A stretch of 64,000 bases of DNA. Origin: Patescibacteria group bacterium. GTDB taxonomy: Bacteria > Patescibacteriota > Minisyncoccia > Phycocordibacterales > JAACPR01. Below, in pieces: positions 1-64,000 of this stretch. The notes below the pieces were generated by a model that saw nothing but the letters and a program-made list of their open reading frames with translations, was not told the DNA's origin and made no database searches. The stretch lies in the NCBI GenBank assembly GCA_022711495.1, contig JAKLEX010000001.1, positions 225,389 through 289,388 of the forward strand, in the 5' to 3' direction. How positions within the stretch are numbered: the first letter of the stretch is position 1; each line of letters begins with the position of its first letter. The position numbers were made by a program, and so were the translations under genes.

Positions 1-263
1 GGATTCCCCTGGACGGCGACCTTTTATCTTAATCCGGAAGCAATTGGCACGGATGATCGTTATTTCCGGGTTCTCTATACTCCGCAAGGACAGTAGAGAT
101 GATGATCGTCTTGATGGCCAACGGACTATTGCGGTCCGGCTTGAGCAAAACCCCATTCGCGTGAACAGCGGTGGGGTTTTTATTTTTTCGGTGTGGCAAC
201 AAAATATTCTCCAGTCGTATCAAGGGGTATTGACAATTATTGAAAGTAAGAGTATAATCGTCA

Positions 264-1673
264 GTGATAGTAAGTAACAATAATATGACAAGAGCAAATC
301 CATTAACAAGCCAAAAAACAAGCAAATACGCAGTTATTTTGTTGATCACCATCTTTGCTATGGGAATTTTGATTTCATCTCCGGCCAGAGCCGAAGCAGC
401 GCTGGACGTTTCTTGTTCGCCGGATATTTCTGCCATTTATGACGGCGAATCAGTTTCTTGGTCCGCTGATGTCAGTGGCGGTGACGGCAATTATACTTAT
501 GAATGGTCGGATGATCAGGGCAATTCATCTTCTGATGAAAATTTTGATCAATCTTACAATGCCGGTTCTGGCAACGAGACAATTTCCGTGATAGCGGAAG
601 TAACTGTTACCGACGGACTAGGTGACACCGGATCTTCTCAGTGTGAAGTTATCGTGATCGGCGAATTAACTTTCAACGGCTGTGAAGCCAATGAAGTTTC
701 TGGCGAAACCGGTGTACCGATAAAATGGACAGCCGATGTCGTCGGTGGTTTGACGCCGTACACTCTTTCTTGGTCGGGTGATGACGATTTATCTGGTGAC
801 TCAACTAGAATTTCAAAAAATTATTCAACTCCTGGTACAAAATCCGCTTTTGTAGACGCCGTTTCATCAGATGACGGCCAGATTGTCGTTGGGCCGTTTG
901 ATTGCGGTTCAGTTGAAATTTATCCAACCCCGGGCGAATTTATTGTCTCATGCCGAGCGGAACCGGATAATCCAAAGCAGTTTGCTTCTGTGACATGGGT
1001 GGCCGACGTTTCTGGCGGTCTTGAACCTTATACTTTTTCTTGGGACGGAGACAATAATTTATCAGGAGACGGGGAGACCGTCGTTACTTCTTACACTGAA
1101 GTCGGTGTAAAAAATGCCACGTTAAATGTGATTTCAAGCGATGGTCAGATGGCCACAGGAGTCAGTTGTAGCCTTGAAGTTGAAGAAAGAACCGGCGGTG
1201 GCGGTCACAGCGGAAATGACGATGACGGCGGTGATTCATCTTCTACTTCTACGACGACAGATTCTACTTCCACAACGACAGATTCAACTTCTACGTCAAC
1301 CGAGCCGACCTCCACGACGACCGAATCTACTTCCACGACTACTTCAGAAGAGCCTGGCGAAGAAGGTTCTGGTGGCGGAGAGATAATTTTAAGTTTTGCT
1401 ACACCGGGGACTGAAGCCTCAAGCAATCTAACTGCTACTGGCACGCAAGATGGCACTGACTCTCAAGGAACAACTACAGACGCTACGTCAACAGCCACGA
1501 CAAGCCCAGAGCAACTCGCGTCCGGATTAACCGCGGCGGCTTTTGCGGCATTTGTCGGAGACAACTTACTGTGGTTTGGATTTCCAATTCTTCTTTTAAT
1601 CATTCTGGCCATCATCTTTATTGCTATAGTTTTAAAACGAAGATCAAAGGTGTATAATACAACCGAACACTAA
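264..1673 (+). CDS. Secreted/cell-surface protein with three PKD/Ig-like repeats, Thr/Ser-rich stalk and C-terminal TM anchor
   Basis: N-terminal signal peptide (ILLITIFAMGILISSPARA). Three ~100-aa internal repeats with motif W-[ST]-A-D-V-x-G-G-x-x-P-Y-T-[YLF]-x-W-[SD]-x-D. (TSTTTDS)n linker. Hydrophobic C-terminal helix followed by KRRSK. Confidence 0.6.
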   Translation: MIVSNNNMTRANPLTSQKTSKYAVILLITIFAMGILISSPARAEAALDVSCSPDISAIYDGESVSWSADVSGGDGNYTYEWSDDQGNSSSDENFDQSYNAGSGNETISVIAEVTVTDGLGDTGSSQCEVIVIGELTFNGCEANEVSGETGVPIKWTADVVGGLTPYTLSWSGDDDLSGDSTRISKNYSTPGTKSAFVDAVSSDDGQIVVGPFDCGSVEIYPTPGEFIVSCRAEPDNPKQFASVTWVADVSGGLEPYTFSWDGDNNLSGDGETVVTSYTEVGVKNATLNVISSDGQMATGVSCSLEVEERTGGGGHSGNDDDGGDSSSTSTTTDSTSTTTDSTSTSTEPTSTTTESTSTTTSEEPGEEGSGGGEIILSFATPGTEASSNLTATGTQDGTDSQGTTTDATSTATTSPEQLASGLTAAAFAAFVGDNLLWFGFPILLLIILAIIFIAIVLKRRSKVYNTTEH

Positions 1674-1715
1674 AGGCCGGGGGAACCTTTACTAGCTTTA
1701 ACTTAATATTGTCTT

Positions 1716-2816
1716 ATGAAAACAAAAACAATATTTTTTTTGGCGTTACTGATTATTGTCGCTCTGAGTTTCATCATCCTGGGCGGTCGATCTCTTATGG
1801 AAAACGGGGGAATTGATTTTAGTCTAAATGACGGATCAAAATATGCTCCACAAATTAATCCGGATGATTTTACAACCAATGTCACTAACCAACATTTCAC
1901 GTTAGTCCCGGGCAAGAAAACGGTTTATGAATCTCAAACGGAAGACGGACTTGAGAGGATTGAAACATACGTGACAAGTGAAACAAAAGTTGTCGCGGGT
2001 GTTGATACGGTCGTCGTTTGGGACAGGGTTTGGCTTGAAGGAGATTTGATTGAAGATACAAAAGACTGGTACGCTCAAGATAAAGACGGAAACGTCTGGT
2101 ACTTCGGTGAAGAATCTTATGAGTTGATTGATGGAAAGATTATCAGCAATCACGGTTCTTGGGAGTCTGGAAATGACGGTGCGCAACCGGGAATAATTAT
2201 GTTTGCTGATCCGAGAGTTGGTGTTACGTACAGGGAAGAATATTATGCCGGAGAAGCGGAAGATATGGCCGAAGTCTTGTCCTTAAATGAGAAAGTGGAT
2301 GTGCCGTATGGATCTTTTGAGAATTGTTTACAAACAAAAAATTTTAGTCCTTTGGAACCAGACGTGATGGAGTACAAATATTATTGTATCGGACCAAATA
2401 GCGTTGTGTTGGAGATTGACGGCGAAGATCAAGAAAGAGTAGAACTCATTTCGGTTGAATTCAATTCCACACCTTCTCCCAACGACTTGAGCGAGAATGG
2501 GTCTGATTCAAACACCGCCGATGAGCCGACTGGCACACCCCTTTCTGGCGGAGAAGACGCGATGAGCGATGGAAATCAGACTGATTCCTCGTCAGGATCT
2601 CCAGCCGAAGACAGAGAAATGCTACAAACGCAAATTACTGAAGATCAGGCAAAGACCATTGCCCTTAATTCTGTTTCGGGGACAGTTACAGATGTCGCTA
2701 TTGAGAAAAAATTCGGCAAACCGACTTATGTGGTAGAAATCCGCACGGCTGATGGGGAAGAAATTGACGTGATTATAGATATTGATACCGGAGAAGTCTT
2801 GGCTGTGGAAGACTAA
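1716..2816 (+). CDS. Secreted protein with C-terminal PepSY domain
   Basis: Signal peptide. C-terminal approx 60 aa (AKTIALNSVSGTVTDVAIEKKFGKPTYVVEIRTADGEEIDVIIDIDTGEVLAVED) fits the PepSY fold pattern. Confidence 0.55.
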   Translation: MKTKTIFFLALLIIVALSFIILGGRSLMENGGIDFSLNDGSKYAPQINPDDFTTNVTNQHFTLVPGKKTVYESQTEDGLERIETYVTSETKVVAGVDTVVVWDRVWLEGDLIEDTKDWYAQDKDGNVWYFGEESYELIDGKIISNHGSWESGNDGAQPGIIMFADPRVGVTYREEYYAGEAEDMAEVLSLNEKVDVPYGSFENCLQTKNFSPLEPDVMEYKYYCIGPNSVVLEIDGEDQERVELISVEFNSTPSPNDLSENGSDSNTADEPTGTPLSGGEDAMSDGNQTDSSSGSPAEDREMLQTQITEDQAKTIALNSVSGTVTDVAIEKKFGKPTYVVEIRTADGEEIDVIIDIDTGEVLAVED

Positions 2817-2845
2817 GGGTTTTTGGTGAGAACCTCTTCCGGCTC

Positions 2846-2874
2846 TTGACAGACGGTGTAGTTTTTGTTAAAAT
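2846..2874 (+). promoter_or_regulatory. Sigma70-like promoter TTGACA-N17-TAAAAT upstream of 2946 gene
   Basis: TTGACA 2846-2851, 17-nt spacer, TAAAAT 2869-2874. AAAGGAG Shine-Dalgarno site sits before the ATG at 2946. Confidence 0.4.
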
Positions 2875-2945
2875 TCTCAGCAGAAAAGGTTAAGACTTCT
2901 TGAGCAACAAGCTCTGTCTGACCGAAAAAACAAAAGGAGAAAGAC

Positions 2946-3914
2946 ATGAAGAGTTCTTTGATAGCGATTGTGGTCGCCAGTGTTTTGTTGGCGATTGTGG
3001 TGACGCCCAAGGCATCGGCGGGCGGACTGATCCCGATGTTTGATTACGGCTACATGCAGGCCCAGGTGAGTGGTTACACTCACCTGTACTACCTGCCGGA
3101 GTCGGCGATGTGCCCGCGTCCGGACAAGGTCGGGATTCCCGATGACGAGTCCGATTTTCAGTGGGGCTTGTGCCGGCTGAAGATTGATGCGAGCATGCCG
3201 GACTCACCGTTCGGCGGGTTCTACGAGTTTGAACTCGTGGACATCGACGATTCTGGAGCCAACTGGCTTCGGCGTGCCGAGCTCACATACAAAGTCAATG
3301 ATGCCTGGCTGGTTCGTGCCGGCCGATTGTTTATGGCATCGAGCTATGCGACTCCTTCGGCGGCGAGTGTGGAAACGGTTCGCTCTCCGCGGATGTCGTC
3401 CCCGCTCTACGCCTACGGCGTTCAAGCGGCCGGGGATCTCGGTTCGGGCGTGAGCATTCTGTCCGACATTACCGGGAATTCCGGCGTGTCGTTCGACAGT
3501 GACGACAACTGGAATCGCGTTGAATCTTCGACGCGAATCCAGAAACAGATCTCCGAAGATTTGTTCGTCGCCGGCACAGCTCACTTGTCCGAAGACTTCG
3601 GTAGAGCCGTTCTGGACGGTGGGTGGCGTCTGGGGTCCGTATGCCTTCGCGTGGCGGGCTATACCAAGTACGAATCTGTCGACGGGCGGGCCGAAAACAA
3701 GCGGGGTTTCTACCAATACGTTGGGTATGAAATTCTGCCCGGTCTCGAAGTTCACGGCCAGTACGATCACCAAGTTGGCGACGACGACATCTGGACGATC
3801 GGTTCCCGAATCTGGGCGCCGAAAGTCCCGGTCGAGCTGACCGTTGACTACGAATTCGTTCCGGATGCGGACGGCGACAATCGCGTCGTTGCCCGCCTCG
3901 AGGGGCGGTTCTAA
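2946..3914 (+). CDS. Secreted hypothetical protein in GC-rich island (possible beta-rich/outer-membrane-like protein, C-terminal Phe)
   Basis: Longest ORF in a ~58% GC segment. Signal peptide (LLAIVVTPKASA). Good Shine-Dalgarno site. Ends ...ARLEGRF. Confidence 0.5.
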   Translation: MKSSLIAIVVASVLLAIVVTPKASAGGLIPMFDYGYMQAQVSGYTHLYYLPESAMCPRPDKVGIPDDESDFQWGLCRLKIDASMPDSPFGGFYEFELVDIDDSGANWLRRAELTYKVNDAWLVRAGRLFMASSYATPSAASVETVRSPRMSSPLYAYGVQAAGDLGSGVSILSDITGNSGVSFDSDDNWNRVESSTRIQKQISEDLFVAGTAHLSEDFGRAVLDGGWRLGSVCLRVAGYTKYESVDGRAENKRGFYQYVGYEILPGLEVHGQYDHQVGDDDIWTIGSRIWAPKVPVELTVDYEFVPDADGDNRVVARLEGRF

Positions 3915-3941
3915 GTTCTAAGTCGGTTAACCACAAACAGG

Positions 3942-3980
3942 GCGCATCAGCAATGATGCGCTCTTTCTTTTTGTTTTTTG
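3942..3980 (+). terminator. Rho-independent terminator
   Basis: GCGCATCA-gcaa-TGATGCGC hairpin followed by a T-run. Confidence 0.55.
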
Positions 3981-3998
3981 ATAAATTCAAATCCGTTC

Positions 3999-4027
3999 TT
4001 GACTCAAACCCTATAACATGTTATACT
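3999..4027 (+). promoter_or_regulatory. Sigma70-like promoter TTGACT-N17-TATACT upstream of 4122 gene
   Basis: TTGACT 3999-4004, 17-nt spacer, TATACT 4022-4027. A ~95-nt leader with two hairpins and a GGAAAGGAAGG Shine-Dalgarno site precedes GTG 4122. Confidence 0.4.
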
Positions 4028-4121
4028 CCACACTAGAGTAGTTGAGCCAACATCGGCTCAAAATTCAGGAGGTCGGTTAATTCCCGCCCACAGAGGCGGA
4101 TAACGGAAAGGAAGGTTCGTT

Positions 4122-5138
4122 GTGAAGAGAACAAAGGTAGTGAAATTGGGTGTCCACAGCTCGCCCCATCTGGACGAATTGGTGGCGGTCCATCTGCTTC
4201 GGAACTACGGGGAAGAGAAAATCCCCGGAGTTTCGACGGCAGTCCTGACTACATACGGCAAGACTGAGCTTCAGCAATTGTCGCCGGAAACAGCGGCAAT
4301 GCAGGGCATTCTTCTTGTCGGCATAGGCGGTGGAATGTTCGACGAGCACGGCCGACGCGGTTCGCGCCAGGATTGCGCGGCGACACTGGTCGCCAAGCAC
4401 CTGGGTCTGGACGAGGATCTGTTATGGCCGCGCTTTCTCCGGAACGTGTTCCTGGCGGACGCGGAAAACCGTGGTCCGTACACGTTCGTAGCGGAGCTCG
4501 TCAAAAAGCTCAACCGCTACTGGGTGGGCACCCTCGATCCGGAATTGCTGTATAAGCAAGTCGAACCGATCATTATCGCGCTTCGAGTTGAAGTTGAGCT
4601 TCTGGCTGAAGCCGAGCATCGTTTCCGCAAGGCCTACAAGCGGGAGATCAACGGCTACCAACTGGTGGCGGTGGACCAACTGGACAACGTCGAATTCCAG
4701 CACGTCGCAAACCGTGCCGGGGTCAACGTCGTCGTTCAGCGGGGGCGCGACGGGCTGACTCAGATTCTGATGAGGCACGCCTCGTCAGATGAACTGGACG
4801 TGCCCGGTCTGGCCGTTCGTATCCGCAAGGCGGAAATGGCCAAGTCCGGAATTCGCCCGAAGCGGTTTCTGGACGATCGCGCGCTGTCGGCGATGGGAAC
4901 TCTTTCCGATATACCCCAGTGGTATGTTGAGAAGGGGAACCTGTTAAACGGATCGGAATCTTTCCGGGACGTTCCGCCTTCGGGCATTTCGTTTGCCGAC
5001 CTGGTACATGTCGTTGAGAAGCACCTGCGCGAATTGGACGATGAGTCTGATCCGCGCGATTCGGCGGAAAAGTCGGGTAAATCGATTTGCGAAAGAGAAC
5101 CGGCCCCGACCGAAGAACTACCGGTGGATGGCGACTGA
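4122..5138 (+). CDS. Hypothetical protein, possible metal-dependent hydrolase (H-x3-H-x-D-E motif reminiscent of MYG1/UPF0160)
   Basis: GTG start with Shine-Dalgarno site. N-terminal VHSSPHLDELVAVHLL motif. GC-rich. Longest ORF among overlapping alternatives. Confidence 0.45.
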   Translation: MKRTKVVKLGVHSSPHLDELVAVHLLRNYGEEKIPGVSTAVLTTYGKTELQQLSPETAAMQGILLVGIGGGMFDEHGRRGSRQDCAATLVAKHLGLDEDLLWPRFLRNVFLADAENRGPYTFVAELVKKLNRYWVGTLDPELLYKQVEPIIIALRVEVELLAEAEHRFRKAYKREINGYQLVAVDQLDNVEFQHVANRAGVNVVVQRGRDGLTQILMRHASSDELDVPGLAVRIRKAEMAKSGIRPKRFLDDRALSAMGTLSDIPQWYVEKGNLLNGSESFRDVPPSGISFADLVHVVEKHLRELDDESDPRDSAEKSGKSICEREPAPTEELPVDGD

Positions 5139-5188
5139 ATTATATTCGCACCCTGACTGGCCAAAAATCAGTCAGTGAACTCACAAGG

Positions 5189-5225
5189 GGTCGAGAAAGC
5201 AAAACTTTCTCGGCCTCTTTTTTAT
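5189..5225 (+). terminator. Rho-independent terminator (plus strand)
   Basis: CGAGAAAG-caaaa-CTTTCTCG hairpin followed by a T-run. Confidence 0.5.
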
Positions 5226-5250
5226 TTACCGACAAAATATTTTCTAAAAA

Positions 5251-5295
5251 ATAAAAATCGGCGAGAAAGTGATTAAACCTTCTCGCCGATTCCGG
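5251..5295 (-). terminator. Rho-independent terminator (minus strand) for lipoprotein gene
   Basis: Reverse strand ATCGGCGAGAA...TTCTCGCCGAT hairpin followed by a U-run. Convergent with the previous terminator. Confidence 0.5.
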
Positions 5296-5311
5296 TTGCG
5301 ACCGGCAACGA

Positions 5312-5674
5312 TCAGCGTACCTCTACCCAATCGTCGTATATGTTGACGTGGTAGTTGTACAGATCGTCGTCGAATTCGGCGTGGAACTGTCTCGGTCCGC
5401 TCGGTCCCCAGATTACAAAACTCATCCTGAACTTCTCGCCCGGGTAGAGAGCTTTGGAATAGTAGCCGTCTTCGCCGGGCTCCAGGGATTCAACGAACGC
5501 GTTGCCCAGATAGACGTCCACTGCGTACTGAGTGTACGAGTACACGTCAACGCTTACGTATGTCTCGTAATCACCCTCGTAACGGTCCTCGCACCCGACC
5601 GTTCCACAGATCACAATCGCCATCACGCCGATTCCGACCAACACCGGCAAAAACTTCTGCAAAAGAGCCTTCAT
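5312..5674 (-). CDS. Putative lipoprotein (GC-rich island)
   Basis: Signal peptide with lipobox-like VICGTVGC. GC-rich codon usage. Terminator downstream. Confidence 0.5.
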   Translation of the reverse strand: MKALLQKFLPVLVGIGVMAIVICGTVGCEDRYEGDYETYVSVDVYSYTQYAVDVYLGNAFVESLEPGEDGYYSKALYPGEKFRMSFVIWGPSGPRQFHAEFDDDLYNYHVNIYDDWVEVR

Positions 5675-5794
5675 TGCGCACTCCCTTCTTGTTTTTTGCG
5701 CTACCTCTGTCTAGCACTATTATATCTTAATTATAGTAAAAGTCAACCACATTATATCCCCATACATTATTAGGACTTATGTTATAATTCAGAC

Positions 5795-5965
5795 ATGGAT
5801 ACAAACCCAAAAGACAATATTAATAAGATTTTAAACACCATTCCGATTGTTATCGGAGTGGTCGTGGCTGTCGTAGCTCTTCTTGGCATCGGAAGTATTC
5901 AAGTAATCTTGGCGATGCTGGGAATCGGCTTGTTTAGCACCGCGCTTGGAGAGTTGGTCAGCTAG
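5795..5965 (+). CDS. Small (56 aa) membrane protein, hypothetical
   Basis: ATG at 5795. Single long hydrophobic segment (IPIVIGVVVAVVALLGIGSIQVILAMLGIGLF). Not in the ORF track because it is under 60 aa. Confidence 0.3.
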   Translation: MDTNPKDNINKILNTIPIVIGVVVAVVALLGIGSIQVILAMLGIGLFSTALGELVS

Positions 5966-6051
5966 TCTTATTTACTACTTGAATAATTTCCAAGGACTCT
6001 TTATTTTGAGAGATTTTTTATGTAGCAGAAAGTATTTTTGGTAATTTCTGT

Positions 6052-6057
6052 TATAAT
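6052..6057 (+). promoter_or_regulatory. Extended -10 (TGtTATAAT) 10 nt upstream of lysS ATG (leaderless-type)
   Basis: TGTTATAAT at 6049-6057, ATG at 6067, no Shine-Dalgarno site. Confidence 0.4.
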
Positions 6058-6066
6058 CTATTTATC

Positions 6067-7587
6067 ATGAAAAAAGCAGAAAATTCAGCGCCTAACCGTC
6101 CCGCATCTGGTTCTCCAAAGGCAAGAGACGAGCGTCAAGATCGTCTAAAAAGACTTGAACTAATAAAATCCCTCGGTCTTGTTCCTTACGCTGATCGATT
6201 TGAGAAAACGCATTCAATCGCTCAAACCCGCGAAGCTAAAATGGGCGCCAAAGTCGCCACGGCCGGCCGAATTGTGTTGTTCCGCGACATGGGCAAAGTT
6301 TCTTTCGCTCATTTGCTTGATTTTTCCGGAAAAGTTCAAATCGTTCTAAAAATTGACGAGCTGGGCCAAGAAAATTATAAAAATTTCATTAAGATAATCA
6401 GCCTCGGCGACTTTATTGGTGTTCGGGGCGAGATGTTTAAAACCCAAAAAGGCGAAATTTCCATATTAGTCAAAGAATATGCTTTTTTGAGTAAAGCCTT
6501 GCGGCCTCTGCCGGAGAAATGGCACGGTTTGAAAGATCTTGAGACAAAATACCGCAAACGATATTTGGATTTGATCGCTAATTCGGATACGATGGCGCGA
6601 TTCAATTTCCGCAGTAATTTTATTTGGGAATTAAGAAAGTTTTATCAAGAAAACGGTTTTCTTGAGATTGATACGCCGGTTCTGTCTGGTTCGGCTTCTG
6701 GCGCTTTGGCTAAGCCATTTCAGACTCATTACAACGCTTTGGATCTGGACGTTTACTTACGTATTGCTCCGGAAATTCATTTGAAAGAAGCCGTCGCCGG
6801 GGGCTTTGAAAAGATTTTTGAAGTTGCTCGGGTTTTCCGCAACGAAGGCATGGATGCCAGTCACTTGCAGGAATTTTCAATGGTTGAGCATTACGCGGCT
6901 TATTGGAATTTTGAGGACAACATGAATTTCACCGAAAAGATGCTGACGACGTTGATTAAAAAATTAAAAGGCAGTTTGAAAATCAAAGTTCTAAATCGCG
7001 ACGACCAGCTGATTGAAGTGGATTTTTCTCTGCCTTGGCGTCGAGTCTCTTTTAGAGATTTACTGATGAAAGATTGCGGAATTGATGTTGATAAATGCTC
7101 TGACGCTAAAAGTTTGCGCGAAGCTATAAAGAAAAAGAAAATCGCCATTGAAGATATGGATAAGTTAGGACACGGAAACTTGATGGACGCTTTATATAAG
7201 AAGATTTCTCGTCCGAAGATTATCAATCCGACTTTCTTGATAAATCATCCGACCGATTTATCGCCTTTAGCGCGAAAAAATGACAAAAATCCGCTGGTTA
7301 CTGACCGTTTTCAATTGATTGTCAACGGCTGGGAAATTGTTAACGCTTACAGCGAATTAATTGATCCGATTGATCAGAGAGAAAGATTTGAAAAACAAAC
7401 CGTCGCCAAGAAAGCCGGCGATGAAGAGGCCATGCAGAAGGATGATGAATTTGTTGAAGCAATGGAATATGGCATGCCGCCAGTGTCGGGCTGGGGGATG
7501 GGCATAGAAAGAATCGTGGCTCTTCTGACGGAACAGCCAAATCTGCGCGACGTGGTGATGTTTCCTTTGTTGAAACCGAAAGAGTGA
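6067..7587 (+). CDS. lysS: Lysyl-tRNA synthetase, class II
   Basis: Class II motifs. C-terminal GMPPVSGWGMGIERIVALL...FPLLKP. 506 aa. Confidence 0.95.
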   Translation: MKKAENSAPNRPASGSPKARDERQDRLKRLELIKSLGLVPYADRFEKTHSIAQTREAKMGAKVATAGRIVLFRDMGKVSFAHLLDFSGKVQIVLKIDELGQENYKNFIKIISLGDFIGVRGEMFKTQKGEISILVKEYAFLSKALRPLPEKWHGLKDLETKYRKRYLDLIANSDTMARFNFRSNFIWELRKFYQENGFLEIDTPVLSGSASGALAKPFQTHYNALDLDVYLRIAPEIHLKEAVAGGFEKIFEVARVFRNEGMDASHLQEFSMVEHYAAYWNFEDNMNFTEKMLTTLIKKLKGSLKIKVLNRDDQLIEVDFSLPWRRVSFRDLLMKDCGIDVDKCSDAKSLREAIKKKKIAIEDMDKLGHGNLMDALYKKISRPKIINPTFLINHPTDLSPLARKNDKNPLVTDRFQLIVNGWEIVNAYSELIDPIDQRERFEKQTVAKKAGDEEAMQKDDEFVEAMEYGMPPVSGWGMGIERIVALLTEQPNLRDVVMFPLLKPKE

Positions 7588-7677
7588 ATCTGAAGTCGCT
7601 GGACTCTTAACGATACGGGGCCCGTGCTTTTGTGTTAAAATAATGGCAGTTGGAATTTATAAAGTTAATTTATTTCT

Positions 7678-9036
7678 ATGAACCGTTTTTATAAATTTGG
7701 CTTGATGTTCGTGTTGGCCGCGGCTCTGTTTTTTTCTGCCGCCAGATCAGTCCAAGCCTTGACAATGTGTAGTTTCACTCGAGATTTAACTGTTGGATCA
7801 AGTGGTGAAGATGTTCGCTGTCTGCAGCAATATCTGAATGCGGTTGGTTACACGATTGCTAACACGGGCGCTGGTTCGCTAGGCCAAGAGACAACTTATT
7901 TTGGAAATCTAACGGCACAAGCCGTGGCCAAATGGCAAGCAGGCAACGACATATCGCCGACGGCTGGATATTTTGGCACAATCTCTCGTGCCAGATACGC
8001 GGAGATTTTCCAAAGAGCGAATGATCCGGCCGGAGCCGACGCGCGGGCGGCTATAGCCGAGGCTTCTTCTTATATCGCTGAGGCACGTCGAGCCTTTAAT
8101 CAAGCGGATGGAGATGGGGCCGACCGAACAGAAGATATAATCAAGGCGACGTTTAGTGACTTATCTATTGCTTCCGATTTTTATCAAGATGGTGAATATA
8201 ACAAAGCCGAGGACTCTGCCTTAAGGGCTGTTAGAGGAGCCAAGTATGCTCTCGGGGCTTTAGATGACTCCAAAGATTATGAAGATAATAGGAGCGGGGC
8301 CAAAGAGGTTATTCAGAACACTGAAGACGCAATTAAAGACGCCGAAGATGCTATTGAAGATGCTGAAGAGGCCACAGATGAGTCTGAAGCAGACGATTAT
8401 GACATAGACGGGGCAAAAGATATTTTGGAAGAAGCCCAAGATCTATTGGAAGAATCTCAAGATCTATTAAACGAAGCCGAAGAAGCTTTTGACGATAGGG
8501 ATTATGATGAGGCGATTGACTCGGCCGAAGATGCACTAGCCTTAGCGACAGACGCTCAAGAAATTGCAGAAGATGCCGCAGATATTGCTGACGGGGATAT
8601 TGAATACGAAGACTATGATTCGGATTTTATGGTCCATGATAGTGATGATGACGACGAAAATGCCGTTGATCAAAACGACGAAGATGACGAAGATGATGAT
8701 GAGGACGACGATTCCGCCACGACAGACGATCAAATAACCGGACAGGCAACCTCAACAGTGGATACGTATAATAAAATAGTTCCAACACTGGTTCAAACTT
8801 ATGGCGGTAGTGGCGTGAGCCAAAGTAGCACCGCTAGTGAAAGCGGCACACAAAGTGGCATTGACGCGGGAAGTTCTAGTAATGACTCTGATGAGACAGA
8901 AGAAACTCCAGAGGAAGAGGCCGCTCAAATAAATGACTCCATAATTTATTCTGGTAATTCTGCCGGCGATTGGTATAACAACGGCATCCTTAATCCTGGG
9001 GGCTGTTCTGCGGGGGAATGTTCGTGGGGGACATAA
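7678..9036 (+). CDS. Secreted peptidoglycan-binding-domain protein with polyacidic repeat region (family member 1)
   Basis: Signal peptide. CSFTRDLTVGSSGEDVRCLQQYLNAVGY...YFG...AVAKWQ matches the PG_binding_1 pattern. Long D/E/A-rich repeats (FDDRDYDEAIDSAEDA etc.). Confidence 0.7.
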   Translation: MNRFYKFGLMFVLAAALFFSAARSVQALTMCSFTRDLTVGSSGEDVRCLQQYLNAVGYTIANTGAGSLGQETTYFGNLTAQAVAKWQAGNDISPTAGYFGTISRARYAEIFQRANDPAGADARAAIAEASSYIAEARRAFNQADGDGADRTEDIIKATFSDLSIASDFYQDGEYNKAEDSALRAVRGAKYALGALDDSKDYEDNRSGAKEVIQNTEDAIKDAEDAIEDAEEATDESEADDYDIDGAKDILEEAQDLLEESQDLLNEAEEAFDDRDYDEAIDSAEDALALATDAQEIAEDAADIADGDIEYEDYDSDFMVHDSDDDDENAVDQNDEDDEDDDEDDDSATTDDQITGQATSTVDTYNKIVPTLVQTYGGSGVSQSSTASESGTQSGIDAGSSSNDSDETEETPEEEAAQINDSIIYSGNSAGDWYNNGILNPGGCSAGECSWGT

Positions 9037-9109
9037 TTTTCTCTATTCTTATCTGCATGTTAAAATAATCATGCTTATCAGAAGCATTATTGGTTAATTT
9101 ATTTCAATT

Positions 9110-10315
9110 ATGAATAATCAAAGAAAAATAGTTTGGTTACTGACATTATTAGTTCTGCTTGTTGTTGGTGCGAATATTGCCGAAGCCGCCACGACTTGTA
9201 CTTTTACAAGAGACCTGGCTTTAGGTGATAACGGCGAAGACGTTCGTTGCTTGCAACAGTATTTAAATAGTGCCGGCTACACAATCGCAGCATCGGGCGT
9301 CGGTTCGCCTGGAAACGAAACAAGCTTGTTTAGAACTTTGACGGAGCAAGCGGTGATTAGGTGGCAAACAGCCAACGGTATTTCACCGGCTTCCGGATAC
9401 TTTGGTCCAAAGTCACAAGCAAAATATAATGCACTAATTTCTGGATCAAGTTCTGGCTCAAGTTCCAGCTCATCCGGCAGCTCGTCATCCAGTTCTTCCA
9501 GTAGCTCGTCCGGTTCATCCAGCTCCAGCTCTTCGTCAAGTAGCTCATCAGCTAACTCGGAGAGAAGCGAGGCCGAAGATACAATCTTAGAGGCTGTAGA
9601 CGCCATTTATGATGCCGAAGGGCAAATAGAAGATAGCGATGAAGATGAAGACGATATTGAGGATGCCGAAGAGATGTTAAAAGATGCTCGTGAAAATCTT
9701 TATAATGCCATTGAGGCGTATTTTGACGAAGATTACGATGATGCCATAGATTCAGCCGACGACGCCATTTCAGACGCCGAAGATGCTTATGAACAAGCCG
9801 GCGGGGAATCAGAAGAGGACGAAGCCGAGCAAGCCATTGACGACGCCGAGGACGCCTTAGACGCCGCCGAAGCCGAAATTGAGGAAGCGGACGACGATGG
9901 TGAGGAAGTCGGCGAGGCCGAAGATCTTTTTGACGAAGCTCAAGACTTGTTAGACGAAGCTGAAGAGGCTTTTGATGATGAGGATTATGACGAGGCTATT
10001 GATTTAGCCGAAGAGGCCGAAGATACGGCGGACGAAGCCGTCGACGCTATCGGTGAAGAAGGCGACGATGAAGAATCAGACGCCGAAGAAGCTATTGAAG
10101 ACGCCGAAGATGCCATTGATGCCGCCGAAGAGGCCATTGATGAATCAGACGCGGATGCTGATGACATAGAGGAGGCCGAAGATCTTGTTGACGAGGCTAA
10201 CGATTTGCTAGACGAAGCCGAAGAAGCCTTTGACGACGAAGATTACGACGATGCCATTGACGCTGCTGAAGAAGCTCAAGAAAAAGCCGAAGAAGCCGAA
10301 GATTTGGTTGATTAG
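9110..10315 (+). CDS. Secreted peptidoglycan-binding-domain protein with poly-Ser tract and polyacidic repeats (family member 2)
   Basis: Same N-domain (CTFTRDLALGDNGEDVRCLQQYLNSAGY). Poly-Ser run of about 35 aa. Repeated acidic modules EEAEDLxDEAxDLLDEAEEAFDDEDYDEAID. Confidence 0.7.
   Translation: MNNQRKIVWLLTLLVLLVVGANIAEAATTCTFTRDLALGDNGEDVRCLQQYLNSAGYTIAASGVGSPGNETSLFRTLTEQAVIRWQTANGISPASGYFGPKSQAKYNALISGSSSGSSSSSSGSSSSSSSSSSSGSSSSSSSSSSSSANSERSEAEDTILEAVDAIYDAEGQIEDSDEDEDDIEDAEEMLKDARENLYNAIEAYFDEDYDDAIDSADDAISDAEDAYEQAGGESEEDEAEQAIDDAEDALDAAEAEIEEADDDGEEVGEAEDLFDEAQDLLDEAEEAFDDEDYDEAIDLAEEAEDTADEAVDAIGEEGDDEESDAEEAIEDAEDAIDAAEEAIDESDADADDIEEAEDLVDEANDLLDEAEEAFDDEDYDDAIDAAEEAQEKAEEAEDLVD
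9443..9552 (+). repeat. Poly-serine coding simple-sequence tract (AGY/TCN codon repeats)
   Basis: About 110 nt encoding SSGSSSSSSGSSSSSSSSSSSGSSSSSSSSSSSS. Confidence 0.8.
10061..10315 (+). repeat. 255-bp direct repeat copy 1 (3' end of paralog CDS), ~99% identical to 13128-13382
   Basis: Base-by-base comparison shows only 2 mismatches over 255 nt, including the stop codon. Confidence 0.9.
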
Positions 10316-10352
10316 TCTCGGCGAGTTTCTCTAAGCATTATTGGTTTAATAA

Positions 10353-10386
10353 AACCACCAGAAAATATGGTGGTTTTATTTTTTTA
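10353..10386 (+). terminator. Rho-independent terminator
   Basis: AACCACCA-gaaaata-TGGTGGTT hairpin followed by a T-run. Confidence 0.6.
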
Positions 10387-10448
10387 TCGGAATCTGTCTA
10401 TGTTATACTGTGTGTTAGTTAAAAACACATTAACTTAATTTAATCTTT

Positions 10449-13382
10449 ATGAAATATCTTAGAAAATTAATCCAGGCGTCTGTATTATTAGTATTTTTTG
10501 TCTCTAATATTCGTGTTGAGGCAGTATCGATTTGTACTTTTACCAGAGATCTGACAGTCGGATCGGTCGGCGAAGACGTGCGCTGCTTGCAACAATATTT
10601 AAATAGCACCGGTTACACCATTACCGAATCAAATGAGGGCTCACTAGGACAAGAGACCACATATTTTGGAACTTTAACCGCGCAAGCTTTAGCAAGATGG
10701 CAGTCAAACAACGGAGTATCGCCGGCCACCGGATATTTCGGTCCAGTTTCAAGAGCGAAATATAGCTCCTTCACTTCCGGAGTCTCTAATGGCGCCGGAG
10801 GAACTGTGAGCGGACAAAGAGAAGCCGCCTCTTCTATAAATGAGGCCGTTTATACCATAAGCGAAGTTTATGATAAGGTCAGAAATTCAAAAAATAGCAA
10901 AGCTGTAGGACTCTGGGAAGATGCCGACGAATTGTTGGATGATGCGGAGGCAGCTTATAACAAAAAGCAATATGATCTAGCTTTAGATTTTGCGGAGGCG
11001 GCAATCGAAAAAGCCGATGAGGCAGAATCGGCTCTTAGTAGTAAGACTGCTTCAACTAGCGAAGCTAAATCTGAAGCCAGAGACGCTATCGCAGACGCTG
11101 AAAAAGCCATTGACGACGCCAAAGATGAGATTGACGAAGCTGATGACGATGGCGATGACGTTGATGAAGCTGAAAGTATCTTAGACGACGCCAGGGAAGC
11201 TTTAAATGACGCCGAGGAAGCCTACGACGATAAAGATTATGATGAAGCGATAGAATTGGCTGAAGAGGCTCAAGATGCGGCAGACGAGGCCGTTGATGCT
11301 ATCGGCGAAGAACCTGAAGATGACGATGATGAAGATGATGAAGATGATGAACAGATCTCGGTTAAACTTCTGGCTAACGGAAAGTCTGGAACGGTTAAAA
11401 CCAATTCAGACAGTGTCGCACTAACATGGACGTCTAATGCTAAATATTGCGAAGCTTCGTCGTCATATTCCGCCGCCGGCAGCTCATCTAGTTTGGCAAA
11501 TAAGACAATAAGCATCTTGCCAATCGGTGATTCCAATACTGCTGGAGTGGGCAATCCAACCAACTGCACGAAAAATTGCCTTGGTTATAGGAAAAGCTTA
11601 AAAGATCTTCTAACCGCGGCCAATATAAAGACCGACTTTGTTGGTTCAAAATCTGACGGTAATTTCACCGACAATCAACACGAGGGCTGGTCTGGCGAAG
11701 GTATTTCTAAAATTCAAAGCCGAATATCTGGCGGCATTCTTGGAACTCTCAAACCAGATATCGCCCTGCTTCTTATTGGAAGCAATGACATGTGGATTTC
11801 TCTTTCTGATCGTAGCCCGGTCTCTGATAACAAGGCTAACTACTGGGTATCGCAACTTGGAAAATTGCTAGATGCTATGTATGGCAAAAAAAGTGACATG
11901 CATGTTATTGTCGCCAAACCGGCGACACCTAGGAGCGCCTCTGGACCTCTGGCCATTTATCGCGATGGTATTGATACTTTGGTTAAACAGAAAAAAACCG
12001 ATGGACAAAAAATCTCCTCAGTTGATTTGATGGGAGCGAAAAATGATGGCACCCATTATACCTCTACCGGTTTTGAGACTGTGGCCAATTTGTGGGCCGC
12101 TGAAATCAAGAGCATTGTTTCCGGTAGTTCTGCGATATATACCGCGCCAAGTTGGTCGGGCCAGAAGAGTGCAAAGGGCAGTAAATCTTTTTCTTTAGCT
12201 CCGGGCTCGGAAACGACTTTCAGTTTAAGGTGCGGGGATTCTTCCTCGTCTTTGACGGCTAGGAGTAATGTTACTGTTAAAGTCAGCTCAAGCGCCAGTT
12301 CATCGTCCGGCGGCGACTCCGGTGATGACGCCGTTGACCTTTATGAAGGCATGATTGAACAGTTGGTTGAGACCATGGGTGAAGGATTTGATGAAGTTGG
12401 TATACCGCAACCTTTTGCTTGTCCTTTGAAGACTGAATCTGATGATGACCGACTAGTTAATTTCTCTACAGTTAAGGGATTGCTTGGTAAATCTTCCGGA
12501 AGTACTCCTGCTGGATTCTCGTCCAATGGTCAAGCGGACTACCAAGTAAGTATTCCTGCCGGCACGTATAAAGTGTCCATGACAACCTATGACAATCACT
12601 CGGAACACGGCGGTCAGGGCCAGCGCAATGAGAAAGTCTATCTTGAGTTATATGATGGTGCCGATGGAGACATGATTGCGAAGACCGACTCTACGGATGA
12701 TATTTCAGAAAGTTCTAATAGTGTTACCACGATCATCGCTGACGCTTTGGAAGTAGACAGTCAAGTCAAAATGTTAAGAACTATTCACGCGGCGTATCCG
12801 AATGGTTCATCGGCCGAAAGCGTATTTCCAATCTGTACGTTGTTTGAAAGCACAGACGAAGACCCGGAGGATGACGAAGAAAAGGAGGCCGAAGACGCTG
12901 TTGATAGAGCCATAGAACTGATAGACGAAGCTAAAGACGCGATTGACGACTCCGACGCCTCGGACAGGAAAATTGAATTGGCTGAAGATATTATTGATGA
13001 CGCGGAAGATCTTGTTGACGATGCAACGGAGGCCATTGATGATGAGGATTATGACGAAGCGATAGAATTGGCCGAAGAGGCTCAAGATTTTGCTAAGGAG
13101 GCGGCCGATATCGTCGGTGAGAAAATCGGCGACGATGAAGAATCAGACGCCGAAGAAGCTATTGAAGACGCCGAAGATGCCATTGATGCCGCCGAAGAGG
13201 CCATTGATGAATCAGACGCGGATGCTGATGACATAGAGGAGGCCGAAGATCTTGTTGACGAGGCTAACGATTTGCTAGACGAAGCCGAAGAAGCCTTTGA
13301 CGACGAAGATTACGACGATGCCATTGACGCTGCTGAAGAAGCTCAAGAAAAAGCCGAAGAAGCGGAAGAGTTGGTTGATTAG
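10449..13382 (+). CDS. Large secreted protein: PG-binding domain + acidic repeats + SGNH/GDSL hydrolase domain + second acidic repeat array (family member 3)
   Basis: Signal peptide and CTFTRDLTVGSVGEDVRCLQQYLNSTGY. SGNH blocks GDSNTAG (block I), EGWSG (II), GSNDMW (III), DGTHYT (V). Acidic modules on both sides. Confidence 0.7.
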   Translation: MKYLRKLIQASVLLVFFVSNIRVEAVSICTFTRDLTVGSVGEDVRCLQQYLNSTGYTITESNEGSLGQETTYFGTLTAQALARWQSNNGVSPATGYFGPVSRAKYSSFTSGVSNGAGGTVSGQREAASSINEAVYTISEVYDKVRNSKNSKAVGLWEDADELLDDAEAAYNKKQYDLALDFAEAAIEKADEAESALSSKTASTSEAKSEARDAIADAEKAIDDAKDEIDEADDDGDDVDEAESILDDAREALNDAEEAYDDKDYDEAIELAEEAQDAADEAVDAIGEEPEDDDDEDDEDDEQISVKLLANGKSGTVKTNSDSVALTWTSNAKYCEASSSYSAAGSSSSLANKTISILPIGDSNTAGVGNPTNCTKNCLGYRKSLKDLLTAANIKTDFVGSKSDGNFTDNQHEGWSGEGISKIQSRISGGILGTLKPDIALLLIGSNDMWISLSDRSPVSDNKANYWVSQLGKLLDAMYGKKSDMHVIVAKPATPRSASGPLAIYRDGIDTLVKQKKTDGQKISSVDLMGAKNDGTHYTSTGFETVANLWAAEIKSIVSGSSAIYTAPSWSGQKSAKGSKSFSLAPGSETTFSLRCGDSSSSLTARSNVTVKVSSSASSSSGGDSGDDAVDLYEGMIEQLVETMGEGFDEVGIPQPFACPLKTESDDDRLVNFSTVKGLLGKSSGSTPAGFSSNGQADYQVSIPAGTYKVSMTTYDNHSEHGGQGQRNEKVYLELYDGADGDMIAKTDSTDDISESSNSVTTIIADALEVDSQVKMLRTIHAAYPNGSSAESVFPICTLFESTDEDPEDDEEKEAEDAVDRAIELIDEAKDAIDDSDASDRKIELAEDIIDDAEDLVDDATEAIDDEDYDEAIELAEEAQDFAKEAADIVGEKIGDDEESDAEEAIEDAEDAIDAAEEAIDESDADADDIEEAEDLVDEANDLLDEAEEAFDDEDYDDAIDAAEEAQEKAEEAEELVD
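13128..13382 (+). repeat. 255-bp direct repeat copy 2
   Basis: See 10061-10315. Confidence 0.9.
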
Positions 13383-13404
13383 ATTTCTTTAGTCTGAAAC
13401 TGAC

Positions 13405-13436
13405 AAAAACCGCCCTGAAGGCGGTTTTTGTTTTTA
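13405..13436. terminator. Bidirectional rho-independent terminator between convergent genes
   Basis: AAAACCGCC-ctgaa-GGCGGTTTT with A/T runs on both sides. Confidence 0.6.
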
Positions 13437-13443
13437 CCCAGAC

Positions 13444-14358
13444 TTACCGTCTAACAAAACTGCGGACAATCTTAAATAAAATCCAGATAAGAAACGCAAT
13501 AACCAAATACAACAAGATTTTATATTCCAAAATTCCGTAAAGGGTCTTGAAGAGATAGAGTTGCCCAGTCTTCAAAAATATTTGTCTTGATAACATTCGT
13601 CCTTCGGCTGGAGCGGACAATTCCGCTCGTCCCTCAACAATCGTCTGTTTAATAGCTTCGTTGCGAGCCTTTAGGTCCGCAAGCTCTTCTTCCAGAGCGA
13701 GAATTTTGCCTTCAATTTTGTCGCTCAAAGAATCGGCGCCGGTGTTGATACTTTGGAGGGCACTGTCGGCGGTTTCTTTGATGGTACTGACGACTTGTCC
13801 TCCGATATCGTTCTCATCATCTTCTTTCGTATCTCGGTTATCCTCATCGTCCTCTTCATCGCCGATACCGTCATCGTCGGAGTCATAATCAACAAAAATT
13901 TCTTCCGATTCTATGATGTTGTTTTTTATTTCTACGTCGCTTCGCCAACCGCTAGAGGTATTTTTTTTGACATTAGTGAGTTTGGCGTAAATCTGATGAG
14001 TGCCGTATTCTGGAGCAAAATCAGCCCAGCCTTCAATAAGTCGGCCGTTGAGAGCGGAGAATTCTTTGGTCTCAATTCTCTTGCCGTTGTCATAGAATTC
14101 TATCTGACCGGTGATGTCATCGCCGGATTGATTTTGAAAAGCCACGTAAATACGAGCATTTTCATCGGCGAAAAGAGGAAATTTTGAATACCAAATTCCG
14201 CTGACAAAACCGGCGTTAGTCTTCACCGCGGATTCGGCCGCTTCAACTTTTTCTGCGGCCAAGACTTTTCCCACTATTAGAACCTTTTCCGCGTTGATTA
14301 ATAGAAGGGATAGACTTAATATTGCAAAAACACTGAAAAATTTAAAGTTTGTCATCAT
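13444..14358 (-). CDS. Secreted acidic coiled-coil protein with C-terminal TM anchor, hypothetical
   Basis: N-terminal signal peptide. D/E-rich segment. Coiled-coil segment (LALEEELADLKARNEAIKQ). C-terminal hydrophobic helix. Confidence 0.5.
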   Translation of the reverse strand: MMTNFKFFSVFAILSLSLLLINAEKVLIVGKVLAAEKVEAAESAVKTNAGFVSGIWYSKFPLFADENARIYVAFQNQSGDDITGQIEFYDNGKRIETKEFSALNGRLIEGWADFAPEYGTHQIYAKLTNVKKNTSSGWRSDVEIKNNIIESEEIFVDYDSDDDGIGDEEDDEDNRDTKEDDENDIGGQVVSTIKETADSALQSINTGADSLSDKIEGKILALEEELADLKARNEAIKQTIVEGRAELSAPAEGRMLSRQIFLKTGQLYLFKTLYGILEYKILLYLVIAFLIWILFKIVRSFVRR

Positions 14359-14821
14359 ATTTTTTTATCAACCATAACGTGATGCCGATTCCTAAAACTG
14401 CACCAGCTAAGATTTGTGTTAGCGTGTGAACTCTTAAGATTAGCCGGCTGGCGACTATGGCTAAAATGGCAAGTGTCAGAATCAAAGTTGCGGTGCTCTT
14501 GAATAAGCGGCTTTTGTTTGAACGCCAGATGTAGTTAGCTAAAAAAGTCAGAAGGAAAAAACCGATCGCGGTGTGTCCGCTCGGAAAAGCATAATCGTTC
14601 AGTCCAATTAGGGCGTCGGCCGGGCGCGATATTTTAGTGACGTCTTTTATTAGCAGAGTCAAAATTGAAGTGAGCAGGGTGGACAGGGCGAAAACTTTTA
14701 AGGCGGGGAATCTTTTCTTGGCCATCAGCCAAAGCGCGATGGCAAAAATAAACCCAAAGATGATTTCCCAACTGGAGATGAAATAGACGTAATATGAGGC
14801 CGTTACTAGAAGGGAATTCAT
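14342..14821 (-). CDS. PAP2-family phosphatase (undecaprenyl-diphosphatase-like)
   Basis: Motifs KxxxxxxRP (KDVTKISRP), PSGH, SRxxxxxHxxxQ. About 5 TM helices. Confidence 0.7.
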   Translation of the reverse strand: MNSLLVTASYYVYFISSWEIIFGFIFAIALWLMAKKRFPALKVFALSTLLTSILTLLIKDVTKISRPADALIGLNDYAFPSGHTAIGFFLLTFLANYIWRSNKSRLFKSTATLILTLAILAIVASRLILRVHTLTQILAGAVLGIGITLWLIKKYDDKL

Positions 14822-14927
14822 GGGGATATTATAGCAACTTTTTACTGTATATTGGCATTATCTGTTGTCATTAATATTTTTGAATTCTCTAGGCTTATAT
14901 AATATATTCTGGTAAAATTAAACCGTT

Positions 14928-15263
14928 ATGGGAAATGAGGAAGGAAAGGCCGATAGAGACTATTTTGTTTTAGCAATTCTGTTTATGATAGCTGTGGCTT
15001 TCTGGGTTAGTTTCTTTCGGTATTTTATCAATTTAGACTACAACATATTGCTGACTATTGAATGCGACCCAGAAGTTTCAAGCTGTGTCACTGACGGAGA
15101 ATATTTTTATGATCGGTTTTTGGTCAAGGCAAAAACCATAGAAGATTATTGCGGTGAAAAACAAGACGAAGAATGTATTTTAAAGTTATATGAACAAAAT
15201 CGGGCGGAAAAAATACCCTGTGAAGAAGACCTAGAAGATTGGGAGGAATGTACAAGTCCATAA
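14928..15263 (+). CDS. Small membrane-anchored Cys-rich hypothetical protein
   Basis: One N-terminal TM helix. Six Cys in the C-terminal half. Confidence 0.35.
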   Translation: MGNEEGKADRDYFVLAILFMIAVAFWVSFFRYFINLDYNILLTIECDPEVSSCVTDGEYFYDRFLVKAKTIEDYCGEKQDEECILKLYEQNRAEKIPCEEDLEDWEECTSP

Positions 15264-15327
15264 ATAATTCAAGAGCAATGTTATCATATGAGCTTTTTGC
15301 CCAACGTACTTTTGTGGTTTTATTACT

Positions 15328-16491
15328 ATGAGAGAAATAAGAGAAAAGCCAAGCCTACTGATTTTGGGAGTTTCTGGCGGTGTTGCTGGCGCATTTTTAC
15401 AAATTTTCAGGCAGTACAGAAATAACTTTTCAGAAGTTATCTTGTTGGATAAGGACGATAAAATTTTGCGCTCTGGTCAAATTGACCTTGTCAGAGATAA
15501 ATACTCTTTTATAAATCAGGACATAGTTTTACAAAATATAGAGCTAGTTTTGGCAGATATAAAACACAAACATGATATCTCTATCGTTCTAGATCTGACA
15601 GATTGTGAGACTTTTCCGATATTACAAGCGGCCGACAAACTTGGTCTAAGCTACTTGAATTGTTCTTTAAATAATGGTGATGAATCGATGAAAAATTTCG
15701 TCCGAGACTATAAAAGTTTCACTCAAAAGTTTAAGAACAATGCCCACTTGTTATCAATAGGGATGAATCCCGGAATTATCAACCACCTGGTTGTCAGGGG
15801 AGTTCTGGAATATGGAATACCAAAAGAATTTGTTGAAATTGAGTATGAGACGGGTTTCCCAGAGAAAGACGTCGGTCGCCCTTTTATAACTTGGTCTAGA
15901 AAGCAATTTTTACTAGAGTCAGTTTTATCTGGTTCCGGTTATTGTGGTTCCGGCGGAAAGTATGTGGAATCTAAAAGTTCTGCGATAGAGCACCCAATTA
16001 AGACTGAAGAATTTTTATCGCCAATAAAAAAATTTGATTCCTATCCTTTGGGGATGATTGTTCCTCATGATGAGATTATTTCAATGTCTAGAATTATCGA
16101 AGTTCCTGGCAGATTTGTCTATGCCATACACCCGGTTTCTTTGTCTAGGTTAAGGGAAATTTTCAATAAAAAGGGGAACGTTGTTGAATCAGATATAGAT
16201 CTTTTAGATGGAGTTACAAAGAAGTTAATTGGGTCTGATCTGATAGGCGTCTGGTTATTCTATGACGATAAAAAGATTTGCTATTTTTGTGAAGTCAACC
16301 ACAAAGACGTCTCCGGGACAAACGCCACTTTATTTCTAGTTGCCGTGGGCGTTCTGGCGGCGCTCATGGATTTTATTAGCAATCCTTTGTTAGAAAACGG
16401 CGTCTCTTTCGTTAATGAGTTAAATAGTAAAAATTTTCAGAGGTTTGTATCTAGATACGTCAAGATTAATAAGATTGAGGTGAAAAAATAG
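15328..16491 (+). CDS. Saccharopine-dehydrogenase-like NAD(P)-binding protein (possibly polyamine biosynthesis type), tentative
   Basis: N-terminal LLILGVSGGVAG Rossmann-like glycine motif. GMNPGIINH resembles the G-x-[DN]-P-G-x-x-N motif of the saccharopine/carboxynorspermidine dehydrogenase family. Confidence 0.4.
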   Translation: MREIREKPSLLILGVSGGVAGAFLQIFRQYRNNFSEVILLDKDDKILRSGQIDLVRDKYSFINQDIVLQNIELVLADIKHKHDISIVLDLTDCETFPILQAADKLGLSYLNCSLNNGDESMKNFVRDYKSFTQKFKNNAHLLSIGMNPGIINHLVVRGVLEYGIPKEFVEIEYETGFPEKDVGRPFITWSRKQFLLESVLSGSGYCGSGGKYVESKSSAIEHPIKTEEFLSPIKKFDSYPLGMIVPHDEIISMSRIIEVPGRFVYAIHPVSLSRLREIFNKKGNVVESDIDLLDGVTKKLIGSDLIGVWLFYDDKKICYFCEVNHKDVSGTNATLFLVAVGVLAALMDFISNPLLENGVSFVNELNSKNFQRFVSRYVKINKIEVKK

Positions 16492-16527
16492 ATTGTGCCA
16501 CCAGACTTGCATTTTCTGTGCGGTTAT

Positions 16528-16553
16528 GTTATAATTATCCTAGAAGGGAGGTG
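16528..16553 (+). promoter_or_regulatory. TGTTATAAT extended -10 plus GGGAGGTG Shine-Dalgarno site upstream of TTG start 16561
   Basis: TATAAT 16530-16535. Shine-Dalgarno site 16546-16553. Confidence 0.35.
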
Positions 16554-16560
16554 AAGTTCG

Positions 16561-17115
16561 TTGAAATTGGACAGATCCTATTGGATAAGGACCCTGTCTG
16601 CGCACGGACTGCTGTCTGCTACTGACTACGCGTTTGATAACTGGATCTACCCAGCCGTCTTGATTTGGCTGGGTGTGATTAACGGATGCGTTGTCATGAC
16701 GATGGCCAGCATGGTGTTGTGCGCAGGGTTTCTGGCCGTTTATGAACGGATGAAGATCGATTGGCTTGGAGTCAATGCTCTAGAGGTGGTTAAGGAGCAT
16801 GGTCAATCGTGGGTTCGCCGCTTAGACGCAGCCAACATCTTGATTAGGGTGTTTGCCTGGATTCCGACTCGTATTTTTCTGGTTGTCCTTTGGGCAGTCA
16901 AGAAAAACGACCTGTTGGCGTTTCTGGCATTCTCTCTATATGAAGATGCTTTCAAAACGACCGCCTTTCTCCGAAAGGGAAAGTTTGGTCGTTTTGGGCG
17001 AAAGGATGTAGGAATCTTTTTCGCCTCTCTTGTGATATCGAATCTGTACTGGACAGTTCGGTGGACTGTCATAATTGGTATCATTAAGAGAATTTACCAT
17101 TGGGTTATGACCTAA
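16561..17115 (+). CDS. Integral membrane protein, hypothetical
   Basis: TTG start with strong Shine-Dalgarno site. 4-5 TM helices. Terminator downstream. Confidence 0.45.
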   Translation: MKLDRSYWIRTLSAHGLLSATDYAFDNWIYPAVLIWLGVINGCVVMTMASMVLCAGFLAVYERMKIDWLGVNALEVVKEHGQSWVRRLDAANILIRVFAWIPTRIFLVVLWAVKKNDLLAFLAFSLYEDAFKTTAFLRKGKFGRFGRKDVGIFFASLVISNLYWTVRWTVIIGIIKRIYHWVMT

Positions 17116-17117
17116 CC

Positions 17118-17156
17118 AGCGCAACGACGAGGAATCGTTGCGCTGTTTTATTTTGT
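17118..17156 (+). terminator. Rho-independent terminator
   Basis: CAGCGCAACGA-cgaggaa-TCGTTGCGCTG followed by a T-run. Confidence 0.6.
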
Positions 17157-17198
17157 GGTGTTAACTTTTTTGCTAAGATGTCTTATAATTCACGATAA

Positions 17199-17972
17199 AT
17201 GGTAGAAGATATATACACAGATCCAAAAGAAGCTGTCGCTGAACTCAAAAGGCGCCAGAAAAACCCCGAGTTGATAAAAAAAGTAGAGGAGTATTTAAAA
17301 GGTGATATTCCAGAGCCGTTGGTTAATTTTTTAGAGAAACCGAAAATGGTTTTGTTTCGAAATATTTTTACTCCTGACTATGAGTTGGACATTTTTTTAA
17401 AGTACGCGAAAGAGATCGGCGCCCAACCCATTCTCTTTGAATATACGGACGATATGTTTGTCGCTAAGAATGAAGATAAATATGCCCTTGGCAAGCTCAT
17501 GTTTTATTTAAATACGGATAAAGAGGGGCATGTAAATACAAAAAATTTGAAGATCATTGATTTTAATGATTCCGAACGGAAAAACATTCGAGACATAAAA
17601 ACTTTATGGGGAGAATCGTTAGTAGATTTTCATCATAGGATATTAGCCCATTTTTTTTCTGACAAAAAACTACATATTTATGATTGTTCAGCCTGGTTTC
17701 ATCGAAATGGGGGTCACCCGGATGGTTATTATTATAAAATATTTTCTTTATTTATTTGTCACGCCATAATGTTCGAGAATTTTAGAAGCTCTGGTACAGA
17801 GGGGGAGTTTTTTAGGAAAATATTCTTACCGATTTATTCTGAAACAGTCAATTTCTTTGGTTTTAAACCAATAATTTGCCGGATTCAACCCCCTGAAGAA
17901 GAGAATAATCGAAAATGGTGGGGATATCCAAAAGACAGAATGGAAGAATTCTTATCGAGCTCATCAGACTAA
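17199..17972 (+). CDS. Hypothetical protein
   Basis: 257-aa ORF with GTCTTATAAT box upstream. No recognisable motif. Confidence 0.45.
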   Translation: MVEDIYTDPKEAVAELKRRQKNPELIKKVEEYLKGDIPEPLVNFLEKPKMVLFRNIFTPDYELDIFLKYAKEIGAQPILFEYTDDMFVAKNEDKYALGKLMFYLNTDKEGHVNTKNLKIIDFNDSERKNIRDIKTLWGESLVDFHHRILAHFFSDKKLHIYDCSAWFHRNGGHPDGYYYKIFSLFICHAIMFENFRSSGTEGEFFRKIFLPIYSETVNFFGFKPIICRIQPPEEENNRKWWGYPKDRMEEFLSSSSD

Positions 17973-18026
17973 CCTATCAAGAGATACTTTTGCTTATTTA
18001 TTATCTGTAATATAATGTGACGAAGC

Positions 18027-19631
18027 ATGTCTGATCTTGTTAGATATATTGAATATTGCTCAGATATTTTTGTTGGCCAAATTTCACCTACTCTAGTATA
18101 TTATTCACACATACCGATAATAATATTATCGCTAATCTTTGGTTTGCATTTCATCTTAAGGGATAGGCGAAACCGGCTCTTTAGTTATTTTCTAAGTCTT
18201 AGCTTGTTAATCTCTCTCTGGAATATTAATGACCTTTTTATGTGGACCATGTCTTATGACAGTTCTCTGACTATGTTTGCTTGGTCGACCTTGGAACTGA
18301 TTGAAGTTTCTTTCTTCTTTGTTTCTACCGGTCTAGTTTATGTATTCTTCTTTGCCAAAAGATTGCCGAAATGGCTTAATCTCGTTTTTATACTTCCGAT
18401 AGTTCCAGTATTTTATTACACAATAACTGGACAGATTCTTCAAAACTATAACGCTATCGTCTGCGAGGCATCAGAAAATTCTAACATCATCAATCAGGTC
18501 GTCCTCTTTACAGATTTGTTTTATATTTTGTCGATCATTATTCTTTATGTTTGGTCTGTGATAAAAAATAAAAGGCAAGAGATATTAAAAAACACCCTAT
18601 TCTTTGCTGGGTTGTTATTATTTCTTGTCTTATACCTAATATCTCTATATGGAGCTGATTATCTTGAAAACTATAACTGGTCATTAATCGCACTGGCAGG
18701 TCTACCAGTGTTCTTGGGGGTAGTTGGCTTTATCGCCGTCCGATTCAATGCGTTTAAATTCAAAATTTTAGGCTCTCAAATCTTAGTTTTTCTATCTATA
18801 TTTATCGTTGGTTCACAATTTGTATTTATCACTAACAATATCAATAGGATACTGAACATTGTCACCTTGGTCATACTATTAATTGGTGGCATTCTCCTTA
18901 TCCGCTCCGTCCGAAAAGTTGACGATCAGAAAGAACAGCTAGCACTCGCCAACACTGAACAAGAAAACTTAATTCATTTCATCTCGCACCAAGTTAAAGG
19001 CTTCTTCACCAAATCCAGAAACATCTTTGCCACTATGAAGGACGAATCCGACTACGTTCCGGAAAATCTTCGGGCCTTTGTTGATGAGGGGCTTCGTTCC
19101 GACAGCGAGGGCATCAAAGTCGTTACGGATATTTTAAGCGCCGCCAATTTGAAGACCGGCAACATTCAATTCTCCAAAGATCGACTGTACATAAATATGC
19201 TGATTGGAAATATCATTGATCACAACAAGTCTCTGGCTGATAAAAAAGGCGTGGCTCTCAAATATAATGCGCCGAATAAAATGATTGAGTTTATCGGTGA
19301 CGAAGATCGTCTGAAAGACGCTATCGGCAACATTATCAACAACTCCGTTAATTACACGATGTCCGGCGAGATTGTTGTTACTCTGACGGATAGTCCAAAA
19401 CAAGTAAAAATTGTCATAAAAGATACCGGCGTCGGTCTTTCCGAGAAAGATAAGGCGCGACTATTTAGCTCGGGCATTCGCGGAGAAGACTCTTTGAAAT
19501 ACAACGTCAACAGCACCGGTTATGGCCTCTACATCGCCAAGCGTGTCATTGAGGGTCACGGCGGAACTATCACCGCCGAATCGGAAGGACGTGACCGGGG
19601 CTCAACCTTTACCATAATCTTGCCGAAATAA
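18027..19631 (+). CDS. Sensor histidine kinase (multi-TM sensor + HisKA/HATPase_c)
   Basis: About 7 N-terminal TM helices. H-box HFISHQVKGF. N box NIINNSVNYT. G1 DTGVGL. G2 GYGLYIAKRVIEGHGG. Confidence 0.85.
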   Translation: MSDLVRYIEYCSDIFVGQISPTLVYYSHIPIIILSLIFGLHFILRDRRNRLFSYFLSLSLLISLWNINDLFMWTMSYDSSLTMFAWSTLELIEVSFFFVSTGLVYVFFFAKRLPKWLNLVFILPIVPVFYYTITGQILQNYNAIVCEASENSNIINQVVLFTDLFYILSIIILYVWSVIKNKRQEILKNTLFFAGLLLFLVLYLISLYGADYLENYNWSLIALAGLPVFLGVVGFIAVRFNAFKFKILGSQILVFLSIFIVGSQFVFITNNINRILNIVTLVILLIGGILLIRSVRKVDDQKEQLALANTEQENLIHFISHQVKGFFTKSRNIFATMKDESDYVPENLRAFVDEGLRSDSEGIKVVTDILSAANLKTGNIQFSKDRLYINMLIGNIIDHNKSLADKKGVALKYNAPNKMIEFIGDEDRLKDAIGNIINNSVNYTMSGEIVVTLTDSPKQVKIVIKDTGVGLSEKDKARLFSSGIRGEDSLKYNVNSTGYGLYIAKRVIEGHGGTITAESEGRDRGSTFTIILPK

Positions 19632-19634
19632 TAT

Positions 19635-20090
19635 ATGAAGAGAATTCTAACCGTCGTATTTTTTATCGTCGTTTTATCGGTTGTGACCTTTATCATAATC
19701 AAGGAGCAGACCGGAGTTCCTGATCAAAACAATTTTGGCAATATCGCCGAAAAAGCCGACCTAATTAAAATTGCCAGTCTTTCTGCCAATCAAGAAATTA
19801 AAAGCCCGATCACTATCACTGGCGAGGCCCGCGGCTATTGGTTTTTTGAAGCGGTTTTACCGGTAATAATCATTGATAAAGAGGGAAATGTCTTGGGGCA
19901 AGGCGTCGCTACAGCCCAAGACGATTGGATGACGACTGATTTTGTCTCTTTTACCGCCACGGTTAGCTTCAATAAATTTAAATTTGCTTCTGATGGCGCG
20001 AAATCTGGAGCTATTATCTTTCAAAAATCAAACCAATCCGGCTTACCCGAAAATGACGATGCTTTGGAATTTCCGATTACGTTTAAATAA
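19635..20090 (+). CDS. Secreted hypothetical protein (possible Ig-like beta-sandwich)
   Basis: Signal/TM anchor. Start 4 nt after the kinase stop, suggesting co-transcription. Confidence 0.45.
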   Translation: MKRILTVVFFIVVLSVVTFIIIKEQTGVPDQNNFGNIAEKADLIKIASLSANQEIKSPITITGEARGYWFFEAVLPVIIIDKEGNVLGQGVATAQDDWMTTDFVSFTATVSFNKFKFASDGAKSGAIIFQKSNQSGLPENDDALEFPITFK

Positions 20091-20113
20091 TCAAAATCTG
20101 CTATAATAATCTT

Positions 20114-21046
20114 ATGCCAAACTGGTTGCTGATCGTTGTTCTTGCTCAACTTTTATATGCTGTCGCCTCTCTGGTTGACAAATTTATTTTGACTTCCCAG
20201 AAAGTCTCCAAGCCGTTCATTTATGCTTTTTATGTCACAGCCCTTTCGATCGTTCCGATTCTTTTATTTTTCCTAAGCCCGCTCAAAATCACTGTGGGCT
20301 CGTTCACTTTTCCACTCTTCGCCAATGTCTACCGTCCGACCGCCGGTCTCATGGCCATGGCCCTGATTTCCGCTTTTGCCGGGTTTTATGGCCTCTTGTC
20401 ACTCTATTCGGCTCTCAAAAAAGCCGATGCCTCCGATGTCGTGCCGGTTATCGGCTCCGTCAGTGCCATCGGCACGTTTATCTTGAGCTTTGTCTTTGTT
20501 TCCGAACCCCTCTCGCAAAATTTCTTACAGGGCTTTATTTTGCTCGTTATCGGCACGGTCTTTGTCTCTCATTTTCGTTTCAATAAAGAAGTTCTCTTTC
20601 TGACCCTTCACTCCGGGTTTTTGTATTCCATCAAGGTTGTCATGATGAAAGAAATGTTTAACATTGTCGGCTTTGATCAGGCCTTTTTTTGGTCGCGAGT
20701 GGCGATATTTATTGTCTTGGTCAGTTTGCTTTTGATCCCGAATTCTTCCCAAAAGATTCAATTCTACGGTCGCAAAACCAGCAAGGGGGGCAATTTGTGG
20801 GTTATCGGCAATGCCATTTTGGGTGGAGTCGCCGCTTTTATTTCTCTCAAAGCCACGGAGTTGGGGAATGTCACGATTGTTCAGGCCATGGGCGGACTGC
20901 AATTCTTATTCTTGGGCGTCTTTTCAATTTTATTCGGCCGAGTCACCACCAAGCACGTCGGAGAAAACAATTCGGTTCGGGATTTGTTCCAAAAAACCGT
21001 CTCCATAATTTTACTGACCGCCGGATTTGCTTTCCTTTTCTTCTAA
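20114..21046 (+). CDS. DMT/EamA-like 10-TM transporter
   Basis: Ten predicted TM helices in two five-helix halves. TATAAT at 20102-20107 just upstream of the ATG. Confidence 0.55.
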   Translation: MPNWLLIVVLAQLLYAVASLVDKFILTSQKVSKPFIYAFYVTALSIVPILLFFLSPLKITVGSFTFPLFANVYRPTAGLMAMALISAFAGFYGLLSLYSALKKADASDVVPVIGSVSAIGTFILSFVFVSEPLSQNFLQGFILLVIGTVFVSHFRFNKEVLFLTLHSGFLYSIKVVMMKEMFNIVGFDQAFFWSRVAIFIVLVSLLLIPNSSQKIQFYGRKTSKGGNLWVIGNAILGGVAAFISLKATELGNVTIVQAMGGLQFLFLGVFSILFGRVTTKHVGENNSVRDLFQKTVSIILLTAGFAFLFF

Positions 21047-21061
21047 ATTCGCCCATATTTT

Positions 21062-22093
21062 GTGACAGAACACCACATCATGGAAACTCTGAAAAAAATT
21101 CTCAAAAGCAAAAAGTTTATCCTCTCGGTTGTCTTTGTTATTGTTTTGGCCGTGGCGGTTAATTGGCCTTCGGAGATGAGTGAGTATGAATACGGCCTGA
21201 CTTTCAGTGCTAAATACGCGCGGGAGCTTAATCTGAATCCGGAAGAAACTTTTGATGCCATCATCAATGATTTGAATATCAAGAAAGTCCGCTTGGTGGC
21301 TTATTGGGACGAAATAGAAGCCGAGAAAGACATCTATGATTTCACTGATCTGGATTGGCAAATTAAGAAAGCCGAAGAAAACGATTTGAGCGTGATTTTA
21401 GCCATCGGCCGACGGGTTCCGCGCTGGCCGGAATGCCATTTTCCTGAATGGGTTTATGGAAAATCTTGGGAAAATCAACAGGACGAATTAATTGATTATC
21501 TTAGAGAGATCGTCAATCGTTATAAAGATTCTAAGGCCGTCACTTTTTGGCAGATTGAAAACGAACCGTTTCTAACTGCTTATGTTCCGGAAATTTGCGG
21601 TTCGGAACTGGACAGAAACTTTCTTGATGAAGAGATCGCCCTAGTTCGCCGCCTGGACCCATCGCGTCGGATTATTGCCACCGATAGCGGAAATATTGGA
21701 ACCTGGCTCGGTGCCTATAAACGAGGGCATATTTTCGGCTCAACTTTTTATATTTACTTGGCCAATCCGCGCTTTGGCGAAGTTAAATCTTTCTTGAATC
21801 ACAATTACTATAAATTCAAGCGCGCCTTGGCGACTTTGCTTTATGGCTATAAACCGACCTATTTGATTGAAGTTTCAATGGAGCCCTGGCTGATTGATAC
21901 TGTCATGAATACGCCGATTGATGAACAACTAGAAGCCATGAATATTGATAGAATAAATGAAATTATTGAGATTTCGGCCAAAACCAATTTTGACGATCAG
22001 TATTTGTGGGGCGCGGAATGGTGGTATTACTTAAAACAAAACGGCCATCCCGAGATCTGGGATTATTTGAAAGAAAGACTATTTTCTTTTTAA
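21062..22093 (+). CDS. Membrane-anchored glycoside hydrolase, TIM-barrel type (GH5/GH42-like NEP motif)
   Basis: N-terminal TM anchor. FWQIENEPF catalytic-acid-like motif. About 340 aa. Confidence 0.45.
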   Translation: MTEHHIMETLKKILKSKKFILSVVFVIVLAVAVNWPSEMSEYEYGLTFSAKYARELNLNPEETFDAIINDLNIKKVRLVAYWDEIEAEKDIYDFTDLDWQIKKAEENDLSVILAIGRRVPRWPECHFPEWVYGKSWENQQDELIDYLREIVNRYKDSKAVTFWQIENEPFLTAYVPEICGSELDRNFLDEEIALVRRLDPSRRIIATDSGNIGTWLGAYKRGHIFGSTFYIYLANPRFGEVKSFLNHNYYKFKRALATLLYGYKPTYLIEVSMEPWLIDTVMNTPIDEQLEAMNIDRINEIIEISAKTNFDDQYLWGAEWWYYLKQNGHPEIWDYLKERLFSF

Positions 22094-22129
22094 TATTTTT
22101 TTAGTCAGCCCTTATTTGTTCCTGCCACG

Positions 22130-23506
22130 ATGGAGCGCATGGAACATATATTTTTTATCGGTATCGGCGGAAAGGGGCTAAACGGCATTGCCAAGGTTTG
22201 TCTGGAAAAGGGTTATAAAGTTTCAGGAGTTGATGTTTGCGATAAGCCGGAGACAATCGCTCTGGCCGGCCTTGGAGCAAAAATTTTTTATGGACACAAG
22301 GAATCAAATATTTCTCCGGAAATCAACCTAATCGTTTATTCGTCTTTAATAAAAGAGAATTGTCCGGAAATTATTGCCGCTCGACGGCTCAACATAAAAA
22401 CCATGAAACGCTCAGCCTTTCTGGGGTTTTTGGCCAGAGATGATTTCCGTATTTCCATCGCCGGCAGTCACGGCAAAAGCACGACGACGGCTTTGGTCGG
22501 ACTAAGCTTGATCAATTCAAATGTTGACGCGACGATTTTCGGCGGCGCTTACACCAAAGAGCTCGGAAGTTACAACCATCTTGGCAAAAGCGGCCATTCG
22601 GTCATTGAAGCTTGCGAATATGATCGCTCGTTTTTTGACTTAACCGCCGATATTTCCGTCATTACTTCCATTGAAAAAAGTCATCTTGAATACTACAAAG
22701 ATGAGGGTGAAATGGTTGAGGCTTTTCGTGAATTTATTCATCTGCACAAGCCAAACGCTTTGATTATCGCTAACGGCGACGATTCTAATATCCGCCGCGT
22801 CACCAGTCATATCGCTCAAAAAGTCATCTATTTCGGTTTTGACGTGCGAAACGATTATGTCATAGGCGACGTGCTAAAAACAAAACTTGGCTCAACTTTT
22901 TCCATCTTTAAGAATTCCAAAAAGATTCTAAATAATCTGACCATCAATCTGCCGGGAACTTATAATATTCTCAATTTCACCGCTACCGCCACGGTTTTGC
23001 GCGAGCTTGGTATTTCTCTGGAGGGAGTGATTGAAACCGCCAAGCATTTTACCGGCGTTGGTAGACGATTTGAAATGACCAGATTGAATACCGGACAGAT
23101 TTTCATTGATGACTTCGCTCATCATCCGACGCAGGTGAAGAATCTTTTTGACGGCATACAACAATTCTTCGGCGAGAAAAAGGTCTGTGCTATTTTTCAG
23201 CCTCGTCAGTACAATCTGATGAAAAATTTTTTAACTGAATACGGTAAAGCTTTCAGCGGCGCGGATGAGGTCATTCTCACCGATATCGTGCCGGGTCTCG
23301 GCGATACCGAGGCCGACTGCCTTAGTGTGAACTCTCATCAAATCGCCGAATCAATTATTAAAAACTCTGGTCGGCCGGCTAGAATAATGAACGATTTTTC
23401 CCAGATAACTCAATATGTTAAATCGAATTATGCTGGAGATTCGGTGGTGACGACTATTGGCGCCGGAGACATCTACAAGATCAGGAATCTTTTTGCCGAA
23501 AAATAA
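22130..23506 (+). CDS. murC: UDP-N-acetylmuramate--L-alanine ligase
   Basis: N-terminal FFIGIGGKGLNGIA. ATP-binding GSHGKSTTTALV. Mur ligase length and architecture. Confidence 0.85.
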   Translation: MERMEHIFFIGIGGKGLNGIAKVCLEKGYKVSGVDVCDKPETIALAGLGAKIFYGHKESNISPEINLIVYSSLIKENCPEIIAARRLNIKTMKRSAFLGFLARDDFRISIAGSHGKSTTTALVGLSLINSNVDATIFGGAYTKELGSYNHLGKSGHSVIEACEYDRSFFDLTADISVITSIEKSHLEYYKDEGEMVEAFREFIHLHKPNALIIANGDDSNIRRVTSHIAQKVIYFGFDVRNDYVIGDVLKTKLGSTFSIFKNSKKILNNLTINLPGTYNILNFTATATVLRELGISLEGVIETAKHFTGVGRRFEMTRLNTGQIFIDDFAHHPTQVKNLFDGIQQFFGEKKVCAIFQPRQYNLMKNFLTEYGKAFSGADEVILTDIVPGLGDTEADCLSVNSHQIAESIIKNSGRPARIMNDFSQITQYVKSNYAGDSVVTTIGAGDIYKIRNLFAEK

Positions 23507-23525
23507 CATATAATTATGATAATTT

Positions 23526-24932
23526 ATGGCGATCGTCAGTAAAAGAAAAAATCCAAAAGTTGCGGTTATCGGGTTTGGTGTTACGGGCAAATCGGTGGCC
23601 AGGTTTTTGATTTCTAGGGGTATAGAGACTCATGTTTATGAAAGTAAAAGACAGCAAGATTTTCCCGAGACGGAATTGAAGAAATTTTCCGAGGCGATTT
23701 TTCACTTTGAAACTAATAACTTTGATCCCAAGGAATATGATTATTTGGTCACCAGTCCCGGAGCTTCACTTGAAATTCCGCCAATCCAAAAAGCCTTAGC
23801 TCTGAACATTCCGGTTCATAACGACCTGACTTTGTTTATTGAAGCCTGGCGCAAAATCGGGAAAATTGTCGGCATAACCGGATCTAACGGAAAAACCACC
23901 ACGGCCTCCGTTTTATACGAGGCGCTGAAAAGACTTACCCCGACAATTTTGGCGGGGAACATTGGTAATTCGCCGTTGGATTTGTTGGATATCCACTATT
24001 CCAAGGACGTAGTGGCAGTTTTGGAAATATCAAGCAATCAATTGGACCTGTTCAAGCCGGAACACTATCTGGATATCTACGTTTTGACCAATTTGAGTTC
24101 AAATCATCTTGATCGTTATCACGGCGATATGGACGAATACGCATTGTCTAAATTAAGGGGCATTAATAAAACTAAAACCAAAACAATTATCTGCGCTGAT
24201 GACTCTGGGACGCAAAAACATATCTTGAAAAAATTGCGGTGCGATGATCTTTTTGTTATTTCCTTCAAGACTTCTCCCGAACAGGCGACTCTTCCCGGGA
24301 TTTATCTTGATCCTCGCCAAGGTCTGATGTGCAAAATGGATGCTCGATCTCGCCCGAAACCGGTCTTCAATAGATCTGACGAAAGAGCGTTGCTTGGTCT
24401 GCACAACCTATACAATATTTCTTTTGTTCTCTTGTCTATCAAACTGTTGGGTCTTGAAATCTCGGCGCCAGCCATAAAAGCCATTAGGAATTTTACACCG
24501 CTTGAACACCGCGTCGAAAAAGTTTGCCAGAAAAAAGGCGTTTTATACGTGAACGACTCAAAATCCACCAGTCCGGATTCAATTCGCGTGGCTTTGGAGA
24601 CAGTTGGCCAAACTAAAAATGTCATTTTGATTGCCGGTGGTGACGACAAGAATATGTCCTTTGATTTTTTGACTGAAGTTTTTTCTGAAAAAGTTAAAGA
24701 CCTGATCATTTTGCCCGGAGAAATAGCGCCGAAACTAAAAAAGGTTGCTTCTTCGGCGAAAGGAGTGACGGTGAGGGAAGTGACAACTTTGGCGGAAGCG
24801 ACCAATTTGGCGGCGGGGAAAGCCGTCTCTGGCGATGTTGTTTTATTGTCTCCCGGCTCATATAGCCGAAATTATTTTAAAGACTATAAAGAACGAGGCG
24901 CCAAATTCAAAGAATTTGTCCGTGACCTCTGA
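23526..24932 (+). CDS. murD: UDP-N-acetylmuramoylalanine--D-glutamate ligase
   Basis: KVAVIGFGVTGKSVA Rossmann N-domain. GITGSNGKTTTASVL P-loop. Adjacent to murC. Confidence 0.8.
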   Translation: MAIVSKRKNPKVAVIGFGVTGKSVARFLISRGIETHVYESKRQQDFPETELKKFSEAIFHFETNNFDPKEYDYLVTSPGASLEIPPIQKALALNIPVHNDLTLFIEAWRKIGKIVGITGSNGKTTTASVLYEALKRLTPTILAGNIGNSPLDLLDIHYSKDVVAVLEISSNQLDLFKPEHYLDIYVLTNLSSNHLDRYHGDMDEYALSKLRGINKTKTKTIICADDSGTQKHILKKLRCDDLFVISFKTSPEQATLPGIYLDPRQGLMCKMDARSRPKPVFNRSDERALLGLHNLYNISFVLLSIKLLGLEISAPAIKAIRNFTPLEHRVEKVCQKKGVLYVNDSKSTSPDSIRVALETVGQTKNVILIAGGDDKNMSFDFLTEVFSEKVKDLIILPGEIAPKLKKVASSAKGVTVREVTTLAEATNLAAGKAVSGDVVLLSPGSYSRNYFKDYKERGAKFKEFVRDL

Positions 24933-24951
24933 CTTTAATTCCGACCATATT

Positions 24952-25443
24952 ATGCGAAGAAAATTCTGGAGCTATTTGCGAACGATGATTTTTTACAAGC
25001 TTTTACGCCTTAAGACTTTTGGTGTCAGAGTCGCGGTTTTTCATCAGGGGCAAGTTTTATTGATTAAAGACCGCTGGTCGCGCTTGTGGGTTTTCCCCGG
25101 TGGTGGGATTCAGACTGGTGAATCTATAAAAGATGCAGCGGTTAGAGAATTCGGCGAAGAGACGGGGCTCGCAATGACAGGAAAGACTATCAGCGAATTG
25201 AAACAATTCGGTGAGTTTAAAAACATTAGCTTTGGTAAAAATGATCATGTTTATCTTTTTTGCGCAGATGTTCCGGATGTTTCTGAATTATCACCCCTTT
25301 TAAAGAAATCGCCCCTAAACTTTCTGGAAGTTGCTGATTTACGATGGTTTCCGATTAATGATCTGCCGAAAACAATTTCCGATTCTACCAGACAACGTAT
25401 CTTTGAAATGAAAAAAGGCCATCCGATTAGTCAAATTTGGTGA
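24952..25443 (+). CDS. NUDIX hydrolase
   Basis: Nudix box GGGIQTGESIKDAAVREFGEETGL. The ORF-track start 24835 overlaps murD, so an internal ATG at 24952 is more likely. Confidence 0.75.
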   Translation: MRRKFWSYLRTMIFYKLLRLKTFGVRVAVFHQGQVLLIKDRWSRLWVFPGGGIQTGESIKDAAVREFGEETGLAMTGKTISELKQFGEFKNISFGKNDHVYLFCADVPDVSELSPLLKKSPLNFLEVADLRWFPINDLPKTISDSTRQRIFEMKKGHPISQIW

Positions 25444-25462
25444 CGTGCTATAATTGATTCCG

Positions 25463-26215
25463 ATGGATATTTTATCGGAGTACAAAAGAAGAAATGAGAA
25501 GTGGAATTATGGGGGACCAAATTGGAAACTTAGCCGGTCAAAAATAGATCTTTTTAATGAATGCCCCAGATGTTTCTATTTGGACAATAAATTAGGAATT
25601 CGCCGACCCTCCATGCCGCCTTTTAATTTAAACGTCGCGGTTGACGCTTTGTTGAAAAAGGAATTTGACATTTACCGCGCCCAAAAGAAGCCGCATCCTT
25701 TGATGAAAAAATATAAGATTGAGGCCATTCCGTTTCAGCATAAGGAACTGGAAAAATGGCGAGATAATTTTGTTGGACTGCAATATCTTCACGAACCGAC
25801 TGGCATGACGATCTCCGGCGCCATTGATGATGTCTGGATAAATTCTCGGGGTGAGCTATATGTCGTTGATTATAAAGCGACGAGCAAAGATGAAGAGATA
25901 ACTTTAGATGATAAATGGAAGGATGGCTACAAGCGACAGATAGAAGTCTATCAATGGCTTTTCCGGCAGTGCGGTTTTGAGGTCTCTGATACTGGCTACT
26001 TCGTTTATGCTAACGGTCTCAAAGATAAGAAATCTTTTGATAACAAACTGGAATTTGATTTGACGATCTTGGATCACGTCGGCAACACGGAGTGGGTTGA
26101 ACCGACGATCTTTAAGATAAAGGAGGTCCTTGACGGCGAAGAATTGCCAAATCCTGGCAAGGGTTGTGAGCATTGCGCTAGCCATAAATTCCGGTCGGAA
26201 GTCGAAAATACATAA
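25463..26215 (+). CDS. PD-(D/E)XK nuclease family protein, Cas4/RecB-nuclease-like with 4 Cys (possible Fe-S)
   Basis: GAIDDVW...ELYVVDYKAT matches nuclease motifs II/III. Cys pairs CPRC (N-term) and CEHC (C-term). The ORF-track start 25454 is a TTG inside the -10 box. ATG at 25463. Confidence 0.5.
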   Translation: MDILSEYKRRNEKWNYGGPNWKLSRSKIDLFNECPRCFYLDNKLGIRRPSMPPFNLNVAVDALLKKEFDIYRAQKKPHPLMKKYKIEAIPFQHKELEKWRDNFVGLQYLHEPTGMTISGAIDDVWINSRGELYVVDYKATSKDEEITLDDKWKDGYKRQIEVYQWLFRQCGFEVSDTGYFVYANGLKDKKSFDNKLEFDLTILDHVGNTEWVEPTIFKIKEVLDGEELPNPGKGCEHCASHKFRSEVENT

Positions 26216-26268
26216 TTCTAAATCGGAATTTCTTTACAGGGAATCAGCTCAATTTATGTTATAATTTG

Positions 26269-27246
26269 ATGACGACATTCATGGAAGAAATATTGAAAAA
26301 CTTTTCTAAACAATTTGACTATCGCCCGGAGGTTAAAAACTCTGACAAACTTGGGGCCGGTTATAAAAATTTCGTTCTGGCCGGCATGGGCGGTTCGCAT
26401 TTGTCTGCGGACATTCTTAAAACTTACAAGCCGGACTTAAGTCTTTTCGTGCATTCCGATTACGGCGTTCCTAGATATTCCAAGGAATTTTGCCGCGAGA
26501 CTCTTTTCATTGCCAGTTCTTACTCTGGTGACACTGAGGAAGTTTTAGATTTTCTGGACGAATCTTATTCTCGTGGTCACGATGTTCTGGTGATTTCTTC
26601 CGGTGGTAAATTGATAACCTTCGCGAAAGACAACAAACTTCCATATATTCAGTTGCCCAAAGAAGATATTCCACCTAGGCTGGCGGTTGGTTACACGACG
26701 GTAGCTTTGGCCGCGATCGTCCTGCCAGAAGCCTTGCCGGAATTACTGTCTCTTCAAAAAGTTTTAGACTCCAAGGGTCTGGAGAACTCCGCGAAAGTTT
26801 TGGCCGACGGTCTTTTTGACAAAATACCGGTCATTTACGCCTCAAATAAAAATAAAAGAGTGGCTTATAACTGGAAAATAAAGTTCAATGAGACGACTAA
26901 AATACCAGCTTTCTGTAATTTTTTCCCAGAACTCAACCATAACGAGATGCAGGGATATGATTTTATTTTCCAGAACGAATCACTGTCCAAACGTTTTCAC
27001 TTTGTCATTATTCGCGACGCTTTGGATGACGAAAAAATTTCCAGAAGGATGGAAGTTTTGCAACAACTTTTTGAAGAGAAGGGACTGGGCGTTACCTCAG
27101 TGTATTTGGAAGGGAACAATCGCTTTGAACAAATTTTTAATTCAATATTGCTGGCAGATTTGGTGACGGTTAATCTAGCTGAAAAATACGGAGTTGATCC
27201 GGTCGAAGTCCCTATGATTGAGACTTTCAAGAAAAGAATCTCTTAG
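26269..27246 (+). CDS. SIS-domain bifunctional phosphoglucose/phosphomannose isomerase-like protein
   Basis: GMGGSHLSADIL SIS motif. About 325 aa. Two-domain layout typical of archaeal/bacterial PGI/PMI. Confidence 0.55.
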   Translation: MTTFMEEILKNFSKQFDYRPEVKNSDKLGAGYKNFVLAGMGGSHLSADILKTYKPDLSLFVHSDYGVPRYSKEFCRETLFIASSYSGDTEEVLDFLDESYSRGHDVLVISSGGKLITFAKDNKLPYIQLPKEDIPPRLAVGYTTVALAAIVLPEALPELLSLQKVLDSKGLENSAKVLADGLFDKIPVIYASNKNKRVAYNWKIKFNETTKIPAFCNFFPELNHNEMQGYDFIFQNESLSKRFHFVIIRDALDDEKISRRMEVLQQLFEEKGLGVTSVYLEGNNRFEQIFNSILLADLVTVNLAEKYGVDPVEVPMIETFKKRIS

Positions 27247-27270
27247 GTTTTTTGTGTTAAAATTCAACTG

Positions 27271-29949
27271 ATGGATAAAGAGTGGTACCGAGAGGACATT
27301 AAGAAAATCGCGTCTATTTTTAACACCTCCTTGGAGAGGGGGCTGACAAGCGCTCGCATTGTTGAAAGCCGCCGGAAGTTTGGCCAGAATATTTTATCTA
27401 AGGAAAAGGCCCAATCAACCGCGGATATTTTTATCAATCAATTCAAGAGTCCGCTTATTTATGTTTTGCTGATTGCTTCCGCTCTGGTTTTTATTTTAGG
27501 GGATTTATTAGAGGCCATCGTTATATTTTTGATCGTTTTGATAAATAGCATCGTTGGAACGATTCAAGAGGGCAAAGCCCAAAACACTTTATTGGCTCTA
27601 AGTCGTGTCATAAAAAGTTATGTTTTGGTTATCAGAAATGGGCGTCAGCAAAAAATTCCTGATTATGAACTTGTGCCCGGCGATATTTTAGTCTTGAAAG
27701 ACGGTGAATCTGTTGGTGCTGACGCTCGAGTTTTTGAGAGTAACTCTCTTATGGTCAATGAATCTTCTTTGACCGGAGAATCAATCATGGTCTCTAAAAT
27801 TGCGGAGCCAATTACGGCCGCCGGTTTAGCCAGCTCTGATCAAGTGAACATGATTTTTCGCGGCACGTATGTTGTTTCCGGTGCCGGAAAGGCTATTGTG
27901 ATTAGAACTGGCACCAAGACAATAATCGGCGGTATTTCTGAAAAATTGTCTGATTTGCAAATGGACGTGCCGTTAAAAAGAAACATCGCTAATCTGTCAA
28001 AAATTATTGTTTATGCCGTCACTTTCGTCGCCCTCGTCACTTTCGTCATTGGTCTCAAGACGGGTTACGAGCTTTCAGATCTTTTTGCGACGATAGTCGC
28101 CATCTCGGTTTCGGCCATACCCGAGAGTTTACCCGTTGTGGTTACTTTGGTTTTAGCCACCGGAGTTTGGCGCATGAGTCGGCAGAAGGTCTTGGTAAAA
28201 AAACTGCAAGCCGTTGAGGCCCTGGGTCAGGCCAAAGTTGTTGCCTTGGACAAAACTGGCACCATAACCAAAAACCAAATGGCTGTGGAGAAAATATTTA
28301 TTAACAACGAATTTTTATCCGTGACAGGCCTTGGCTATGAACCAAAAGGCGCACTTATTTCCGGTCACAAGCGGATCTCTGCTGATGAAATTAAGGGGCT
28401 GGACTTGTTTCTGACCGCCGCTGCGCTTACGGCCACAGCTGAAGTTATTCCGGATAATGCTGATGGCGAATGGAAACTTCATTATGGCGATCCGACAGAG
28501 GCGGCATTACTTGTTTTAGGGAAAAAATTTGGTTATGACAAAGCTGAATTGACCAATAAATATCAGAGAATCTTGGAAATTCCGTTTGATATGCGTAACA
28601 AGTATCACGCGGCCGTGCACCTTATCAAAGGCAAAGAGACATTAATGGTTGCTGGCAGTCCGGAAGCGATTTTACATTATTCAAAAAATATTTTAATCAA
28701 CGGCCGTTCATCTAAAATCACCGAAACAAATCTGGACTCTATTAATGACGCCATCAAAAAATTATCAACCGCGGGCTATAGGGTTCTTGCCATCGCTCTA
28801 AATCGCGAAGATATAAAAGATATCGGCCCCAAGCATCTGCCAGTGTTAACTTTTGTTGGTCTGGTTGGTATCTCTGACGCTATTCGGCCGGAAGTCGTCG
28901 GCGCCGTTGAGTCAGTAAAAAAGGCCGGCATGAAAGTGTTGATGATCACCGGCGATCACTTGGAGACAGCTTTAGCTATTGCAAAGAAAGTCGGAATATA
29001 TGGTCCAAAAAATAGTTATATGACTGGAGCAGAGATTCGCGAAATAGATGATTTTGATTTGCCAAGCAGATTGGAGAAAGTCACGGTATTCGCTCGAGTA
29101 ACTCCAGATGACAAACTACGTATAATTGAAGCTTACAAAAGACGAGGTGAAACCATCGCCATGACAGGAGATGGTGTGAACGACGCCCTGTCGCTGGTCG
29201 CCGCTGATTTGGGGGTTTCCATGGGCAAGATCGGCACCGAAGTCGCTCGAGAGGCTTCTGATATCGTTTTACTTGATGACAATTTTGGAAACATCGTTAG
29301 CGCGGCGGAAGAGGGAAGAAATATTTATCAAGTTATTAGAAGGACGACTCTCTTTTTGTTAGCGACCAGCGCTGGCGAACTTTTGCTTATTCTTTTTGCC
29401 ATCCTGCTAGGAATGCCGATTCCTCTTACGCCGATTCAGATAATCTGGCTAAATCTTATTACTGATACTTTTTTGGTTAGCGCCATGGCTCTTGATCCAA
29501 AAGGGAAAAATCTCTTGAAAGAAAAGTTTACCAAACCAAGCAAATATTTGGTGGATTGGTTTATGGGGTTCAGAATTCTGTTAGTCTCCGGAGTGATGGT
29601 GATTGTCACGCTTTGGTTATTCAACCAATATTTAGAAATAGACATGAGAAAAGCCCTAACCATATCTTTGACCCTGCTCACTGTTTTTCACTTCTATAAC
29701 ATTTTTAATGTTCGCTCGGACAAAGAATCGGCTTTAACCAAAAAATGTTTTGAAAATAAATATGTTCTATTCGGCCTAGCCGTCGCTTTACTATTACACT
29801 TATTCGCCATTTATAATCCGTTTATGCAAAATATTTTGCATACCACAAATTTGGGCTGGTTAGAATGGGTGATTATCTTTGCTCTGGGCTCTTCAATCCT
29901 GTTGGTGGAAGAAATAAGGAAAATTTTTCACAGAAAATTACGTCCTTAA
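27271..29949 (+). CDS. P-type cation-transporting ATPase (P2-type, Ca2+/Mg2+-like)
   Basis: DKTGTITKN phosphorylation site, TGDHLETA, MTGDGVNDALSL. 10 TM helices. 892 aa. Confidence 0.9.
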   Translation: MDKEWYREDIKKIASIFNTSLERGLTSARIVESRRKFGQNILSKEKAQSTADIFINQFKSPLIYVLLIASALVFILGDLLEAIVIFLIVLINSIVGTIQEGKAQNTLLALSRVIKSYVLVIRNGRQQKIPDYELVPGDILVLKDGESVGADARVFESNSLMVNESSLTGESIMVSKIAEPITAAGLASSDQVNMIFRGTYVVSGAGKAIVIRTGTKTIIGGISEKLSDLQMDVPLKRNIANLSKIIVYAVTFVALVTFVIGLKTGYELSDLFATIVAISVSAIPESLPVVVTLVLATGVWRMSRQKVLVKKLQAVEALGQAKVVALDKTGTITKNQMAVEKIFINNEFLSVTGLGYEPKGALISGHKRISADEIKGLDLFLTAAALTATAEVIPDNADGEWKLHYGDPTEAALLVLGKKFGYDKAELTNKYQRILEIPFDMRNKYHAAVHLIKGKETLMVAGSPEAILHYSKNILINGRSSKITETNLDSINDAIKKLSTAGYRVLAIALNREDIKDIGPKHLPVLTFVGLVGISDAIRPEVVGAVESVKKAGMKVLMITGDHLETALAIAKKVGIYGPKNSYMTGAEIREIDDFDLPSRLEKVTVFARVTPDDKLRIIEAYKRRGETIAMTGDGVNDALSLVAADLGVSMGKIGTEVAREASDIVLLDDNFGNIVSAAEEGRNIYQVIRRTTLFLLATSAGELLLILFAILLGMPIPLTPIQIIWLNLITDTFLVSAMALDPKGKNLLKEKFTKPSKYLVDWFMGFRILLVSGVMVIVTLWLFNQYLEIDMRKALTISLTLLTVFHFYNIFNVRSDKESALTKKCFENKYVLFGLAVALLLHLFAIYNPFMQNILHTTNLGWLEWVIIFALGSSILLVEEIRKIFHRKLRP

Positions 29950-30000
29950 TGGTAGCCCTGGTTTTGGTAAAAACCAATTTACCTGGTAAAATATAGCTAT

Positions 30001-32340
30001 ATGAGGGAGAACTTTGAAAAGTATTTTCGAGCGGCGAACTACCTAAGCGTCGCACAGATCTTTTTGCAAGATAATTTCTTGATGGAGCAGCCGTTGAAAC
30101 CGGAACACATAAAGCCGCGACTTTTAGGCCATTGGGGGACTTGTCCGGGTATAAATTTTGTCTATATGTTTTTGAATAAATTAGCCAAGGATCACGGTGT
30201 GGATTTGATGTATGTTGTCGGCCCTGGTCACGGTTACCCGGCCGTTCAAGCTAATCTTTTCATTGAAGGTACTCTTTCTGAATATTATCCAAATGCCAAA
30301 AGGGATGCCGAAGGCGTTGCTTATATTTCTAAACAATTCAGCTGGCCATATGGTTTTCCGAGTCACTCCAGTCCACATACCCCGGGGGTTATTCTTGAGG
30401 GCGGAGAATTGGGATATTCATTATCAACTTCTTTTGGCGCGGTTATGGATAATCCAGACCTAGTTGTCGCTTGTCTGGTTGGCGATGGCGAAGCCGAAAC
30501 TGGCCCGACGGCCACGGCTTGGCACGTTAATAAATTCATCAGTCCAAAAACGGACGGCGCGGTTTTGCCAATTTTGCACTTAAACGGCTATAAAATCTCC
30601 GGCCCAACTGTTTTTGGTCGGATGTCAGACGACGAACTTCAAAAATTATTTGAGGGATATGGTTACCAACCATGTTTTGTTGACAAAGACAAGGGAGATA
30701 TTTTTAAGGAGATGGAAAAAACGATAGAGCAATGCTATCTTGATATAAAAAAGATTCAAACTGCGGCTCGTTCCGGTAAAGAAACCATCAAACCGAAATG
30801 GCCGATGATTATTTTGAAAACACCAAAAGGTTGGACTGGCCCAAAAACTTTGCTTGGTAAAAAGATTGAAGGAAATTGTTACTCGCACCAGGTTGTCGCG
30901 AAAAATCCGAGAATTGATAAGGAGGAATTTCGGGCGTTAGAAAATTGGCTCAGATCTTATAAATTTGAAGAACTCTTTGACAAGAAAACTGGTTTTGTTA
31001 AAGAAATTTTGGATTTGATACCGGTCGGCGATCGAAGAATCGGCAAAAACAGACATGCTTTTGGTGGTCCGCAAGTTTACAAACCGTTGATTTTACCGAA
31101 AGCGGAAAAATACGAAGAAAATGTCTCAAAACCCGGAATTATTGGATCAAGCTCAATGCACCGAGCTGGGGAATATCTGAACGAAGTCTTTAAATTAAAT
31201 AAAGATAATTTTAGGTTTTTCTCGCCGGATGAAACTTATTCTAATAAACTGGACAAAATTTTTGAAACTACAAAGCGTAGTTTTGATTGGCCGCTTGAGA
31301 AATGGGATGAGGATTTGGCTGCCGAGGGGCGGGTTGTAGAAATGCTCTCAGAGCACACCTTGCAGGGATTGATTCAGGGATATGTTTTGACCGGGCGTCA
31401 TGGCGTATTTGCCTCTTATGAGGCGTTCATTCAAATAGTCGCCAGCATGTCTGATCAATACGCCAAGTTTTTGAAACAGGCTCGGGAGATTCCTTGGCGT
31501 GGTGCTGTTCCTTCTCTTAATTATATTTTAACCTCATCCGGCTGGCGCCAAGAACACAACGGATTTTCTCATCAAAATCCCGGTTTCATAGATAATATCT
31601 TGCAGAGGCAGGGAGATTTTATAAATGTCTTTTTCCCGGCTGATGGTAGTTCAACTCTGGCTGTTTTGGAAAAGAGCTTATCTCTGGCAAATGGTATGAA
31701 TGTTATCGTCGCCGGAAAGACACTAGAGCCGCGCTGGATCAGTTTGGATGAAGCTCGAAATCAGCTTGAAGAGGGATTAGGCATTTGGAAATTTGCCAGC
31801 GATGATAATCCGGATATCGTCTTTGCCGGTGTCGGCGACTATCTAACTAAGGAAGCTCTGGCCGGAGTTCAGTTGTTAAAGGAAGAAATTCCCGATATCA
31901 AGGTAAGGTTTGTTAATATTATGACTTTGTCAGCCTCGGGTTTTGGATGCGGCGGCTGTGTTTTGTCCAGAAAAGATTTCCATCGTTTCTTTACCAGCGA
32001 TAAGCCGGTTATCGTTAATTTCCATGGTTATCCGCAGACGGTCAAACAGATTCTTTTTGATTATGGCGATGACCCCGATCGTTTCAAAATTAACGGATAT
32101 ATAGAAAATGGCTCAACCACAACGCCGTTTGACATGCACATCAGAAATCAGACCAGTCGTTATCATTTGCTTATGGACGCTTGTCGGTTGCTGACCGAAA
32201 ATGGCCGCGTGGATAAAAAATTATCGGACAAAATTGTAGAAAAATACCAACGGAAATTAAAAGATCATCGGATTTATATAAAAAAGTACGGGGTTGATCC
32301 TGAAGAAATAGAGAATTGGCAATGGCAAAGACAAATATGA
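30001..32340 (+). CDS. xfp: Xylulose-5-phosphate/fructose-6-phosphate phosphoketolase
   Basis: GHWGTCPG and EGGELGYSLS signature motifs. 779 aa. Confidence 0.9.
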   Translation: MRENFEKYFRAANYLSVAQIFLQDNFLMEQPLKPEHIKPRLLGHWGTCPGINFVYMFLNKLAKDHGVDLMYVVGPGHGYPAVQANLFIEGTLSEYYPNAKRDAEGVAYISKQFSWPYGFPSHSSPHTPGVILEGGELGYSLSTSFGAVMDNPDLVVACLVGDGEAETGPTATAWHVNKFISPKTDGAVLPILHLNGYKISGPTVFGRMSDDELQKLFEGYGYQPCFVDKDKGDIFKEMEKTIEQCYLDIKKIQTAARSGKETIKPKWPMIILKTPKGWTGPKTLLGKKIEGNCYSHQVVAKNPRIDKEEFRALENWLRSYKFEELFDKKTGFVKEILDLIPVGDRRIGKNRHAFGGPQVYKPLILPKAEKYEENVSKPGIIGSSSMHRAGEYLNEVFKLNKDNFRFFSPDETYSNKLDKIFETTKRSFDWPLEKWDEDLAAEGRVVEMLSEHTLQGLIQGYVLTGRHGVFASYEAFIQIVASMSDQYAKFLKQAREIPWRGAVPSLNYILTSSGWRQEHNGFSHQNPGFIDNILQRQGDFINVFFPADGSSTLAVLEKSLSLANGMNVIVAGKTLEPRWISLDEARNQLEEGLGIWKFASDDNPDIVFAGVGDYLTKEALAGVQLLKEEIPDIKVRFVNIMTLSASGFGCGGCVLSRKDFHRFFTSDKPVIVNFHGYPQTVKQILFDYGDDPDRFKINGYIENGSTTTPFDMHIRNQTSRYHLLMDACRLLTENGRVDKKLSDKIVEKYQRKLKDHRIYIKKYGVDPEEIENWQWQRQI

Positions 32341-33506
32341 AAAAGATTATCGTAAACAACGGAAGCGTTTCAAAAAAATATGCCCTTTTTGATTCTGACA
32401 AAGAAATAATGTCGGCCCATTATGAGATGTTGCCAGAAGGGTTCGTCGTGACGGAAACCGCCGCTGATGGAGAGAAAGAGGCACAGATTGATAGAAAGAT
32501 TTTTGATAAAAGCTTTTCTGATTTTATCGGCAAACTGCTGGACAGGAAGTTGCTTTCTGATAAAAAAGAAATTTCTGCTATTGGTGTCAGAATTGTTGCT
32601 CCCGGAAAATATTTTCAGGAACATCGTTTAATTGATGATAAATTTCTTTTTAATCTAGACGATATTTCTGATCTATCGCCATTGCACGTCAAACCAGTCC
32701 AAAAGGAACTTTCTGATATTCGGGCGGAGCTTGGCAATAGCGCAAAAATATTTTCAATCAGCGACAGCGCTTTTCACGGAACGATAACTACCGCGGCACG
32801 GCTCTATGCTTTGCCGAGAGAAATGATGGAGAAGCTTGGTCTGTATCGTTACGGTTATCATGGCATCTCGGTGAGTTCGGTTGTTAATGAGATTAATAAA
32901 GGTTCGGAAAAATACCAAAATATTGTTGTTTGTCACTTAGGCGGCGGATCCAGCATAACGGCCGTCAAAGGCAATCAAAGCTTTGACACAACCATGGGCT
33001 TTTCTCCTTTGGAAGGATTGCCGATGGCCACTCGTTCCGGTGACGTGGATCCTAATGTTCTAATTTCGATTGTGGATTCAGAGGGTTTTGATACGGCCGA
33101 ACTGCAAGAATTCCTTTATAAAAAGTGCGGGATGAAGGGCCTAAGCGGTATTTCCGGCGATACCCGAGTGATTTTGGACGAGATCGCCAAGGGCAATAAA
33201 GATGCCGAGAACGCTCTTGATTTATATGTCTATCAGATCCAAAAAACTATTGGAGCCTTCTTTACCGCCCTTGGCGGGCTGGATGCCCTGATATTTACCG
33301 GGACAATCGGCGAACGCTCAGCGGAAGTTCGCAGGAGAATTTGCGACAAGCTGTCTCTGATTGGCGTTAAACTGAATCCTGGAAAAAACAAACTTCAAAT
33401 CAATGGAGACGGCCAGATTTCTTCGGATGATTCTAGAGTAAGAGTCTTGGCCGTCAGAACTAAAGAGGCCGAAGAAATGGCCCGGATTATTGAGACCTTG
33501 GTTTAG
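32316..33506 (+). CDS. ackA: Acetate kinase
   Basis: HLGGGSSITAVK and PLEGLPMATRSGDVDP motifs. Overlaps the xfp stop, suggesting an operon. Confidence 0.85.
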   Translation: MAMAKTNMKKIIVNNGSVSKKYALFDSDKEIMSAHYEMLPEGFVVTETAADGEKEAQIDRKIFDKSFSDFIGKLLDRKLLSDKKEISAIGVRIVAPGKYFQEHRLIDDKFLFNLDDISDLSPLHVKPVQKELSDIRAELGNSAKIFSISDSAFHGTITTAARLYALPREMMEKLGLYRYGYHGISVSSVVNEINKGSEKYQNIVVCHLGGGSSITAVKGNQSFDTTMGFSPLEGLPMATRSGDVDPNVLISIVDSEGFDTAELQEFLYKKCGMKGLSGISGDTRVILDEIAKGNKDAENALDLYVYQIQKTIGAFFTALGGLDALIFTGTIGERSAEVRRRICDKLSLIGVKLNPGKNKLQINGDGQISSDDSRVRVLAVRTKEAEEMARIIETLV

Positions 33507-33529
33507 AAAATGTTATACTATACCGAAAT

Positions 33530-34975
33530 ATGATTAAAAAACTTAAGTCAAAGTTGATTGCCTTTTTTGTCTCTTTGTTTTTGATTATCATTGCCATATA
33601 TTTGGCCAATTTATTCAAAAATGGTGACAATGACATTTTTATCGTTGCCAGAAATGATCTAGTTGTTTCTATTAATGTTTCCGGTAAGGTTGTTCCGGGA
33701 CAAGAGATAGACCTGTCTTTTGAGACTTCTGGAAAAGTCAGTGTCATCAACGCTAAAATCGGCGACGAGGTTAAAGAGGGGGATATCTTAGCCCGTTTAA
33801 ACTCTGCGCAAATAGATAGCGAAATCGAAGAAGCCCTAGCCGATTTAAAAAGCCAAGAGGCTAAGTTGGCGGAGATTTCTGGAGGTGATTCGCTACAGGG
33901 AAAATTGGAAAGTGCCCGTCAATCTCTGATATCTGTTTTGAAAAAGTCATATATCTCTGCTGATGATGTAGTCAGGAACAGCGTTGATTTGTTTTTTGAT
34001 AATTTAGACACCAGCTCCCCGGAATTTTCAAAAGCCTTGGCAGATTATTACATCAGACAAGATATTCAGACGCAGCGTAAAGATATTGAGAAGACGCTTT
34101 CTAACTGGAAAGATGAAGCCAATAATTTGACTTCCGATGAAGTTACTCTGACCGATGCGGAAGATTTTGTCGCTAATTTGAAAAAGATTGAGGCTCTTCT
34201 CTCAACAATTTCTTCTGGTAGCGGAAAATTCGGCATATCGGCCGATAAAACGCAAGCTCAGATTGACGCTTATATCGCCGGCATCAGCCAAGCCCGAATT
34301 ACCATTGCCTCGTTAATTGTTGATATCAATTCGGCGACAGAAGCGGTCCGCTCGGTTCAAGCCGAAACGCCGGTTTTGTCGGCCGCGATAATCAGCGCTC
34401 AAGCCGTCATTGACCGTCTAACCGCCAAAAGTGACAGCTATGTCATCCGTGCACCTTTTGACGGCATAATTACCGATAAAGACGTTGAACTTGGCGTAGT
34501 CGTCTCTTCCGGAGAAAAAGTCTTCTCTATGGTTGGTAAGCAGCCGCTTGAAATAGAGAGTTTTGTTCCAGAGGTGAATATCGCCGGAGTAGACATAGGA
34601 GATCCCGCCAAGGTCAGCCTTGACGCCTTTGACGAAGGAACTGGTTTGGCCGCGGCGGTCTCTCACATTGACCCGCGCGAAACAGTCAAAGATGGTGTTA
34701 CCACTTATCGCATATTGCTTCAGTTCAATGAATTTAATCCGGACGTTCTTTCTGGCATGAGCACGGAGATCCAGATTGAAAAGGACAGAATTAGAGATCA
34801 GATTGTAATTCCTAGGTATTTGATTACGACTGAAGGAGATAAAAGTTTTGTTACGGTCTTATCGTTAGGCAAGAAAAACTCAATTGAAGTCACCTTAGGG
34901 CAAAGAGACTCAAGTGGCAATGTGGCCATCAATTCAGGATTGTCTATTGGCGACAAAATCGTTGTACCGAGATAG
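33530..34975 (+). CDS. Membrane fusion/periplasmic adaptor protein (HlyD/MacA family)
   Basis: N-terminal TM. Biotin-lipoyl-like hairpin (VSGKVVPGQEIDLSFETSGKVSVINAKIGDEVKEGDILARL). Coiled-coil region. Confidence 0.7.
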   Translation: MIKKLKSKLIAFFVSLFLIIIAIYLANLFKNGDNDIFIVARNDLVVSINVSGKVVPGQEIDLSFETSGKVSVINAKIGDEVKEGDILARLNSAQIDSEIEEALADLKSQEAKLAEISGGDSLQGKLESARQSLISVLKKSYISADDVVRNSVDLFFDNLDTSSPEFSKALADYYIRQDIQTQRKDIEKTLSNWKDEANNLTSDEVTLTDAEDFVANLKKIEALLSTISSGSGKFGISADKTQAQIDAYIAGISQARITIASLIVDINSATEAVRSVQAETPVLSAAIISAQAVIDRLTAKSDSYVIRAPFDGIITDKDVELGVVVSSGEKVFSMVGKQPLEIESFVPEVNIAGVDIGDPAKVSLDAFDEGTGLAAAVSHIDPRETVKDGVTTYRILLQFNEFNPDVLSGMSTEIQIEKDRIRDQIVIPRYLITTEGDKSFVTVLSLGKKNSIEVTLGQRDSSGNVAINSGLSIGDKIVVPR

Positions 34976-34977
34976 CT

Positions 34978-36234
34978 ATGCTTGATTTGAACTCAATCAA
35001 AGTTGGCTGGTTTTTAGGTTATAGACAAATAAAAAGGGCCTCGCTTTGGACCAATCTTTTGATCATTATCATAATGATTCTAACGTTTCTTAATTTAGTC
35101 GTGGTCTCAGGTTTGCTGGTCGGTCTGATTGAGGGGGCAGTTGTGACTATCCGAGAACATTATATTAGCGATATTTTCATCTCCAAACTGAAAGAGAAAA
35201 ATTACATTGAAGATAGCCAAAATATTATCGCGACTTTGCAGAACATACCCGGAGTTTCCAGTTTCTCTCCCAGGTATCTAGTCTCTGGAATTATTGAGGC
35301 CAATTATCAGGACAGAACGGACTTCAATAATCTTCCGGAGGAGACGGCGGCTATTATTGCCGGCATAGATTTTGAAAAAGAGAACGCCGTCACCGGCCTA
35401 GGTTCGCTTATCGTTGAGGGCGAATATCTGGACAACGACGATTTTGACCAAGTCATCGTCGGCGCCATGTTGTTGGATAGGTATTTGGACATTGACTCTC
35501 CTAGCTTTACTGTTTTGCGAGATGTTGAAATCGGCTCAAAAATTAAATTAAAAATCGGCGACGAGGCGCGGGAAGTTACCGTTAAGGGCATTACTCGCGG
35601 TAAGGCTGATGAAATTGATCGGCGTGTTTTTATTAACGACAAGCAATTGCGAAACATGATTGGTCGTAGCGATTTAAACGTCGGCGAAATCTCAATCGCC
35701 GTGGATGATCAATACAAGCCAGAATTTGTTCGCGACGTTTTGTTACAAAATGGCTTTGGTCGATACGCGCGAATCCAAACTTTTGATGAGGCCCAGCCCA
35801 AATTTATCATTGATATGAAAAATACTTTTGCTCTGCTCGGGACAATCATCAGTTCAATTGGTCTAATCGTTGCCGCTATTACTATTTTTATCGTTATTTT
35901 TATCAACGCTATCACTCGGAGAAAATATATTGGCATTATGAAGGCAATTGGCACCAACGGCCGTTCAATTGAATTGGCTTATGTCTTTCAATCGTTGATC
36001 TATGCTATCGTCGGGTCAGTTATTGGGCTGATATTGGTTTACGTTGTTCTGGTGCCATATTTCAACGGGAATCCGATTGATTTTCCTTTCAGCGACGGGA
36101 TTCTGGTGGCCCCGGCCCTGGTTACGATGATTAGGGTGTGTGTTCTTATTGTGGTTACGGCTTTGGCGGGATATATTCCGGCTCGAATCATCGTGACAAA
36201 AAATACTCTAGACTCTATTTTGGGAAGAAAGTAA
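34978..36234 (+). CDS. ABC transporter permease, FtsX/MacB-like
   Basis: N-terminal TM, large extracytoplasmic domain and C-terminal 3 TM (FtsX fold layout). Follows the adaptor protein directly. Confidence 0.7.
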   Translation: MLDLNSIKVGWFLGYRQIKRASLWTNLLIIIIMILTFLNLVVVSGLLVGLIEGAVVTIREHYISDIFISKLKEKNYIEDSQNIIATLQNIPGVSSFSPRYLVSGIIEANYQDRTDFNNLPEETAAIIAGIDFEKENAVTGLGSLIVEGEYLDNDDFDQVIVGAMLLDRYLDIDSPSFTVLRDVEIGSKIKLKIGDEAREVTVKGITRGKADEIDRRVFINDKQLRNMIGRSDLNVGEISIAVDDQYKPEFVRDVLLQNGFGRYARIQTFDEAQPKFIIDMKNTFALLGTIISSIGLIVAAITIFIVIFINAITRRKYIGIMKAIGTNGRSIELAYVFQSLIYAIVGSVIGLILVYVVLVPYFNGNPIDFPFSDGILVAPALVTMIRVCVLIVVTALAGYIPARIIVTKNTLDSILGRK

Positions 36235-36238
36235 AAAC

Positions 36239-36934
36239 ATGGAATTGATTATAAAAGCCAAAGGAATAGTAAAAACATTCGTTGATGGAGAAGTTGAAAC
36301 TCCGGTGTTAAAGGGGATAGATCTTGAAATCAAGAGGGGAGAGTTTTTGTCCATTATGGGACGTTCTGGTGCTGGAAAAAGTACTTTGATATATCAGCTT
36401 GGTCTTTTGGACGAGCCGACGGGCGGCCAGATTGATATAAATGGAACCGACACTTTGGCCTTAAACTGGTCGAAGAAAACCGATTTCCGTTTAAAATACT
36501 TGGGCTATGTTTTTCAGGATTATGCTCTGGTTCCGGAATTGACCGCTGTTGAGAATGTTGCTCTGCCGTTATTGATGCGAGGAATTCAAACCAATAAGGC
36601 TCTAGAGAAAGCTCGAGAGGTTCTGCATACTCTGGAATTGCATCAACAGGTCAACAATTTTCCAAGCCAATTGTCTGGCGGGGAACAACAGAGAGTTTCC
36701 ATTGCCCGGGCCATTGTTGATGAACCGGAGATAATTTTTTGTGATGAGCCGACGGCCAATTTGGACTCCCTTTCAGCGCGGGTGGTAATTGATATTTTAA
36801 AAAAATTGAATAAGTCAGGGCAAACTATTGTCATGGTAACTCACGAAGATGAATATGCCAGACAAACCGACAGAATAATTAAGCTTGCCGACGGCCTGAT
36901 TGAAAGCGAGGAGATCTTAACTCCGGCAAAATAA
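36239..36934 (+). CDS. ABC transporter ATP-binding protein (MacB/LolD-like)
   Basis: Walker A GRSGAGKST, signature LSGGEQQRVSIARA, Walker B IIFCDEPT. Confidence 0.85.
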   Translation: MELIIKAKGIVKTFVDGEVETPVLKGIDLEIKRGEFLSIMGRSGAGKSTLIYQLGLLDEPTGGQIDINGTDTLALNWSKKTDFRLKYLGYVFQDYALVPELTAVENVALPLLMRGIQTNKALEKAREVLHTLELHQQVNNFPSQLSGGEQQRVSIARAIVDEPEIIFCDEPTANLDSLSARVVIDILKKLNKSGQTIVMVTHEDEYARQTDRIIKLADGLIESEEILTPAK

Positions 36935-36962
36935 AAAACCCGCCAGATGGCGGGTTTTTTAT
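36933..36962. terminator. Bidirectional rho-independent terminator
   Basis: AAAAAACCCGCC-agat-GGCGGGTTTTTT. Confidence 0.7.
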
Positions 36963-36968
36963 TAAGGT

Positions 36969-37172
36969 TTATTTAACAACGCTAACCTTAACAGCTTGTG
37001 GTCCTTTCTGTCCTTCTACGACTTCAAACTCTACGCTTTCGCCACCTTTTAGTTGGTCGAACTCGACGTTTTGAAGTTCATTTGAATGGAAGAAAAGATC
37101 TTTTTCCGCTCCGTCATATTTGATAAAGCCGTAGCCTTTGTCCATGACGCGAACGATAGTTCCTTTTTGCAT
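36969..37172 (-). CDS. cspA: Cold-shock protein (CspA family)
   Basis: 67 aa. MQKGTIVRVMDKGYGFIKYDG...FFH RNP motifs. Confidence 0.85.
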   Translation of the reverse strand: MQKGTIVRVMDKGYGFIKYDGAEKDLFFHSNELQNVEFDQLKGGESVEFEVVEGQKGPQAVKVSVVK

Positions 37173-37325
37173 CTTTCAATAAACTAAACGAATAAAATCT
37201 CAAATAAACTCACAAAAGATTAAACTCGACTTAGTTCTACTTTGGTAGTTATTTGATAATGAGAAGTATAAATGATTGGCTGGCGCCTGTCAAGCGATAA
37301 CTGGGGAATTCGTGGGCCATGCTTT

Positions 37326-38159
37326 TTATGGTCTTTTCTTGTCGTAATAGCTGTGCAGAGCTGAAAAATCATCGCGCATTCTGCTTAAGGCCGGGGCGAT
37401 CTTTTCTATAAGTCTTTTCATCAGATCAAATAGAGCCGTCAGATCCTTTTTGTCACGAATTAGCCTATCGTCGTAGATATAAAGTTTGTTCTCGGCAAAT
37501 TCCACGCTGAATTGTGGCGCGATTTCCCTAAGAAAAATCAAAAGGTCTTTGGTAAAGATTTCCAGACATTCAATTTCATAGCCGGCCGTAGTGTGGAGAG
37601 AGTAATTTTTTTGAAATTCCGGTTCAATACTTATCTTTACATCGTTTTTTCTCTGAAATAAATCCCACGGAAGATAAACCGGCATAGTTTTTGATCGTAA
37701 CAGAATGAAAGGGAAGTCTGCTTCGGGAATTTCTATTTCCGCCGCGGTAAACAAATAAGTATGACTATTTTTGCCACTGCCGATGGTGTAAGAATAGTTG
37801 AAGATTTTGAAAGGGCAGTGTTGATATTCTCCCAGCAAGGCATTACTGGCCGTTTCGGAATTTGAGATCGAGAATAGACGCCCCTGAAAATTTTTTGCCG
37901 ATAACCATGGTTGGTACTCTAACCCGTTTTCTTCGGCGAATTGTTTCATGAAGGCAAAGTGCTGAATTGTTGCCCTTATGCCGATGAATAAAACTATTAA
38001 AGTTATAGAGAAGATCGGGTTAACGAAAAATAGACCGATGACCAAGATCCAGAATATTACCAACAGCTTTTTCTTTTTTTTCGGAGAGATTTTTGTCATC
38101 TTCTCCCCAAACTTAAGATACTTCTTGGTTATCTCTTCCGTTTGAATCATTTTAATCAA
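37326..38159 (-). CDS. Membrane protein, hypothetical
   Basis: Two N-terminal TM helices. Overlaps the upstream gene by 8 nt. Confidence 0.45.
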   Translation of the reverse strand: MIKMIQTEEITKKYLKFGEKMTKISPKKKKKLLVIFWILVIGLFFVNPIFSITLIVLFIGIRATIQHFAFMKQFAEENGLEYQPWLSAKNFQGRLFSISNSETASNALLGEYQHCPFKIFNYSYTIGSGKNSHTYLFTAAEIEIPEADFPFILLRSKTMPVYLPWDLFQRKNDVKISIEPEFQKNYSLHTTAGYEIECLEIFTKDLLIFLREIAPQFSVEFAENKLYIYDDRLIRDKKDLTALFDLMKRLIEKIAPALSRMRDDFSALHSYYDKKRP

Positions 38160-39054
38160 ATAAATACAAGATATACTCGTCTATCTCTCTTTGACTTAAA
38201 TCGTAAAAATATTGACCTCTTTTGTGAAGATTCTTGGCCAATCTTTCTCCGACAAATCTCCAGTGCCACGGCTCAAATTGGTAGTAAGAATTATTCTCCG
38301 GATAAGACAAGGCAAAACCATAATTGTGGGCATTATCTTGCAGCCATTTATATTCCGACGATTTCTCAAATCCGGTAAAAGTGTCGCCGATGATTGAATT
38401 GGTAAAGTCAACCGTTGTTCCCAATTGGTGCTCTGAATAACCCTGATCGGCCGAGAACTGATTGGCTGTTCCGGCTCCATAAGTGACCGAATAGGCGCCT
38501 TTTAGAGAGGCTTGTTCTCCAAACGAACGATAAGCAGAAGCGATTTTTAGATCCACATCATCGTCCTTGGCATCCTCTAATAAATCTTCTAGATAAGGCC
38601 AAACCTCGCTCATGATCTGGTATTCCTTATTCGGGTGCGTCGTGTATTTACCCGGAATAGTTTCCAAATCAGACGGGACGTAATGTTCGTTTAAAAAATA
38701 TACTTTTGAATATTTTTGTAGAAGTTCCGGGTCAGTTAGCGTTATTTTTTCCAAATCATCAACGTCGCCACTGACCTTTTTGAATTCCTTTGAAAGGGAG
38801 TCCGTTTTTTCTTTGGCCGCCGCCAGCGCTTCAGCCAGAGTTGTGTTACTTTCCTGTGCCGCCAACAAAATGATCTCAATATCCGAAATTTTTTGGTCTA
38901 GCGCCTCGTTTTTGTCGCGGGCTTGTTTTTGAATGTCTAAAACCTTCCAGAAGGTAAGCGCCTGCCAAAGAATTAGTAAAATCACTAGTAGAACACCCGC
39001 TACAATATAGATTCTTTTCCTATCAGACGCCCAGATTTTACTTAAGAGACTCAT
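38152..39054 (-). CDS. Peptidase M15B, D-alanyl-D-alanine carboxypeptidase (VanY-like), membrane-anchored with coiled coil
   Basis: SEHQLGTTVDF and EPWHWRFVG zinc-ligand motifs. N-terminal TM plus coiled coil. Confidence 0.75.
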   Translation of the reverse strand: MSLLSKIWASDRKRIYIVAGVLLVILLILWQALTFWKVLDIQKQARDKNEALDQKISDIEIILLAAQESNTTLAEALAAAKEKTDSLSKEFKKVSGDVDDLEKITLTDPELLQKYSKVYFLNEHYVPSDLETIPGKYTTHPNKEYQIMSEVWPYLEDLLEDAKDDDVDLKIASAYRSFGEQASLKGAYSVTYGAGTANQFSADQGYSEHQLGTTVDFTNSIIGDTFTGFEKSSEYKWLQDNAHNYGFALSYPENNSYYQFEPWHWRFVGERLAKNLHKRGQYFYDLSQREIDEYILYLFD

Positions 39055-39074
39055 GTTTTTGTATTATCTTTTGA

Positions 39075-39467
39075 TTATTTTTTCAATAAATCCCGGATTT
39101 CGGTCAGCAATTTAACATCGGCCGGCGGCTCTGTCGGCTTGGCCTCTTCTTTCTTTTTGAAACGATTAACTTGTTTCACTACGATAAATATTGCCCAAGC
39201 CACGATTAGAAAACTTATGGCGCTGTTTATAAAGGCCCCATAATTCAAGGTCACTGCTGGCGTAGTCTCGGTTGCTGCTTTTAACACAAACATTTTATCC
39301 GAGAAATCAATTCCGCCGGTGAGAGCGCCCAGCGGAGGCATTAAAATGTCCCTAACCAGAGAATTAACAATTGTGCCGAAAGCACCGCCGATGATTATGC
39401 CGACAGCCATATCTATGAAATTACCCTTAACGGCAAAATCTTTAAATTCACGCAATATTTTCATCAT
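39075..39467 (-). CDS. mscL: Large-conductance mechanosensitive channel
   Basis: [31 protein letters not shown] signature. 130 aa. Confidence 0.85.
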
Positions 39468-39545
39468 ACAAATGCTATTATAATCTAAATCCCAAAAAAG
39501 ACACTAACGTTGAAAATTAACGGGAAGAGTGTATGATCAGATCAT

Positions 39546-39893
39546 ATGAAGTCTGAAGAACAGATGGCCCTATCGGAACCCATTGAGAGGGAAATCGGCA
39601 TTGTTAATGGAGAAATTATTCCGGCCAACCGATTAGAAAACCAAATCAGATTGGCCGCGGCCTTGTATCGTAAAGAAGTAGATAAAGATATTGACGTCTC
39701 TTCCGTGGAAGCGCGAAATGAAACAATGATTTTTTGGTCCGGTGGCGGCGAAAAATCTTTTTCCAAAATTTACCGGGATATTGAGAATGATCCGGGATTT
39801 GTCACTCACGCGAGATTGGCTGGCGACATCCTTAACATTACTGTTGAAGATGTCTTGTCTTACAAAGAGGCCGGGAAACTACCGACGGAATAA
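39546..39893 (+). CDS. Hypothetical protein
   Basis: 115-aa ORF between convergent genes. Chosen over an overlapping 74-aa antisense ORF. Confidence 0.3.
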   Translation: MKSEEQMALSEPIEREIGIVNGEIIPANRLENQIRLAAALYRKEVDKDIDVSSVEARNETMIFWSGGGEKSFSKIYRDIENDPGFVTHARLAGDILNITVEDVLSYKEAGKLPTE

Positions 39894-39899
39894 ATCTCA

Positions 39900-40508
39900 T
39901 TATCTCTTATAGCTTTTTAGAATAAAGTAAACCACTAGAGTGAGGCAGATTAATATTCCGCTTACGAGAAGGGCGATCTGATACTTAATGTCAATAATTC
40001 GCAGATTGTTGAATAAGGATGTCGGACTGTTATTGCTGGTCAGGTTGATAGACCTTAGGACGATCTTATGCCCCGGATCTATTTTTATGGTGTAGCCGTT
40101 TCCGGATAATTCTTCCGCGGTGTCTTTAGATTGGCTAAGCAAATTTAACGGATCTGTCGGTATGGCCACGATAAAACTGGGGACTAAGGCAGACAGATCA
40201 ACTAAATTTTCACAAACTCCGGGGGTCTTGGCGCCTTCTATATAGCCCGTATCGCAGATTTCCGTTTCTGTGGCAGTAATTCCCAGATCAAGATAGTTTT
40301 GTTTGTCCAAATAATATTGTTGCACGGCCTTATTCAGGGCATTCATATCGGACAATCTTTGTGAATCGTAAGCCTTGGCGATACTTTGCGCCGGATTTAA
40401 AATCAGGATGACGATACTATACAAAACAGATATTATGGCGATGACGATGATTAATTCCAGCAAAGTAAACCCGGTTCTATAAGCCCCTTTTTTAGAGAGT
40501 AATTTCAC
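39900..40508 (-). CDS. Type IV pilin / pseudopilin (prepilin-type N-terminal cleavage/methylation domain)
   Basis: KGAYRTG-FTLLELIIVIAIISVL class III signal. Confidence 0.8.
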   Translation of the reverse strand: MKLLSKKGAYRTGFTLLELIIVIAIISVLYSIVILILNPAQSIAKAYDSQRLSDMNALNKAVQQYYLDKQNYLDLGITATETEICDTGYIEGAKTPGVCENLVDLSALVPSFIVAIPTDPLNLLSQSKDTAEELSGNGYTIKIDPGHKIVLRSINLTSNNSPTSLFNNLRIIDIKYQIALLVSGILICLTLVVYFILKSYKR

Positions 40509-40572
40509 CTCTTTATTTTCAGCGATATTTTATTCAGTGTCAAATTTCATGTTATGATGTTATCAATAAAAC

Positions 40573-41373
40573 ATGCCGTTTAAGTACAAAATCGCCGCTT
40601 TTGACCTAGATGGGACGATCGCAGAAAGCAAACGCCCTCTCTCCCAAGAAATGGTTGGACGACTTTTTGAATTAGCGAGCAAAATTAGGGTGGTAATTAT
40701 TTCTGGTGCCTCAATAACTCAATTTCAAAAACAAGTCTTAACACCCTGGCACGAAGTCACTGGCAATCAAAAGGGGGAACTAATTAAGAAAATAAATCAA
40801 AACCTTATTTTGTTGCCCGTCTGTGGCACTCAACAATATTTTTACGATGAGGAACTCGCTGACTGGAAAATCGTTCACTCGGATGATTTTGAGGATGACA
40901 TCAAAGACAAAGTCATCTCTGTTGTAAATAGTATTGTTTCAGATGCCCGTTTTGACATCGCAAAAAATCCGGCAGGTCCGTATATTGAGGACCGTGGCAC
41001 GCAGATAACTTTCTCCGCGCTTGGCCAATCGGCCGATTTTGCCGTCAAACAAACGTGGGATAAGGACGGCAAAAAAAAGAAAATTATCCGTGATGAATTG
41101 GCCAAACTTCTGCCGGAGGTTGAAGTTCGTGTCGGCGGTACAACCTCAATAGATATTCTGCCGAAAGGCTTTGACAAAGCCGTCGGGCTGCTTAGGTTAC
41201 TATTTAGCCTGGGAATGACCAAGGAAGACATGATCTTCGCTGGTGACGCGATTTTCCCCGGCGGGAACGATGAGCCGGTTGAAAAAAGCGGCATGATCTG
41301 CGTTAAGGTGGATGATTTGGCTGATACGATAGGAGTAATTGATTCCTGGCTTGAACAGATGAAAAACGGATGA
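40573..41373 (+). CDS. HAD-superfamily hydrolase (subfamily II-like)
   Basis: Motif I FDLDGTI. C-terminal GD motif (FAGDAIFPGGNDEPV). Confidence 0.6.
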   Translation: MPFKYKIAAFDLDGTIAESKRPLSQEMVGRLFELASKIRVVIISGASITQFQKQVLTPWHEVTGNQKGELIKKINQNLILLPVCGTQQYFYDEELADWKIVHSDDFEDDIKDKVISVVNSIVSDARFDIAKNPAGPYIEDRGTQITFSALGQSADFAVKQTWDKDGKKKKIIRDELAKLLPEVEVRVGGTTSIDILPKGFDKAVGLLRLLFSLGMTKEDMIFAGDAIFPGGNDEPVEKSGMICVKVDDLADTIGVIDSWLEQMKNG

Positions 41374-41377
41374 TTTT

Positions 41378-42997
41378 ATGTTTGATAAAGTAAAATCCAG
41401 CGAAATAAAATTTTCAAGACCGCCGGTCGCTTTCTTTTCAATGGAATATGGTTTTGACGATGAAAAAAATCAGTACGCCGGTGGTTTGGGCGTGCTCTCA
41501 GTTGATTTTTTGTTAGAAGCCGGTGAGCAAAATATCTCGTTTATCGCTCTCGGTTTAAAATATTCCGGCGCCGTGCTCTCTTCTAATTTCAAGGAACTTG
41601 AATTTGAAGATGGCCCTATTTTATATCTGCCGATCGCTGACCGGCGCGTTGCTTTCAGGGCGCTGTTTAAAAAATATAATGAAAACACCTATCTCATTTT
41701 GCTTGATATTGAATTACCGGAAAATTCCGATGTTGACAAAGATATTTTAAAAACTGTATATGATTCGGACGCCGAAACTTTTTTGAAACAACAGATAATT
41801 TTGGGATTGGGCGGAAACATGGTTTTGCAAAAACTTCAGATTTCACCGAGTGTTTATCATCTGAATGAGGGGCACACGGCCTTTGCCGCTCTAGGACTTC
41901 TTCTTGAAGAAGCCTGCACCAAACAGATTTCTCTGAAAGAGGCCTTCGCTCTTATTACTGGAAAAATTGTCGCAACTAAACACACTATTTTGTCAGCTGC
42001 CGGAATGCATCTTCCAAAGGGGCTTTTTGATTTTTACTTAGGCAAGTACTGTCTGGAAAGCGGCTTTTCCGTTGATGAGGTCTTTGATTTTGAGCAAGGG
42101 ACAAAGGATGATGACGACAATTTTTCAACGACCAAATTTTTGATAAAGATTGCCGGACGGCAAAACGGGGTCAGCAAGCTTCACGCGACTTATGAAAAAA
42201 AAGCTCATCCGGAAAGTAATTTAATTGCTATCACAAACGGAGTCAACAAAAATCGCTGGCAGGCTCAAGAATGGGTAGATAATGAAAAGAGTCTTATAGA
42301 AACAAAAGCTTCTCTACGATCTAATTTGATAGATTTGGTTAAAAAGAAAACGGGGCAGGAGCTTTCTCCAGATAAATTAACATTAGTTTGGGCCAGGCGA
42401 CTTACTAAATACAAGAGACCAGAGATACTGTTTATTCACCCCGAAAGGCTGTTAAAGGTCTTAAATGATGAGAAGGCAGCGATTCAGGTCGTTATCTCCG
42501 GCAATGCTCATCCATCAGATGAATTTGGCAAGCGAACTTTAAAAATGATTCTGGATTTTATAAAAGATAATCATCTGGAATCAAAGTTGGTCTATCTGCC
42601 GGATCACAATCCGGAAATTTCTCACGCGTTGGTTGCCGGTGCCGATGTTTGGCTAAACACTCCGATTCGTGGAATGGAGGCTTGCGGAACTAGTGGCATG
42701 AAGGCCGGACTGAACGGCGGATTGCAATTAAGCGTTTCTGATGGTTGGGTTGATGAAGTGGACTGGCGAGGTATTGGTTGGATTTTGCCCGATGCCGACG
42801 CAGGAAAAACCGCAGCGGCCATATTTGATTTACTGGAATCGGAGATAATTCCTCTCTTTTATAAAAAAGATAACGAAGATCGGTTTACTGACGAATGGGA
42901 AGAGAGAATGCGTAAAACTCAAGGAATTGTGTTAGATAATTATACAACCAAAAGGATGTTGGGTGACTATTTAAAGTGGCTATATCTAATAAATTAA
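41378..42997 (+). CDS. Alpha-glucan (glycogen) phosphorylase, short GT35 form
   Basis: NEGHTAFAAL, and EACGTSGMKAGLNGGLQLSVSDGW resembling the PLP-site region EASGTxNMKxxLNG. Confidence 0.7.
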   Translation: MFDKVKSSEIKFSRPPVAFFSMEYGFDDEKNQYAGGLGVLSVDFLLEAGEQNISFIALGLKYSGAVLSSNFKELEFEDGPILYLPIADRRVAFRALFKKYNENTYLILLDIELPENSDVDKDILKTVYDSDAETFLKQQIILGLGGNMVLQKLQISPSVYHLNEGHTAFAALGLLLEEACTKQISLKEAFALITGKIVATKHTILSAAGMHLPKGLFDFYLGKYCLESGFSVDEVFDFEQGTKDDDDNFSTTKFLIKIAGRQNGVSKLHATYEKKAHPESNLIAITNGVNKNRWQAQEWVDNEKSLIETKASLRSNLIDLVKKKTGQELSPDKLTLVWARRLTKYKRPEILFIHPERLLKVLNDEKAAIQVVISGNAHPSDEFGKRTLKMILDFIKDNHLESKLVYLPDHNPEISHALVAGADVWLNTPIRGMEACGTSGMKAGLNGGLQLSVSDGWVDEVDWRGIGWILPDADAGKTAAAIFDLLESEIIPLFYKKDNEDRFTDEWEERMRKTQGIVLDNYTTKRMLGDYLKWLYLIN

Positions 42998-43023
42998 CCC
43001 TTTCTATTGTGGGTAAAATCTGT

Positions 43024-43029
43024 TATAAT
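43024..43029 (+). promoter_or_regulatory. TGTTATAAT extended -10, 8 nt upstream of glgA GTG start (leaderless-type)
   Basis: TGTTATAAT at 43021-43029. GTG at 43038. Confidence 0.4.
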
Positions 43030-43037
43030 ATACAACC

Positions 43038-44546
43038 GTGATAGGCATTTTTTGTAAGAAGAATTTAAAGATTCTGTTTGTTGGCGCAGAGGCAGCTCCG
43101 TTTGTGAAAATCGGCGGATTGAGCTCTGTGATGAAATCTTTGCCGAAGGCCCTAAATGAGATTGGGCACGATGCTCGGGTTATGATCCCGAAATATCTTT
43201 CTATTGATACTGAAAAATATTTTTTGAAGATGGAACATGAAGGATTGGAGGTTCCAACGGGGAATTCCGCTGAACCGGACCACCTAGTTTGTAACGTCAG
43301 ACGTTGTGATCCAATTAAAGAGGAGGGAATCGTTACGACCTATTTTTTGGAAAATCAAGAATACTATGAAAAACGCGCTAACGTTTACGGCTATTCTGAC
43401 GATCCGGTTCGTTGGGCGCTACTCTGTCGTGGTGTCTTAGAATTTATTAAGAAGAATAGAAACTGGGTGCCGGATGTAATAGTTTGCGCCGACTGGCAAT
43501 CTGCTCTTATACCAAACTTTTTAAAGACAACTTATTCTAATATTCCGAAATTAACCAAAATAGCCACGGTCTTTTCAATTCACAATCTTTACTTCCAGGC
43601 CATGTATGACCATCGTTTCGTGTCGGAAATGGATTTTGATGACGGGCATTCGGAAATTCCGGGATTTGATAATCCGCGATTGACTAAAATTAATTGGATG
43701 AGAAGAGGTATTATGTACGCTGATGCCATAAATACCGTTTCGCCAACTTACGCCAAAGAAATTATGACCAAAAATTATGGTGAACTGCTTGACGAATTGC
43801 TTCGCGAACGCCGTTCGGTTCTTTCCGGAATTTTAAACGGAATTGATTATGATCTCTGGAATCCGGAAAAGAATCCGCATGTAGCCTTCCCTTATTATGC
43901 TAGAAACCTTTCGGCTCGGGCTAAAAATAAGGCCAGTTTACAAGGACAATTTAATCTGCCGATTAAAAAAGATGCTTTTATTATGGCGATTGTTTGCCGA
44001 TTTACAAAACAAAAAGGTCTTGACTTGTTAATGCCGATTTTGGACCTGATTTTGCAGGAGTTACCGGCGCAGTTAGTTATTGTCGGTGAAGGTGATTCGG
44101 AATATATGCACTTCTTCCATAATTTGGAAACAAAATATCCAGACAAAGTCGCGGTCCATTTGAAATTTGATAGTGTTTTGGCTCACAAAATTTTTGCTGG
44201 AGCTGATGTGGTTTTGGTCCCTTCAAAGTTTGAGCCTTGTGGTTTGGTTCAGCTGGAAGCCATGAGAATGGGCACCATCCCAATTGTTAGAAAGACGGGC
44301 GGGTTGGCGGATAGTGTTGAAGACTATAGTCCGGAAAAACAGACTGGTACCGGATTTGTTTTTGAAAAATTTGATTCATCATCGCTTATGATCGCCATTA
44401 TTAGAGCTTTTGAAAATTTCCGCGATAGGGAACGTTGGCAAGAATTACAAAAGCGCGCGATGTCAAAGGATTTTTCTTGGGAAAGTTCGGCAGAAAAATA
44501 TGTAAAATTGTTTTTGCAGGCGATCGCCATACATGGACCAAAATAA
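43038..44546 (+). CDS. glgA: Glycogen synthase (GT5, ADP/UDP-glucose type)
   Basis: KIGGLSSVMKSLPKAL N-terminal motif. About 500 aa. Confidence 0.85.
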   Translation: MIGIFCKKNLKILFVGAEAAPFVKIGGLSSVMKSLPKALNEIGHDARVMIPKYLSIDTEKYFLKMEHEGLEVPTGNSAEPDHLVCNVRRCDPIKEEGIVTTYFLENQEYYEKRANVYGYSDDPVRWALLCRGVLEFIKKNRNWVPDVIVCADWQSALIPNFLKTTYSNIPKLTKIATVFSIHNLYFQAMYDHRFVSEMDFDDGHSEIPGFDNPRLTKINWMRRGIMYADAINTVSPTYAKEIMTKNYGELLDELLRERRSVLSGILNGIDYDLWNPEKNPHVAFPYYARNLSARAKNKASLQGQFNLPIKKDAFIMAIVCRFTKQKGLDLLMPILDLILQELPAQLVIVGEGDSEYMHFFHNLETKYPDKVAVHLKFDSVLAHKIFAGADVVLVPSKFEPCGLVQLEAMRMGTIPIVRKTGGLADSVEDYSPEKQTGTGFVFEKFDSSSLMIAIIRAFENFRDRERWQELQKRAMSKDFSWESSAEKYVKLFLQAIAIHGPK

Positions 44547-44564
44547 TTTTTCTGAGAGATTTAT

Positions 44565-46061
44565 ATGAAATGGGCCAATTTTTTACACTTTTACCAACCG
44601 GCGCAACAACAGGCAGATATTTTAGAGGCCGTTGCGACTCAGTGCTATCGTCCGGTTATCACGAGCATTTTCAATAATCCCAAGGCGAGGATGACTATCA
44701 ACATCAACGGCTCTCTCTTGGAGTTGTTTGATAAATATGGCTATCAAGACTTAATCAAAATGTTGCGCGAACTGGGCGAACGAGGACAGGTAGAATTTGT
44801 TAGTTCGGCCAAATATCATGCTTTTTTACCCCTTCTAGGTAAAGAAGAAATCTTAAGACAAATTAAAATTAATGATCAAACAAACGCTCATTACTTAGGG
44901 GAAAAAGCTTATCGTCCCAAAGGCTTCTTTTCACCAGAGATGGGTTATTCCAAACATGTCGCGGAAGTAGTTGAAGAAGCCGGTTTTGAGTGGATGATCT
45001 TGGACGAAATAACCGCCACGGGAAAGGTGGGCGCCGTTGACTATTCCAAGACTTATAAAATCCAAGGGACAAAGTTAAAAGCTTTCTATCGAGAGAGACG
45101 TCTAAGTAACGCCATTATGAGTGCCGTGGTTAGAAACACAGATTCTTTGGCCGAGGCCATGGCTAATGAACTGGCCGGGGATAAATATGTTCTAACCGGA
45201 ATGGACGGAGAAACCTTTGGCCATCACCGCCCGGGGCTAGAAAAACTTCTTGAGAATGTTTATAAAGATAATCGTTTTGAACTGGTGACGATTTCTGAAC
45301 TTCCAGATTTATATCCGGAGGTTGTTGAAACTGAACCGGTGCCATCAACCTGGGCCAGCAGCCAAGACGATATTGATCGTCACATTCAATTTTTATCCTG
45401 GAAAGATCCAGAAAATCCAATACACGCGTGGCAGTGGGAATTGTTTAATCTGGTAAATAAAACGGTTAGGTCAACTAAAGTGCCCGAAAATGATAGGGAA
45501 CTGATTTGGAGAAAAATGGATATTGCCACCGCGAGTGATCATTTCTGGTGGGCTTCGGCTAAACCGTGGTGGAGTCTGGAAATGATTGAGGCCGGCGCGT
45601 TCATGCTACTTGACGTGATGAGGAGCGTCCCAAAGATTTCTCAAAAACTTGTAAAGAAAGCCGAAGATCTATACTTAAAAATTATTTCAACCGCCTGTGA
45701 TTGGCAGAGAACGGGAAAAGTTCGAACCATGGCTAAAGCTCAACGGACGATAACTCGCATTCCGTTCAAAGATCGAACCGTTGGCCGAGGAGGCGCCGAA
45801 GAGGGCGTTTATCATGCGTTTATCAAAATGATGCGCGATTTGGAGCAAAAAGCCGTGCAGAATCACGAGTATGAAAAAGCCATCCTTTGGAGAGACGCCG
45901 TTTTTAAATTAGAAAACAAGCTTGATATTTATGAGGCCATAAATATTATTGATCTTGTTAGACTTGAAATTCCGTACGAAGAAATAGAAAAAACTATTGA
46001 TAAATATAAAGATGAGTACCGACGAATTCGCGGAGGTCAGCCGGAACAGAGGGGCGCGTAG
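44565..46061 (+). CDS. Glycoside hydrolase family 57 (alpha-amylase/branching-enzyme type)
   Basis: N-terminal LHFYQP and GMDGETFGHH motifs characteristic of GH57. Confidence 0.7.
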   Translation: MKWANFLHFYQPAQQQADILEAVATQCYRPVITSIFNNPKARMTININGSLLELFDKYGYQDLIKMLRELGERGQVEFVSSAKYHAFLPLLGKEEILRQIKINDQTNAHYLGEKAYRPKGFFSPEMGYSKHVAEVVEEAGFEWMILDEITATGKVGAVDYSKTYKIQGTKLKAFYRERRLSNAIMSAVVRNTDSLAEAMANELAGDKYVLTGMDGETFGHHRPGLEKLLENVYKDNRFELVTISELPDLYPEVVETEPVPSTWASSQDDIDRHIQFLSWKDPENPIHAWQWELFNLVNKTVRSTKVPENDRELIWRKMDIATASDHFWWASAKPWWSLEMIEAGAFMLLDVMRSVPKISQKLVKKAEDLYLKIISTACDWQRTGKVRTMAKAQRTITRIPFKDRTVGRGGAEEGVYHAFIKMMRDLEQKAVQNHEYEKAILWRDAVFKLENKLDIYEAINIIDLVRLEIPYEEIEKTIDKYKDEYRRIRGGQPEQRGA

Positions 46062-46107
46062 ATCTTTATCTTAGAATTATTTTAGAATTTTCTTAAGAGG
46101 CGCTTAC

Positions 46108-46632
46108 TTATTCTAGAGTTGAAATTCCAATAACGATGCTCGTCTCTCCTTCTTCAGAAGTTCCTATGTAGAGACCAACATTTCGACCATCTTTGTCGGC
46201 TGAGAGGACAGCGGCGTTACCCATAGAAGTCATCTGTGAAATTGTCCAGCCGGCTTTTTCTAACTCCGTTTTGTAGAAATTAGAAACAGTCAAGGCGTTG
46301 TCATTCGTGATAAAAGAAGCGGTTAGTCTATTTTGACCGTCTTGTTCTGTAACAGACCCGGCTAAAACAGCTGCACCAGGATAGCTAGGGACGTCGCTCG
46401 GCCAATTTGCCGGCAAAGAATTTGTACCGACGGTAACGGTTCCGTCTTCGGAAGTATAAGTTACATCGCCGTTTAATTTTTGATTAATTTCTACACCCGG
46501 CGCGATTGTCTTTTTACTGCCGAAAACAAAGAAAGCGATTAGGGCAATAATTACAACAGCGATAATTCCGTAAATTTTCTTTTTTGATCCAGAAGAATTC
46601 TCAACTGGTACATTTGAATTTTGTTCGTCCAT
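46108..46632 (-). CDS. Membrane-anchored extracytoplasmic hypothetical protein
   Basis: N-terminal TM (IIAVVIIALIAFFVF). 174 aa. Confidence 0.45.
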   Translation of the reverse strand: MDEQNSNVPVENSSGSKKKIYGIIAVVIIALIAFFVFGSKKTIAPGVEINQKLNGDVTYTSEDGTVTVGTNSLPANWPSDVPSYPGAAVLAGSVTEQDGQNRLTASFITNDNALTVSNFYKTELEKAGWTISQMTSMGNAAVLSADKDGRNVGLYIGTSEEGETSIVIGISTLE

Positions 46633-46713
46633 GATAAATTATTTATCTAATAATTTTCCTCACTAAATCTGCATAAAAGTATAACACTCTGTCGCTTTAA
46701 AATCACTCATTAA

Positions 46714-46745
46714 CAAAAACCGCGCTTAAGCGCGGTTTTTGTTAA
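46714..46745. terminator. Bidirectional rho-independent terminator
   Basis: AAAACCGCGC-ttaa-GCGCGGTTTT. Confidence 0.7.
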
Positions 46746-46760
46746 TCCTAAAATTTGGAT

Positions 46761-48563
46761 TTAGTAGGTTGTTGTTGAATCTTTAACTAGCTCCCAAGCT
46801 CCTCCTGGCCCAATCCACATCCAGTGGTATCCGACTGGGTGATTTGGATATTTTCTCTCCATTCTTTCACAGCTCTTCATACCATAGAGATGTGAATGGC
46901 TAGGAATTACATCTCCCCATGAATACTGGGTTGGTCTAACTACGCCTTCCTTTGCAGGATAATCAGTTCCGCCGGCAGGGTTTCTTATGCCTGGGCAGAT
47001 CTTGTATTGTATTTGCTGACCGTTATATGTTGTATAACCAATTTCTCCACTTGCATCAGTATTTTGCATGTAGTAACCAGGAATCGTAGATATACCACTT
47101 TGACCCATAGTTGCCACTAACTCTTCTACTGATTGATTATATGCGCCAACCGCTCCTTGAGTGAAGTTTTGAGAGAATTGAAGCAGACAGTCATTGACGG
47201 TGCTTCCTTTTTCCCAACAATCTCGCCAACAATCACAGTTAATTCTGCCGGCATCACAAACGCCATTTGTTGAGTGGGTCATGGTGTAACCAGCCTCTGG
47301 AAAAGCCTTGTGAATACATATATCATTTACGACATGTTGTCTTGCCCCATCTATAAATAAGTAGTTTGTCGTCGTTGCTGGAGTAGTTGATGCGGTAGAA
47401 GAGCCAATATTCTCAACGACCTCAATAGCCTCTTCTGCCAATCCTTCCGCTTCTACGGCATAGTCAAGAGCATCGTCGTAATCTTCATCGTCAAACTCTT
47501 CTTCAGCCGTATCCAGTTGTTCTTTTGCTGAATCTACCAAGCCGTTTGCTTCGTCAATGGCCTCTTCCGCCCCATCTTTAACATCGTCGTATTCGCCATC
47601 CTCAAAATCTTGCTCGGCTTCTTCTACGACACCTTCTGCCTCTTCGATGGCGTCTTCGGCGTCGTTAATAGCCTCTTCGGCGTCATTTTCATCGGCATCA
47701 ACTTCTTCAGCTAAATCTTCCGCTTCCTCGGCCTTTTTTTGAGCTTCTTCTGCCGAATCAATGGCCTCATCATAATCCTCATCATCAACAGACTCTTCAG
47801 CATCCTCTAACAAATCTTTAGCTTCATCGACAAGCTCCTCGGCATCTTCAATATCGTTATCATCAGCATCCGATACGTCTATAGCATCTTCAGCGTCATC
47901 TATAGCATCTTCAGCGTCTTTAATTGCTTCTTCTGCACCGTCTTCGTCTTCGTCGTAAGAAGCTTTTGATTTTTTCTTTAACGCGTCTTCAGCCTCTTCT
48001 GCCTTTTCCACGGCATCAACTCCAAGTGTTAGGGCTTTGTTATATTGACCTTTGTTATAAGCATCCTCCGCGTCGTCCAGTATTTTCTCGGCGGCTTCCC
48101 ATAATTTTGTGGCAGAACTATTCTTTGCTTTTTTAACTTTATCGTAAACTTCACTTACGGTATAGATTGCCTCGTTTATGGAAGAGGCGGCCTCTCTTTG
48201 CTGGCCCTCCACGCCACCGACATTGCCGGGATTTCCGGTAACCAATGTATTATATTTCGCGATAGACTTTGCTCCGAAATAGCCCGCAGCTGGAGTGACT
48301 CCATTGGCCGCTTGCCATCTCTGAACTGCACCCTGGGTTGCGTTACCGAAAAAGATTGTTTCATTTCCAGCTGAACCAACGCCAGATTGCGCCACCTTGT
48401 AACTGGTGCTGTTTAAGTACTGCTGCAGACATCGCACGTCTTCACCGCTTACTCCTAGATTTAGGTCTCGGGTGAAAGAACAAGCCGCATCAGCCCTGCT
48501 GATTCCGACAAAAAGCAGAACCAACACAGGCAACAACCAGCTCATTTTTCTTAAATAATTCAT
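46761..48563 (-). CDS. Secreted PG-binding-domain protein with polyacidic repeats and Cys-rich C-terminal domain (family member 4)
   Basis: Signal peptide. CSFTRDLNLGVSGEDVRCLQQYLNSTSY. Conserved REAASSINEA...YNKGQY linker shared with the 10449 gene. Acidic modules. About 200-aa C-terminal domain with 10 Cys. Confidence 0.7.
   Translation of the reverse strand: MNYLRKMSWLLPVLVLLFVGISRADAACSFTRDLNLGVSGEDVRCLQQYLNSTSYKVAQSGVGSAGNETIFFGNATQGAVQRWQAANGVTPAAGYFGAKSIAKYNTLVTGNPGNVGGVEGQQREAASSINEAIYTVSEVYDKVKKAKNSSATKLWEAAEKILDDAEDAYNKGQYNKALTLGVDAVEKAEEAEDALKKKSKASYDEDEDGAEEAIKDAEDAIDDAEDAIDVSDADDNDIEDAEELVDEAKDLLEDAEESVDDEDYDEAIDSAEEAQKKAEEAEDLAEEVDADENDAEEAINDAEDAIEEAEGVVEEAEQDFEDGEYDDVKDGAEEAIDEANGLVDSAKEQLDTAEEEFDDEDYDDALDYAVEAEGLAEEAIEVVENIGSSTASTTPATTTNYLFIDGARQHVVNDICIHKAFPEAGYTMTHSTNGVCDAGRINCDCWRDCWEKGSTVNDCLLQFSQNFTQGAVGAYNQSVEELVATMGQSGISTIPGYYMQNTDASGEIGYTTYNGQQIQYKICPGIRNPAGGTDYPAKEGVVRPTQYSWGDVIPSHSHLYGMKSCERMERKYPNHPVGYHWMWIGPGGAWELVKDSTTTY
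47878..47919 (-). repeat. Perfect 2x21-nt tandem duplication inside acidic repeat coding region
   Basis: TCTATAGCATCTTCAGCGTC[A/T] twice, encoding DAEDAID twice. Confidence 0.8.
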
Positions 48564-48637
48564 AAATAAAATTAAACTAATAATTTGATAATTACGGGTG
48601 AATTATACCACAAAGCGCTGTTCTTTGAGGGGGTGGG

Positions 48638-48871
48638 TCAAGAGTTGTTGATATCTTGGCCCGTTGCTACCGACTCATTATTTGCCGTTTTAGACAATGT
48701 TTTTGGTACGAAATATAGGGCGATAACGACGAATAATATCCACCAGAGCCAGATTACTTTGACCAAATAATCATAGAAGTACAGACCTAGCAAAATTCCC
48801 AATGAGATAAGGCAAAGCTTTATCAGTCCTACCTCCCACCACTTAAATGTCCATGTTCTAAATATCTTCAT
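48638..48871 (-). CDS. Small membrane protein, hypothetical
   Basis: 77 aa with 2 TM helices. Confidence 0.3.
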   Translation of the reverse strand: MKIFRTWTFKWWEVGLIKLCLISLGILLGLYFYDYLVKVIWLWWILFVVIALYFVPKTLSKTANNESVATGQDINNS

Positions 48872-48949
48872 AAACTTATATATTATTCCGATAATAAACT
48901 AATTATAACACTCTCGTATTTTTGGCCAGTGTGAAAAATATAAGCAATA

Positions 48950-48980
48950 AAAACCCGCCATCACGAGATGGCGGGTTGGT
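48950..48980 (-). terminator. Rho-independent terminator (minus strand)
   Basis: Reverse strand CCCGCCATC-tcgtg-ATGGCGGG followed by a U-run. Confidence 0.55.
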
Positions 48981-49033
48981 GGAAACAAATCAGAAGCGAC
49001 CTTGTTTAGACGCGCTGTCTGGAACAGCCGCGT

Positions 49034-49387
49034 TCATGACAACACGATCCGACGACCGGGACCTTTCGGCGTAAGGTCTGACACATAAACCACCACTGCG
49101 TTCTGGGCGGCTTCCTTTTTCCAAAGATCTCTCGCGTGTGCAAACATTGATTGCGCGTCACTAGCTACCTCCTTTCTGGTTTTAGAAATTTTTATCTGTC
49201 CGTTCATAAAACTAACATTTCTTGAGTTTCTGTCAAAATTTAAATTAAAAATTGAGTCCGATTTGACAAATTGTGCCGGCAATGTACTATTGCTTCCATG
49301 ATAAGAAATTATCAAAAGTTGAATATGAACAATTGGAACGTGGGCACATCCTGTGGTGACTTTTTTGCTATCGCGAACAGGGCCCAT
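49034..49387 (-). other. Uncertain: GC-rich structured segment. Either a 117-aa ORF or a 57-aa Cys-rich small ORF (Shine-Dalgarno AAAGGAGG + GTG) or a non-coding RNA.
   Basis: Atypical composition relative to flanks. AAAGGAGG-N6-GTG, then 4 Cys/2 His in 57 aa. Ends at a strong terminator. Confidence 0.2.
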
Positions 49388-49530
49388 CCGTTTATATTTA
49401 GCCGAGATAATTTTAATCTAGAATTCCTGTCATAAAAGTTTTCTATCTCAAAAGATAAATCAAATTATCCCGGCTGAACAGAAGCCGGTTTTTGTTCAGC
49501 GAGGAAAAGTTCTTAAAAAGGAGAAGACAG

Positions 49531-50721
49531 ATGAATAGGAAAGTCTTGTTTGAGTTTTATCTCTTGTCAGCGTTGGATTGTCTGGCTCATTCAACAATGT
49601 CGGCCATGTATGTTTCTTTCTTGATTTCAAATGGGCTAGATCTCTTTGAAATCAATTTAGTAAACTTAGTGTTCTATGTGACGTTGTTTCTGACGGAAAT
49701 TCCGACAGGAGCTTTTGCTGATGTCTTTGGTCGCAAGGTCTCGCATATTACGGCGTGCGCGCTATTGGCCATCAGCATGTTGGTGTATGGATTGTCCAGT
49801 TCGTTTATCTTTTTTGCCGTTGCCGAATCCATCGGAGCCGTTGCTCTGACTTTTTCCAGTGGAGCTTTTGACTCCTGGTTTGTTGATCGTATCAAGCATT
49901 ATGGTTATAACGGTAAATTAGATAAAGCCTTTGCGCGAGCCGGTCAGATTGGGCGAGTGTGTGGAATTGCTTCTGCTTATGTCGGAGCCGCTTTAGCCGA
50001 CATAAACATGGTGATTCCGTGGTTCGCCGCCAGCGCTCTGTTTGTTGTCAGCGGATTAGTGGCCTTGTTTATTAAGGAAGAGTACTTTGTCCGACAAAAA
50101 CTCTCTCTTACCGCCGGATTACGAGACATGGGAAAAACGATTCAATCTAGCTTATGCTACTGCCGAGACAACCTGAATGTTCGTTTTGTCATTATCATAA
50201 CGACGATTCAGTTATTTGTTTTGCAAGCCCCGAATATGCAATGGCAGCCATTCTTTAAAAGATGGTTGTCTGGCCAAATTGGGCTGGGAATTATCTATGT
50301 TCTCATCTCCGTCTCTGTGTTGTTGGGCTCGTTTGTCGCGCCATGGCTTCTGCGAAAAGTTCGTTGCGAAAGAAAGACTTTATTGATGACGCAAAGCCTC
50401 ATCGCTCTAGGCATAATTTTGCCAGTTTTGAGCGAGCGGTTTTTGCCGGCATTACTTATCTTTCTTGTGCACGAATTTGCTCGTGGGATCTTTGATCCGA
50501 TAAAAAAGTCATATCTACATCAGAATATTACTCAGAAAGAACGAGCCACGATTCAGTCTTTTGAATCAATGGCTCATCATTTGGGTGGCGCCGGAGGGTT
50601 GCTGATATCTGGCCTGTTGGCAAAGTCGTTTGGCATTTCGGTTAGTTGGGTGGTTGTTGGGATGGCGCTTCTTCTCGGTTCGCTCCTAATGGGTCGAAAC
50701 GGTCGTAAGCTGCCAAATTAA
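49531..50721 (+). CDS. MFS transporter
   Basis: 12 TM helices. Shine-Dalgarno AAAGGAG before ATG 49531. The ORF-track start 49492 is probably too far upstream. Confidence 0.7.
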   Translation: MNRKVLFEFYLLSALDCLAHSTMSAMYVSFLISNGLDLFEINLVNLVFYVTLFLTEIPTGAFADVFGRKVSHITACALLAISMLVYGLSSSFIFFAVAESIGAVALTFSSGAFDSWFVDRIKHYGYNGKLDKAFARAGQIGRVCGIASAYVGAALADINMVIPWFAASALFVVSGLVALFIKEEYFVRQKLSLTAGLRDMGKTIQSSLCYCRDNLNVRFVIIITTIQLFVLQAPNMQWQPFFKRWLSGQIGLGIIYVLISVSVLLGSFVAPWLLRKVRCERKTLLMTQSLIALGIILPVLSERFLPALLIFLVHEFARGIFDPIKKSYLHQNITQKERATIQSFESMAHHLGGAGGLLISGLLAKSFGISVSWVVVGMALLLGSLLMGRNGRKLPN

Positions 50722-50727
50722 AATTAA

Positions 50728-50758
50728 AGAGGGATCTTTTGTGGATCCCTCTTTTTAT
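50728..50758. terminator. Bidirectional rho-independent terminator
   Basis: AGAGGGATC-ttttgtg-GATCCCTCT followed by a T-run. Confidence 0.6.
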
Positions 50759-50861
50759 ATTGCTCTACTGCTGATCATCCGTTGAAATAAAAACCGCCCG
50801 GCTGAGTAGCGGGGCGGCTGGTTCATCACTTTTTGAATGGGCACTCAGTTATCGGAACGGA

Positions 50862-51296
50862 CTAGTGCCTCAAGGTATCTACGATGGCGGATACGACCGA
50901 CCTGTTCGGGCCCATATCCTGAGGCCAGAGTACAATCGGCTGCCGGAATTCCGTTAGCGTACTACTTATATCAATACCGTGATCACACATCAATACGATC
51001 TTGATACCGCTTGAAAACACCTCTTTGAGGTTTTTTATCTTCTCGCGAAGAATGGCCAGGTGTACTTTTGATCTCGGATCAAAAGTTTGCATGATATGTA
51101 CGTGATCAGCGCACGAACAATCAATGGCGCCGTACGTGATGGCCTTGGGCGCTATTTCTGACAGCCGTTGTTGCGCTGACCGTATTTCGCCCAGACCGTC
51201 GCTGACAAAAACGACACGAGCCCCCCTTTGTCCGAAAAGATTGCGCCATTTAAGGATCTCGCCCGCATTCCATCTCTGATAGATGACAATGTTCAC
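50862..51296 (-). CDS. Hypothetical protein (GC ~50%)
   Basis: 144-aa ORF, compositionally distinct, with a terminator-like hairpin downstream. Confidence 0.4.
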   Translation of the reverse strand: MNIVIYQRWNAGEILKWRNLFGQRGARVVFVSDGLGEIRSAQQRLSEIAPKAITYGAIDCSCADHVHIMQTFDPRSKVHLAILREKIKNLKEVFSSGIKIVLMCDHGIDISSTLTEFRQPIVLWPQDMGPNRSVVSAIVDTLRH

Positions 51297-51449
51297 TTTA
51301 ATCCTCCTTAGTTGTTTATTTGAACTTAAACTCCGTTGGCCAGTATACGTGAGATATACAGACCTGTCAATATAGCCCGAAAATGTCTTTGCTTAGAACA
51401 ATTTCGCGCCAGCGCAGTTTATCAAATAGGCAGAGGGACTGTATCGCGC

Positions 51450-52340
51450 CTAATTTGCGCGAGAATAGTAGTCAAATAACCCCAAGACTCCGGCCAGATT
51501 TTGCTCCCATTCAACAGTTTCATGGGTTTTTAGTTCAACTGTTATGGAAGGAATGTTGATCGTTGCTAACCAACCCTCAAGGTCACCCGTAACTACATAA
51601 TCATCAAATGTTGTGGATTTTAAGTAGCCAGATTTTTCGGAATAAATGTTCATGATGTCTGTTGTTTCAGGCAAAATACCATTTCCACATTCGCCGGCAT
51701 AAATAGTGTTGGCTTGACTATGCCAGGAAACAACCGCTCTAGGTTTTATTTTCAGGACAAAATCTCTAATGGCTTGCGATTCCGGTTCAGAAAAGGGGAA
51801 GTCGCCCGCTCCGACTTTATTATTTCGCCAACTAGCTTCCGGCGACCAGCGGCAATCAAAATTTCTATTTAGGTCAACCCCTCTGGCGTTAAATCTTCCA
51901 AGACCGGTCGTGTTTTTTTCTGCCGGCAAGTCTGTTAGGTCAAATTTTCCTTCTTTGCCAATATATTTATAAACCCCATCCGGGTTGGCGGAAGGAATTA
52001 CTGCGACAGAAAAGTTTTCTGGAATTGTGTTCGGATTTTGCTTGAAATAATCAATAAATCTGTAAGCCAAGACGACGCTATTCCATTCGTATCCACCGTG
52101 AATTCCGCCGATAAACAACAGCGGCGTTTTTCCAGTACCAAAGACATACGCATTTATCTCTCGTCCTTCTACCGATTTACCGATTAAAATTTCTTGTGGT
52201 TCCGTTAAGGTGCTGCTTTCTGTTGGGACATAAACAGGTTCCGATGAGCCACTGTACAAACTTATCAATACAAAAGCAGCGCACAAAACAATCGCGACCA
52301 ATAGTATAACGCCCCAGATCTTTTTTCTGCCAGAAAACAT
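51450..52340 (-). CDS. Secreted M14-family zinc carboxypeptidase-like protein
   Basis: Signal/TM. GGIHGGYEWNS and VDLNRNFDCRW (DxNRNF is typical of M14). Confidence 0.6.
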   Translation of the reverse strand: MFSGRKKIWGVILLVAIVLCAAFVLISLYSGSSEPVYVPTESSTLTEPQEILIGKSVEGREINAYVFGTGKTPLLFIGGIHGGYEWNSVVLAYRFIDYFKQNPNTIPENFSVAVIPSANPDGVYKYIGKEGKFDLTDLPAEKNTTGLGRFNARGVDLNRNFDCRWSPEASWRNNKVGAGDFPFSEPESQAIRDFVLKIKPRAVVSWHSQANTIYAGECGNGILPETTDIMNIYSEKSGYLKSTTFDDYVVTGDLEGWLATINIPSITVELKTHETVEWEQNLAGVLGLFDYYSRAN

Positions 52341-52353
52341 CTCTTAGTTTTGT

Positions 52354-53265
52354 TTAATCCGTGTAATATTCCAATACCGCTTCTATACCTGCGAGATTCT
52401 TCGTCCACTCCGCATCATTATGGCTAGTCAGCAAAACACCAATGGCCGGGATATCATTTTTCGCCAGCCAGTTGACCATATCACCGGTTATTTCGTAGAA
52501 GTCAAAGTCTTTATAAGCTTTGTAGCCGGAAGCCTCGGCGTAAAGGTTAACCAAATTTAAAGTTTCCGCTGACACGCCGTTATGGCAACTTGAGGCGAAA
52601 ACTCCGCCGGCGGCGCTATCCCAAGAAATGACGGCCGTCGGCTTATTGGCTTCAACATAATTTTTTAGAGCGGCGCTTTCTGGTTCAGAAAAAGCCGAAT
52701 TTCCGCCGCTGACTGACTTATTTTGCCAAGTTGCAGCCGATTGCCAGTCACAATCAAAATTTCTGTTCAAATCAACTTCGTTGCCGTTAAATCTGCCCGG
52801 TATGGTTTCTGAAAGAGATAGTGAAATGTCAGAAGCTTCAAATGGGCCCTCGTTCTCTACGACTTTACTTAACCCATCAGGATTTAACACCGGGATGATC
52901 GTTACCTTGACCGCTTCCAGTGCTAAAGGCGGATTTTCTGATAAATGATCTATAAGGTTGTAGGCGACTAGAGAACTGTTCCAAGAGTATCCGCCGTGAA
53001 TTCCACCGATAAACAAGATCTCTTTTTCCCCGCGACCGAAATGATAAGCGACGATGTCCAACCCGTCCGCGGAAGTTCCTATAATTGTTTTCGCCCCATT
53101 CGTTGGTTCAGTAACCTGATCAGTACTGGTGGCGTTTTTTTGTTCCGATTCGTCAGCGCGATATTCGTCTGGACTCTGAAGCGCTTCAGACGAAAGGTTA
53201 ATTAAATAATACAATCCCAACCCAACCAAGATAACAACTGTGATTATGATGATTACTTTTTTCAT
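52354..53265 (-). CDS. Secreted M14-family zinc carboxypeptidase-like protein (tandem paralog)
   Basis: Same motifs (GGIHGGYSWNS, VDLNRNFDCDW). About 40% identity to its neighbour. Confidence 0.6.
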   Translation of the reverse strand: MKKVIIIITVVILVGLGLYYLINLSSEALQSPDEYRADESEQKNATSTDQVTEPTNGAKTIIGTSADGLDIVAYHFGRGEKEILFIGGIHGGYSWNSSLVAYNLIDHLSENPPLALEAVKVTIIPVLNPDGLSKVVENEGPFEASDISLSLSETIPGRFNGNEVDLNRNFDCDWQSAATWQNKSVSGGNSAFSEPESAALKNYVEANKPTAVISWDSAAGGVFASSCHNGVSAETLNLVNLYAEASGYKAYKDFDFYEITGDMVNWLAKNDIPAIGVLLTSHNDAEWTKNLAGIEAVLEYYTD

Positions 53266-53304
53266 ACCTTGAGATTATACCAAATTTTCTTGGAGATCAC
53301 CGCC

Positions 53305-53343
53305 AAAAATAAAAACCGCGTCGTTGCGATTGCAACGACGCGG
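53305..53343 (-). terminator. Rho-independent terminator (minus strand)
   Basis: Perfect 12-bp stem CCGCGTCGTTGC-gat-GCAACGACGCGG followed by a U-run on the minus strand. Confidence 0.6.
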
Positions 53344-53440
53344 GACCAAAAGACAACTTTCGAGTGGCGGAGCTTTTGGAAGATTAAATTATGTTCCTCG
53401 AGCCAGTCGTCGGGCAATGGAATCACCGATACGATAATGT

Positions 53441-53845
53441 CTATTTTTCACGAAATCGTCTTGTGTTATGACTATATCGGCGCGCGAACCTCGCTTTTTT
53501 TTTCTGACCGTTGATTGTCAGATCCAGAGTTACAATTCGATGATTGTACTCAAAGAAGAAATCAATTCCCATTCGGTCTACGATGGTGCCGAGAGCATTA
53601 TAAAGACGCAACTCTATTGATCCGTGCCTTAGACGAGAGGCAACCCTTTGGAAAAGGCAACGAGCCAACGGTGTTGGTGGCCTTCGCGGGTTCCATCCCA
53701 ATCGCCGTTGCCAACCTTTGACTTTTTGAAGTCCTTCTCGGATGCCCCTTACGCGCCTAGCTCTAAGACGGACGCTAACTTCGTTTGAAGCGATGCCGCC
53801 GAATTCATACTCAAACTCGTAACCGGTTGTGGCGTTAGTTCTCAA
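53441..53845 (-). CDS. Questionable ORF / possible gene remnant
   Basis: 134-aa basic ORF in a ~50% GC patch with a terminator downstream. No motif recognised. Confidence 0.2.
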   Translation of the reverse strand: MRTNATTGYEFEYEFGGIASNEVSVRLRARRVRGIREGLQKVKGWQRRLGWNPRRPPTPLARCLFQRVASRLRHGSIELRLYNALGTIVDRMGIDFFFEYNHRIVTLDLTINGQKKKARFARRYSHNTRRFREK

Positions 53846-53940
53846 TTATCCGTTCCCCTTTGTGCTTTTTGGTGGAAAGATCTGTTACGTACTTAAGGAT
53901 AATCAAAATAATTAATGAGTCAATATTTGTTGAGAAGAAA

Positions 53941-53977
53941 TAAAAAAAGAGCTCGGAAATGTTTTTCCGAGCTCCCA
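53941..53977 (-). terminator. Rho-independent terminator (minus strand)
   Basis: GAGCTCGG-loop-CCGAGCTC followed by a U-run on the minus strand. Confidence 0.5.
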
Positions 53978-54005
53978 GAAATGATGCGACCAGGAAAGGC
54001 CGGGC

Positions 54006-54338
54006 TCAAGAATCAGACCATCGCACTGCGGCGATGTTCAAATCCTTGGGATCAATCATGCCCACCTCTTCGTCGGGCGAGGGCTGATTATCGCCCTTCC
54101 ACAGTTTGGAAACCGACCCGTCCTCTAGAACGGCAAATCCGAAATTCATCCCGCCAAAACGGTTGGCGAAAAAGATTTCACCATTGCCACCGGCCAACTT
54201 CTTGAAGAAATTGCCGGCCAGCTGATCGAACCTCATCTTGGCCTTAATCGGTACCGCCGGCGCCTCCATTTGCTTCATCAGCGTTCTCCTTGTTTGATCT
54301 TTTTCAAAGATTGGCGGCGGATGTTGGGTTTGACCCAC
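54006..54338 (-). CDS. Hypothetical protein
   Basis: 110 aa with GTG start and moderate GC. Confidence 0.35.
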   Translation of the reverse strand: MGQTQHPPPIFEKDQTRRTLMKQMEAPAVPIKAKMRFDQLAGNFFKKLAGGNGEIFFANRFGGMNFGFAVLEDGSVSKLWKGDNQPSPDEEVGMIDPKDLNIAAVRWSDS

Positions 54339-54478
54339 GCTCGCTGAAGGCCTGCTCAGCCATTCAGCAACGCAACCGCCGCCTTTTCATTCCGTTTGCA
54401 TTGTAGCAGATTTGCGGGCCCATGTCAATATCTAATATCGCGTAAATCAGTTCAACTCTGTTGTATACTATATCCGTC

Positions 54479-55549
54479 ATGAGAATTGAAGAACAGACTA
54501 AACTTGATTATTCAGATGTTTTGATTCGTCCGAAACGCAGCACTTTGACCTCAAGAAAAGAAGTCGTCCTGGATAGAACTTTTACTTTCTATCATTCTCC
54601 TAAAACCTGGACGGGAATCCCGATTATGTCGGCCAACATGGCGACTTGCGGCACTTTTGGCATGGCTAAAATTTTGGCGCCACTGAAAATTATCACGACC
54701 TTCCATAAATACTATTCAGTTTCTGATTTTGAAAAGTTTTTTCAGACTTTTAATAATCCGGATTATGTTTGCTACACGCTTGGAATTCGCGATGAAGACG
54801 TGGCGAAGATTCAGGAAATGCAGAAAAAAGGTTTGATGAAAAACTTTTCTTTTATTTGTATTGATGTCCCAAACGGCTATTTGCAAAGGTTCTTGGAGAG
54901 CATTCGGCTTATCCGCCAAATGTTTCCGGAGCACATCTTGATTGCGGGCAATGTTGTGACCAACGAGATGACCGAAGAAATAATTTTGGCCGGAGCTGAC
55001 ATCGTCAAAATTGGCATCGGCCCGGGTTCGGCTTGCACGACCAGACGGATGACCGGCGTGGGCTATCCGCAGCTGTCGGCAGTTATTGAATGCGCCGACG
55101 CGGCTCACGGAATTGCCAACGAAAGGGGAGTCGGACGAATCATCGCCGACGGCGGTCAACAATATATTTCTGATATCGCCAAAGCCTTTTGTGCCGGAGC
55201 GGATTTTAATATGTGTGGTTCACTTTTCTCTGGTTTTGATCAAAGTGATGGCAAATTGATAGAAAAAGATGGCAAAAAGTTTAAGGAATATTTTGGCTCC
55301 TCTTCAAATAAAGCTTTGGAAGAATTGTATGGCAAAAAAGACGACCATCGGGCCAGCGAAGGCCGATACGCCTTAATTCCATACAAAGGCGATATAAATA
55401 ATTTTTTGCAAGATTTATTCGGCTCTCTACGAAGCACGGGAACTTACATCGGCGCGCGTCAACTTCGCGAGTTTCCCAAAAGAGCGACTTTTGTGAAAGT
55501 GAACAGACAACTCACGAACTATTTGGAGCCCTATGATACGGGGGAGTAG
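54479..55549 (+). CDS. guaC: GMP reductase
   Basis: MRIEEQTKLDYSDVLIRPKRSTL... and GIGPGSACTTRRMTGVGYPQLSAVIECADAA (IMPDH/GMPR barrel without CBS insert). About 355 aa. TGTTGTATACT box overlaps the ORF-track start 54461. Confidence 0.85.
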   Translation: MRIEEQTKLDYSDVLIRPKRSTLTSRKEVVLDRTFTFYHSPKTWTGIPIMSANMATCGTFGMAKILAPLKIITTFHKYYSVSDFEKFFQTFNNPDYVCYTLGIRDEDVAKIQEMQKKGLMKNFSFICIDVPNGYLQRFLESIRLIRQMFPEHILIAGNVVTNEMTEEIILAGADIVKIGIGPGSACTTRRMTGVGYPQLSAVIECADAAHGIANERGVGRIIADGGQQYISDIAKAFCAGADFNMCGSLFSGFDQSDGKLIEKDGKKFKEYFGSSSNKALEELYGKKDDHRASEGRYALIPYKGDINNFLQDLFGSLRSTGTYIGARQLREFPKRATFVKVNRQLTNYLEPYDTGE

Positions 55550-55557
55550 AAAATAAA

Positions 55558-55590
55558 AACCACCCAAAAAGTCAAACCTTGTTTGGGTGG
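55558..55590. terminator. Bidirectional terminator
   Basis: CACCCAAA...TTTGGGTG hairpin with flanking A/T runs. Confidence 0.5.
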
Positions 55591-55600
55591 ATGGGGATAT

Positions 55601-56026
55601 TCACTGACAGCAGATATTAGGGACATGCATGACATAGGGGCGGGAGCACTTTTCGCAGGTAAACCAGCCGTAGTATTCACCACTTTCCTGGAAAAAACTG
55701 TCGGCGGTTCCGTTATTTGCCGCTTCATGACGGTCGCCTTCACAAGAAGGAAGACCGCTTATTTCCCAATAGCCCGCTGTTTCATCTTGCCTGGTTAGAA
55801 GCTGGCAAAATTCAACGAAGATCGCATGCGCCTCAGCTTCCATTTTCAGGCTTGGATCGAGCTCGTCATCTTTTCTTTTGGGCGACTGCTTTAAAACGCA
55901 TCGCTTAAAATCGGCTCTCAACTTATCGTATTGATGTCTGAAATGTTCATCTGCCAAGAGCGACCAGCAAAGCCGCGCTCTTTTTTCAAAGGCCTCTACG
56001 ACGGCCAAGAACTTGTCAACTTTCAT
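55601..56026 (-). CDS. Hypothetical Cys-containing protein
   Basis: 141 aa. Shine-Dalgarno AAAGGAG. TTGACT-N17-TAATGT promoter at 56066-56094. Confidence 0.4.
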   Translation of the reverse strand: MKVDKFLAVVEAFEKRARLCWSLLADEHFRHQYDKLRADFKRCVLKQSPKRKDDELDPSLKMEAEAHAIFVEFCQLLTRQDETAGYWEISGLPSCEGDRHEAANNGTADSFFQESGEYYGWFTCEKCSRPYVMHVPNICCQ

Positions 56027-56065
56027 GAGCCAACTCCTTTCTTGAATTCGGATTTTTCTTACTAA

Positions 56066-56094
56066 ACATTATAATTACAAAGGCAATTAGTCAA
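56066..56094 (-). promoter_or_regulatory. TTGACT-N17-TAATGT promoter
   Basis: Reverse strand TTGACTAATTGCCTTTGTAATTATAATGT. Confidence 0.45.
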
Positions 56095-56131
56095 ATCCTA
56101 ATCAACTTATTTATGACAAATTTTATCTATA

Positions 56132-56410
56132 ATGATCACCGATAAAAATTGGTCAGATAAGGTCACCAGAAGAAGTAACGCCCTTGATCTAAGAGGTGGT
56201 GTTTTTACTTGGAAAAATCCAAGGAAAATTGCCCTCTCTTTGAAAGAGTCTGCCCTTAAAAGTTCTCGTCGCAGATCTGGCGCATTTGCATCTGCCATGT
56301 CAATGCTGAATTTCTATATAAATCGAGCTGGTAAAAATCTACCGCGGACGCAAAAAAAGATTTTGAAACAGGCCAAGAATGAACTTCGGAGAGTTTTTAA
56401 CCGGATTTAG
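56132..56410 (+). CDS. Small basic hypothetical protein (conserved-hypothetical style, DUF3175-like, tentative)
   Basis: 92 aa, Lys/Arg-rich. SAMSMLNFYINRAGKNL core. Confidence 0.4.
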   Translation: MITDKNWSDKVTRRSNALDLRGGVFTWKNPRKIALSLKESALKSSRRRSGAFASAMSMLNFYINRAGKNLPRTQKKILKQAKNELRRVFNRI

Positions 56411-56429
56411 AAACAAATCAATAATGATA

Positions 56430-56458
56430 TTGACTGTCGCAGATATCTTCGATAATGT
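56430..56458 (+). promoter_or_regulatory. TTGACT-N17-TAATGT promoter
   Basis: TTGACTGTCGCAGATATCTTCGATAATGT followed by Shine-Dalgarno AAGGAGG and the ATG at 56477. Confidence 0.45.
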
Positions 56459-56476
56459 TTGCAAAGGAGGCACATT

Positions 56477-56707
56477 ATGAAACATCCTGATGGCGGAAGG
56501 GAGATTCTTAATTTTTACAGTTCAAGAAATCTCGTTTTAGATTTCTTACGGGACTTATCTACCGGCGAAAAAGTTTGGTTGGCGACGACATTAAGTGCCA
56601 TGGAAATCTACTATCGCCCGGTTACTCTTTTACAGGCAGTTGAACTATGCCAGGAATATCAAGTGGGAGCCGAGGTAATACAGAAGCTTGAGAGTGAGGA
56701 GAGCTGA
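56477..56707 (+). CDS. Hypothetical protein (76 aa)
   Basis: ATG 56477 after a strong Shine-Dalgarno site. The ORF-track start 56459 is a TTG overlapping the -10 box. Terminator hairpin at 56713-56745. Confidence 0.4.
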   Translation: MKHPDGGREILNFYSSRNLVLDFLRDLSTGEKVWLATTLSAMEIYYRPVTLLQAVELCQEYQVGAEVIQKLESEES

Positions 56708-56819
56708 ACCAAATGCGCGACATGTGTGTCGCGCATTTTATTATTAATTTTTTGTTAGAATCCGTGACAGCAAAATAAAAACCGCCCCCAAGACTCGTTT
56801 TTTGGAAGCGGCCCGAATC

Positions 56820-57020
56820 TTACTGCGAAAACAATTCTGAAAATTTCACCCCCTCTTCTTCAGCCCACTTTATTGCTTCAGTGTCGCTTACCGGGACACC
56901 TTCTTCCGCGTCGAGGAACCCATCCTCACAGACCAACAGCGATTTGTGGGGCTTACCCTTAAGCAGGTTTGCAATCCTTCTTCTGGCCGACAACGTTAGC
57001 ATTTGCGGCTCTGCGCTCAT
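56820..57020 (-). CDS. Hypothetical protein (66 aa)
   Basis: Small acidic ORF with promoter-like TTGAGC-N17-TAGTAT upstream. Confidence 0.3.
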   Translation of the reverse strand: MSAEPQMLTLSARRRIANLLKGKPHKSLLVCEDGFLDAEEGVPVSDTEAIKWAEEEGVKFSELFSQ

Positions 57021-57158
57021 ACTTTTCTCCTTTCTCGATTCTGGTCTCTATTTAAATACTACATCAACTCACACAAAAGCTCAAACCCGCTAGATATTAA
57101 GAGATACTAAGGATCTGTTTCTGTTATAATTAAAGAGTTATCAATTTAATCTAAAAAA

Positions 57159-58061
57159 ATGGATCCAACAAAATCAAAAACGACTGCCAGGGACTTTTTT
57201 ATTTATCTAGGAGTTATTATTGGTCTTTATGTCAGCGTTGTTAATTTAATTAATCTTCTTTTTAGTCTGATAAATAAATGGCTACCGGACGTCAACGACT
57301 ACTTCGCCTCTTTTGATGAAGGCGTGAGGATTGCGCTGGCCATTTTGATTATCTTTTTTCCGGCCTTCCTTTATTTATCTCATCTGGCGACGAAAACTTT
57401 AGTTTCAGCGCCAGAAAAAAAGGAAATGTGGATTCGTCGCTGGTCTTATTTCTTAACCCTCTTTTTGTCTGGTCTAGCGATAGCCATTGACCTCTCGTCC
57501 TTGATTTATCGTTTTATCGGCGGGGAAGATTTAACTCCGCGGTTTTTGTTGAAAACCCTTATCGTTTTTCTGGTAGCTCTAGCCATCTTTCGTTTCTATC
57601 TTTATGAACTTCGTCGAGACGTATCTTTACCAACGCCAAAAAGGAAATACTTGCTGTATACGGTTCTGGTTTTCTTTGTTGTCATTGTGATTGGCTCAAT
57701 TATTTCAATTGGTTCACCGACTCAACAAAGGCAGGCTCGTTTTGATTCAGATCGAATTGAGGATCTAACAAATATTTCGTCGGCGATAACTGATTATTAT
57801 CACCAAAACTCTTCTTTACCAGAAAACCTGGTCACTTTGGCAAAATCGGGCGAATACTATACCACAAACAGTATAAATGATCCGGAGACAGCTGAAGAGT
57901 ATGGGTATATTATCGCTAGCTCAAACAGTTATAAACTGTGCGCAACATTTTCTAGGCCGAGTGAAGTGACAAAGTGGACAAATATCTGGGAACATGGCGC
58001 CGGCCTAACCTGTTTTGAGAGAACGATTGGAGAAGAAGTCCTCCCAAAGGCTGTGAAGTAA
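57159..58061 (+). CDS. Polytopic membrane protein with C-terminal pseudopilin-like extracellular domain
   Basis: About 6 TM helices. C-terminal RQARFDSDRIEDLTNISSAITDYYHQNSSLPENL...C..C segment resembles a type II secretion/type IV pilin globular domain. Confidence 0.45.
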   Translation: MDPTKSKTTARDFFIYLGVIIGLYVSVVNLINLLFSLINKWLPDVNDYFASFDEGVRIALAILIIFFPAFLYLSHLATKTLVSAPEKKEMWIRRWSYFLTLFLSGLAIAIDLSSLIYRFIGGEDLTPRFLLKTLIVFLVALAIFRFYLYELRRDVSLPTPKRKYLLYTVLVFFVVIVIGSIISIGSPTQQRQARFDSDRIEDLTNISSAITDYYHQNSSLPENLVTLAKSGEYYTTNSINDPETAEEYGYIIASSNSYKLCATFSRPSEVTKWTNIWEHGAGLTCFERTIGEEVLPKAVK

Positions 58062-58161
58062 ATCTGACTAATCAAATCCTTGGCTTGGTTTTGGGAAAAA
58101 GAAAACCGCCCCCTGAAGGATTTGGTTTTCCTTGAGAGGGGCGGCACGTTTGTCGGCCGGA

Positions 58162-58428
58162 TTAGTTCGGTTTTATCCAGCCGATCACGTATGAGTGCGA
58201 AGCTCCGGAAGAAACGGATTTGATGCCCAAGTCGATGTATCGGCCATTGTCGGTAAACCCGTGTGCAATTGCTCGCATATCCTTTTCGGAGATCTCGGTT
58301 GGGGGACTTATGAGCCTAACACCGCCAAATTCTTTTCCGCCGTCCGTGTCTTCGAGAACGGCTTGTAAGTTTGAACCGACGAAATAAACCTCGTAACCAG
58401 TTACTTCTGTGAACTTAACAAAGATCAT
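58162..58428 (-). CDS. Hypothetical protein (88 aa, re-assigned start)
   Basis: Shine-Dalgarno AAAGGAGG, 6 nt, then ATG at 58428. The ORF-track start 58467 lies inside the -10 hexamer of the promoter. Confidence 0.4.
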   Translation of the reverse strand: MIFVKFTEVTGYEVYFVGSNLQAVLEDTDGGKEFGGVRLISPPTEISEKDMRAIAHGFTDNGRYIDLGIKSVSSGASHSYVIGWIKPN

Positions 58429-58463
58429 ATCAGCCTCCTTTTTGTGTTCCGGTTTCTGTTCCG

Positions 58464-58492
58464 ACATTACCCTAACTCAACAGGGAAGTCAA
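58464..58492 (-). promoter_or_regulatory. TTGACT-N17-TAATGT promoter
   Basis: Reverse strand TTGACTTCCCTGTTGAGTTAGGGTAATGT. Confidence 0.5.
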
Positions 58493-58495
58493 AGT

Positions 58496-58930
58496 CTATT
58501 TCAACAAAATTGATTTGCTCAATAATTTCTTCACTTCTTCTTTGAATCTTTCATGATCTAAATTATTTTCCCTGGCAATTTCATGGAGCTTGTCTATTTT
58601 TTTCGGATTTCGAACCGCAGAGATATTAGAACCCGGCTTAACTCTATTGCCGGCCTTGCGGAAAAGCTTCCATCTAGAAGTATATTTAGGAAACATGTAT
58701 AGCGATCCCCAGAATAGTTTTAGCTTTCCAAACGGAAAAGTTAGCTCACGATGTCCCGACCATCTGGCTCGAGTGTAAGTATAAACGACATCGGCGAGCT
58801 CACTCCACCGGTGAACAAAGCCCTTTGCTTGTAGTAGTTCCTCATATTCACTCTGAATGTCTTGCTTGTGCCAATCAAGAGAATTCTTTCGCATATTTAA
58901 TTTTGTGTGCCAGGCGTGGAAAATTCCCAT
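58496..58930 (-). CDS. Hypothetical protein
   Basis: 144-aa ORF, basic, no motif recognised. Confidence 0.4.
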   Translation of the reverse strand: MGIFHAWHTKLNMRKNSLDWHKQDIQSEYEELLQAKGFVHRWSELADVVYTYTRARWSGHRELTFPFGKLKLFWGSLYMFPKYTSRWKLFRKAGNRVKPGSNISAVRNPKKIDKLHEIARENNLDHERFKEEVKKLLSKSILLK

Positions 58931-59050
58931 GATGGTGCTGTTATATTTCGATGTCGCATTCTATCATATCTTTCATAAATGTCGGCGATTAAGATTTTCC
59001 ATGCCAAGGTCGGTTAGCATTTTCAAAATTTCTTATTATTATTTTTTCCC

Positions 59051-59102
59051 AAAATAAAAACTCGCTAGCTTAAGGACTTGCCCATTCGTCCTGCTAGCGA
59101 GT
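59051..59102 (-). terminator. Rho-independent terminator (minus strand) ending a ~500-nt ORF-poor transcribed region
   Basis: CTCGCTAGC...GCTAGCGAG compound hairpin followed by a U-run on the minus strand. Confidence 0.5.
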
Positions 59103-59564
59103 TTGATCGGTTGGAATACTTTAACCTCCTTGGTATTTTTCTCCGAAATCTCCGCCCGAGTGCTTCGGTGGGGTTGTAGGCCCGCGTCAAAGTGCTATCT
59201 TCGCCATCTCTTCTAGGTTTACCCTATATCATGATGGTTATCTTCGCACAGCCGATTTTCAGCGACTCCTGCCCGTCTCAGGGGCTGGGTCAGATTTTAG
59301 GAGAACTCTCCGTTGTCGCCAGGCGGCATTCCGATTAGACGGCCGCCGGCGAAAAGGAGAGTCAGTTTCCGTATTCCCGAAGGGCGGCGATGTATTCGCG
59401 GCGCGTTCCCAGGAACAGCGTCCCATCCGGCATCCTCCACAACTCTTTCTTCACTCTGACCTCCTTTTCTTGTTACCGACCATGAACTGAATCATCTGTA
59501 CATATTATAGCAGATATGGGAAATCTGTCAAGTATCGGGTGTCGCAGTTAGATTTTTGAGATAT

Positions 59565-59608
59565 TTAAAAAGAAAAGCCCCATCGCGTTCTTAGAAAGCG
59601 ATGGGGCC
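59565..59608 (-). terminator. Rho-independent terminator (minus strand)
   Basis: GCCCCATCGC-loop-GCGATGGGGC followed by a U-run on the minus strand. Confidence 0.6.
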
Positions 59609-59624
59609 TGGGATTGCCCCGATT

Positions 59625-60407
59625 TCACGTCCCGGCAATTACCTTGGCATTTATGTCGGCCAGTTTCTTTAGGGCGCCGTCGACACCGTTTACCACGAAC
59701 ACGTGTTGGTTACCGACCTCGCTCTTTGTTCGCCAAAGAGTTGAGTGGCTGACCTTCTTGTTCATGATGCACCAATTGCACGACGGGGGAGCTTTCTCCC
59801 GATTCCCCTTACCGCCAAAGACCAACTCCAACTGGAATTCACCGGCTTTTTGTCTGACGGCCTCCTCTTGTTTCGGCAGGAATTCAAGAAGAAGAACTCG
59901 CGGGTGTCGTGTGCGGCCAGATGACTCGCGGATCTTTTCCGCGGACCCATTAGTCGTCGGTTCCGTCGCTAGCGGCTTCGGAACTGCTCCCAAAACCTCG
60001 GACGAAGCTACCGCCAGTTTTTCCAGAATCTTGGGAATCGCGCCTACGACTGGGGCCAGCCGGCGAGCCACAATAATCAACAGCTCTTCGGTCGTGATGC
60101 TCGCCAGAATCTCTTCTCGCGGAGTTTCAACCCGGACTTCTTTTTCGATCTGAATTTCGACGGGGTGGGACAAGCTCTCTAGAAACTCGATTCGAGCTTC
60201 TACGAATCTCTGCGTAAGTTCAGAACTTATACCCCTCCGGCCCGTGATCGTCCGTTGCCGGTGTGCGGGAAGGGTTTTCTGCGCTTCGGCGACGAAACTC
60301 CAAAGGTTACTCGTATCTTCCGTGTAGAGTCGCAAAGCCTCTTCGGCGACCTTATGAATTTCTTCGTCGGTCCAAAAGACTCGCGACTTTCTTTTATCTG
60401 CACTCAT
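59625..60407 (-). CDS. Hypothetical protein, GC-rich (260 aa, re-assigned start)
   Basis: Shine-Dalgarno AGGAGAGAG before ATG 60407. The ORF-track start 60464 is the ATG inside the TAATGTC -10 box. About 58% GC. Confidence 0.45.
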   Translation of the reverse strand: MSADKRKSRVFWTDEEIHKVAEEALRLYTEDTSNLWSFVAEAQKTLPAHRQRTITGRRGISSELTQRFVEARIEFLESLSHPVEIQIEKEVRVETPREEILASITTEELLIIVARRLAPVVGAIPKILEKLAVASSEVLGAVPKPLATEPTTNGSAEKIRESSGRTRHPRVLLLEFLPKQEEAVRQKAGEFQLELVFGGKGNREKAPPSCNWCIMNKKVSHSTLWRTKSEVGNQHVFVVNGVDGALKKLADINAKVIAGT

Positions 60408-60460
60408 GAGCTCTCTCCTGGTTGTTTGTATTTGATCTGTCTGTGTCCAATCTGCCCAGG

Positions 60461-60489
60461 ACATTACAACAACTTGATGGGGAAGTCAA
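60461..60489 (-). promoter_or_regulatory. TTGACT-TCCCCATCAA-N-TAATGT promoter
   Basis: Reverse strand TTGACTTCCCCATCAAGTTGTTGTAATGT. Confidence 0.5.
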
Positions 60490-60514
60490 ATAAAAAACCA
60501 CCCATCTATGTGGG

Positions 60515-60708
60515 TGGCGGGGCTGCCGGGATTTGAACCCGGGACCTCCTCCGTATCACGGAAGCACTCTAACCGCGCCGTACAGCATTTTCCCCGCCGT
60601 GCCCTCGAAAGGACTCTTTTGCAGAAGATTGTTCGCAACGTTACCGGTCATATCGCGGGTCTTGCTGCAATTTGGGACAAACACCGTCCGACTCTGAGCT
60701 ACAGCCCC
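60515..60708 (-). tRNA. tRNA-Ile(GAU)-like gene with ~115-nt insertion in the D-loop region (intron-containing or disrupted), CCA encoded
   Basis: Reverse strand 5' GGGGCUG-UA-GCUC-AG... pairs perfectly with 3' ...CAGCCCC-G-CCA. T arm CCGGG-UUCAAAU-CCCGG. Anticodon arm CUUCC-GUGAUAC-GGAGG (anticodon GAU). Variable loop AGGUC. D-stem 3' half GAGU. Total 194 nt instead of about 77. Confidence 0.55.
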
Positions 60709-60791
60709 TCCATACCTTCTGAAGTGGAAGCCTATATCATCTTAGATTTTGTGTCAACTCGTGCTCTATCGGCTAATTAACGGAGTATAAA

Positions 60792-61166
60792 CTATTCAAA
60801 ATTTAACTTTTTTAACGCTTCAGCTGTTTGGCCGACAATATCGGCCCGATGTCTTTCTATAAAATCAGACGTTAGGTCGTCTTGTGTCAGACCCTCGTCT
60901 TTTAAAATTTTTTCTATAACTCTTGCCACTTCAACTCGGTAAAATCGAGCCAGACAATTCTGTGTTCCAATCCACTGGGTCAATCTTTTATCCTGTTCTG
61001 GTGATCCATGAGGGTTCGTCTGAAGCGAGTCTCCCACTCCATAATAGGCATCTGCGACAGCAAATTGGATTTTCAAGGCAGACTTTGAAATTTTATCTAG
61101 AGATCCGCCCAACCGCGCAAGCCTCACTTCTTCGTCCAGATTTTCTTGTGGCATTTTTTCTATCAT
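60792..61166 (-). CDS. Hypothetical protein
   Basis: 124-aa ORF with TATAAT-type -10 upstream. Confidence 0.4.
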   Translation of the reverse strand: MIEKMPQENLDEEVRLARLGGSLDKISKSALKIQFAVADAYYGVGDSLQTNPHGSPEQDKRLTQWIGTQNCLARFYRVEVARVIEKILKDEGLTQDDLTSDFIERHRADIVGQTAEALKKLNFE

Positions 61167-61322
61167 GATGATTCAAATTATATCAGAAATTTGGTTTAGT
61201 CTAACGAAGGAAGATCAAGCCTGTTTGTGTAAAGGAGTAACAGTGTCTCGTGAGAGTTTTGCTGTATAAAAAAAGAAAACCGCCACCTTTTGGGAAGCGG
61301 TTTTGTTTCCAGCGAGTTCTTT

Positions 61323-61664
61323 TTAACCGATTTGAGCATCAAGTTGTTCCATTACAGCAAGGATAATCATCCCGGTAACCAGAGCATGTATTTTAGGGTC
61401 GTATTCTGATATATCAGAATCTGGAATAATTCCCAGTTTTTCTGGCCCAAAGTTGCCGCTGCGGCAACTTATTTTTAACGTCTTTCTGGAATATATATGC
61501 CCGGGCAGGAACAAGCTGAATCGCACAACATCATTCTCAATTGATTGGAACACCAGATCAAATTCAATGCCCTCAATTGTGACCTTGTAGGATTTCTCCA
61601 ACCGGTTATTAGTCATGGCCACAGCGACTTTTTGCGCGAAGGAACAGGAAAGAGCCTTAATCAT
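61323..61664 (-). CDS. Hypothetical protein
   Basis: 113-aa ORF with TTGACT-N16-TAATAT upstream and a terminator downstream at about 61275-61310. Confidence 0.4.
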   Translation of the reverse strand: MIKALSCSFAQKVAVAMTNNRLEKSYKVTIEGIEFDLVFQSIENDVVRFSLFLPGHIYSRKTLKISCRSGNFGPEKLGIIPDSDISEYDPKIHALVTGMIILAVMEQLDAQIG

Positions 61665-61803
61665 TTCTTATCTCCCTTGTTTTGAAGTTTCTGCTTCTGA
61701 TATTAGTTGCTAAAGATTAAAAGTCAACAAAAAAGAAAACCGCCAGATTTTTCCAGCGGTTTCAAGCCCACATATTTTTTGTCAGGCCACTGATGGCCAT
61801 GTT

Positions 61804-62088
61804 TTAATCGTCGTCTTTTATCAGAATCTTTATGCCGAGTTTTTCCAGGCCCCTTTTTGTCTCTCGCCATCTTTTTTCCATCTCTTCAGGAGACCAGAAA
61901 CTTCCCGGTTTGGCCTCATCGGGCTTTAGGGCCTTTGCAATTGGACTAGATTGAGAATCACTTGAGGCCCTCATCACAGAAATCTTTCTGTTAATTTCCA
62001 CATGCGTTCTGAGAGCCTCTGTCCCATCCAGTTTTTCTCTAACTATCCGTTGTGCCGCCTGGTAAGATCCGCCTAGCCAGATTGACAT
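61804..62088 (-). CDS. Hypothetical protein
   Basis: 94 aa. Shine-Dalgarno AAAGGAG. Promoter with TCCCCATCAA box. Confidence 0.4.
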   Translation of the reverse strand: MSIWLGGSYQAAQRIVREKLDGTEALRTHVEINRKISVMRASSDSQSSPIAKALKPDEAKPGSFWSPEEMEKRWRETKRGLEKLGIKILIKDDD

Positions 62089-62123
62089 AAAAAACTCCTT
62101 TCAATGTTCAGATTTCTATTTTG

Positions 62124-62152
62124 ACATTATATCAGTTTGATGGGGAAGTCAA
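62124..62152 (-). promoter_or_regulatory. TTGACT-TCCCCATCAA-N-TAATGT promoter
   Basis: Reverse strand TTGACTTCCCCATCAAACTGATATAATGT. Confidence 0.5.
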
Positions 62153-62228
62153 TTAAATTAAAAAGGCGAGAAATTGATTTTTATTTTCAATTCCCCGCCT
62201 TGTTGAACTGCGCTTTTACGACGGGAGT

Positions 62229-62441
62229 CTAGCTACCAATATCCGTATCGATGCTCCCATCGTGCCCGATGCTGGTTACGATATGTGCCGGGACGCCATC
62301 CTTCCCGTGATCGAAATGATCCACGATATCGACGTGATCCCCCCGGTGTTGGATCTGCGTCAAGTGATCGGGAGTTCCGATGTTTATCGTCTGCCCGGGA
62401 CCGATACTGCCCAAGTTGGGACCCTGCATTTTGATCACCAT
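62229..62441 (-). CDS. Small His-rich hypothetical protein (possible metal-binding)
   Basis: 70 aa, DHVDIVDHFDHGKDG. GC-rich patch. An overlapping plus-strand 88-aa ORF is the alternative. Confidence 0.25.
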   Translation of the reverse strand: MVIKMQGPNLGSIGPGQTINIGTPDHLTQIQHRGDHVDIVDHFDHGKDGVPAHIVTSIGHDGSIDTDIGS

Positions 62442-62462
62442 CCTTTCTGTGTCTACCGACGT

Positions 62463-62846
62463 TTACCAACCGTAATACTTCTTACTAAAGGCCTTTTCCA
62501 TCTCAGCAATCTTATCTCCAAGTCTTGAGAACTCATCAAACTTACTGCTCATATGCCAGTTTTCATCACCACTCTTTTCCATCTCATTAAGCTCTCTGGA
62601 TATTCGGGCCCGTTCTTTATTGGCCTCATCAATCGCTTTTTGATCCCTTTCTTTTTGCGTCTTACAGTCAGAACAAGTCGTCCAGTTGTCCCCGATTACA
62701 TGAGTCGATTTGCCAGTGTCTTTTTCGCACACCTTGCACTTGATTGGCATCGGCTTTTCAACAATGCGCCCCTCAATTGCTTCCGGTGTCCAGCTTATGT
62801 GTTTTAGTTCCGGTATTGGCGATCCGCTAAACCAGTTTATGCTCAT
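62463..62846 (-). CDS. Zinc-ribbon hypothetical protein
   Basis: CKVCEKD...CSDCK tetracysteine motif. Coiled-coil C-terminus. Confidence 0.4.
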   Translation of the reverse strand: MSINWFSGSPIPELKHISWTPEAIEGRIVEKPMPIKCKVCEKDTGKSTHVIGDNWTTCSDCKTQKERDQKAIDEANKERARISRELNEMEKSGDENWHMSSKFDEFSRLGDKIAEMEKAFSKKYYGW

Positions 62847-63026
62847 CGTCGCCCGTCCTTTCTTTTAAAGAACAGTTATTCTAGTCTAGTAGTAAATCTA
62901 CCACTTTTAATAATTTTGTCTAAATACGGCCGTTATTTTGTATAGTATTTTTATGAACCCCAAGAAAGACTTGATTTATAGCCATATTATAATATAGTAG
63001 AAGTTGACCTTTTTACCGACAAATAT

Positions 63027-63755
63027 ATGATAATAGAAAAATTAAAGTCTTTTGGCCTAACAGAAAAAGAAGCGAAAGTTTACATGGCCATTTTGGAGCT
63101 TGGTGAGACTAACGTCCAAAGAATTTCAAACAAGTCAAAAATCAAACGAACAACCTTATACGATATTTTAGATTTACTAAAGGAAAAGGGGTTGATTAGT
63201 TCAACAATAAAAAATAAGAAAAAATATTTTATAGCGTCTGATCCAAGAGAATTAGAGTCAAAACTTGAAGAAAGAAAAACAACTATTAAGTCAATTATTC
63301 CATATTTGCTCTCGATAACTAATTTGATTGATAACAAACCGAAAATTAGATTTTTTGAAGGGGATGAGGGGATAAAGGAAATCTATCTAGATACTCTAAA
63401 ATATCCAGATAATCCGATTTGGGCTTGGGTAACAGAAGAAATTTGGCAAGTTATTGACCAAGACTTTATTGATTATTATCTGAACCAGAGAGTTAAGAAA
63501 AAAATTTGGGCCTATGTTATCGCGCCAGACAAAGAACAGATTCAAACATATAAATCAGAGGATTCAAGATTTTTACGACAAACTAGAATAGATCGTGGTG
63601 AAGGATTTAGTATTCAGGTTGAAATAGATCTATATGGAGAGAATAAAATCGGTGTTATGGCTTTTAAGGAAAAAATTGGGCTGATAATCGAAAGTCAAAA
63701 GATTTTTAATACTCTAAAAAGCATTTTTGATTCCGCTTGGCGAAATTTGGAGTAG
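63027..63755 (+). CDS. TrmB-family transcriptional regulator (winged HTH)
   Basis: N-terminal LKSFGLTEKEAKVYMAILELGETNVQRISNKSKIKRTTLYDILDLLKEKGLI matches the TrmB HTH pattern. Confidence 0.65.
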   Translation: MIIEKLKSFGLTEKEAKVYMAILELGETNVQRISNKSKIKRTTLYDILDLLKEKGLISSTIKNKKKYFIASDPRELESKLEERKTTIKSIIPYLLSITNLIDNKPKIRFFEGDEGIKEIYLDTLKYPDNPIWAWVTEEIWQVIDQDFIDYYLNQRVKKKIWAYVIAPDKEQIQTYKSEDSRFLRQTRIDRGEGFSIQVEIDLYGENKIGVMAFKEKIGLIIESQKIFNTLKSIFDSAWRNLE

Positions 63756-63787
63756 GGGTTTACGAAGGTTTTAATTCGGGAGCCAAT

Positions 63788-63988
63788 CTATTTATCTCCC
63801 AGATATTTACTTGCGATACTAAGAGCAAAAGATGGGAGGATAATAAATACACATGCCATTATTATTTTTATAAGCGTTTGATTTATAGGGGCGTTATCGT
63901 TTGGTCCTCCAAATATAACTAAAGAGAGACCGGCAATCCCGAAAGCGATTGATGCCAATATAAATATACGAGTTGAAATTTTCTGCAT
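63788..63988 (-). CDS. Small membrane protein, hypothetical (near window edge)
   Basis: 66 aa with 2 TM helices. Confidence 0.25.
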   Translation of the reverse strand: MQKISTRIFILASIAFGIAGLSLVIFGGPNDNAPINQTLIKIIMACVFIILPSFALSIASKYLGDK

Positions 63989-64000
63989 AGAAATATTATA

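Follow-up and report, generated by a model that had tools for sequence, protein, structure and literature searches.

The minus-strand gene at positions 46761..48563 of the window analysed here, a stretch of 64,000 nucleotides from contig JAKLEX010000001.1 of the Patescibacteria assembly GCA_022711495.1, encodes a peptidoglycan (PG)-binding protein whose C-terminal region had been matched to no recognisable motif in a preliminary description. The region was presented there as one novel Cys-rich domain of about 200 residues, suggestive of a disulfide-stabilised extracellular effector or binding module, and as the possible functional 'warhead' of its carrier. The question raised by this locus is whether the region is a real part of the protein and, if so, whether it binds, cleaves or has no selected function at all. 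The reading that we favour, with a probability of roughly 45%, is that of a lineage-specific, disulfide-stabilised and non-enzymatic binding module that would be carried by a PG-anchored polyanionic stalk.

Gene structure and probable translation of the C-terminal region

The ORF is complete, with 600 amino acids and a stop codon, and its translation contains every peptide quoted in the preliminary description. The product is identical to the NCBI entries HRY31164.1 and HRZ34448.1, annotated as 'peptidoglycan-binding protein [Candidatus Paceibacterota bacterium]'. The part under study, hereafter the head, comprises the non-acidic residues 400-600 (window 46764..47366) directly after a Ser/Thr linker. 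Its 201 codons are free of stops, which has a probability of ~1.9e-6 by chance at the local base composition, its frame (frame 0) reaches the top codon score among the six, and the other frames of 46761..47400 hold no competing ORF of at least 60 aa. Given the stop-free run, the best-of-six frame and the terminator just past the stop, it is very likely that the head is a real, translated C-terminal part of a wall protein from an uncultured Paceibacterota (CPR) bacterium, as opposed to the untranslated stretch for which the preliminary description had allowed. The DNA of the locus is identical in five assemblies (JGI, NCBI, ENA and two from Logan) over up to 7.8 kb; with all five public copies 100% identical, there is no variation for dN/dS.

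On the other hand, the codon usage of the head is atypical. At -0.08, its codon score is exceeded by those of all the window's housekeeping genes (0.26 +/- 0.06), and its codon and composition scores fall under those of all 30 reference genes and overlap those of off-frame translations. GC3 is 0.34 in the head vs 0.445 in the housekeeping genes, a depression that is not specific to the tail, since the acidic region of the same protein is likewise low (0.36). Upstream of the ATG, an extended -10-like element can be read which, being without a detectable -35, does not appear in the list of the consensus promoter scan. The neighbouring genes encode an MFS transporter, two M14 carboxypeptidases, glycogen-metabolism functions and small ORFs of no known function.

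Modular architecture and paralogs

The signal-peptide-like segment of the N-terminus was called by direct reading of the sequence; from this segment and the PG-binding domain that follows it can reasonably be inferred that the protein is extracytoplasmic (Table 1). The PG_binding_1 stretch is also matched by the endolysin PHROGs 1493, 1224 and 17214. DUF4398 (PF14346) was detected with 29.7 bits against a gathering score of 27.9, in two stretches that lie within residues 118-389 and outside the head. Residues 206-386 contain 49% Asp+Glu and have a net charge of -82, and the full-length AF2 model places helices over 118-389 with pLDDT of about 60-93.

Table 1. Positions in the window of the modules of the protein, the flanking signals and the three paralogs.
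Feature	Residues	Window	Strand	Basis or remark
Secreted PG-binding / acidic-repeat protein bearing orphan C-terminal region		46761..48563	-	ORF
Signal-peptide-like N-terminus MNYLRKMSWLLPVLVLLFVGISRADA	1-26	48486..48563	-	basic start, hydrophobic core, A-x-A end
PG_binding_1	39-90	48294..48449	-	PF01471, 27.7 bits vs cut-off 23
Long helical repeat region, DUF4398	118-389	47397..48212	-	
Ser/Thr linker GSSTASTTPATTT	387-399	47367..47405	-	sequence
Six-Cys sub-region (C416, C436, C443, C445, C449, C459)	400-470	47154..47366	-	
Short motif common to two paralogs, VGAYNQSVEELVATMGQSGIS	472-492	47088..47150	-	weak
Gly/Tyr/Thr-rich part with C523, beta-hairpin predicted (low confidence)	493-537	46953..47087	-	
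Possible RcnB/YohN-like (PF11776-like) module, ...WGDVIPS...C565...PVGYHWMWIGPGGAWELVK	538-594	46782..46952	-	
Intrinsic terminator		46709..46746	-	17-bp stem, 4-nt loop, T-rich tail; begins 15 nt past stop
Putative extended -10-like element TGGTATAAT, 39 nt 5' of ATG		48602..48610	-	sequence reading
Paralog, 452 aa		7678..9036		
Paralog, 401 aa		9110..10315		
Paralog, 977 aa, SGNH hydrolase		10449..13382		

The protein had been counted as the fourth of a set of paralogs, and this holds: all four carry PG_binding_1, and over its first 285 aa it is 56% identical to the 977-aa SGNH protein (E 8e-84), the similarity ending before the C-terminal region. The paralogs and the ~300-aa CPR relatives (P0007, P0009 ... 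P0021) have the same signal peptide, PG_binding_1 domain and DUF4398-like acidic repeats, and three of the four paralogs have a short V-x-x-Y...LVxT[MY]G motif after the linker. No other paralog of the window bears the Cys-rich head, which does sit, as proposed, at the position held by the SGNH hydrolase region in the 977-aa paralog. Variable heads were also seen in CPR relatives of the N-terminal module, namely PF10342 and a cupredoxin-like domain. The same design, in which a domain that binds the wall is combined with a functional domain that varies, is found in PF01471-anchored wall proteins and endolysins; unlike these, our protein has no detectable catalytic domain and a polyanionic helical stalk of 270 aa separates its anchor from its head. 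The protein is a variant of a known modular architecture.

Composition and layout of the head

Ten Cys had been attributed to the C-terminal domain, a number that is correct for the whole protein (residues 28, 45, 416, 436, 443, 445, 449, 459, 523 and 565) but not for the head, which has only eight, C28 being located just upstream of PG_binding_1 and C45 inside it. The Trp/Gly-rich character is real, with 23 G, 14 Y and 6 W within the 201 aa (Tyr 7%, Trp 3%); high Tyr/Trp content is typical of many extracellular beta-rich binding modules. Compared with a random translation the head is strongly depleted in Leu (3.0% vs 10.8%), Arg (3.5% vs 8.2%) and Ser and enriched in Gly (11.4% vs 4.9%), Tyr and Trp, while Cys, at 4.0%, is near the 3.3% given by random codons and far over the 0.8% of the local proteome. 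The overall amino-acid composition is outside the range of the housekeeping genes of the window.

Rather than the single domain originally envisaged, the head appears to be composite. Its first part, with the motif C-x6-C-x-C-x3-C-x9-C, is weakly predicted as helical (low-confidence AF2 secondary structure), and residues 400-470 have no family match in the domain scans. The short motif that follows has weakly supported copies in the 452-aa paralog (8758..8820) and the 977-aa paralog (12333..12383), with shuffle P of 0.008 and 0.053. A borderline match to phrog_28165, a PHROG of unknown function, covers residues 474-546 (E 6e-4 to 1e-2), a lead for which tblastn against phages returned nothing. 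The last part, residues 538-594, is rich in His, Met and Cys, with H556, H558, M562, C565, M567, H575 and H580 forming a cluster. No internal repeat was found between the two halves of the head.

Searches for relatives and structure

At the sequence level the claim of novelty is upheld, since neither Pfam nor NCBIfam nor PDB offers a family match, let alone one to a ubiquitous domain, and no homologue occurs in 1.84 billion cluster representatives, from which an exhaustive phmmer search retrieved only the protein itself and P0002. With the head and three of its sub-fragments as queries, Pfam, NCBIfam and PHROGs yielded nothing except the borderline phrog_28165, and hmmscan with these queries listed no Pfam family at E up to 10. 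A word-indexed search of 5.8 billion clusters produced no match, and among about 15 billion proteins no relative of the head was detectable. It was not found in genome, viral or metagenome contigs, tblastn against phages and plasmids reached a best E of 1-3, and tblastn, blastn and tblastx against the window revealed neither a second copy nor an out-of-frame source. The N-terminal module has 18 CPR relatives, all of them lacking the head, and the fusions to other carriers that the preliminary description had suggested looking for were likewise absent, the head being confined to a single protein of one clonal population. The literature on Cys-rich CPR secreted proteins and on sample 3300010429 contained nothing relevant. 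Single-sequence AF2 models were too low in confidence to be used, with a pLDDT of 34.8 when the head was modelled by itself and under 50 for the head within the full-length model; a Foldseek search of PDB with the poor model, of no informative value, found no match (best E 0.99).

P0002, a protein of Ig-like repeats, was rejected as a homologue because its 74 bits are repeat-inflated, being summed over seven repeats with only ~44 aa matched in each. These repeats (Ig_2 / SprB-type) have in common with our protein the motif C...G-[FY]-x-[YW]-x-W-x-G-P-G-G; the Ig_2 domain (PF13895) of ~80 aa was nevertheless discarded for the head, as Pfam matches it in P0002 and not in our protein, where a full domain of that length is impossible because the chain ends 15 residues past GPGG.

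Weak resemblance of the tail to RcnB/YohN

In PDB, the sole phmmer match was YohN (2l1s), with an E of 0.066 and an alignment over nearly the whole RcnB domain, and residues 538-594 are possibly RcnB/YohN-like. We collected 18 diverse RcnB members through plasmid tblastn and region fetches, a scan of genome contigs having given only Enterobacteriaceae. Against this alignment hhalign assigned the tail a probability of 80.3% (P 1.4e-5, 53/76 columns) and, in a second run, 68% (P 4.7e-5, score 30.8), 300 shuffles reaching at most 17.9 and 3%. Of the window's 56 long ORFs, it was this protein that gave the top hit. The RcnB hypothesis was chosen post hoc from the PDB search and its P-values overstate the support accordingly. 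A HMMER profile of the same 18 sequences, run with --max, gave the tail 9.2 bits and a non-significant fifth rank among 20001 shuffles, and placed the protein second among the six-frame ORFs; PF11776 was absent from the hmmscan of head and sub-fragments at E up to 10. As the family was widened the HMMER support fell, and that from hhalign stayed moderate. AF2 models of the RcnB-like region had pLDDT of 25-46.

The likeness to RcnB/YohN (PF11776; NMR structure 2l1s) is one of layout as well as of motifs: both are signal-peptide proteins that end, past a highly charged region, in what would be a small extracytoplasmic module, and both have W-x-G-D-x-[IL]-P ... P-x-G-[YH]-H-W-x-x-x-G ... L-[VI], represented in our protein by the blocks GDVIP and PVGYHWMWIG...ELV. 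There are also clear differences, since the conserved Y-x-V-x-D-W of RcnB is replaced by LYGMKSCE, the hairpin carries a 'PGG' insertion, and the chain stops directly after the L-V strand, so that the final strand of the RcnB family is missing. Our protein comes from a CPR bacterium, whereas every RcnB member collected is from Proteobacteria, and no rcnA-type efflux gene lies near it, although the rcnA linkage is true of enteric rcnB only. In E. coli, Ni/Co homeostasis is described as requiring RcnB, which is periplasmic (Bleriot et al. 2011, J Bacteriol 193:3785, as cited in PMC7055735).

Discussion

In the arrangement that we infer, Sec export would deliver the protein to the wall, where PG_binding_1 would anchor it; some 270 aa of extremely acidic DUF4398-like helical repeats would serve as a stalk that holds the 201-aa head, joined on through the Ser/Thr linker, away from the peptidoglycan. 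The head itself would consist of a probably helical six-Cys sub-region, a short helix motif common to two paralogs, and a beta part, rich in Gly, Tyr and Trp, that contains the other two Cys and may adopt an RcnB/YohN-like fold over its last ~57 residues, the Cys presumably forming disulfides. As for what it may bind, our best guess is a metal cation or some other ligand of the envelope, on account of the His/Met/Cys-rich RcnB-like tail and the net charge of -82 of the stalk. It can be further speculated, with considerable doubt, that the head, restricted to a single CPR lineage, represents a disulfide-rich extracellular fold that is truly new, or joins a six-Cys helical part to a highly divergent RcnB-like one in a new combination, and that it confers attachment specificity for a host or ligand or else binds metal at the tip of a cation buffer made of polyanionic protein in the wall.

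A binding module has to be weighed against the unlikely case of a young or fast-drifting extension, arisen de novo or by scrambling, which is translated yet largely or wholly lacks a fold or selected function, its Cys merely reflecting unselected codon content. A head that is a singleton in all proteins searched and lacking in all the CPR relatives of the N-terminal module would fit such an origin, as would the near-random frequency of Cys, the codon and composition scores that overlap those of off-frame translations and the failure of AF2 to produce a confident fold. However, the length of the stop-free run (P about 2e-6) in the best of the six frames and the marked departures of Leu, Arg, Ser, Gly, Tyr and Trp from random expectation are contrary to it, a selected, folded module is favoured by the match of hhalign to RcnB and by the Cys coming in an even number, and genuine domains, too, are often missed by AF2 when it has no alignment to work from.

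We consider it quite unlikely that the head instead serves an episymbiont in host contact, as an adhesin or effector that binds a surface molecule of the host cell and evolves under host-specific selection too fast for its relatives to be recognised. The contig of about 0.55 Mb comes from a small-genome CPR bacterium of the Paceibacterota, and organisms of this kind are generally known to live as episymbionts; the predicted display of the head on the end of a long stalk, its orphan status and the variable heads of the module family in relatives are all consistent with this view. Nonetheless, the sampled copies, all identical, display no diversifying selection, and the proposal overlaps with the binding module that we favour, from which it differs in the ligand alone.

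The 'warhead' of the preliminary description finds no support, no catalytic family or motif having been detected, and we regard as improbable a divergent wall hydrolase parallel to the SGNH hydrolase that the 977-aa paralog has at the equivalent position. PG_binding_1 is a common companion of wall hydrolases, the endolysin PHROGs match the N-terminal domain, and the head contains HxxxD, HxH and 'GDVIPSHSH' strings that resemble peptidase motifs; they could be arranged as a LAS/M23-type metallopeptidase (H410-x3-D414, H556-x-H558) or a papain-like/NlpC-type enzyme (C416, H556/H558). Motif spacing is roughly 80 residues in M23 and 50-70 in NlpC/CHAP, far from the approximately 145 residues between H-x3-D and H-x-H, and the HxxxD falls within a predicted helix. 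Scans of the C-terminal region with Pfam, NCBIfam, PHROGs and PDB found no enzyme family, peptidases and hydrolases included, at E up to 10, Peptidase_M23 and M15 among them; the LAS/M23, NlpC/CHAP and YkuD assignments suggested by motif spotting were rejected for want of a family match and for wrong spacing.

Lastly, it is very improbable that the tail does not belong to the protein, whether because the assembly is chimeric, the gene a frameshifted pseudogene or the gene call wrong: the atypical codon score and GC3 would suit an artefact, but the same DNA was obtained independently in all five assemblies, the frame is unbroken between the PG-binding domain and the stop with its strong terminator, no rival ORF of at least 60 aa overlaps the tail and the acidic region is similarly low in GC3.

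As it stands, the head adds one more lineage-specific orphan region of a kind common in CPR genomes, and its practical value is mainly that of a target for structure determination. If it is a folded binding module, it would illustrate how a minimal-genome CPR bacterium diversifies a single scaffold of PG anchor and polyanionic stalk, tipped with an SGNH hydrolase, with nothing or with an orphan head. If the RcnB-like nature of the tail were confirmed, a proteobacterial periplasmic metal-homeostasis domain would extend to CPR, which would hint at protein-based cation handling in the envelopes of these bacteria.

Architecture of the protein and its genomic context

The 600-aa protein combines a PG_binding_1 anchor, acidic repeats, a Ser/Thr linker and, from residue 400, a non-acidic Cys-rich tail of 201 aa with 23 Gly, 14 Tyr and 6 Trp (pI 5.75). 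All peptides quoted in the preliminary description occur in the translation, and its account of the tail was essentially right except for the Cys count: the 10 Cys placed in the C-terminal region are those of the entire protein (residues 28, 45, 416, 436, 443, 445, 449, 459, 523 and 565), eight lying in the tail and the remaining two in the N-terminal PG-binding domain. Residues 206-386 contain 49% Asp+Glu (net charge -82), and the full-length AF2 model shows long helices over residues 118-389 (pLDDT about 60-93).

The suggestion that this is a fourth paralog was borne out, the anchor being common to the target, the SGNH-bearing 977-aa protein and two further paralogs of 452 and 401 aa, in both of which it was also detected by Pfam. 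Residues 1-285 of the target are 56% identical to the 977-aa paralog (E 8e-84), the similarity ending upstream of the tail. The 452-aa and 977-aa paralogs also have, right behind their low-complexity linkers, the 21-residue motif that spans residues 472-492 of the target (VGAYNQSVEELVATMGQSGIS); the consensus for these three of the four proteins is V-[GD]-x-Y-x-x-x-[VI]-x-x-L-V-x-T-[MY]-G. When the target was compared with each of the two paralogs, shuffling returned P values of 0.008 and 0.053; the two paralogs compared with each other showed no significant likeness. The motif, which may mark either a junction helix common to these proteins or a site of recombination at which heads are exchanged, separates the six-Cys part of the tail (residues 400-470) from its two-Cys beta part (493-600); the two parts show no repeat relation. 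The 452-aa paralog itself closes with ~30 Gly-, Trp- and Cys-rich residues (...GDWYNNGILNPGGCSAGECSWGT), which follow a long stretch rich in Ser, Asp and Glu; they resemble the target tail no more than expected by chance (P 0.38).

The gene is bounded by a terminator on one side and by its own on the other, the latter with a 17-bp stem beginning 15 nt past the stop; 39 nt separate the ATG from a TGGTATAAT element upstream of it. Neighbouring genes (membrane proteins, GH57, starch synthase, an MFS transporter and M14 peptidases) gave no hint of tail function.

Features of the target protein, its paralogs and the surrounding genes (window coordinates)
Feature	Position	Strand	Remarks
Target ORF	46761..48563	minus	600 aa
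PG_binding_1	residues 39-90		Pfam 27.7 bits, cut-off 23
DUF4398	in acidic repeats		Pfam 29.7 bits, cut-off 27.9
Acidic repeats + tail	46764..48212	minus	
Ser/Thr linker	directly before residue 400	minus	GSSTASTTPATTT
Tail (residues 400-600)	46764..47366	minus	
Motif, target	47088..47150	minus	
452-aa paralog	7678..9036	plus	motif at 8758..8820 (plus)
401-aa paralog	9110..10315		
977-aa paralog	10449..13382		motif at 12333..12383 (plus)
77-aa membrane ORF	48638..48871	minus	upstream of target, same strand
Terminator	48952..48977		
174-aa membrane-anchored protein	46108..46632	minus	downstream of target; match to PF27226 (AF_1845)
Glycogen/starch cluster	41378..46061	plus	phosphorylase-like, starch synthase (Glyco_transf_5 + GT1), GH57; directly downstream of target locus, opposite strand
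Two tandem Peptidase_M14 genes	51450..53265	minus	zinc carboxypeptidases, 296 + 303 aa
469-aa ORF	264..1673	plus	weak SprB-repeat match
Six ORFs, 184-387 aa	2946..3914, 4122..5138, 13444..14358, 15328..16491, 16561..17115, 17199..17972		none matched a Pfam family (E up to 1e-4)

The tail as an orphan region

To judge by these sequence searches, the tail is without a family. Pfam and NCBIfam returned no family for it or its sub-fragments at E up to 10, and a borderline match was obtained to phrog_28165, of unknown function (E 6e-4, residues 474-546). Phmmer, run exhaustively against 1.84 billion representatives and the main basis of the orphan conclusion, retrieved only the protein itself and an 830-aa protein with Ig_2-type repeats, which reached 74 bits because one 44-aa stretch recurs seven times (C...GFNYAWTGPGGF in the target, C...GYHWMWIGPGGA in the repeat protein). 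A full Ig domain is impossible here, since the target stops 15 residues past GPGG. Neither a word-indexed search of 5.8 billion clusters nor scanning of contigs from genomes, viruses and metagenomes gave a match to the tail; these two approaches also missed the window's own protein and its in-genome paralogs, the protein itself being recovered by the exhaustive search, and their negatives may partly reflect absence of the source genome. The tail was likewise not found by tblastn in phages and plasmids, and fusions to other carriers, which the preliminary description had proposed to look for, appeared in no protein, contig, phage or plasmid search. The window holds no second copy or out-of-frame source of it. 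Orphan regions like this tail are common in CPR genomes; this genome too has many orphan proteins (Table), and the novelty of the target is to be seen against this background.

Coding evidence, composition and structure

At the local base composition, 201 codons free of stops would arise by chance with a probability of ~1.9e-6. By codon usage the annotated frame outscores the five others (-0.08 against -0.44 to -0.77), and other frames of 46761..47400 hold no competing ORF of at least 60 aa. That score is nonetheless below those of all 30 reference genes (0.26 +/- 0.06). GC3 is 0.34 in the tail and 0.36 in the acidic repeats, clearly below the reference 0.445, whereas the PG-binding part of the same gene reaches 0.475; expression level, age or composition constraints could account for the low values. 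The Cys content (4.0%) is near the 3.3% that random codons of this GC would give and far exceeds that of the local proteome (0.8%), and the composition score falls outside the range of 77 real-protein windows and within the upper quarter of off-frame translations, thereby keeping alive the reading of the tail as a young, weakly selected or unselected extension, which we hold to be unlikely, if the strongest of the alternatives. Against random expectation the tail is poor in Leu (3.0% vs 10.8%), Arg (3.5% vs 8.2%) and Ser (6.0% vs 9.8%) and rich in Gly (11.4% vs 4.9%), Tyr (7.0% vs 4.3%) and Trp (3.0% vs 1.4%), strong departures of the kind seen in many extracellular beta-rich binding modules.

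AF2 without alignment modelled the isolated tail at a mean pLDDT of 34.8 (25-46 within the full-length model), and Foldseek of this low-confidence model reached a best E of 0.99; it roughly outlines helices over 400-490 and beta-hairpins at ~508-521 and ~580-593.

A possible RcnB-like module

The sole match in a PDB sequence search was YohN/RcnB (2l1s, E 0.066), aligning residues 530-595 with almost the entire domain. Profiles were built from enteric RcnB sequences and from distant proteobacterial ones collected by tblastn against plasmids and retrieval of the matching regions (Acinetobacter, Azospirillum, Ralstonia, Caballeronia, Paraburkholderia, Phenylobacterium, Sphingobium, Sinorhizobium, Asticcacaulis, Komagataeibacter, Sodalis and Rahnella). 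HMMER support was mixed and weakening, from 11.0 bits (rank 2/2001, enteric only) through 13.1 bits (rank 1/5001, 10 diverse sequences) to 9.2 bits (rank 5/20001, 18 diverse sequences), and not significant given the after-the-fact choice of family. Profile-profile comparison is more favourable: hhalign gave 68% probability (P 4.7e-5; best of 300 shuffles only 3%), rising to 80.3% (P 1.4e-5, 53 columns, residues 538-594) with the last 80 residues, and the target ranked first among 56 long window ORFs (33.7 vs 21.3 next). The second-best match, the 174-aa downstream protein (P 0.0028), is probably due to chance.

The target shares with the family W-G-D-V-I-P-S (family W-x-x-G-[DE]-R-[LI]-P), P-V-G-Y-H-W-M-W-I-G (P-P-R-G-[YH]-H-W-V-x-x-G) and E-L-V (Y-V-L-[VI]). 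The family's middle Y-x-V-x-D-W block and its last strand have no counterpart in the target. A true RcnB-like fold is a tentative assignment, somewhat short of even odds. Many His, Met and Cys residues fall within the aligned stretch (H556, H558, M562, C565, M567, H575, H580, M582). E. coli RcnB is periplasmic and needed for Ni/Co homeostasis (Bleriot et al. 2011, as cited in PMC7055735).

Discussion

The most defensible interpretation is that of a Sec-exported, PG-anchored protein whose polyanionic helical stalk would carry outward, for display, a binding head that is lineage-specific and non-enzymatic and is probably stabilised by disulfides. From sequence comparison, a divergent RcnB-like module may form the C-terminal end of this head, whose partner is likely a metal cation or a ligand from the envelope or the host; the earlier idea of a disulfide-stabilised extracellular effector or binding domain is plausible. 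A host-contact adhesin or effector would differ from the displayed binding head solely in its ligand, and we consider it improbable, slightly more so than a young extension. A divergent wall hydrolase seems less probable still: although the 977-aa paralog bears an SGNH hydrolase, the tail matched no Pfam or NCBIfam family at E up to 10. An artefact is very improbable, since the same gene occurs in JGI 3300010429 (552,797-bp contig), GCA_035454325.1, ENA ERZ27257455 and Logan SRR5007146 and SRR5007150, with DNA 100% identical over up to 7.8 kb (compared with 43761..48797), which rules out assembly error and leaves no variation usable for selection tests. Such identity points to one clonal population or to related samples; the identical NCBI protein is named 'peptidoglycan-binding protein [Candidatus Paceibacterota bacterium]', and the four members of the 90% cluster differ solely in called start.

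None of the 18 relatives of residues 1-202, of which those with names are CPR proteins (e.g. Moranbacteria), has the Cys-rich tail, most being ~300 aa proteins of anchor plus acidic repeats. In two CPR proteins related to the PG_binding_1 module the C-terminal domain is a different one, PF10342 (P0016) or the cupredoxin-like PF13473 (P0023); CPR lineages have therefore combined the same anchor with a variety of heads. The design of a PG-binding anchor plus a variable domain is already known, and the target protein is a variant of it.

Follow-up and report, generated by a model that had tools for sequence, protein, structure and literature searches.

A run of small genes at 55.6 to 62.9 kb of the 64,000-nt window that we analyzed raises the question of why so many of them carry the same promoter. 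A sequence-only reading had proposed that they form a co-regulated, horizontally acquired module. We found about 13 independent transcription units here, most of them with a single gene, which form a lineage-specific cluster in the tiny (552-kb) chromosome of a member of Candidatus Paceibacterota (CPR). Every unit has a promoter, a leader, an ORF, and a terminator to itself (Table 1). The cluster is bordered by a GMP reductase gene and, as that reading had it, a TrmB-family regulator gene.

Table 1. Features of the 55.6- to 62.9-kb stretch (positions in the window)
Feature	Positions	Strand	Remarks
p141	55601..56026	-	141 aa; Cys-rich C terminus; no family match
Leader motif, p141	56046..56057	-	AAAAATCCGAAT; fits A[AG]A[AG]A[CT]CNGAA[CT]
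p141 promoter	56066..56094	-	TTGACT-N17-TAATGT; spacer unrelated to the other spacers
DUF3175 protein	56132..56410	+	92 aa; family match E=5e-38
p76 promoter	56430..56458	+	TTGACT-N17-TAATGT; then short 21-nt leader with AAAGGAGG
p76	56477..56707	+	76 aa; no family match; terminator after it at 56711-56738
p66	56820..57020	-	66 aa; no family match; absent from NCBI annotation
Leader motif, p66	57038..57049	-	AGAGACCAGAAT
p66 promoter	57056..57084	-	Looser member, TTGAGC-N17-TAGTAT; shared leader motif present
DUF5671 membrane protein	57159..58061	+	300 aa
p88	58162..58428	-	88 aa; no family match
Leader motif, p88	58446..58457	-	AGAAACCGGAAC
p88 promoter	58464..58492	-	TTGACTTCCCTGTTGAGTTAGGGTAATGT(C); diverged member of TCCC subfamily (repeat family D1, 69%)
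p144	58496..58930	-	144 aa; MazG-like all-alpha NTP pyrophosphohydrolase fold
30-aa ORF	59362..59454	-	GTG start, AAAGGAGG ahead; in no annotation
Promoter of 30-aa ORF	59502..59531	-	Looser member; TTGACA-N16-TATAAT (12/12, with TG) or TTGACA-N18-TAATAT
p260	59625..60407	-	260 aa; N-terminal helical domain (WTxEE...RQR), C-terminal DUF2325-like Rossmann-type domain
p260 promoter	60461..60489	-	TTGACTTCCCCATCAAGTTGTTGTAATGT(C); directly after terminator of tRNA-like gene
Terminator of tRNA-like gene	60497-60518
tRNA-Ile(GAU)-like gene	60515..60712	-	119-nt insertion in D-loop
Promoter of tRNA-like gene	60729-60757		TTGACA-N17-TAGGCT
p124	60792..61166	-	124 aa; no family match
p113	61323..61664	-	113 aa; no family match
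p113 promoter	61700..61727	-	Looser member, TTGACT-N16-TAATAT; leader CAGAAGCAGAAAC..GGGAG
p94	61804..62088	-	94 aa; no family match
Leader motif, p94	62106..62117	-	AGAAATCTGAAC
p94 promoter	62124..62152	-	TTGACTTCCCCATCAAACTGATATAATGT(C); 26/30 positions as in p260 promoter
Two-gene unit, p127 then 66-aa ORF	62229..62846	-	Promoter resembles TAGACA-N16-TAGATT, outside family
His/Asp-rich ORF	62229-62429	-	66 aa; second gene after p127
p127	62463-62846	-	CxxC...CxxC and coiled coil

The genes had been called unannotatable. This does not hold for the DUF3175 and DUF5671 genes, p144, or p260, whose family numbers 332 representatives. The MazG-like family of p144 (87 homologues) is conserved in Paceibacteria, with E28, E31, E44, and D47 invariant (ExxE...ExxD). 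We measured a gene GC content of 40-56%, not the 45-58% given before; genes of 57% GC that match no family are also found elsewhere in the window. The tRNA gene, thought to flank the stretch, is a tRNA-like gene inside it. Its D-loop is interrupted by about 119 nt, and for this reason it is missed by ARAGORN with default settings and by Rfam at the gathering threshold.

To describe the promoters, we searched the window for TTGACT-N17-TAATGT and found exactly five matches, at the five places that the sequence-only reading had listed; 100 dinucleotide shuffles gave none. Allowing one mismatch returned the same five sites, against 0.36 expected. Downstream of each, at 21-55 nt, come a Shine-Dalgarno site and an ATG, and each site of the family directly follows a terminator. 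Of this genome, 78.7 kb could be read (14% of 552 kb), and within that sample the five sites are confined to 6.1 kb; it contains no sixth.

Promoters outside the stretch in the same sample have -10 hexamers such as TATAAT, TATACT, TACAAT, and TAAAAT. Among hand-picked promoters with a TTGAC-type -35, a set with no independent annotation behind it, TAATGT is the -10 in 5/8 inside the stretch versus 0/14 outside (Fisher p=0.002), and TAAT[GA]T in 7/8 versus 0/14 (p=5e-5). This bears out the claim that the -10 differs from that of the core genes. Ordinary promoters of an AT-rich genome could resemble one another by chance, and TTGACn and TAnnnT hexamers are indeed common here (15 N17 sites in 78.7 kb). 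However, in related Patescibacteria loci totaling 292 kb, none of the 17 TTGAC[AT]-N17-TAnnnT sites has TAATGT, and two of the five promoters, those of p94 and p260, agree at 26 of 30 positions. Chance resemblance is thus highly improbable and is effectively refuted by the shuffles, the one-mismatch scan, the outside promoters, and the related loci.

The proteins encoded downstream of the family promoters are unrelated to one another. We compared the spacers and found that those of the p141 and p76 promoters match the others at 2-7 of 17 positions, no more than expected at random, whereas the hexamers agree in all 12 bases. Nonconsensus bases are among the invariant ones: the T in position 6 of the -35 and the ATG at -10 to -8. 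Identical nonconsensus bases beside two fully randomized spacers out of five point to selection on the exact hexamers and not to recent copying alone. This pattern argues for a functional constraint and is compatible with co-regulation. T-12, A-11, and T-7 are also kept, the -35 is near consensus, and the spacing is optimal; because these features are canonical, an alternative sigma factor is not needed. We therefore favor, with moderate confidence, a primary-sigma promoter family under selection for exact hexamers in a lineage-specific small-gene cluster. RNA polymerase with the primary sigma factor would read these promoters, which would have been reused within the cluster, so that unrelated small proteins would be expressed strongly and at matched levels, gene by gene.

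Three further units have looser family promoters, with a -10 of TAATAT or TAGTAT, so that eight units of the stretch use one sigma-70-type family. One of the three drives the 30-aa ORF and then about 300 nt of structured untranslated RNA. The units follow one plan: a TTGACT -35 and a TAAT[G/A]T -10 separated by 17 bp (16-18 bp in the looser members); a purine-rich leader of ~20-55 nt with a strong Shine-Dalgarno site, AAAGGAG[G], 6-8 nt before the ATG; and a small ORF, behind which an intrinsic terminator directly adjoins the next promoter. AAAGGAG(G) had been assigned to all five exact leaders; it is present in four, and the p260 leader has only AGGAG. Other units lie outside the family. The DUF5671 gene appears to have an extended -10 promoter (TGTTATAAT), and p124 has TATAAT 10 nt before its ATG, so its mRNA would be nearly leaderless. 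That about eight neighboring small genes have their own copies of one promoter, atypical but in other respects of ordinary bacterial type, suggests matched or joint expression.

The leaders are also related. Four share AGAAAYCNGAAY at about +1 to +12, just ahead of a strong Shine-Dalgarno site, and the motif in Table 1 occurs four times in 78.7 kb, each time in a leader of the stretch. Core-unit leaders are closer to each other than to control leaders. The 70-nt promoter-plus-leader modules are only 53-62% identical, and thus common descent of the whole module is not demonstrated. The -10 of the two closest p260 orthologues is also TAATAT. One has a full TTGACT-N17-TAATAT promoter; the contig of the other is truncated upstream of the -35, and CAAACAACCAG is common to its leader and the window.

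As had been noticed, the p260 and p94 promoters are near-identical, with a 16-nt TTGACTTCCCCATCAA in common, and the p88 promoter is a diverged copy that shares TTGACTTCCC and TAATGTC with both. These three TCCC promoters form the top repeat family in the region (D1) and are most simply read as the most recent promoter reuse in the cluster. The p94/p260 spacers differ at four of their 17 positions, all of them among the last 7 (p=0.015), which hints at constraint on the box itself, and a protein-binding role for this putative box is possible. Read by eye, TTGAC...ATCAA is an imperfect inverted repeat with ~11 bp between half-site centers.

These observations bear on a true regulon, in which a dedicated trans-acting factor would switch the small-protein genes together. 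The factor could be a repressor or activator at TTGAC-N6-ATCAA (the TCCCCATCAA box, overlapping the -35 and upstream spacer) or a second sigma-70-family factor with a TTGACT/TAATGT optimum. Beyond the mismatches that avoid the box and its inverted repeat, the invariant nonconsensus bases amid randomized spacers, the tight clustering of sites beside the TrmB-family regulator, and the 5'-UTR motif of four leaders are consistent with such a factor. The primary sigma factor alone is not known to require exact conservation of weakly constrained positions, and the conservation seen here therefore leaves room for one. In contrast, the TCCCCATCAA box occurs only twice in the window, plus one diverged copy, is entirely missing from two of the five exact promoters, and is absent from all five p260 orthologue promoters readable elsewhere. 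The canonical -35, spacing, and -10 positions also fit the primary sigma factor, and the 78.7 kb contain no sigma-factor or CsrA gene. By eye, we saw in the promoters no TACT-N7/8-AGTA palindrome of the kind known for TrmB operators. We consider a regulon possible but doubtful. The proposal of a co-regulated module is supported in part, for related sigma-70-type promoters before unrelated small genes and for invariant hexamers compatible with co-regulation; its acquired origin is not supported.

That origin would be a decayed prophage, integrative island, or defense island, inserted near a tRNA gene, whose genes kept the standardized promoters of the donor element. The many unannotated small genes with GC contents that vary from gene to gene, the rearranged tRNA-like gene, and the p144 homologues near restriction-modification, PIN, and AbiEii genes in two relatives could be read this way. 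So could the lack of synteny with the nearest available relatives. However, we found no integrase, recombinase, or transposase and no att-type repeats in the stretch, no significant PHROG or PADLOC matches for its genes, and no phage, plasmid, or IMG/VR relatives at the DNA or protein level. A 26-nt direct repeat of 77% identity (D5, 55541-55566 and 60479-60504) might also suggest an element but is composed of two terminators and is not tRNA sequence. Families conserved across Paceibacteria (p144, DUF5671, and p260) sit inside the cluster, 57%-GC genes that match no family also occur elsewhere in the window, and the stretch has the same sequence in every assembly recovered (four copies from four samples, 100% identity with the window). 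Every gene also has its own terminator, which would be unusual in phage early regions. An integrated element is unlikely.

The favored primary-sigma family can be compared with four known systems. Like tRNA-linked islands and prophage remnants, the stretch is a nonsyntenic, heterogeneous cluster of small genes of unknown function with a tRNA-like gene inside; unlike them, it lacks an integrase, tRNA-derived att repeats, and phage or plasmid homologues, its tRNA-like gene is mid-stretch, and it holds lineage-conserved families. Putative mobile promoters, a phenomenon also known as promoter propagation or reuse, likewise place homologous promoters before nonhomologous genes, as in the p94/p260/p88 repeat family, but are defined by 50-100 nt at >=80% identity (Matus-Garcia, Nijveen & van Passel 2012, PMC3488235); here the best identity is 86%, over 35 nt, and over 70 nt it is 53-62%, and the copies are local, not dispersed. 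Regulons with an operator in the spacer or -35 resemble the p94/p260 pair, with its 10-16-nt box at a fixed position, its imperfect inverted repeat, and a diverged third copy, but differ in that there are two to three sites here and that orthologue promoters and two family members are without the box. Sigma-70/sigma-A promoters differ in the middle of the -10, where ATG replaces TAA identically in five promoters of one cluster (78.7 kb read). The family resembles them in its TTGACT -35 (5/6 consensus), its 17-bp spacer, the T-12, A-11, and T-7 that it keeps, and its distance of 21-55 nt to the Shine-Dalgarno site and ATG that follow. Lambda PR, TTGACT-N17-GATAAT, is a primary-sigma promoter with the same -35 hexamer.

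We searched the window for TTGACT-N17-TAATGT and found five exact matches, the same five promoters that the sequence-only reading had listed. No match was obtained in 100 dinucleotide-preserving shuffles, and permitting one mismatch returned just the same five sites, versus 0.36 expected. We exclude chance resemblance as an explanation for this family. All five lie in the stretch at 55.6 to 62.9 kb, a cluster of small genes whose products we name by their length in amino acids. A Shine-Dalgarno (SD) sequence and an ATG lie 21 to 55 nt downstream of every exact site, and the preceding gene's intrinsic terminator lies directly before most of them. The SD had been reported as AAAGGAG(G) throughout, but the p260 leader has AGGAG. 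The p260 and p94 promoters are near-identical, as proposed (26 of 30 positions, including the 16-nt TTGACTTCCCCATCAA), and the p88 promoter is indeed a diverged copy that has TTGACTTCCC and TAATGTC in common with them (repeat family D1). We refer to these three as the TCCC trio and to the sequence common to the p260 and p94 promoters, overlapping the -35 element and the upstream part of the spacer, as the box (TTGAC-N6-ATCAA).

Positions of promoters, genes, and repeats in and around the stretch
Feature	Sequence	Position	Strand	Source
p141 promoter, exact	TTGACT-N17-TAATGT	56066-56094	-	Pattern search of 64-kb window
p76 promoter, exact	TTGACT-N17-TAATGT	56430-56458	+	Pattern search of 64-kb window
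p88 promoter, exact	TTGACT-N17-TAATGT	58464-58492	-	Pattern search of 64-kb window
p260 promoter, exact	TTGACT-N17-TAATGT	60461-60489	-	Pattern search of 64-kb window
p94 promoter, exact	TTGACT-N17-TAATGT	62124-62152	-	Pattern search of 64-kb window
p113 promoter, looser	TTGACT-N16-TAATAT	61700-61727		
Promoter of 30-aa ORF, looser	TTGACA-N16-TATAAT or read as N18-TAATAT	59502-59531		
p66 promoter, looser	TTGAGC-N17-TAGTAT	57056-57084		
GMP reductase gene		54461-55549		
DUF3175 gene		56132-56410	+	
Orphan transcription unit		59045-59531	-	
30-aa ORF of orphan unit		59362-59454		
p260 gene		59625-60407	-	
tRNA-Ile(GAU)-like gene		60515-60712	-	
Promoter of tRNA-like gene		60729-60757		
Terminator of tRNA-like gene		60497-60518		
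66-aa ORF		62229-62429	-	
TrmB-family regulator gene		63027-63755		
Direct repeat D5, two copies		55541-55566; 60479-60504		

The readable sample of this genome, a Candidatus Paceibacterota MAG (552-kb contig; JGI Ga0116241_10000024; NCBI DAOTCY010000001.1; locus tags P5328_02045 to 02100), was 78.7 kb (the window extended upstream by 8.3 kb and downstream by 6.4 kb), or 14% of 552 kb. We found no TTGACT-N17-TAATGT site in it beyond the five. The 14 other promoter-like TTGAC -35 sites before genes had TATAAT, TATACT, TACAAT, TAAAAT, TAGGCT, and similar -10 elements. The claim that TAATGT sets these genes apart agrees with its presence at 5 of 8 promoters in the stretch versus 0 of 14 outside (Fisher p=0.002), and TAAT[GA]T gave 7 of 8 versus 0 of 14 (p=5e-5), both for sites chosen by eye among regex matches and not from an independent annotation. 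In related Patescibacteria loci totalling 292 kb, TAATGT is found at none of the 17 TTGAC[AT]-N17-TAnnnT sites. Thus, as far as 14% of the genome shows, the motif is not ubiquitous. The related loci have few promoters with both a -35 and a -10 element: about 1 per 17 kb, as against about 1 per 5 kb in this genome. One cold-shock-protein gene has a long 5' UTR, its consensus promoter (TTGACA-17-TATACT) being ~100 nt upstream (window positions 36935-37293, -). In two relatives' loci that carry p144 (L182 and L184; 33 to 35% GC), many genes have TATAAT ~7 to 10 nt before the ATG and no SD, so their mRNAs are probably leaderless.

The family has the sequence features of sigma-70 (primary sigma) promoters. 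The -35 element is near TTGACA (TTGACT in the five exact sites and p113, TTGACA in the 30-aa unit), and the spacer is 17 ± 1 bp (17 in the exact sites and p66, 16 in p113, and 16 or 18 in the 30-aa unit, which can be read either way). T-12, A-11, and T-7 (TAnnnT) are kept in TAATGT, TAATAT, and TAGTAT. The leaders of p141, p66, p88, and p94 share A[AG]A[AG]A[CT]CNGAA[CT], at equal distance to the -10 element and to the SD. These four are its only matches in 78.7 kb; since the pattern was built from those same leaders, the informative part is the absence of matches elsewhere. Core-unit leaders scored higher against one another than against control leaders (Mann-Whitney p=1e-5, for a set chosen post hoc).

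We compared the spacers with the hexamers. The p141 and p76 spacers match the other spacers at 2 to 7 of 17 positions, which is the random level, whereas all 12 hexamer bases are identical across the five exact promoters. These include -35 position 6 and -10 positions 3 to 5, which vary freely in the genome's other promoters. Random spacers with identical hexamers argue for selection on the exact hexamers rather than recent duplication alone. In the p94/p260 pair, all four spacer mismatches are confined to the final 7 of the 17 positions (p=35/2380=0.015). This placement is a modest hint that TCCCCATCAA, the box, is itself constrained, and it could equally reflect a short copied tract. The best-supported reading, which we consider about an even prospect, is that, in a lineage-specific cluster, small genes would be expressed in a matched yet independent manner from a primary-sigma promoter family with shared leaders. 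The hexamers would be under selection, and the TCCC trio would be the youngest layer of promoter reuse.

The main rival, possible if doubtful, is a dedicated regulator or a second sigma factor. In its full form, which we consider rather unlikely, TTGACT-N17-TAATGT and, in a subset, TTGAC-N6-ATCAA would be read by a small repressor or a further sigma-70-family protein, and small proteins of a Paceibacterota episymbiont, most of them lineage-specific, would make up one compact regulon. Such a regulon might be switched, e.g., on host contact or stress. We know of few or no described transcriptional regulons in the Candidate Phyla Radiation (CPR), and our literature search found none. The box itself occurs as two identical copies and one diverged copy; beyond these, matches at one mismatch or fewer over 11 nt in the window are not above chance, and TTCCCCATCAA is found in the window at the p260 and p94 promoters only. 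None of the five readable promoters of p260 orthologues carries it. These read TTGACG-N17-TATACT (38% amino acid identity to p260), TTGACT-N17-TAATAT (48%), TAATAT on a contig that ends before the -35 element (47%; its leader has CAAACAACCAG, as in the window), and, in two others, TTGACG-N17-CAAAAT and TTGACA-N17-TATTAT. Since the two closest orthologues keep TAAT-type -10 elements, this type of p260 promoter may go back a long way in the lineage. We found no sigma-factor or CsrA gene in the 78.7 kb, and no evidence connects the adjoining TrmB-family gene with the box.

Several other leads were dropped. p260 was considered as a Myb-like autoregulator because an FW[TS]xEE motif is present in both p260 and p94; the p260 AlphaFold model gave no significant DNA-binding match in the fold search, and BLASTP aligned the two proteins at E=0.03 over 26 residues. 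CCCCATC is not significantly enriched (11 matches versus 6.6 expected). An exact scan of IMG/VR with the 16-nt box gave 24 matches, none of them followed by TAATGT, so these are chance matches. In metagenomes, TTGACTTCCC-N13-TAATGTC gave 68 matches, none from a related genome or encoding relatives of the stretch proteins; the collection apparently lacks this genome. The search pattern also caught, by coincidence, a 74%-GC soil contig (Ga0066905_100000001, 5893-9686; L116, also L148 and L174). Within 4 kb, the soil contig has three copies of a very similar promoter, TTGACTTCCCnCGG...CCG(G/T)GTAATGTCTCTCTTGTC, each followed by an SD and an ATG; this set is an unrelated system, probably actinobacterial or from an actinophage.

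Between the GMP reductase and TrmB-family genes lie ~13 transcription units, nearly all single-gene. Gene GC is 40 to 56%, not the 45 to 58% reported earlier. A tRNA and a TrmB-type regulator had been named as flanks; the regulator is there, but the tRNA lies within the stretch. The genes had also been called unannotatable. PHROGs, PADLOC, and NCBIfam indeed gave nothing significant for the stretch proteins, PDB sequence searches with them gave no matches, and all-against-all BLASTP gave nothing below E=0.05 apart from the p260/p94 alignment at E=0.03. Pfam, searched with every unannotated ORF, recognized DUF3175 and DUF5671 only, but two further proteins could be placed in families. p144 has the four-helix all-alpha fold (AlphaFold pLDDT, 95.7) and the ExxE...ExxD metal-binding motif of MazG-like all-alpha NTP pyrophosphohydrolases. 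E28, E31, E44, and D47 are invariant across 49 sequences; Foldseek by itself was not significant. Its 87 homologues are all hypothetical proteins, mostly on unnamed metagenome contigs, and the named few are from Paceibacterota, Nomurabacteria, or a Patescibacteria group. p260 (pLDDT, 88.7) has an N-terminal helical domain with the conserved motif RVxWTxEE...AQxVLPxxRQR and a DUF2325-like, Rossmann 2x2 / PTS-IIB-like C-terminal domain; two family members match DUF2325. An exhaustive profile search found 332 representatives of ~250 aa (E<=1e-3, 50% clustering); another profile search, for homologues on long contigs, gave just three proteins. Downstream of one homologue (P0002), we noted by eye a SAM-I (S-box) riboswitch look-alike (L177, 4600-4740).

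Two further units deserve mention. p127 has a CxxC...CxxC motif and a coiled coil, and directly downstream of it lies a His/Asp-rich 66-aa ORF (56% GC) called by JGI and not by NCBI. The orphan unit is absent from every annotation. Its promoter matches the consensus perfectly (TTGACA-16-TATAAT with TG). Next come AAAGGAGG, a 30-aa ORF that starts with GTG, and ~300 nt of ORF-free sequence (52% GC), and a strong terminator closes the unit. Folding of the untranslated part gave z=-4.27, matched by 0 of 100 shuffles with the terminator hairpin counted in, and Rfam had no match for it; we see this part as a candidate structured non-coding RNA or, alternatively, a long 3' UTR.

The sequence-only reading had proposed a horizontally acquired element remnant or a defence/toxin-like island, and our searches bore out neither. 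Pfam, PHROGs, and NCBIfam found no integrase, recombinase, or phage hallmark gene among the unannotated ORFs, and no relatives were found in IMG/VR. Searches of phage and plasmid records with tblastn and blastn found none either, with one exception: 57 nt of the DUF3175 gene (56290-56346) are 87.7% identical to a 1.98-Mb Ralstonia replicon in the plasmid collection, which may hint at exchange of this gene between phyla. Pfam found no known defence-system or toxin family, and PADLOC gave weak coiled-coil noise only (p127 to ZorA, E=5e-4 over 60 residues). A repeat search found no att-type direct repeat of tRNA sequence. The sole boundary-like direct repeat, D5 (26 nt, 77% identity), consists of terminator sequence and joins the GMP-reductase/p141 terminator to the terminator-promoter junction beside the tRNA-like gene. 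Both copies have a CCACCCA/TGGGTGG stem; they are more probably related terminators than att sites. Inverted repeat I4 (55541/62175), tried as transposon ends, does not exceed chance by our own estimate.

Stretch genes lie near GMP reductase in none of 80 genomes. The nearest genomes have GMP reductases 70 to 80% identical and share neither stretch nor flanking genes, a TrmB-like gene is found 2.7 kb downstream in one relative, and loci with p144 at 69% identity have only that gene in common. Stretch copies from four samples all match the window at 100% identity. The 90%-identity clusters hold no variants either: their members are the same genes with different start-codon calls. Population data are thus uninformative. 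An accessory character is thus plausible though unproven, and horizontal acquisition lacks positive support. We consider a decayed mobile element improbable.

In the tRNA-Ile(GAU)-like gene, the acceptor stem is perfect over its 7 bp and both the T arm and the anticodon arm are present, but the D-loop carries an insertion of ~119 nt. It was not called by default ARAGORN or by Rfam at the gathering threshold. The 3' end of the insertion resembles the 5' part of the tRNA repeated in degenerate form (GGGGAAAATGCTGTA..GGTTAGAGTG). Rfam showed no group I/II intron or ribozyme in it, with nothing below E=10 except a weak tmRNA match (E=3e-4), no second copy exists in 78.7 kb, and its fold is not significant (z=-1.15). 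A 2026 survey (PMC13011429) placed the tRNA introns of Patescibacteria in the anticodon loop and, among 4,934 bacterial genomes, found just one D-loop intron, of group II. We regard the gene as a possible pseudogene, rearrangement scar, or small intervening sequence of an undescribed kind.

We conclude that the stretch holds a well-documented local promoter family made from ordinary parts, which speaks for neither a novel mechanism nor a mobile or defence element. This tight family marks unrelated small genes that are probably expressed together, and the set would be a defined target for metatranscriptomic, promoter-swap, or pull-down work. To our knowledge, hardly any work has addressed gene regulation in CPR/Patescibacteria, and function is known for few of their small proteins.

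Putative mobile promoters are defined as 50 to 100 nt of upstream sequence with at least 80% identity between copies (PMC3488235). The stretch promoters fall outside this definition, as the best pair is 86% identical over 35 nt and the full-length, ~70-nt promoter-plus-leader modules are only 53 to 62% identical. Like putative mobile promoters as described there, they precede mutually non-homologous genes, and the family resembles them at a shorter scale.

Follow-up and report, generated by a model that had tools for sequence, protein, structure and literature searches.

We identified a tRNA-type gene that is interrupted in its D-loop by a 117-nt insert in the chromosome of a Candidatus Paceibacterota bacterium. 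The interrupted gene is real, and the insert is neither a self-splicing intron nor an archaeal-type intron. We tentatively favour, at somewhat less than even confidence, the reading that it is an insertion like the IVSs of rRNA, carried by an expressed accessory tRNA gene and either retained in the RNA or removed by RNase III cleavage, with a pseudogene almost as probable.

The gene comprises 194 nt on the minus strand and runs from position 60708 to position 60515 of the window (the whole 64-kb stretch of DNA that was analysed), with RNA position p corresponding to window position 60709-p. The features discussed below are collected in Table 1.

Table 1. Window coordinates of the interrupted gene, its predicted substructures and its flanking signals.
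Feature	Window position	Strand	RNA position	Remarks and basis
-35-like TTGACA	60752..60757	(-)		Upstream of the RNA gene; sequence reading
Extended -10-like TGaTATAGG	60731..60739	(-)		~22 nt upstream of G1; putative promoter
5' exon	60693..60708	(-)	1-16	Sequence reading, verified indices
Acceptor stem, 5' strand GGGGCUG	60702-60708	(-)	1-7	Followed by U8 A9
D stem, 5' strand GCUC	60696-60699	(-)	10-13	Followed by A14 G15 A16
117-nt insert	60576..60692	(-)	17-133	D-loop, between tRNA positions 16 and 17
Closing helix, 5' strand	60674..60692	(-)	17-35	MFE and centroid folds
Hairpin A	60619..60670	(-)	39-90	Long arm of the junction; single-sequence prediction; outer helix P = 0.89
Hairpin B	60601..60614	(-)	95-108	5-bp stem, UUCG loop; single-sequence prediction; P = 0.96
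Closing helix, 3' strand	60577..60595	(-)	114-132	Predicted pairing
3' exon	60515..60575	(-)	134-194	Opens C17 G18 G19 U U A21
D stem, 3' strand GAGU	60566-60569	(-)	140-143	
Anticodon arm CUUCC-GUGAUAC-GGAGG	60548-60564	(-)	145-161	Loop GUGAUAC with G32/C38
Anticodon GAU	60555-60557	(-)		Sequence reading
T arm CCGGG-UUCAAAU-CCCGG	60526-60542	(-)	167-183	
Acceptor stem, 3' strand CAGCCCC	60519-60525	(-)	184-190	
Discriminator G73	60518	(-)		Sequence reading
Encoded CCA	60515-60517	(-)		Sequence reading
Intrinsic terminator GCCACCCA-CAUAGA-UGGGUGGU + U run	60491..60518	(-)		Terminator prediction

An intact tRNA core divided by 117 nucleotides

The tRNA elements quoted in the initial annotation (acceptor stem, anticodon arm, T arm, G73 and CCA) are all present on the minus strand. 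The acceptor stem contains seven of seven Watson-Crick pairs, and the stem pairs of the interrupted tRNA are standard throughout (21/21). The two exons retain the nucleotides that make tertiary contacts in class I tRNAs (U8-A14, G15-C48, G18G19/U55C56, U54-A58, G26 and A44), as well as G53-C61, U33 and a purine at position 37. The variable loop is AGGUC. The two halves of the D stem, previously given as 140 nt apart, are separated by 126 nt.

We located the insert by systematic in-silico deletions. Removal of one D-loop block, RNA 17-133, leaves a 77-mer that folds as a clean cloverleaf and that ARAGORN calls tRNA-Ile(gat); the two halves, whose ability to form a cloverleaf had been left to be checked, do form one. 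The interruption had been described as a D-loop insertion of ~115 nt, of which the position stands and the length is corrected to 117 nt, with unique boundaries at A16|G17 and G133|C134. These boundaries cannot slide because the flanking bases differ (A16 from G133, and G17 from C134). They are also fixed by the D arm that the deletion restores, GCUCAGACGGUUAGAGU, which is identical to the D arm of the Erwinia phage Kwan tRNA-Asp. The exon junction after removal of the 117 nt reads ...GCUCAGA|CGGUUAGAG.... An alternative excision of 115 nt after U18 would leave an 11-nt D-loop.

Default ARAGORN reported 0 tRNAs over the whole window, and Rfam gave no match over the window at gathering thresholds. 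The interrupted gene falls outside the contiguous ~73-93 nt expected of a tRNA and is recognised only with the 117 nt deleted. The intron mode of ARAGORN, which the initial annotation had proposed running, yields tRNA-Gly(tcc) i(30,115), in which a 115-nt intron goes together with a D stem of 3 bp, many G.U pairs in the anticodon stem and a variable region that is too long. We rejected this call as poorly folded; it arises because the intron mode forces an anticodon-loop intron model.

Several observations establish that the gene is genuine. A gapped D-loop pattern has a single match in the window, and 100 shuffles gave none. When both strands were scanned for T arms accompanied, within 700 nt, by a complementary acceptor strand, the interrupted gene was the sole site. 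The excised 77-mer aligns across the junction, from position 2 to position 77, to phage tRNA genes with 83% identity (E = 2e-13). Finally, the locus is 100% identical over 9-12 kb in at least five independent assemblies (JGI, ENA and Logan contigs, the longest ~553 kb), and its proteins are also recorded from an NCBI MAG. A chance resemblance or a chimeric assembly might be suspected of a gene that default tRNA and RNA-family tools miss. That explanation is effectively refuted by the lack of shuffle matches, the singularity of the site in the window, the cross-junction alignment and the recurrence of the identical sequence in assemblies of different samples (JGI, ENA, Logan and NCBI).

Mixed identity of the exons

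Judged from its sequence, the gene carries the label "Ile" in name only, the label being taken from the anticodon. The anticodon GAU of the earlier tRNA-Ile(GAU) assignment is confirmed; the tRNA body resembles tRNA-Asp and tRNA-Ala as much as tRNA-Ile. In E. coli, the IleRS identity set consists of GAU, A37, A38, A73, C4-G69, U12-A23 and C29-G41. By these E. coli rules, which may differ in Patescibacteria, the interrupted gene has GAU, A37 and U12-A23 and departs from the set at G73, C38, G4-C69 and U29-A41.

The acceptor stem, G73 and D stem are identical to those of a metagenomic tRNA-Asp(GUC). The anticodon arm is close to the CUUCC-GUGGCAC-GGAAG of tRNA-Ala(GGC) genes, which share its G32/C38 loop frame, and the anticodon stem also resembles that of a phage tRNA-Ile. 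The D-loop matches a fecal-phage tRNA-Ile(GAU), and the 3' exon by itself matches annotated phage tRNA-Asp and tRNA-Ile genes. A Watson-Crick pair between G32 and C38 is possible and would be unusual with a weak, A/U-rich anticodon. The exon body is a mosaic of mixed Asp, Ala and Ile character and, in our reading, of a type that phages and mobile DNA carry.

The likeness to phage tRNA genes extends to overall identity, which is 83% with the tRNA-Asp of Erwinia phage Kwan and, over 63 nt, 84% with the tRNA-Ile of a fecal phage. The interrupted gene also shares with phage and mobile-element tRNAs a non-standard anticodon loop (PMC10264068) and a setting in accessory DNA. Phage tRNA genes are contiguous, in contrast, and the phage and viral collections that we searched contain no D-loop-interrupted relative.

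Candidate transcription signals

Two promoter-like motifs precede the gene. A promoter scanner made no call on the pair TTGACA/TGaTATAGG because their 15-nt spacer is shorter than the 16-18 nt that it accepts. The predicted terminator stem spans 60518-60497 and has 8 pairs, followed by TTTTTTATTT; its 5' arm takes in G73 and the CCA. These signals suggest that the gene is a stand-alone unit with its own candidate promoter and a terminator that abuts the CCA.

Predicted fold of the insert

Single-sequence folding predicts that the insert forms a closed three-way-junction domain, either alone or in the context of the whole RNA. The predicted closing helix consists of P1 (4 bp), a G.A mismatch, P2 (9 bp), a second G.A mismatch and P3 (4 bp), or 17 bp in total, with pair probabilities of 1.00 for P1, 0.94 for P2 and 0.60 for P3. 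Five of the 17 pairs are G.U, and the antisense strand is predicted to lack the closing helix for this reason. The folding energy is -38.9 kcal/mol for the sense strand and -28.4 kcal/mol, or 10.5 worse, for the antisense strand. A closing helix that is modelled on one strand only is more readily explained by an RNA structure of the tRNA-sense strand than by inverted repeats in the DNA.

The fold that combines a cloverleaf with the insert domain lies within 2.6 kcal/mol of the MFE, and the D stem has a low pair probability in unconstrained folding. Shuffle z-scores are -1.15 for the insert and -1.56 for the whole RNA, values that mark the stability as unexceptional. The GC content of the insert is 54.7%, compared with a window mean of 43.1%, and 6% of 117-nt segments of the window reach this level.

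Comparison with known introns and mobile elements

To our knowledge, every bacterial tRNA gene so far reported to be interrupted contains a self-splicing intron, which is nearly always of group I and in the anticodon loop. [quoted passage not shown] Those of Patescibacteria occupy positions 33/34 to 36/37, notably 35/36, match the established models and self-splice in vitro (PMC13011429). Our insert resembles them in that it occurs in the same phylum, was missed by annotation and restores a canonical tRNA when removed. It differs from them in its length of 117 nt, its D-loop position and its lack of a group I signal.

Between 60400 and 60850, no Rfam family matches the insert at E ≤ 10. Group I (RF00028), group II (RF00029) and self-cleaving ribozyme families, the last including the hammerhead, twister, pistol, hatchet, HDV and hairpin ribozymes, are all without a match in this region at this threshold. 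A permissive Rfam search of the same region returned only generic acceptor and T-arm matches (tmRNA, mascRNA and SpF41). We rejected a group I intron on the absence of an RF00028 match at E ≤ 10 and on length, and the initial annotation was right to consider 117 nt too short for one. A group II intron was likewise rejected, with no match and 117 nt set against the several hundred nt of that class. The sole D-loop case in the survey of tRNA introns is a group II intron from a Bacillota genome (PMC13011429).

The tRNA introns of archaea and red algae can occur at non-canonical positions that include the D-loop, and they need a bulge-helix-bulge and a splicing endonuclease. Our insert shares with them the D-loop position and the restoration of a cloverleaf on removal. 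It differs in that the host is bacterial and that no bulge-helix-bulge can be drawn: the junction is a 4-bp helix, a 1x1 G.A mismatch and a 9-bp helix, with no 3-nt bulges. We therefore rejected the archaeal-type intron that had been considered earlier. Folding of the insert, suggested at the same time, revealed no bulge-helix-bulge, and Rfam detected no known ribozyme or intron family. No EndA-type splicing endonuclease or ligase is encoded in the 64-kb window, and we know of no tRNA splicing endonuclease in bacteria.

A true intron of a new kind would be excised as 117 nt, with its exons ligated to a 77-nt tRNA by a small ribozyme or by an endonuclease together with an RtcB-type ligase. We regard this as improbable. 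Such an intron would fit the exact restoration of a canonical tRNA, and the last nucleotide of the insert is G (G133), as in group I introns. Introns in tRNA and rRNA genes are, moreover, exceptionally common in Patescibacteria, whose interrupted tRNA genes escape standard tools (PMC13011429). Yet the 5' exon ends in A (A16) rather than U at the sole boundary that restores a canonical D-loop, the insert is well short of the 184 nt of the smallest group I intron in a bacterial tRNA gene, and none of the collections searched holds a homologous intron. The missing catalytic-RNA and bulge-helix-bulge signals, and the lack of a known bacterial splicing endonuclease, also weigh against it.

In the DNA examined, the insert does not behave as a mobile element. 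We rejected a MITE or small transposon on three grounds: the insert is single-copy in the window and in 0.9 Mb of DNA, it has no target-site duplication, and the pairing of its ends needs five G.U pairs and is strand-specific. No second copy was found in the window or in the 0.9 Mb of DNA examined, and no match was found in phage and plasmid collections. An integration scar (att), as the initial annotation had entertained, was also rejected, with no integrase among the neighbours and, across the 12-kb locus, no att-like repeats of either the interrupted RNA or the nearby tRNA-Asn. The stretch that had been read as partly copying the 5' end of the tRNA, where the insert finishes, reduces to a single repeated 6-mer, GCUGUA, which is at chance level: the whole RNA contains four repeated 6-mers, and we estimate a chance expectation of ~4. 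The insert contains no credible ORF, and the 90-aa ORF antisense to it is the usual tRNA-antisense artefact.

Genomic context and the search for relatives

The window is ordinary chromosomal DNA of a Candidatus Paceibacterota bacterium, with genes for LysRS, Mur ligases, PGI, a P-type ATPase, phosphoketolase, acetate kinase and a DUF5671 protein. The interrupted gene lies within a run of small same-strand ORFs at ~55.6-62.9 kb. ORFs of this run have no Pfam assignment, and PHROGs and PADLOC searches with ten of these island ORFs found nothing meaningful. No RNA-processing enzyme is encoded near the interrupted gene. The ORF upstream of it (124 aa) matches itself alone among 1.84 billion representatives and is a strict ORFan. 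The downstream ORF (260 aa) has one homologue, with 38% identity by BLASTP and 42% in a MAFFT alignment; this homologue adjoins a DinB-like gene and leaves no space for an RNA of this type. The AlphaFold model of the 260-aa protein has a pLDDT of 57.7 and is confident for a generic flavodoxin-like domain only, and a Foldseek search with this model returned only generic flavodoxin and receiver folds, which are uninformative.

The whole ORFan block is absent from the sister species (GMP reductase 79-88% identical; synteny based on IMPDH), and we treat the interrupted gene as accessory for this reason. The gene may nonetheless be native, as tRNA genes attract islands. A tRNA-Asn(GUU) gene lies 5.4 kb from the interrupted gene, just outside the window. 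The earlier placement of the gene at the edge of an accessory stretch is correct as to accessory DNA and incorrect as to the edge, since the gene is inside the block. More broadly, the D-loop interruption, the exclusion of a group I intron and the accessory setting from the initial annotation survive our analysis; the archaeal intron, the scar and the copied 5' end do not.

We found no relatives of the interrupted RNA in GTDB, phage and viral, or protein collections, or among the listed metagenome matches. The gapped D-loop pattern had 0 matches across 185,579 GTDB species and thus no orthologue, and a 3'-half pattern (the G32/C38 loop plus core features) had 0 matches across GTDB species representatives. 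A metagenome scan for G32/C38 tRNA 3' halves recovered at least 119 loci, and 16 of those listed lack a contiguous tRNA. Among these listed non-contiguous matches, three (L024, L025 and L054) consist of a tRNA, a GIY-YIG ORF and a duplicated 3' half, and one (L057) is an ordinary tRNA-Ala; no D-loop-interrupted tRNA occurs among the metagenome matches listed. Viral contigs, searched with the exon, the gapped architecture, two 20-mers of the insert and a junction pattern, gave nothing beyond chance and tRNA-array matches. The antisense 90-aa ORF, used as a proxy in protein databases, matched only itself.

This isolation bears on the possibility that the gene is a pseudogene, that is, an accessory tRNA gene acquired from mobile DNA and killed by a one-off 117-bp insertion that was recent and neutral and left no functional product. 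We judge such a decay to be somewhat unlikely when taken by itself. It would accord with a block of ORFans that have no Pfam, PHROG or PADLOC matches and are missing from the sister species, with the strict ORFan immediately upstream, and with the lack of an orthologue in 185,579 GTDB species. The abnormal anticodon loop, the inconsistent identity elements and the statistically ordinary fold of the insert point the same way. A dead gene is less easily reconciled with the preservation of 21 of 21 stem pairs, of all universally conserved tRNA nucleotides and of the terminator. The insertion, moreover, is placed precisely in the one part of the D-loop that is variable and exposed, and it folds shut through strand-specific G.U pairs, which a random insertion need not do, and it shows neither a target-site duplication nor a second copy in 0.9 Mb.

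Likeness to tmRNA and other tRNA-scaffolded RNAs

Several non-coding RNAs, including tmRNA, the Y-RNA-like YrlA RNAs and viral tRNA-like structures, use a tRNA module for folding, stability or processing. In the interrupted gene, as in tmRNA, an acceptor stem, a T arm and a CCA frame a large internal domain, and the best Rfam clan match is tmRNA. The gene differs from tmRNA in having a full anticodon arm and a G-C pair at position 3-70 rather than G3.U70, and in having no tag reading frame or pseudoknots. We considered tmRNA as a candidate because of a 5' likeness to GGGGCUG...UCGAC GGG, and rejected it on an Rfam score of 16.9 bits against a gathering score of 47. An ARAGORN search for tmRNA was also negative.

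The insert could nonetheless be the functional part of another tRNA-scaffolded RNA, either binding a protein or an RNA or serving as a decoy for tRNA-targeting nucleases. We consider a role of this kind unlikely. A putative independent transcription unit is what such an RNA would have, as is a closed, strand-specific domain of raised GC content (54.7% versus 43.1%). The intact core combined with non-standard identity elements and a G32-C38 loop speaks against ordinary decoding, and phages are known to carry tRNAs whose changed anticodon loops counteract anticodon nucleases (PMC10264068). One would expect an RNA with a useful role to recur, however, and the collections searched contain zero homologues. 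The Rfam match to tmRNA (16.9 versus 47 bits) and the other matches reflect only a generic acceptor and T arm. Nor does a candidate partner protein emerge: the 260-aa neighbour has a generic flavodoxin-like domain, and its sole homologue has no such RNA beside it.

An insertion resembling the IVSs of rRNA

The closest parallel to the insert comes from the rRNA genes of the CPR. Short (<200 bp), ORF-less, non-intron insertions that match neither intron class are frequent in CPR 16S and 23S rRNA genes (PMC11270868). Situated at the top or base of a stem-loop, they are presumed IVSs that RNase III would process without religation (PMC11270868). The D-loop insert agrees with these insertions in phylum, in being shorter than 200 bp, in lacking an ORF and any group I or group II signature, and in its placement at the tip of a stem-loop. 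It is also predicted to form an extended hairpin with a long duplex at its base. The host gene differs, being of tRNA type rather than 16S or 23S, as does the shape of the insert, in which the 17-bp duplex with two G.A mismatches opens to a three-way junction rather than forming a simple hairpin.

An IVS-like insertion would act as follows. Transcription from the gene's own promoter to the CCA-abutting terminator would produce a precursor of ~194 nt plus a leader. The tRNA core could fold, as its acceptor, anticodon and T arms and its tertiary-contact nucleotides are intact in the sequence. The insert would fold on itself and, according to the single-sequence prediction, project from the solvent-exposed variable stretch of the D-loop. 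Its predicted closing duplex of 17 bp, with ~19 stacked positions including the two G.A mismatches, is of the kind that RNase III cleaves. Because of this duplex, the most likely fate of the insert would be either to be kept or to be cut out without religation. By analogy with fragmented 23S rRNA, excision may leave a two-piece tRNA held together by its acceptor and D stems.

Several lines of evidence are consistent with an insertion of this type. The cloverleaf is intact, and exact deletion restores both the D arm of a real tRNA and an end-to-end alignment. The ends of the insert pair with probabilities of 0.94-1.00 on the sense strand only. The terminator lies at the CCA, a promoter-like motif is present upstream, and no known intron or ribozyme matches. 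The host belongs to Candidatus Paceibacterota, the CPR rRNA genes provide a precedent (PMC11270868), and the sequence is identical across assemblies. Other observations argue against an IVS-like insertion. The gene is a single orphan sequence with unexceptional fold z-scores and a D stem that is weak in unconstrained folding. A tRNA nicked in its D-loop, or one bearing a 117-nt arm at its elbow, may fail in translation, and the G32-C38 pair and mixed identity elements could just as well be signs of gene decay. No RNA-processing enzyme is encoded nearby, and we know of no IVS in any tRNA.

A more specific proposal is that a tRNA is matured by removal of a D-loop IVS, either through RNase III cleavage to a functional two-piece tRNA or through a protein-dependent cut-and-ligate reaction. 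We think this unlikely, though well short of negligible. If it is true, such removal would be a tRNA-processing route that has not been described in bacteria. In the CPR, where rRNA insertions and group I introns of the anticodon loop already interrupt structural RNA genes, it would add an interruption of another class at another position.

If the gene is a dead accessory copy, it is a mere curiosity. Genes of this type are invisible to default ARAGORN and Rfam, so tRNA censuses of reduced genomes may be in error. A short, non-catalytic D-loop insertion in an otherwise intact tRNA would imply that bacteria tolerate or process an rRNA-style IVS in a tRNA, which would then be fragmented or bear an additional arm; alternatively, a splicing route independent of known ribozymes would exist.

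Genomic context of the interrupted gene

The region around the GMP reductase gene is rearranged in the window's lineage, as this gene is displaced relative to sister species. In three sister-species contigs (L009-L011), a phosphoketolase / acetate kinase / ABC-transporter cluster is followed directly by GMP reductase, and in the others (L008, L012/L013) GMP reductase lies within ~1.4-3.8 kb after this cluster. In the window, by contrast, it sits ~17.5 kb further on and adjoins the ORFan block, the run of small same-strand ORFs that holds the interrupted tRNA-type gene. The interrupted gene has a tRNA-Asn(GUU) gene of unrelated sequence 5.4 kb away. We searched the locus for att-like repeats of either gene and found none.

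Features of the locus, the wider window and the metagenome contigs
Feature	Position	Strand	Remarks
90-aa ORF	60508-60780	+	antisense to interrupted RNA gene; protein-coding call in public assembly
tRNA-Asn(GUU)	L001:977-1051 (~66116-66190)	same as interrupted gene	normal, CCA encoded; just past window end (L001, public-assembly contig with identical locus)
GMP reductase (IMPDH family)	54461-55549		compared with L008-L013
Four paralogous large proteins	7678-13382; 46761-48563	+; -	domain matches
PD-(D/E)XK nuclease-superfamily protein, 253 aa	25454-26215	+
tRNA + ORF + duplicated 3' portion	L024:614-1082		complete tRNA Val-TAC
tRNA + ORF + duplicated 3' portion	L025:8316-8695		complete tRNA Ala-CGC
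tRNA + ORF + duplicated 3' portion	L054:2082-2473		complete tRNA Gly-TCC

Elsewhere in the window, the four paralogous large proteins look like an expanded secreted or cell-wall family. All contain an N-terminal peptidoglycan-binding domain, three additionally contain DUF4398, two have weak HEPN-like matches, and a GDSL lipase domain occurs in one. The PD-(D/E)XK protein has housekeeping neighbours (NUDIX, PGI) and no evident link to the interrupted gene.

Duplicated tRNA 3' portions in metagenome contigs

Among the matches listed in our scan for tRNA 3' halves with a G32/C38 anticodon loop, three unrelated metagenome contigs share a common arrangement: a complete tRNA, a small ORF (~250 nt) with GIY-YIG-like motifs, and a duplicate of the tRNA 3' portion. 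The T arm and acceptor of the duplicate are identical to those of the complete tRNA, and another hairpin, with G32/C38, replaces the anticodon arm. It appears to be a small GIY-YIG element whose targets are tRNA genes, with duplication of the 3' part of the gene.

Annotation of the interrupted gene

The antisense ORF is annotated as protein-coding in at least one public assembly (contig L003) and also forms a protein cluster (P0124). This ORF is almost certainly not a real gene but a miscall across a structured RNA. Run with introns allowed, ARAGORN assigns 60515-60708 (-) to tRNA-Gly(tcc) and places a 115-nt intron in the anticodon loop. We rejected this assignment as misleading; it could reach automated annotations.
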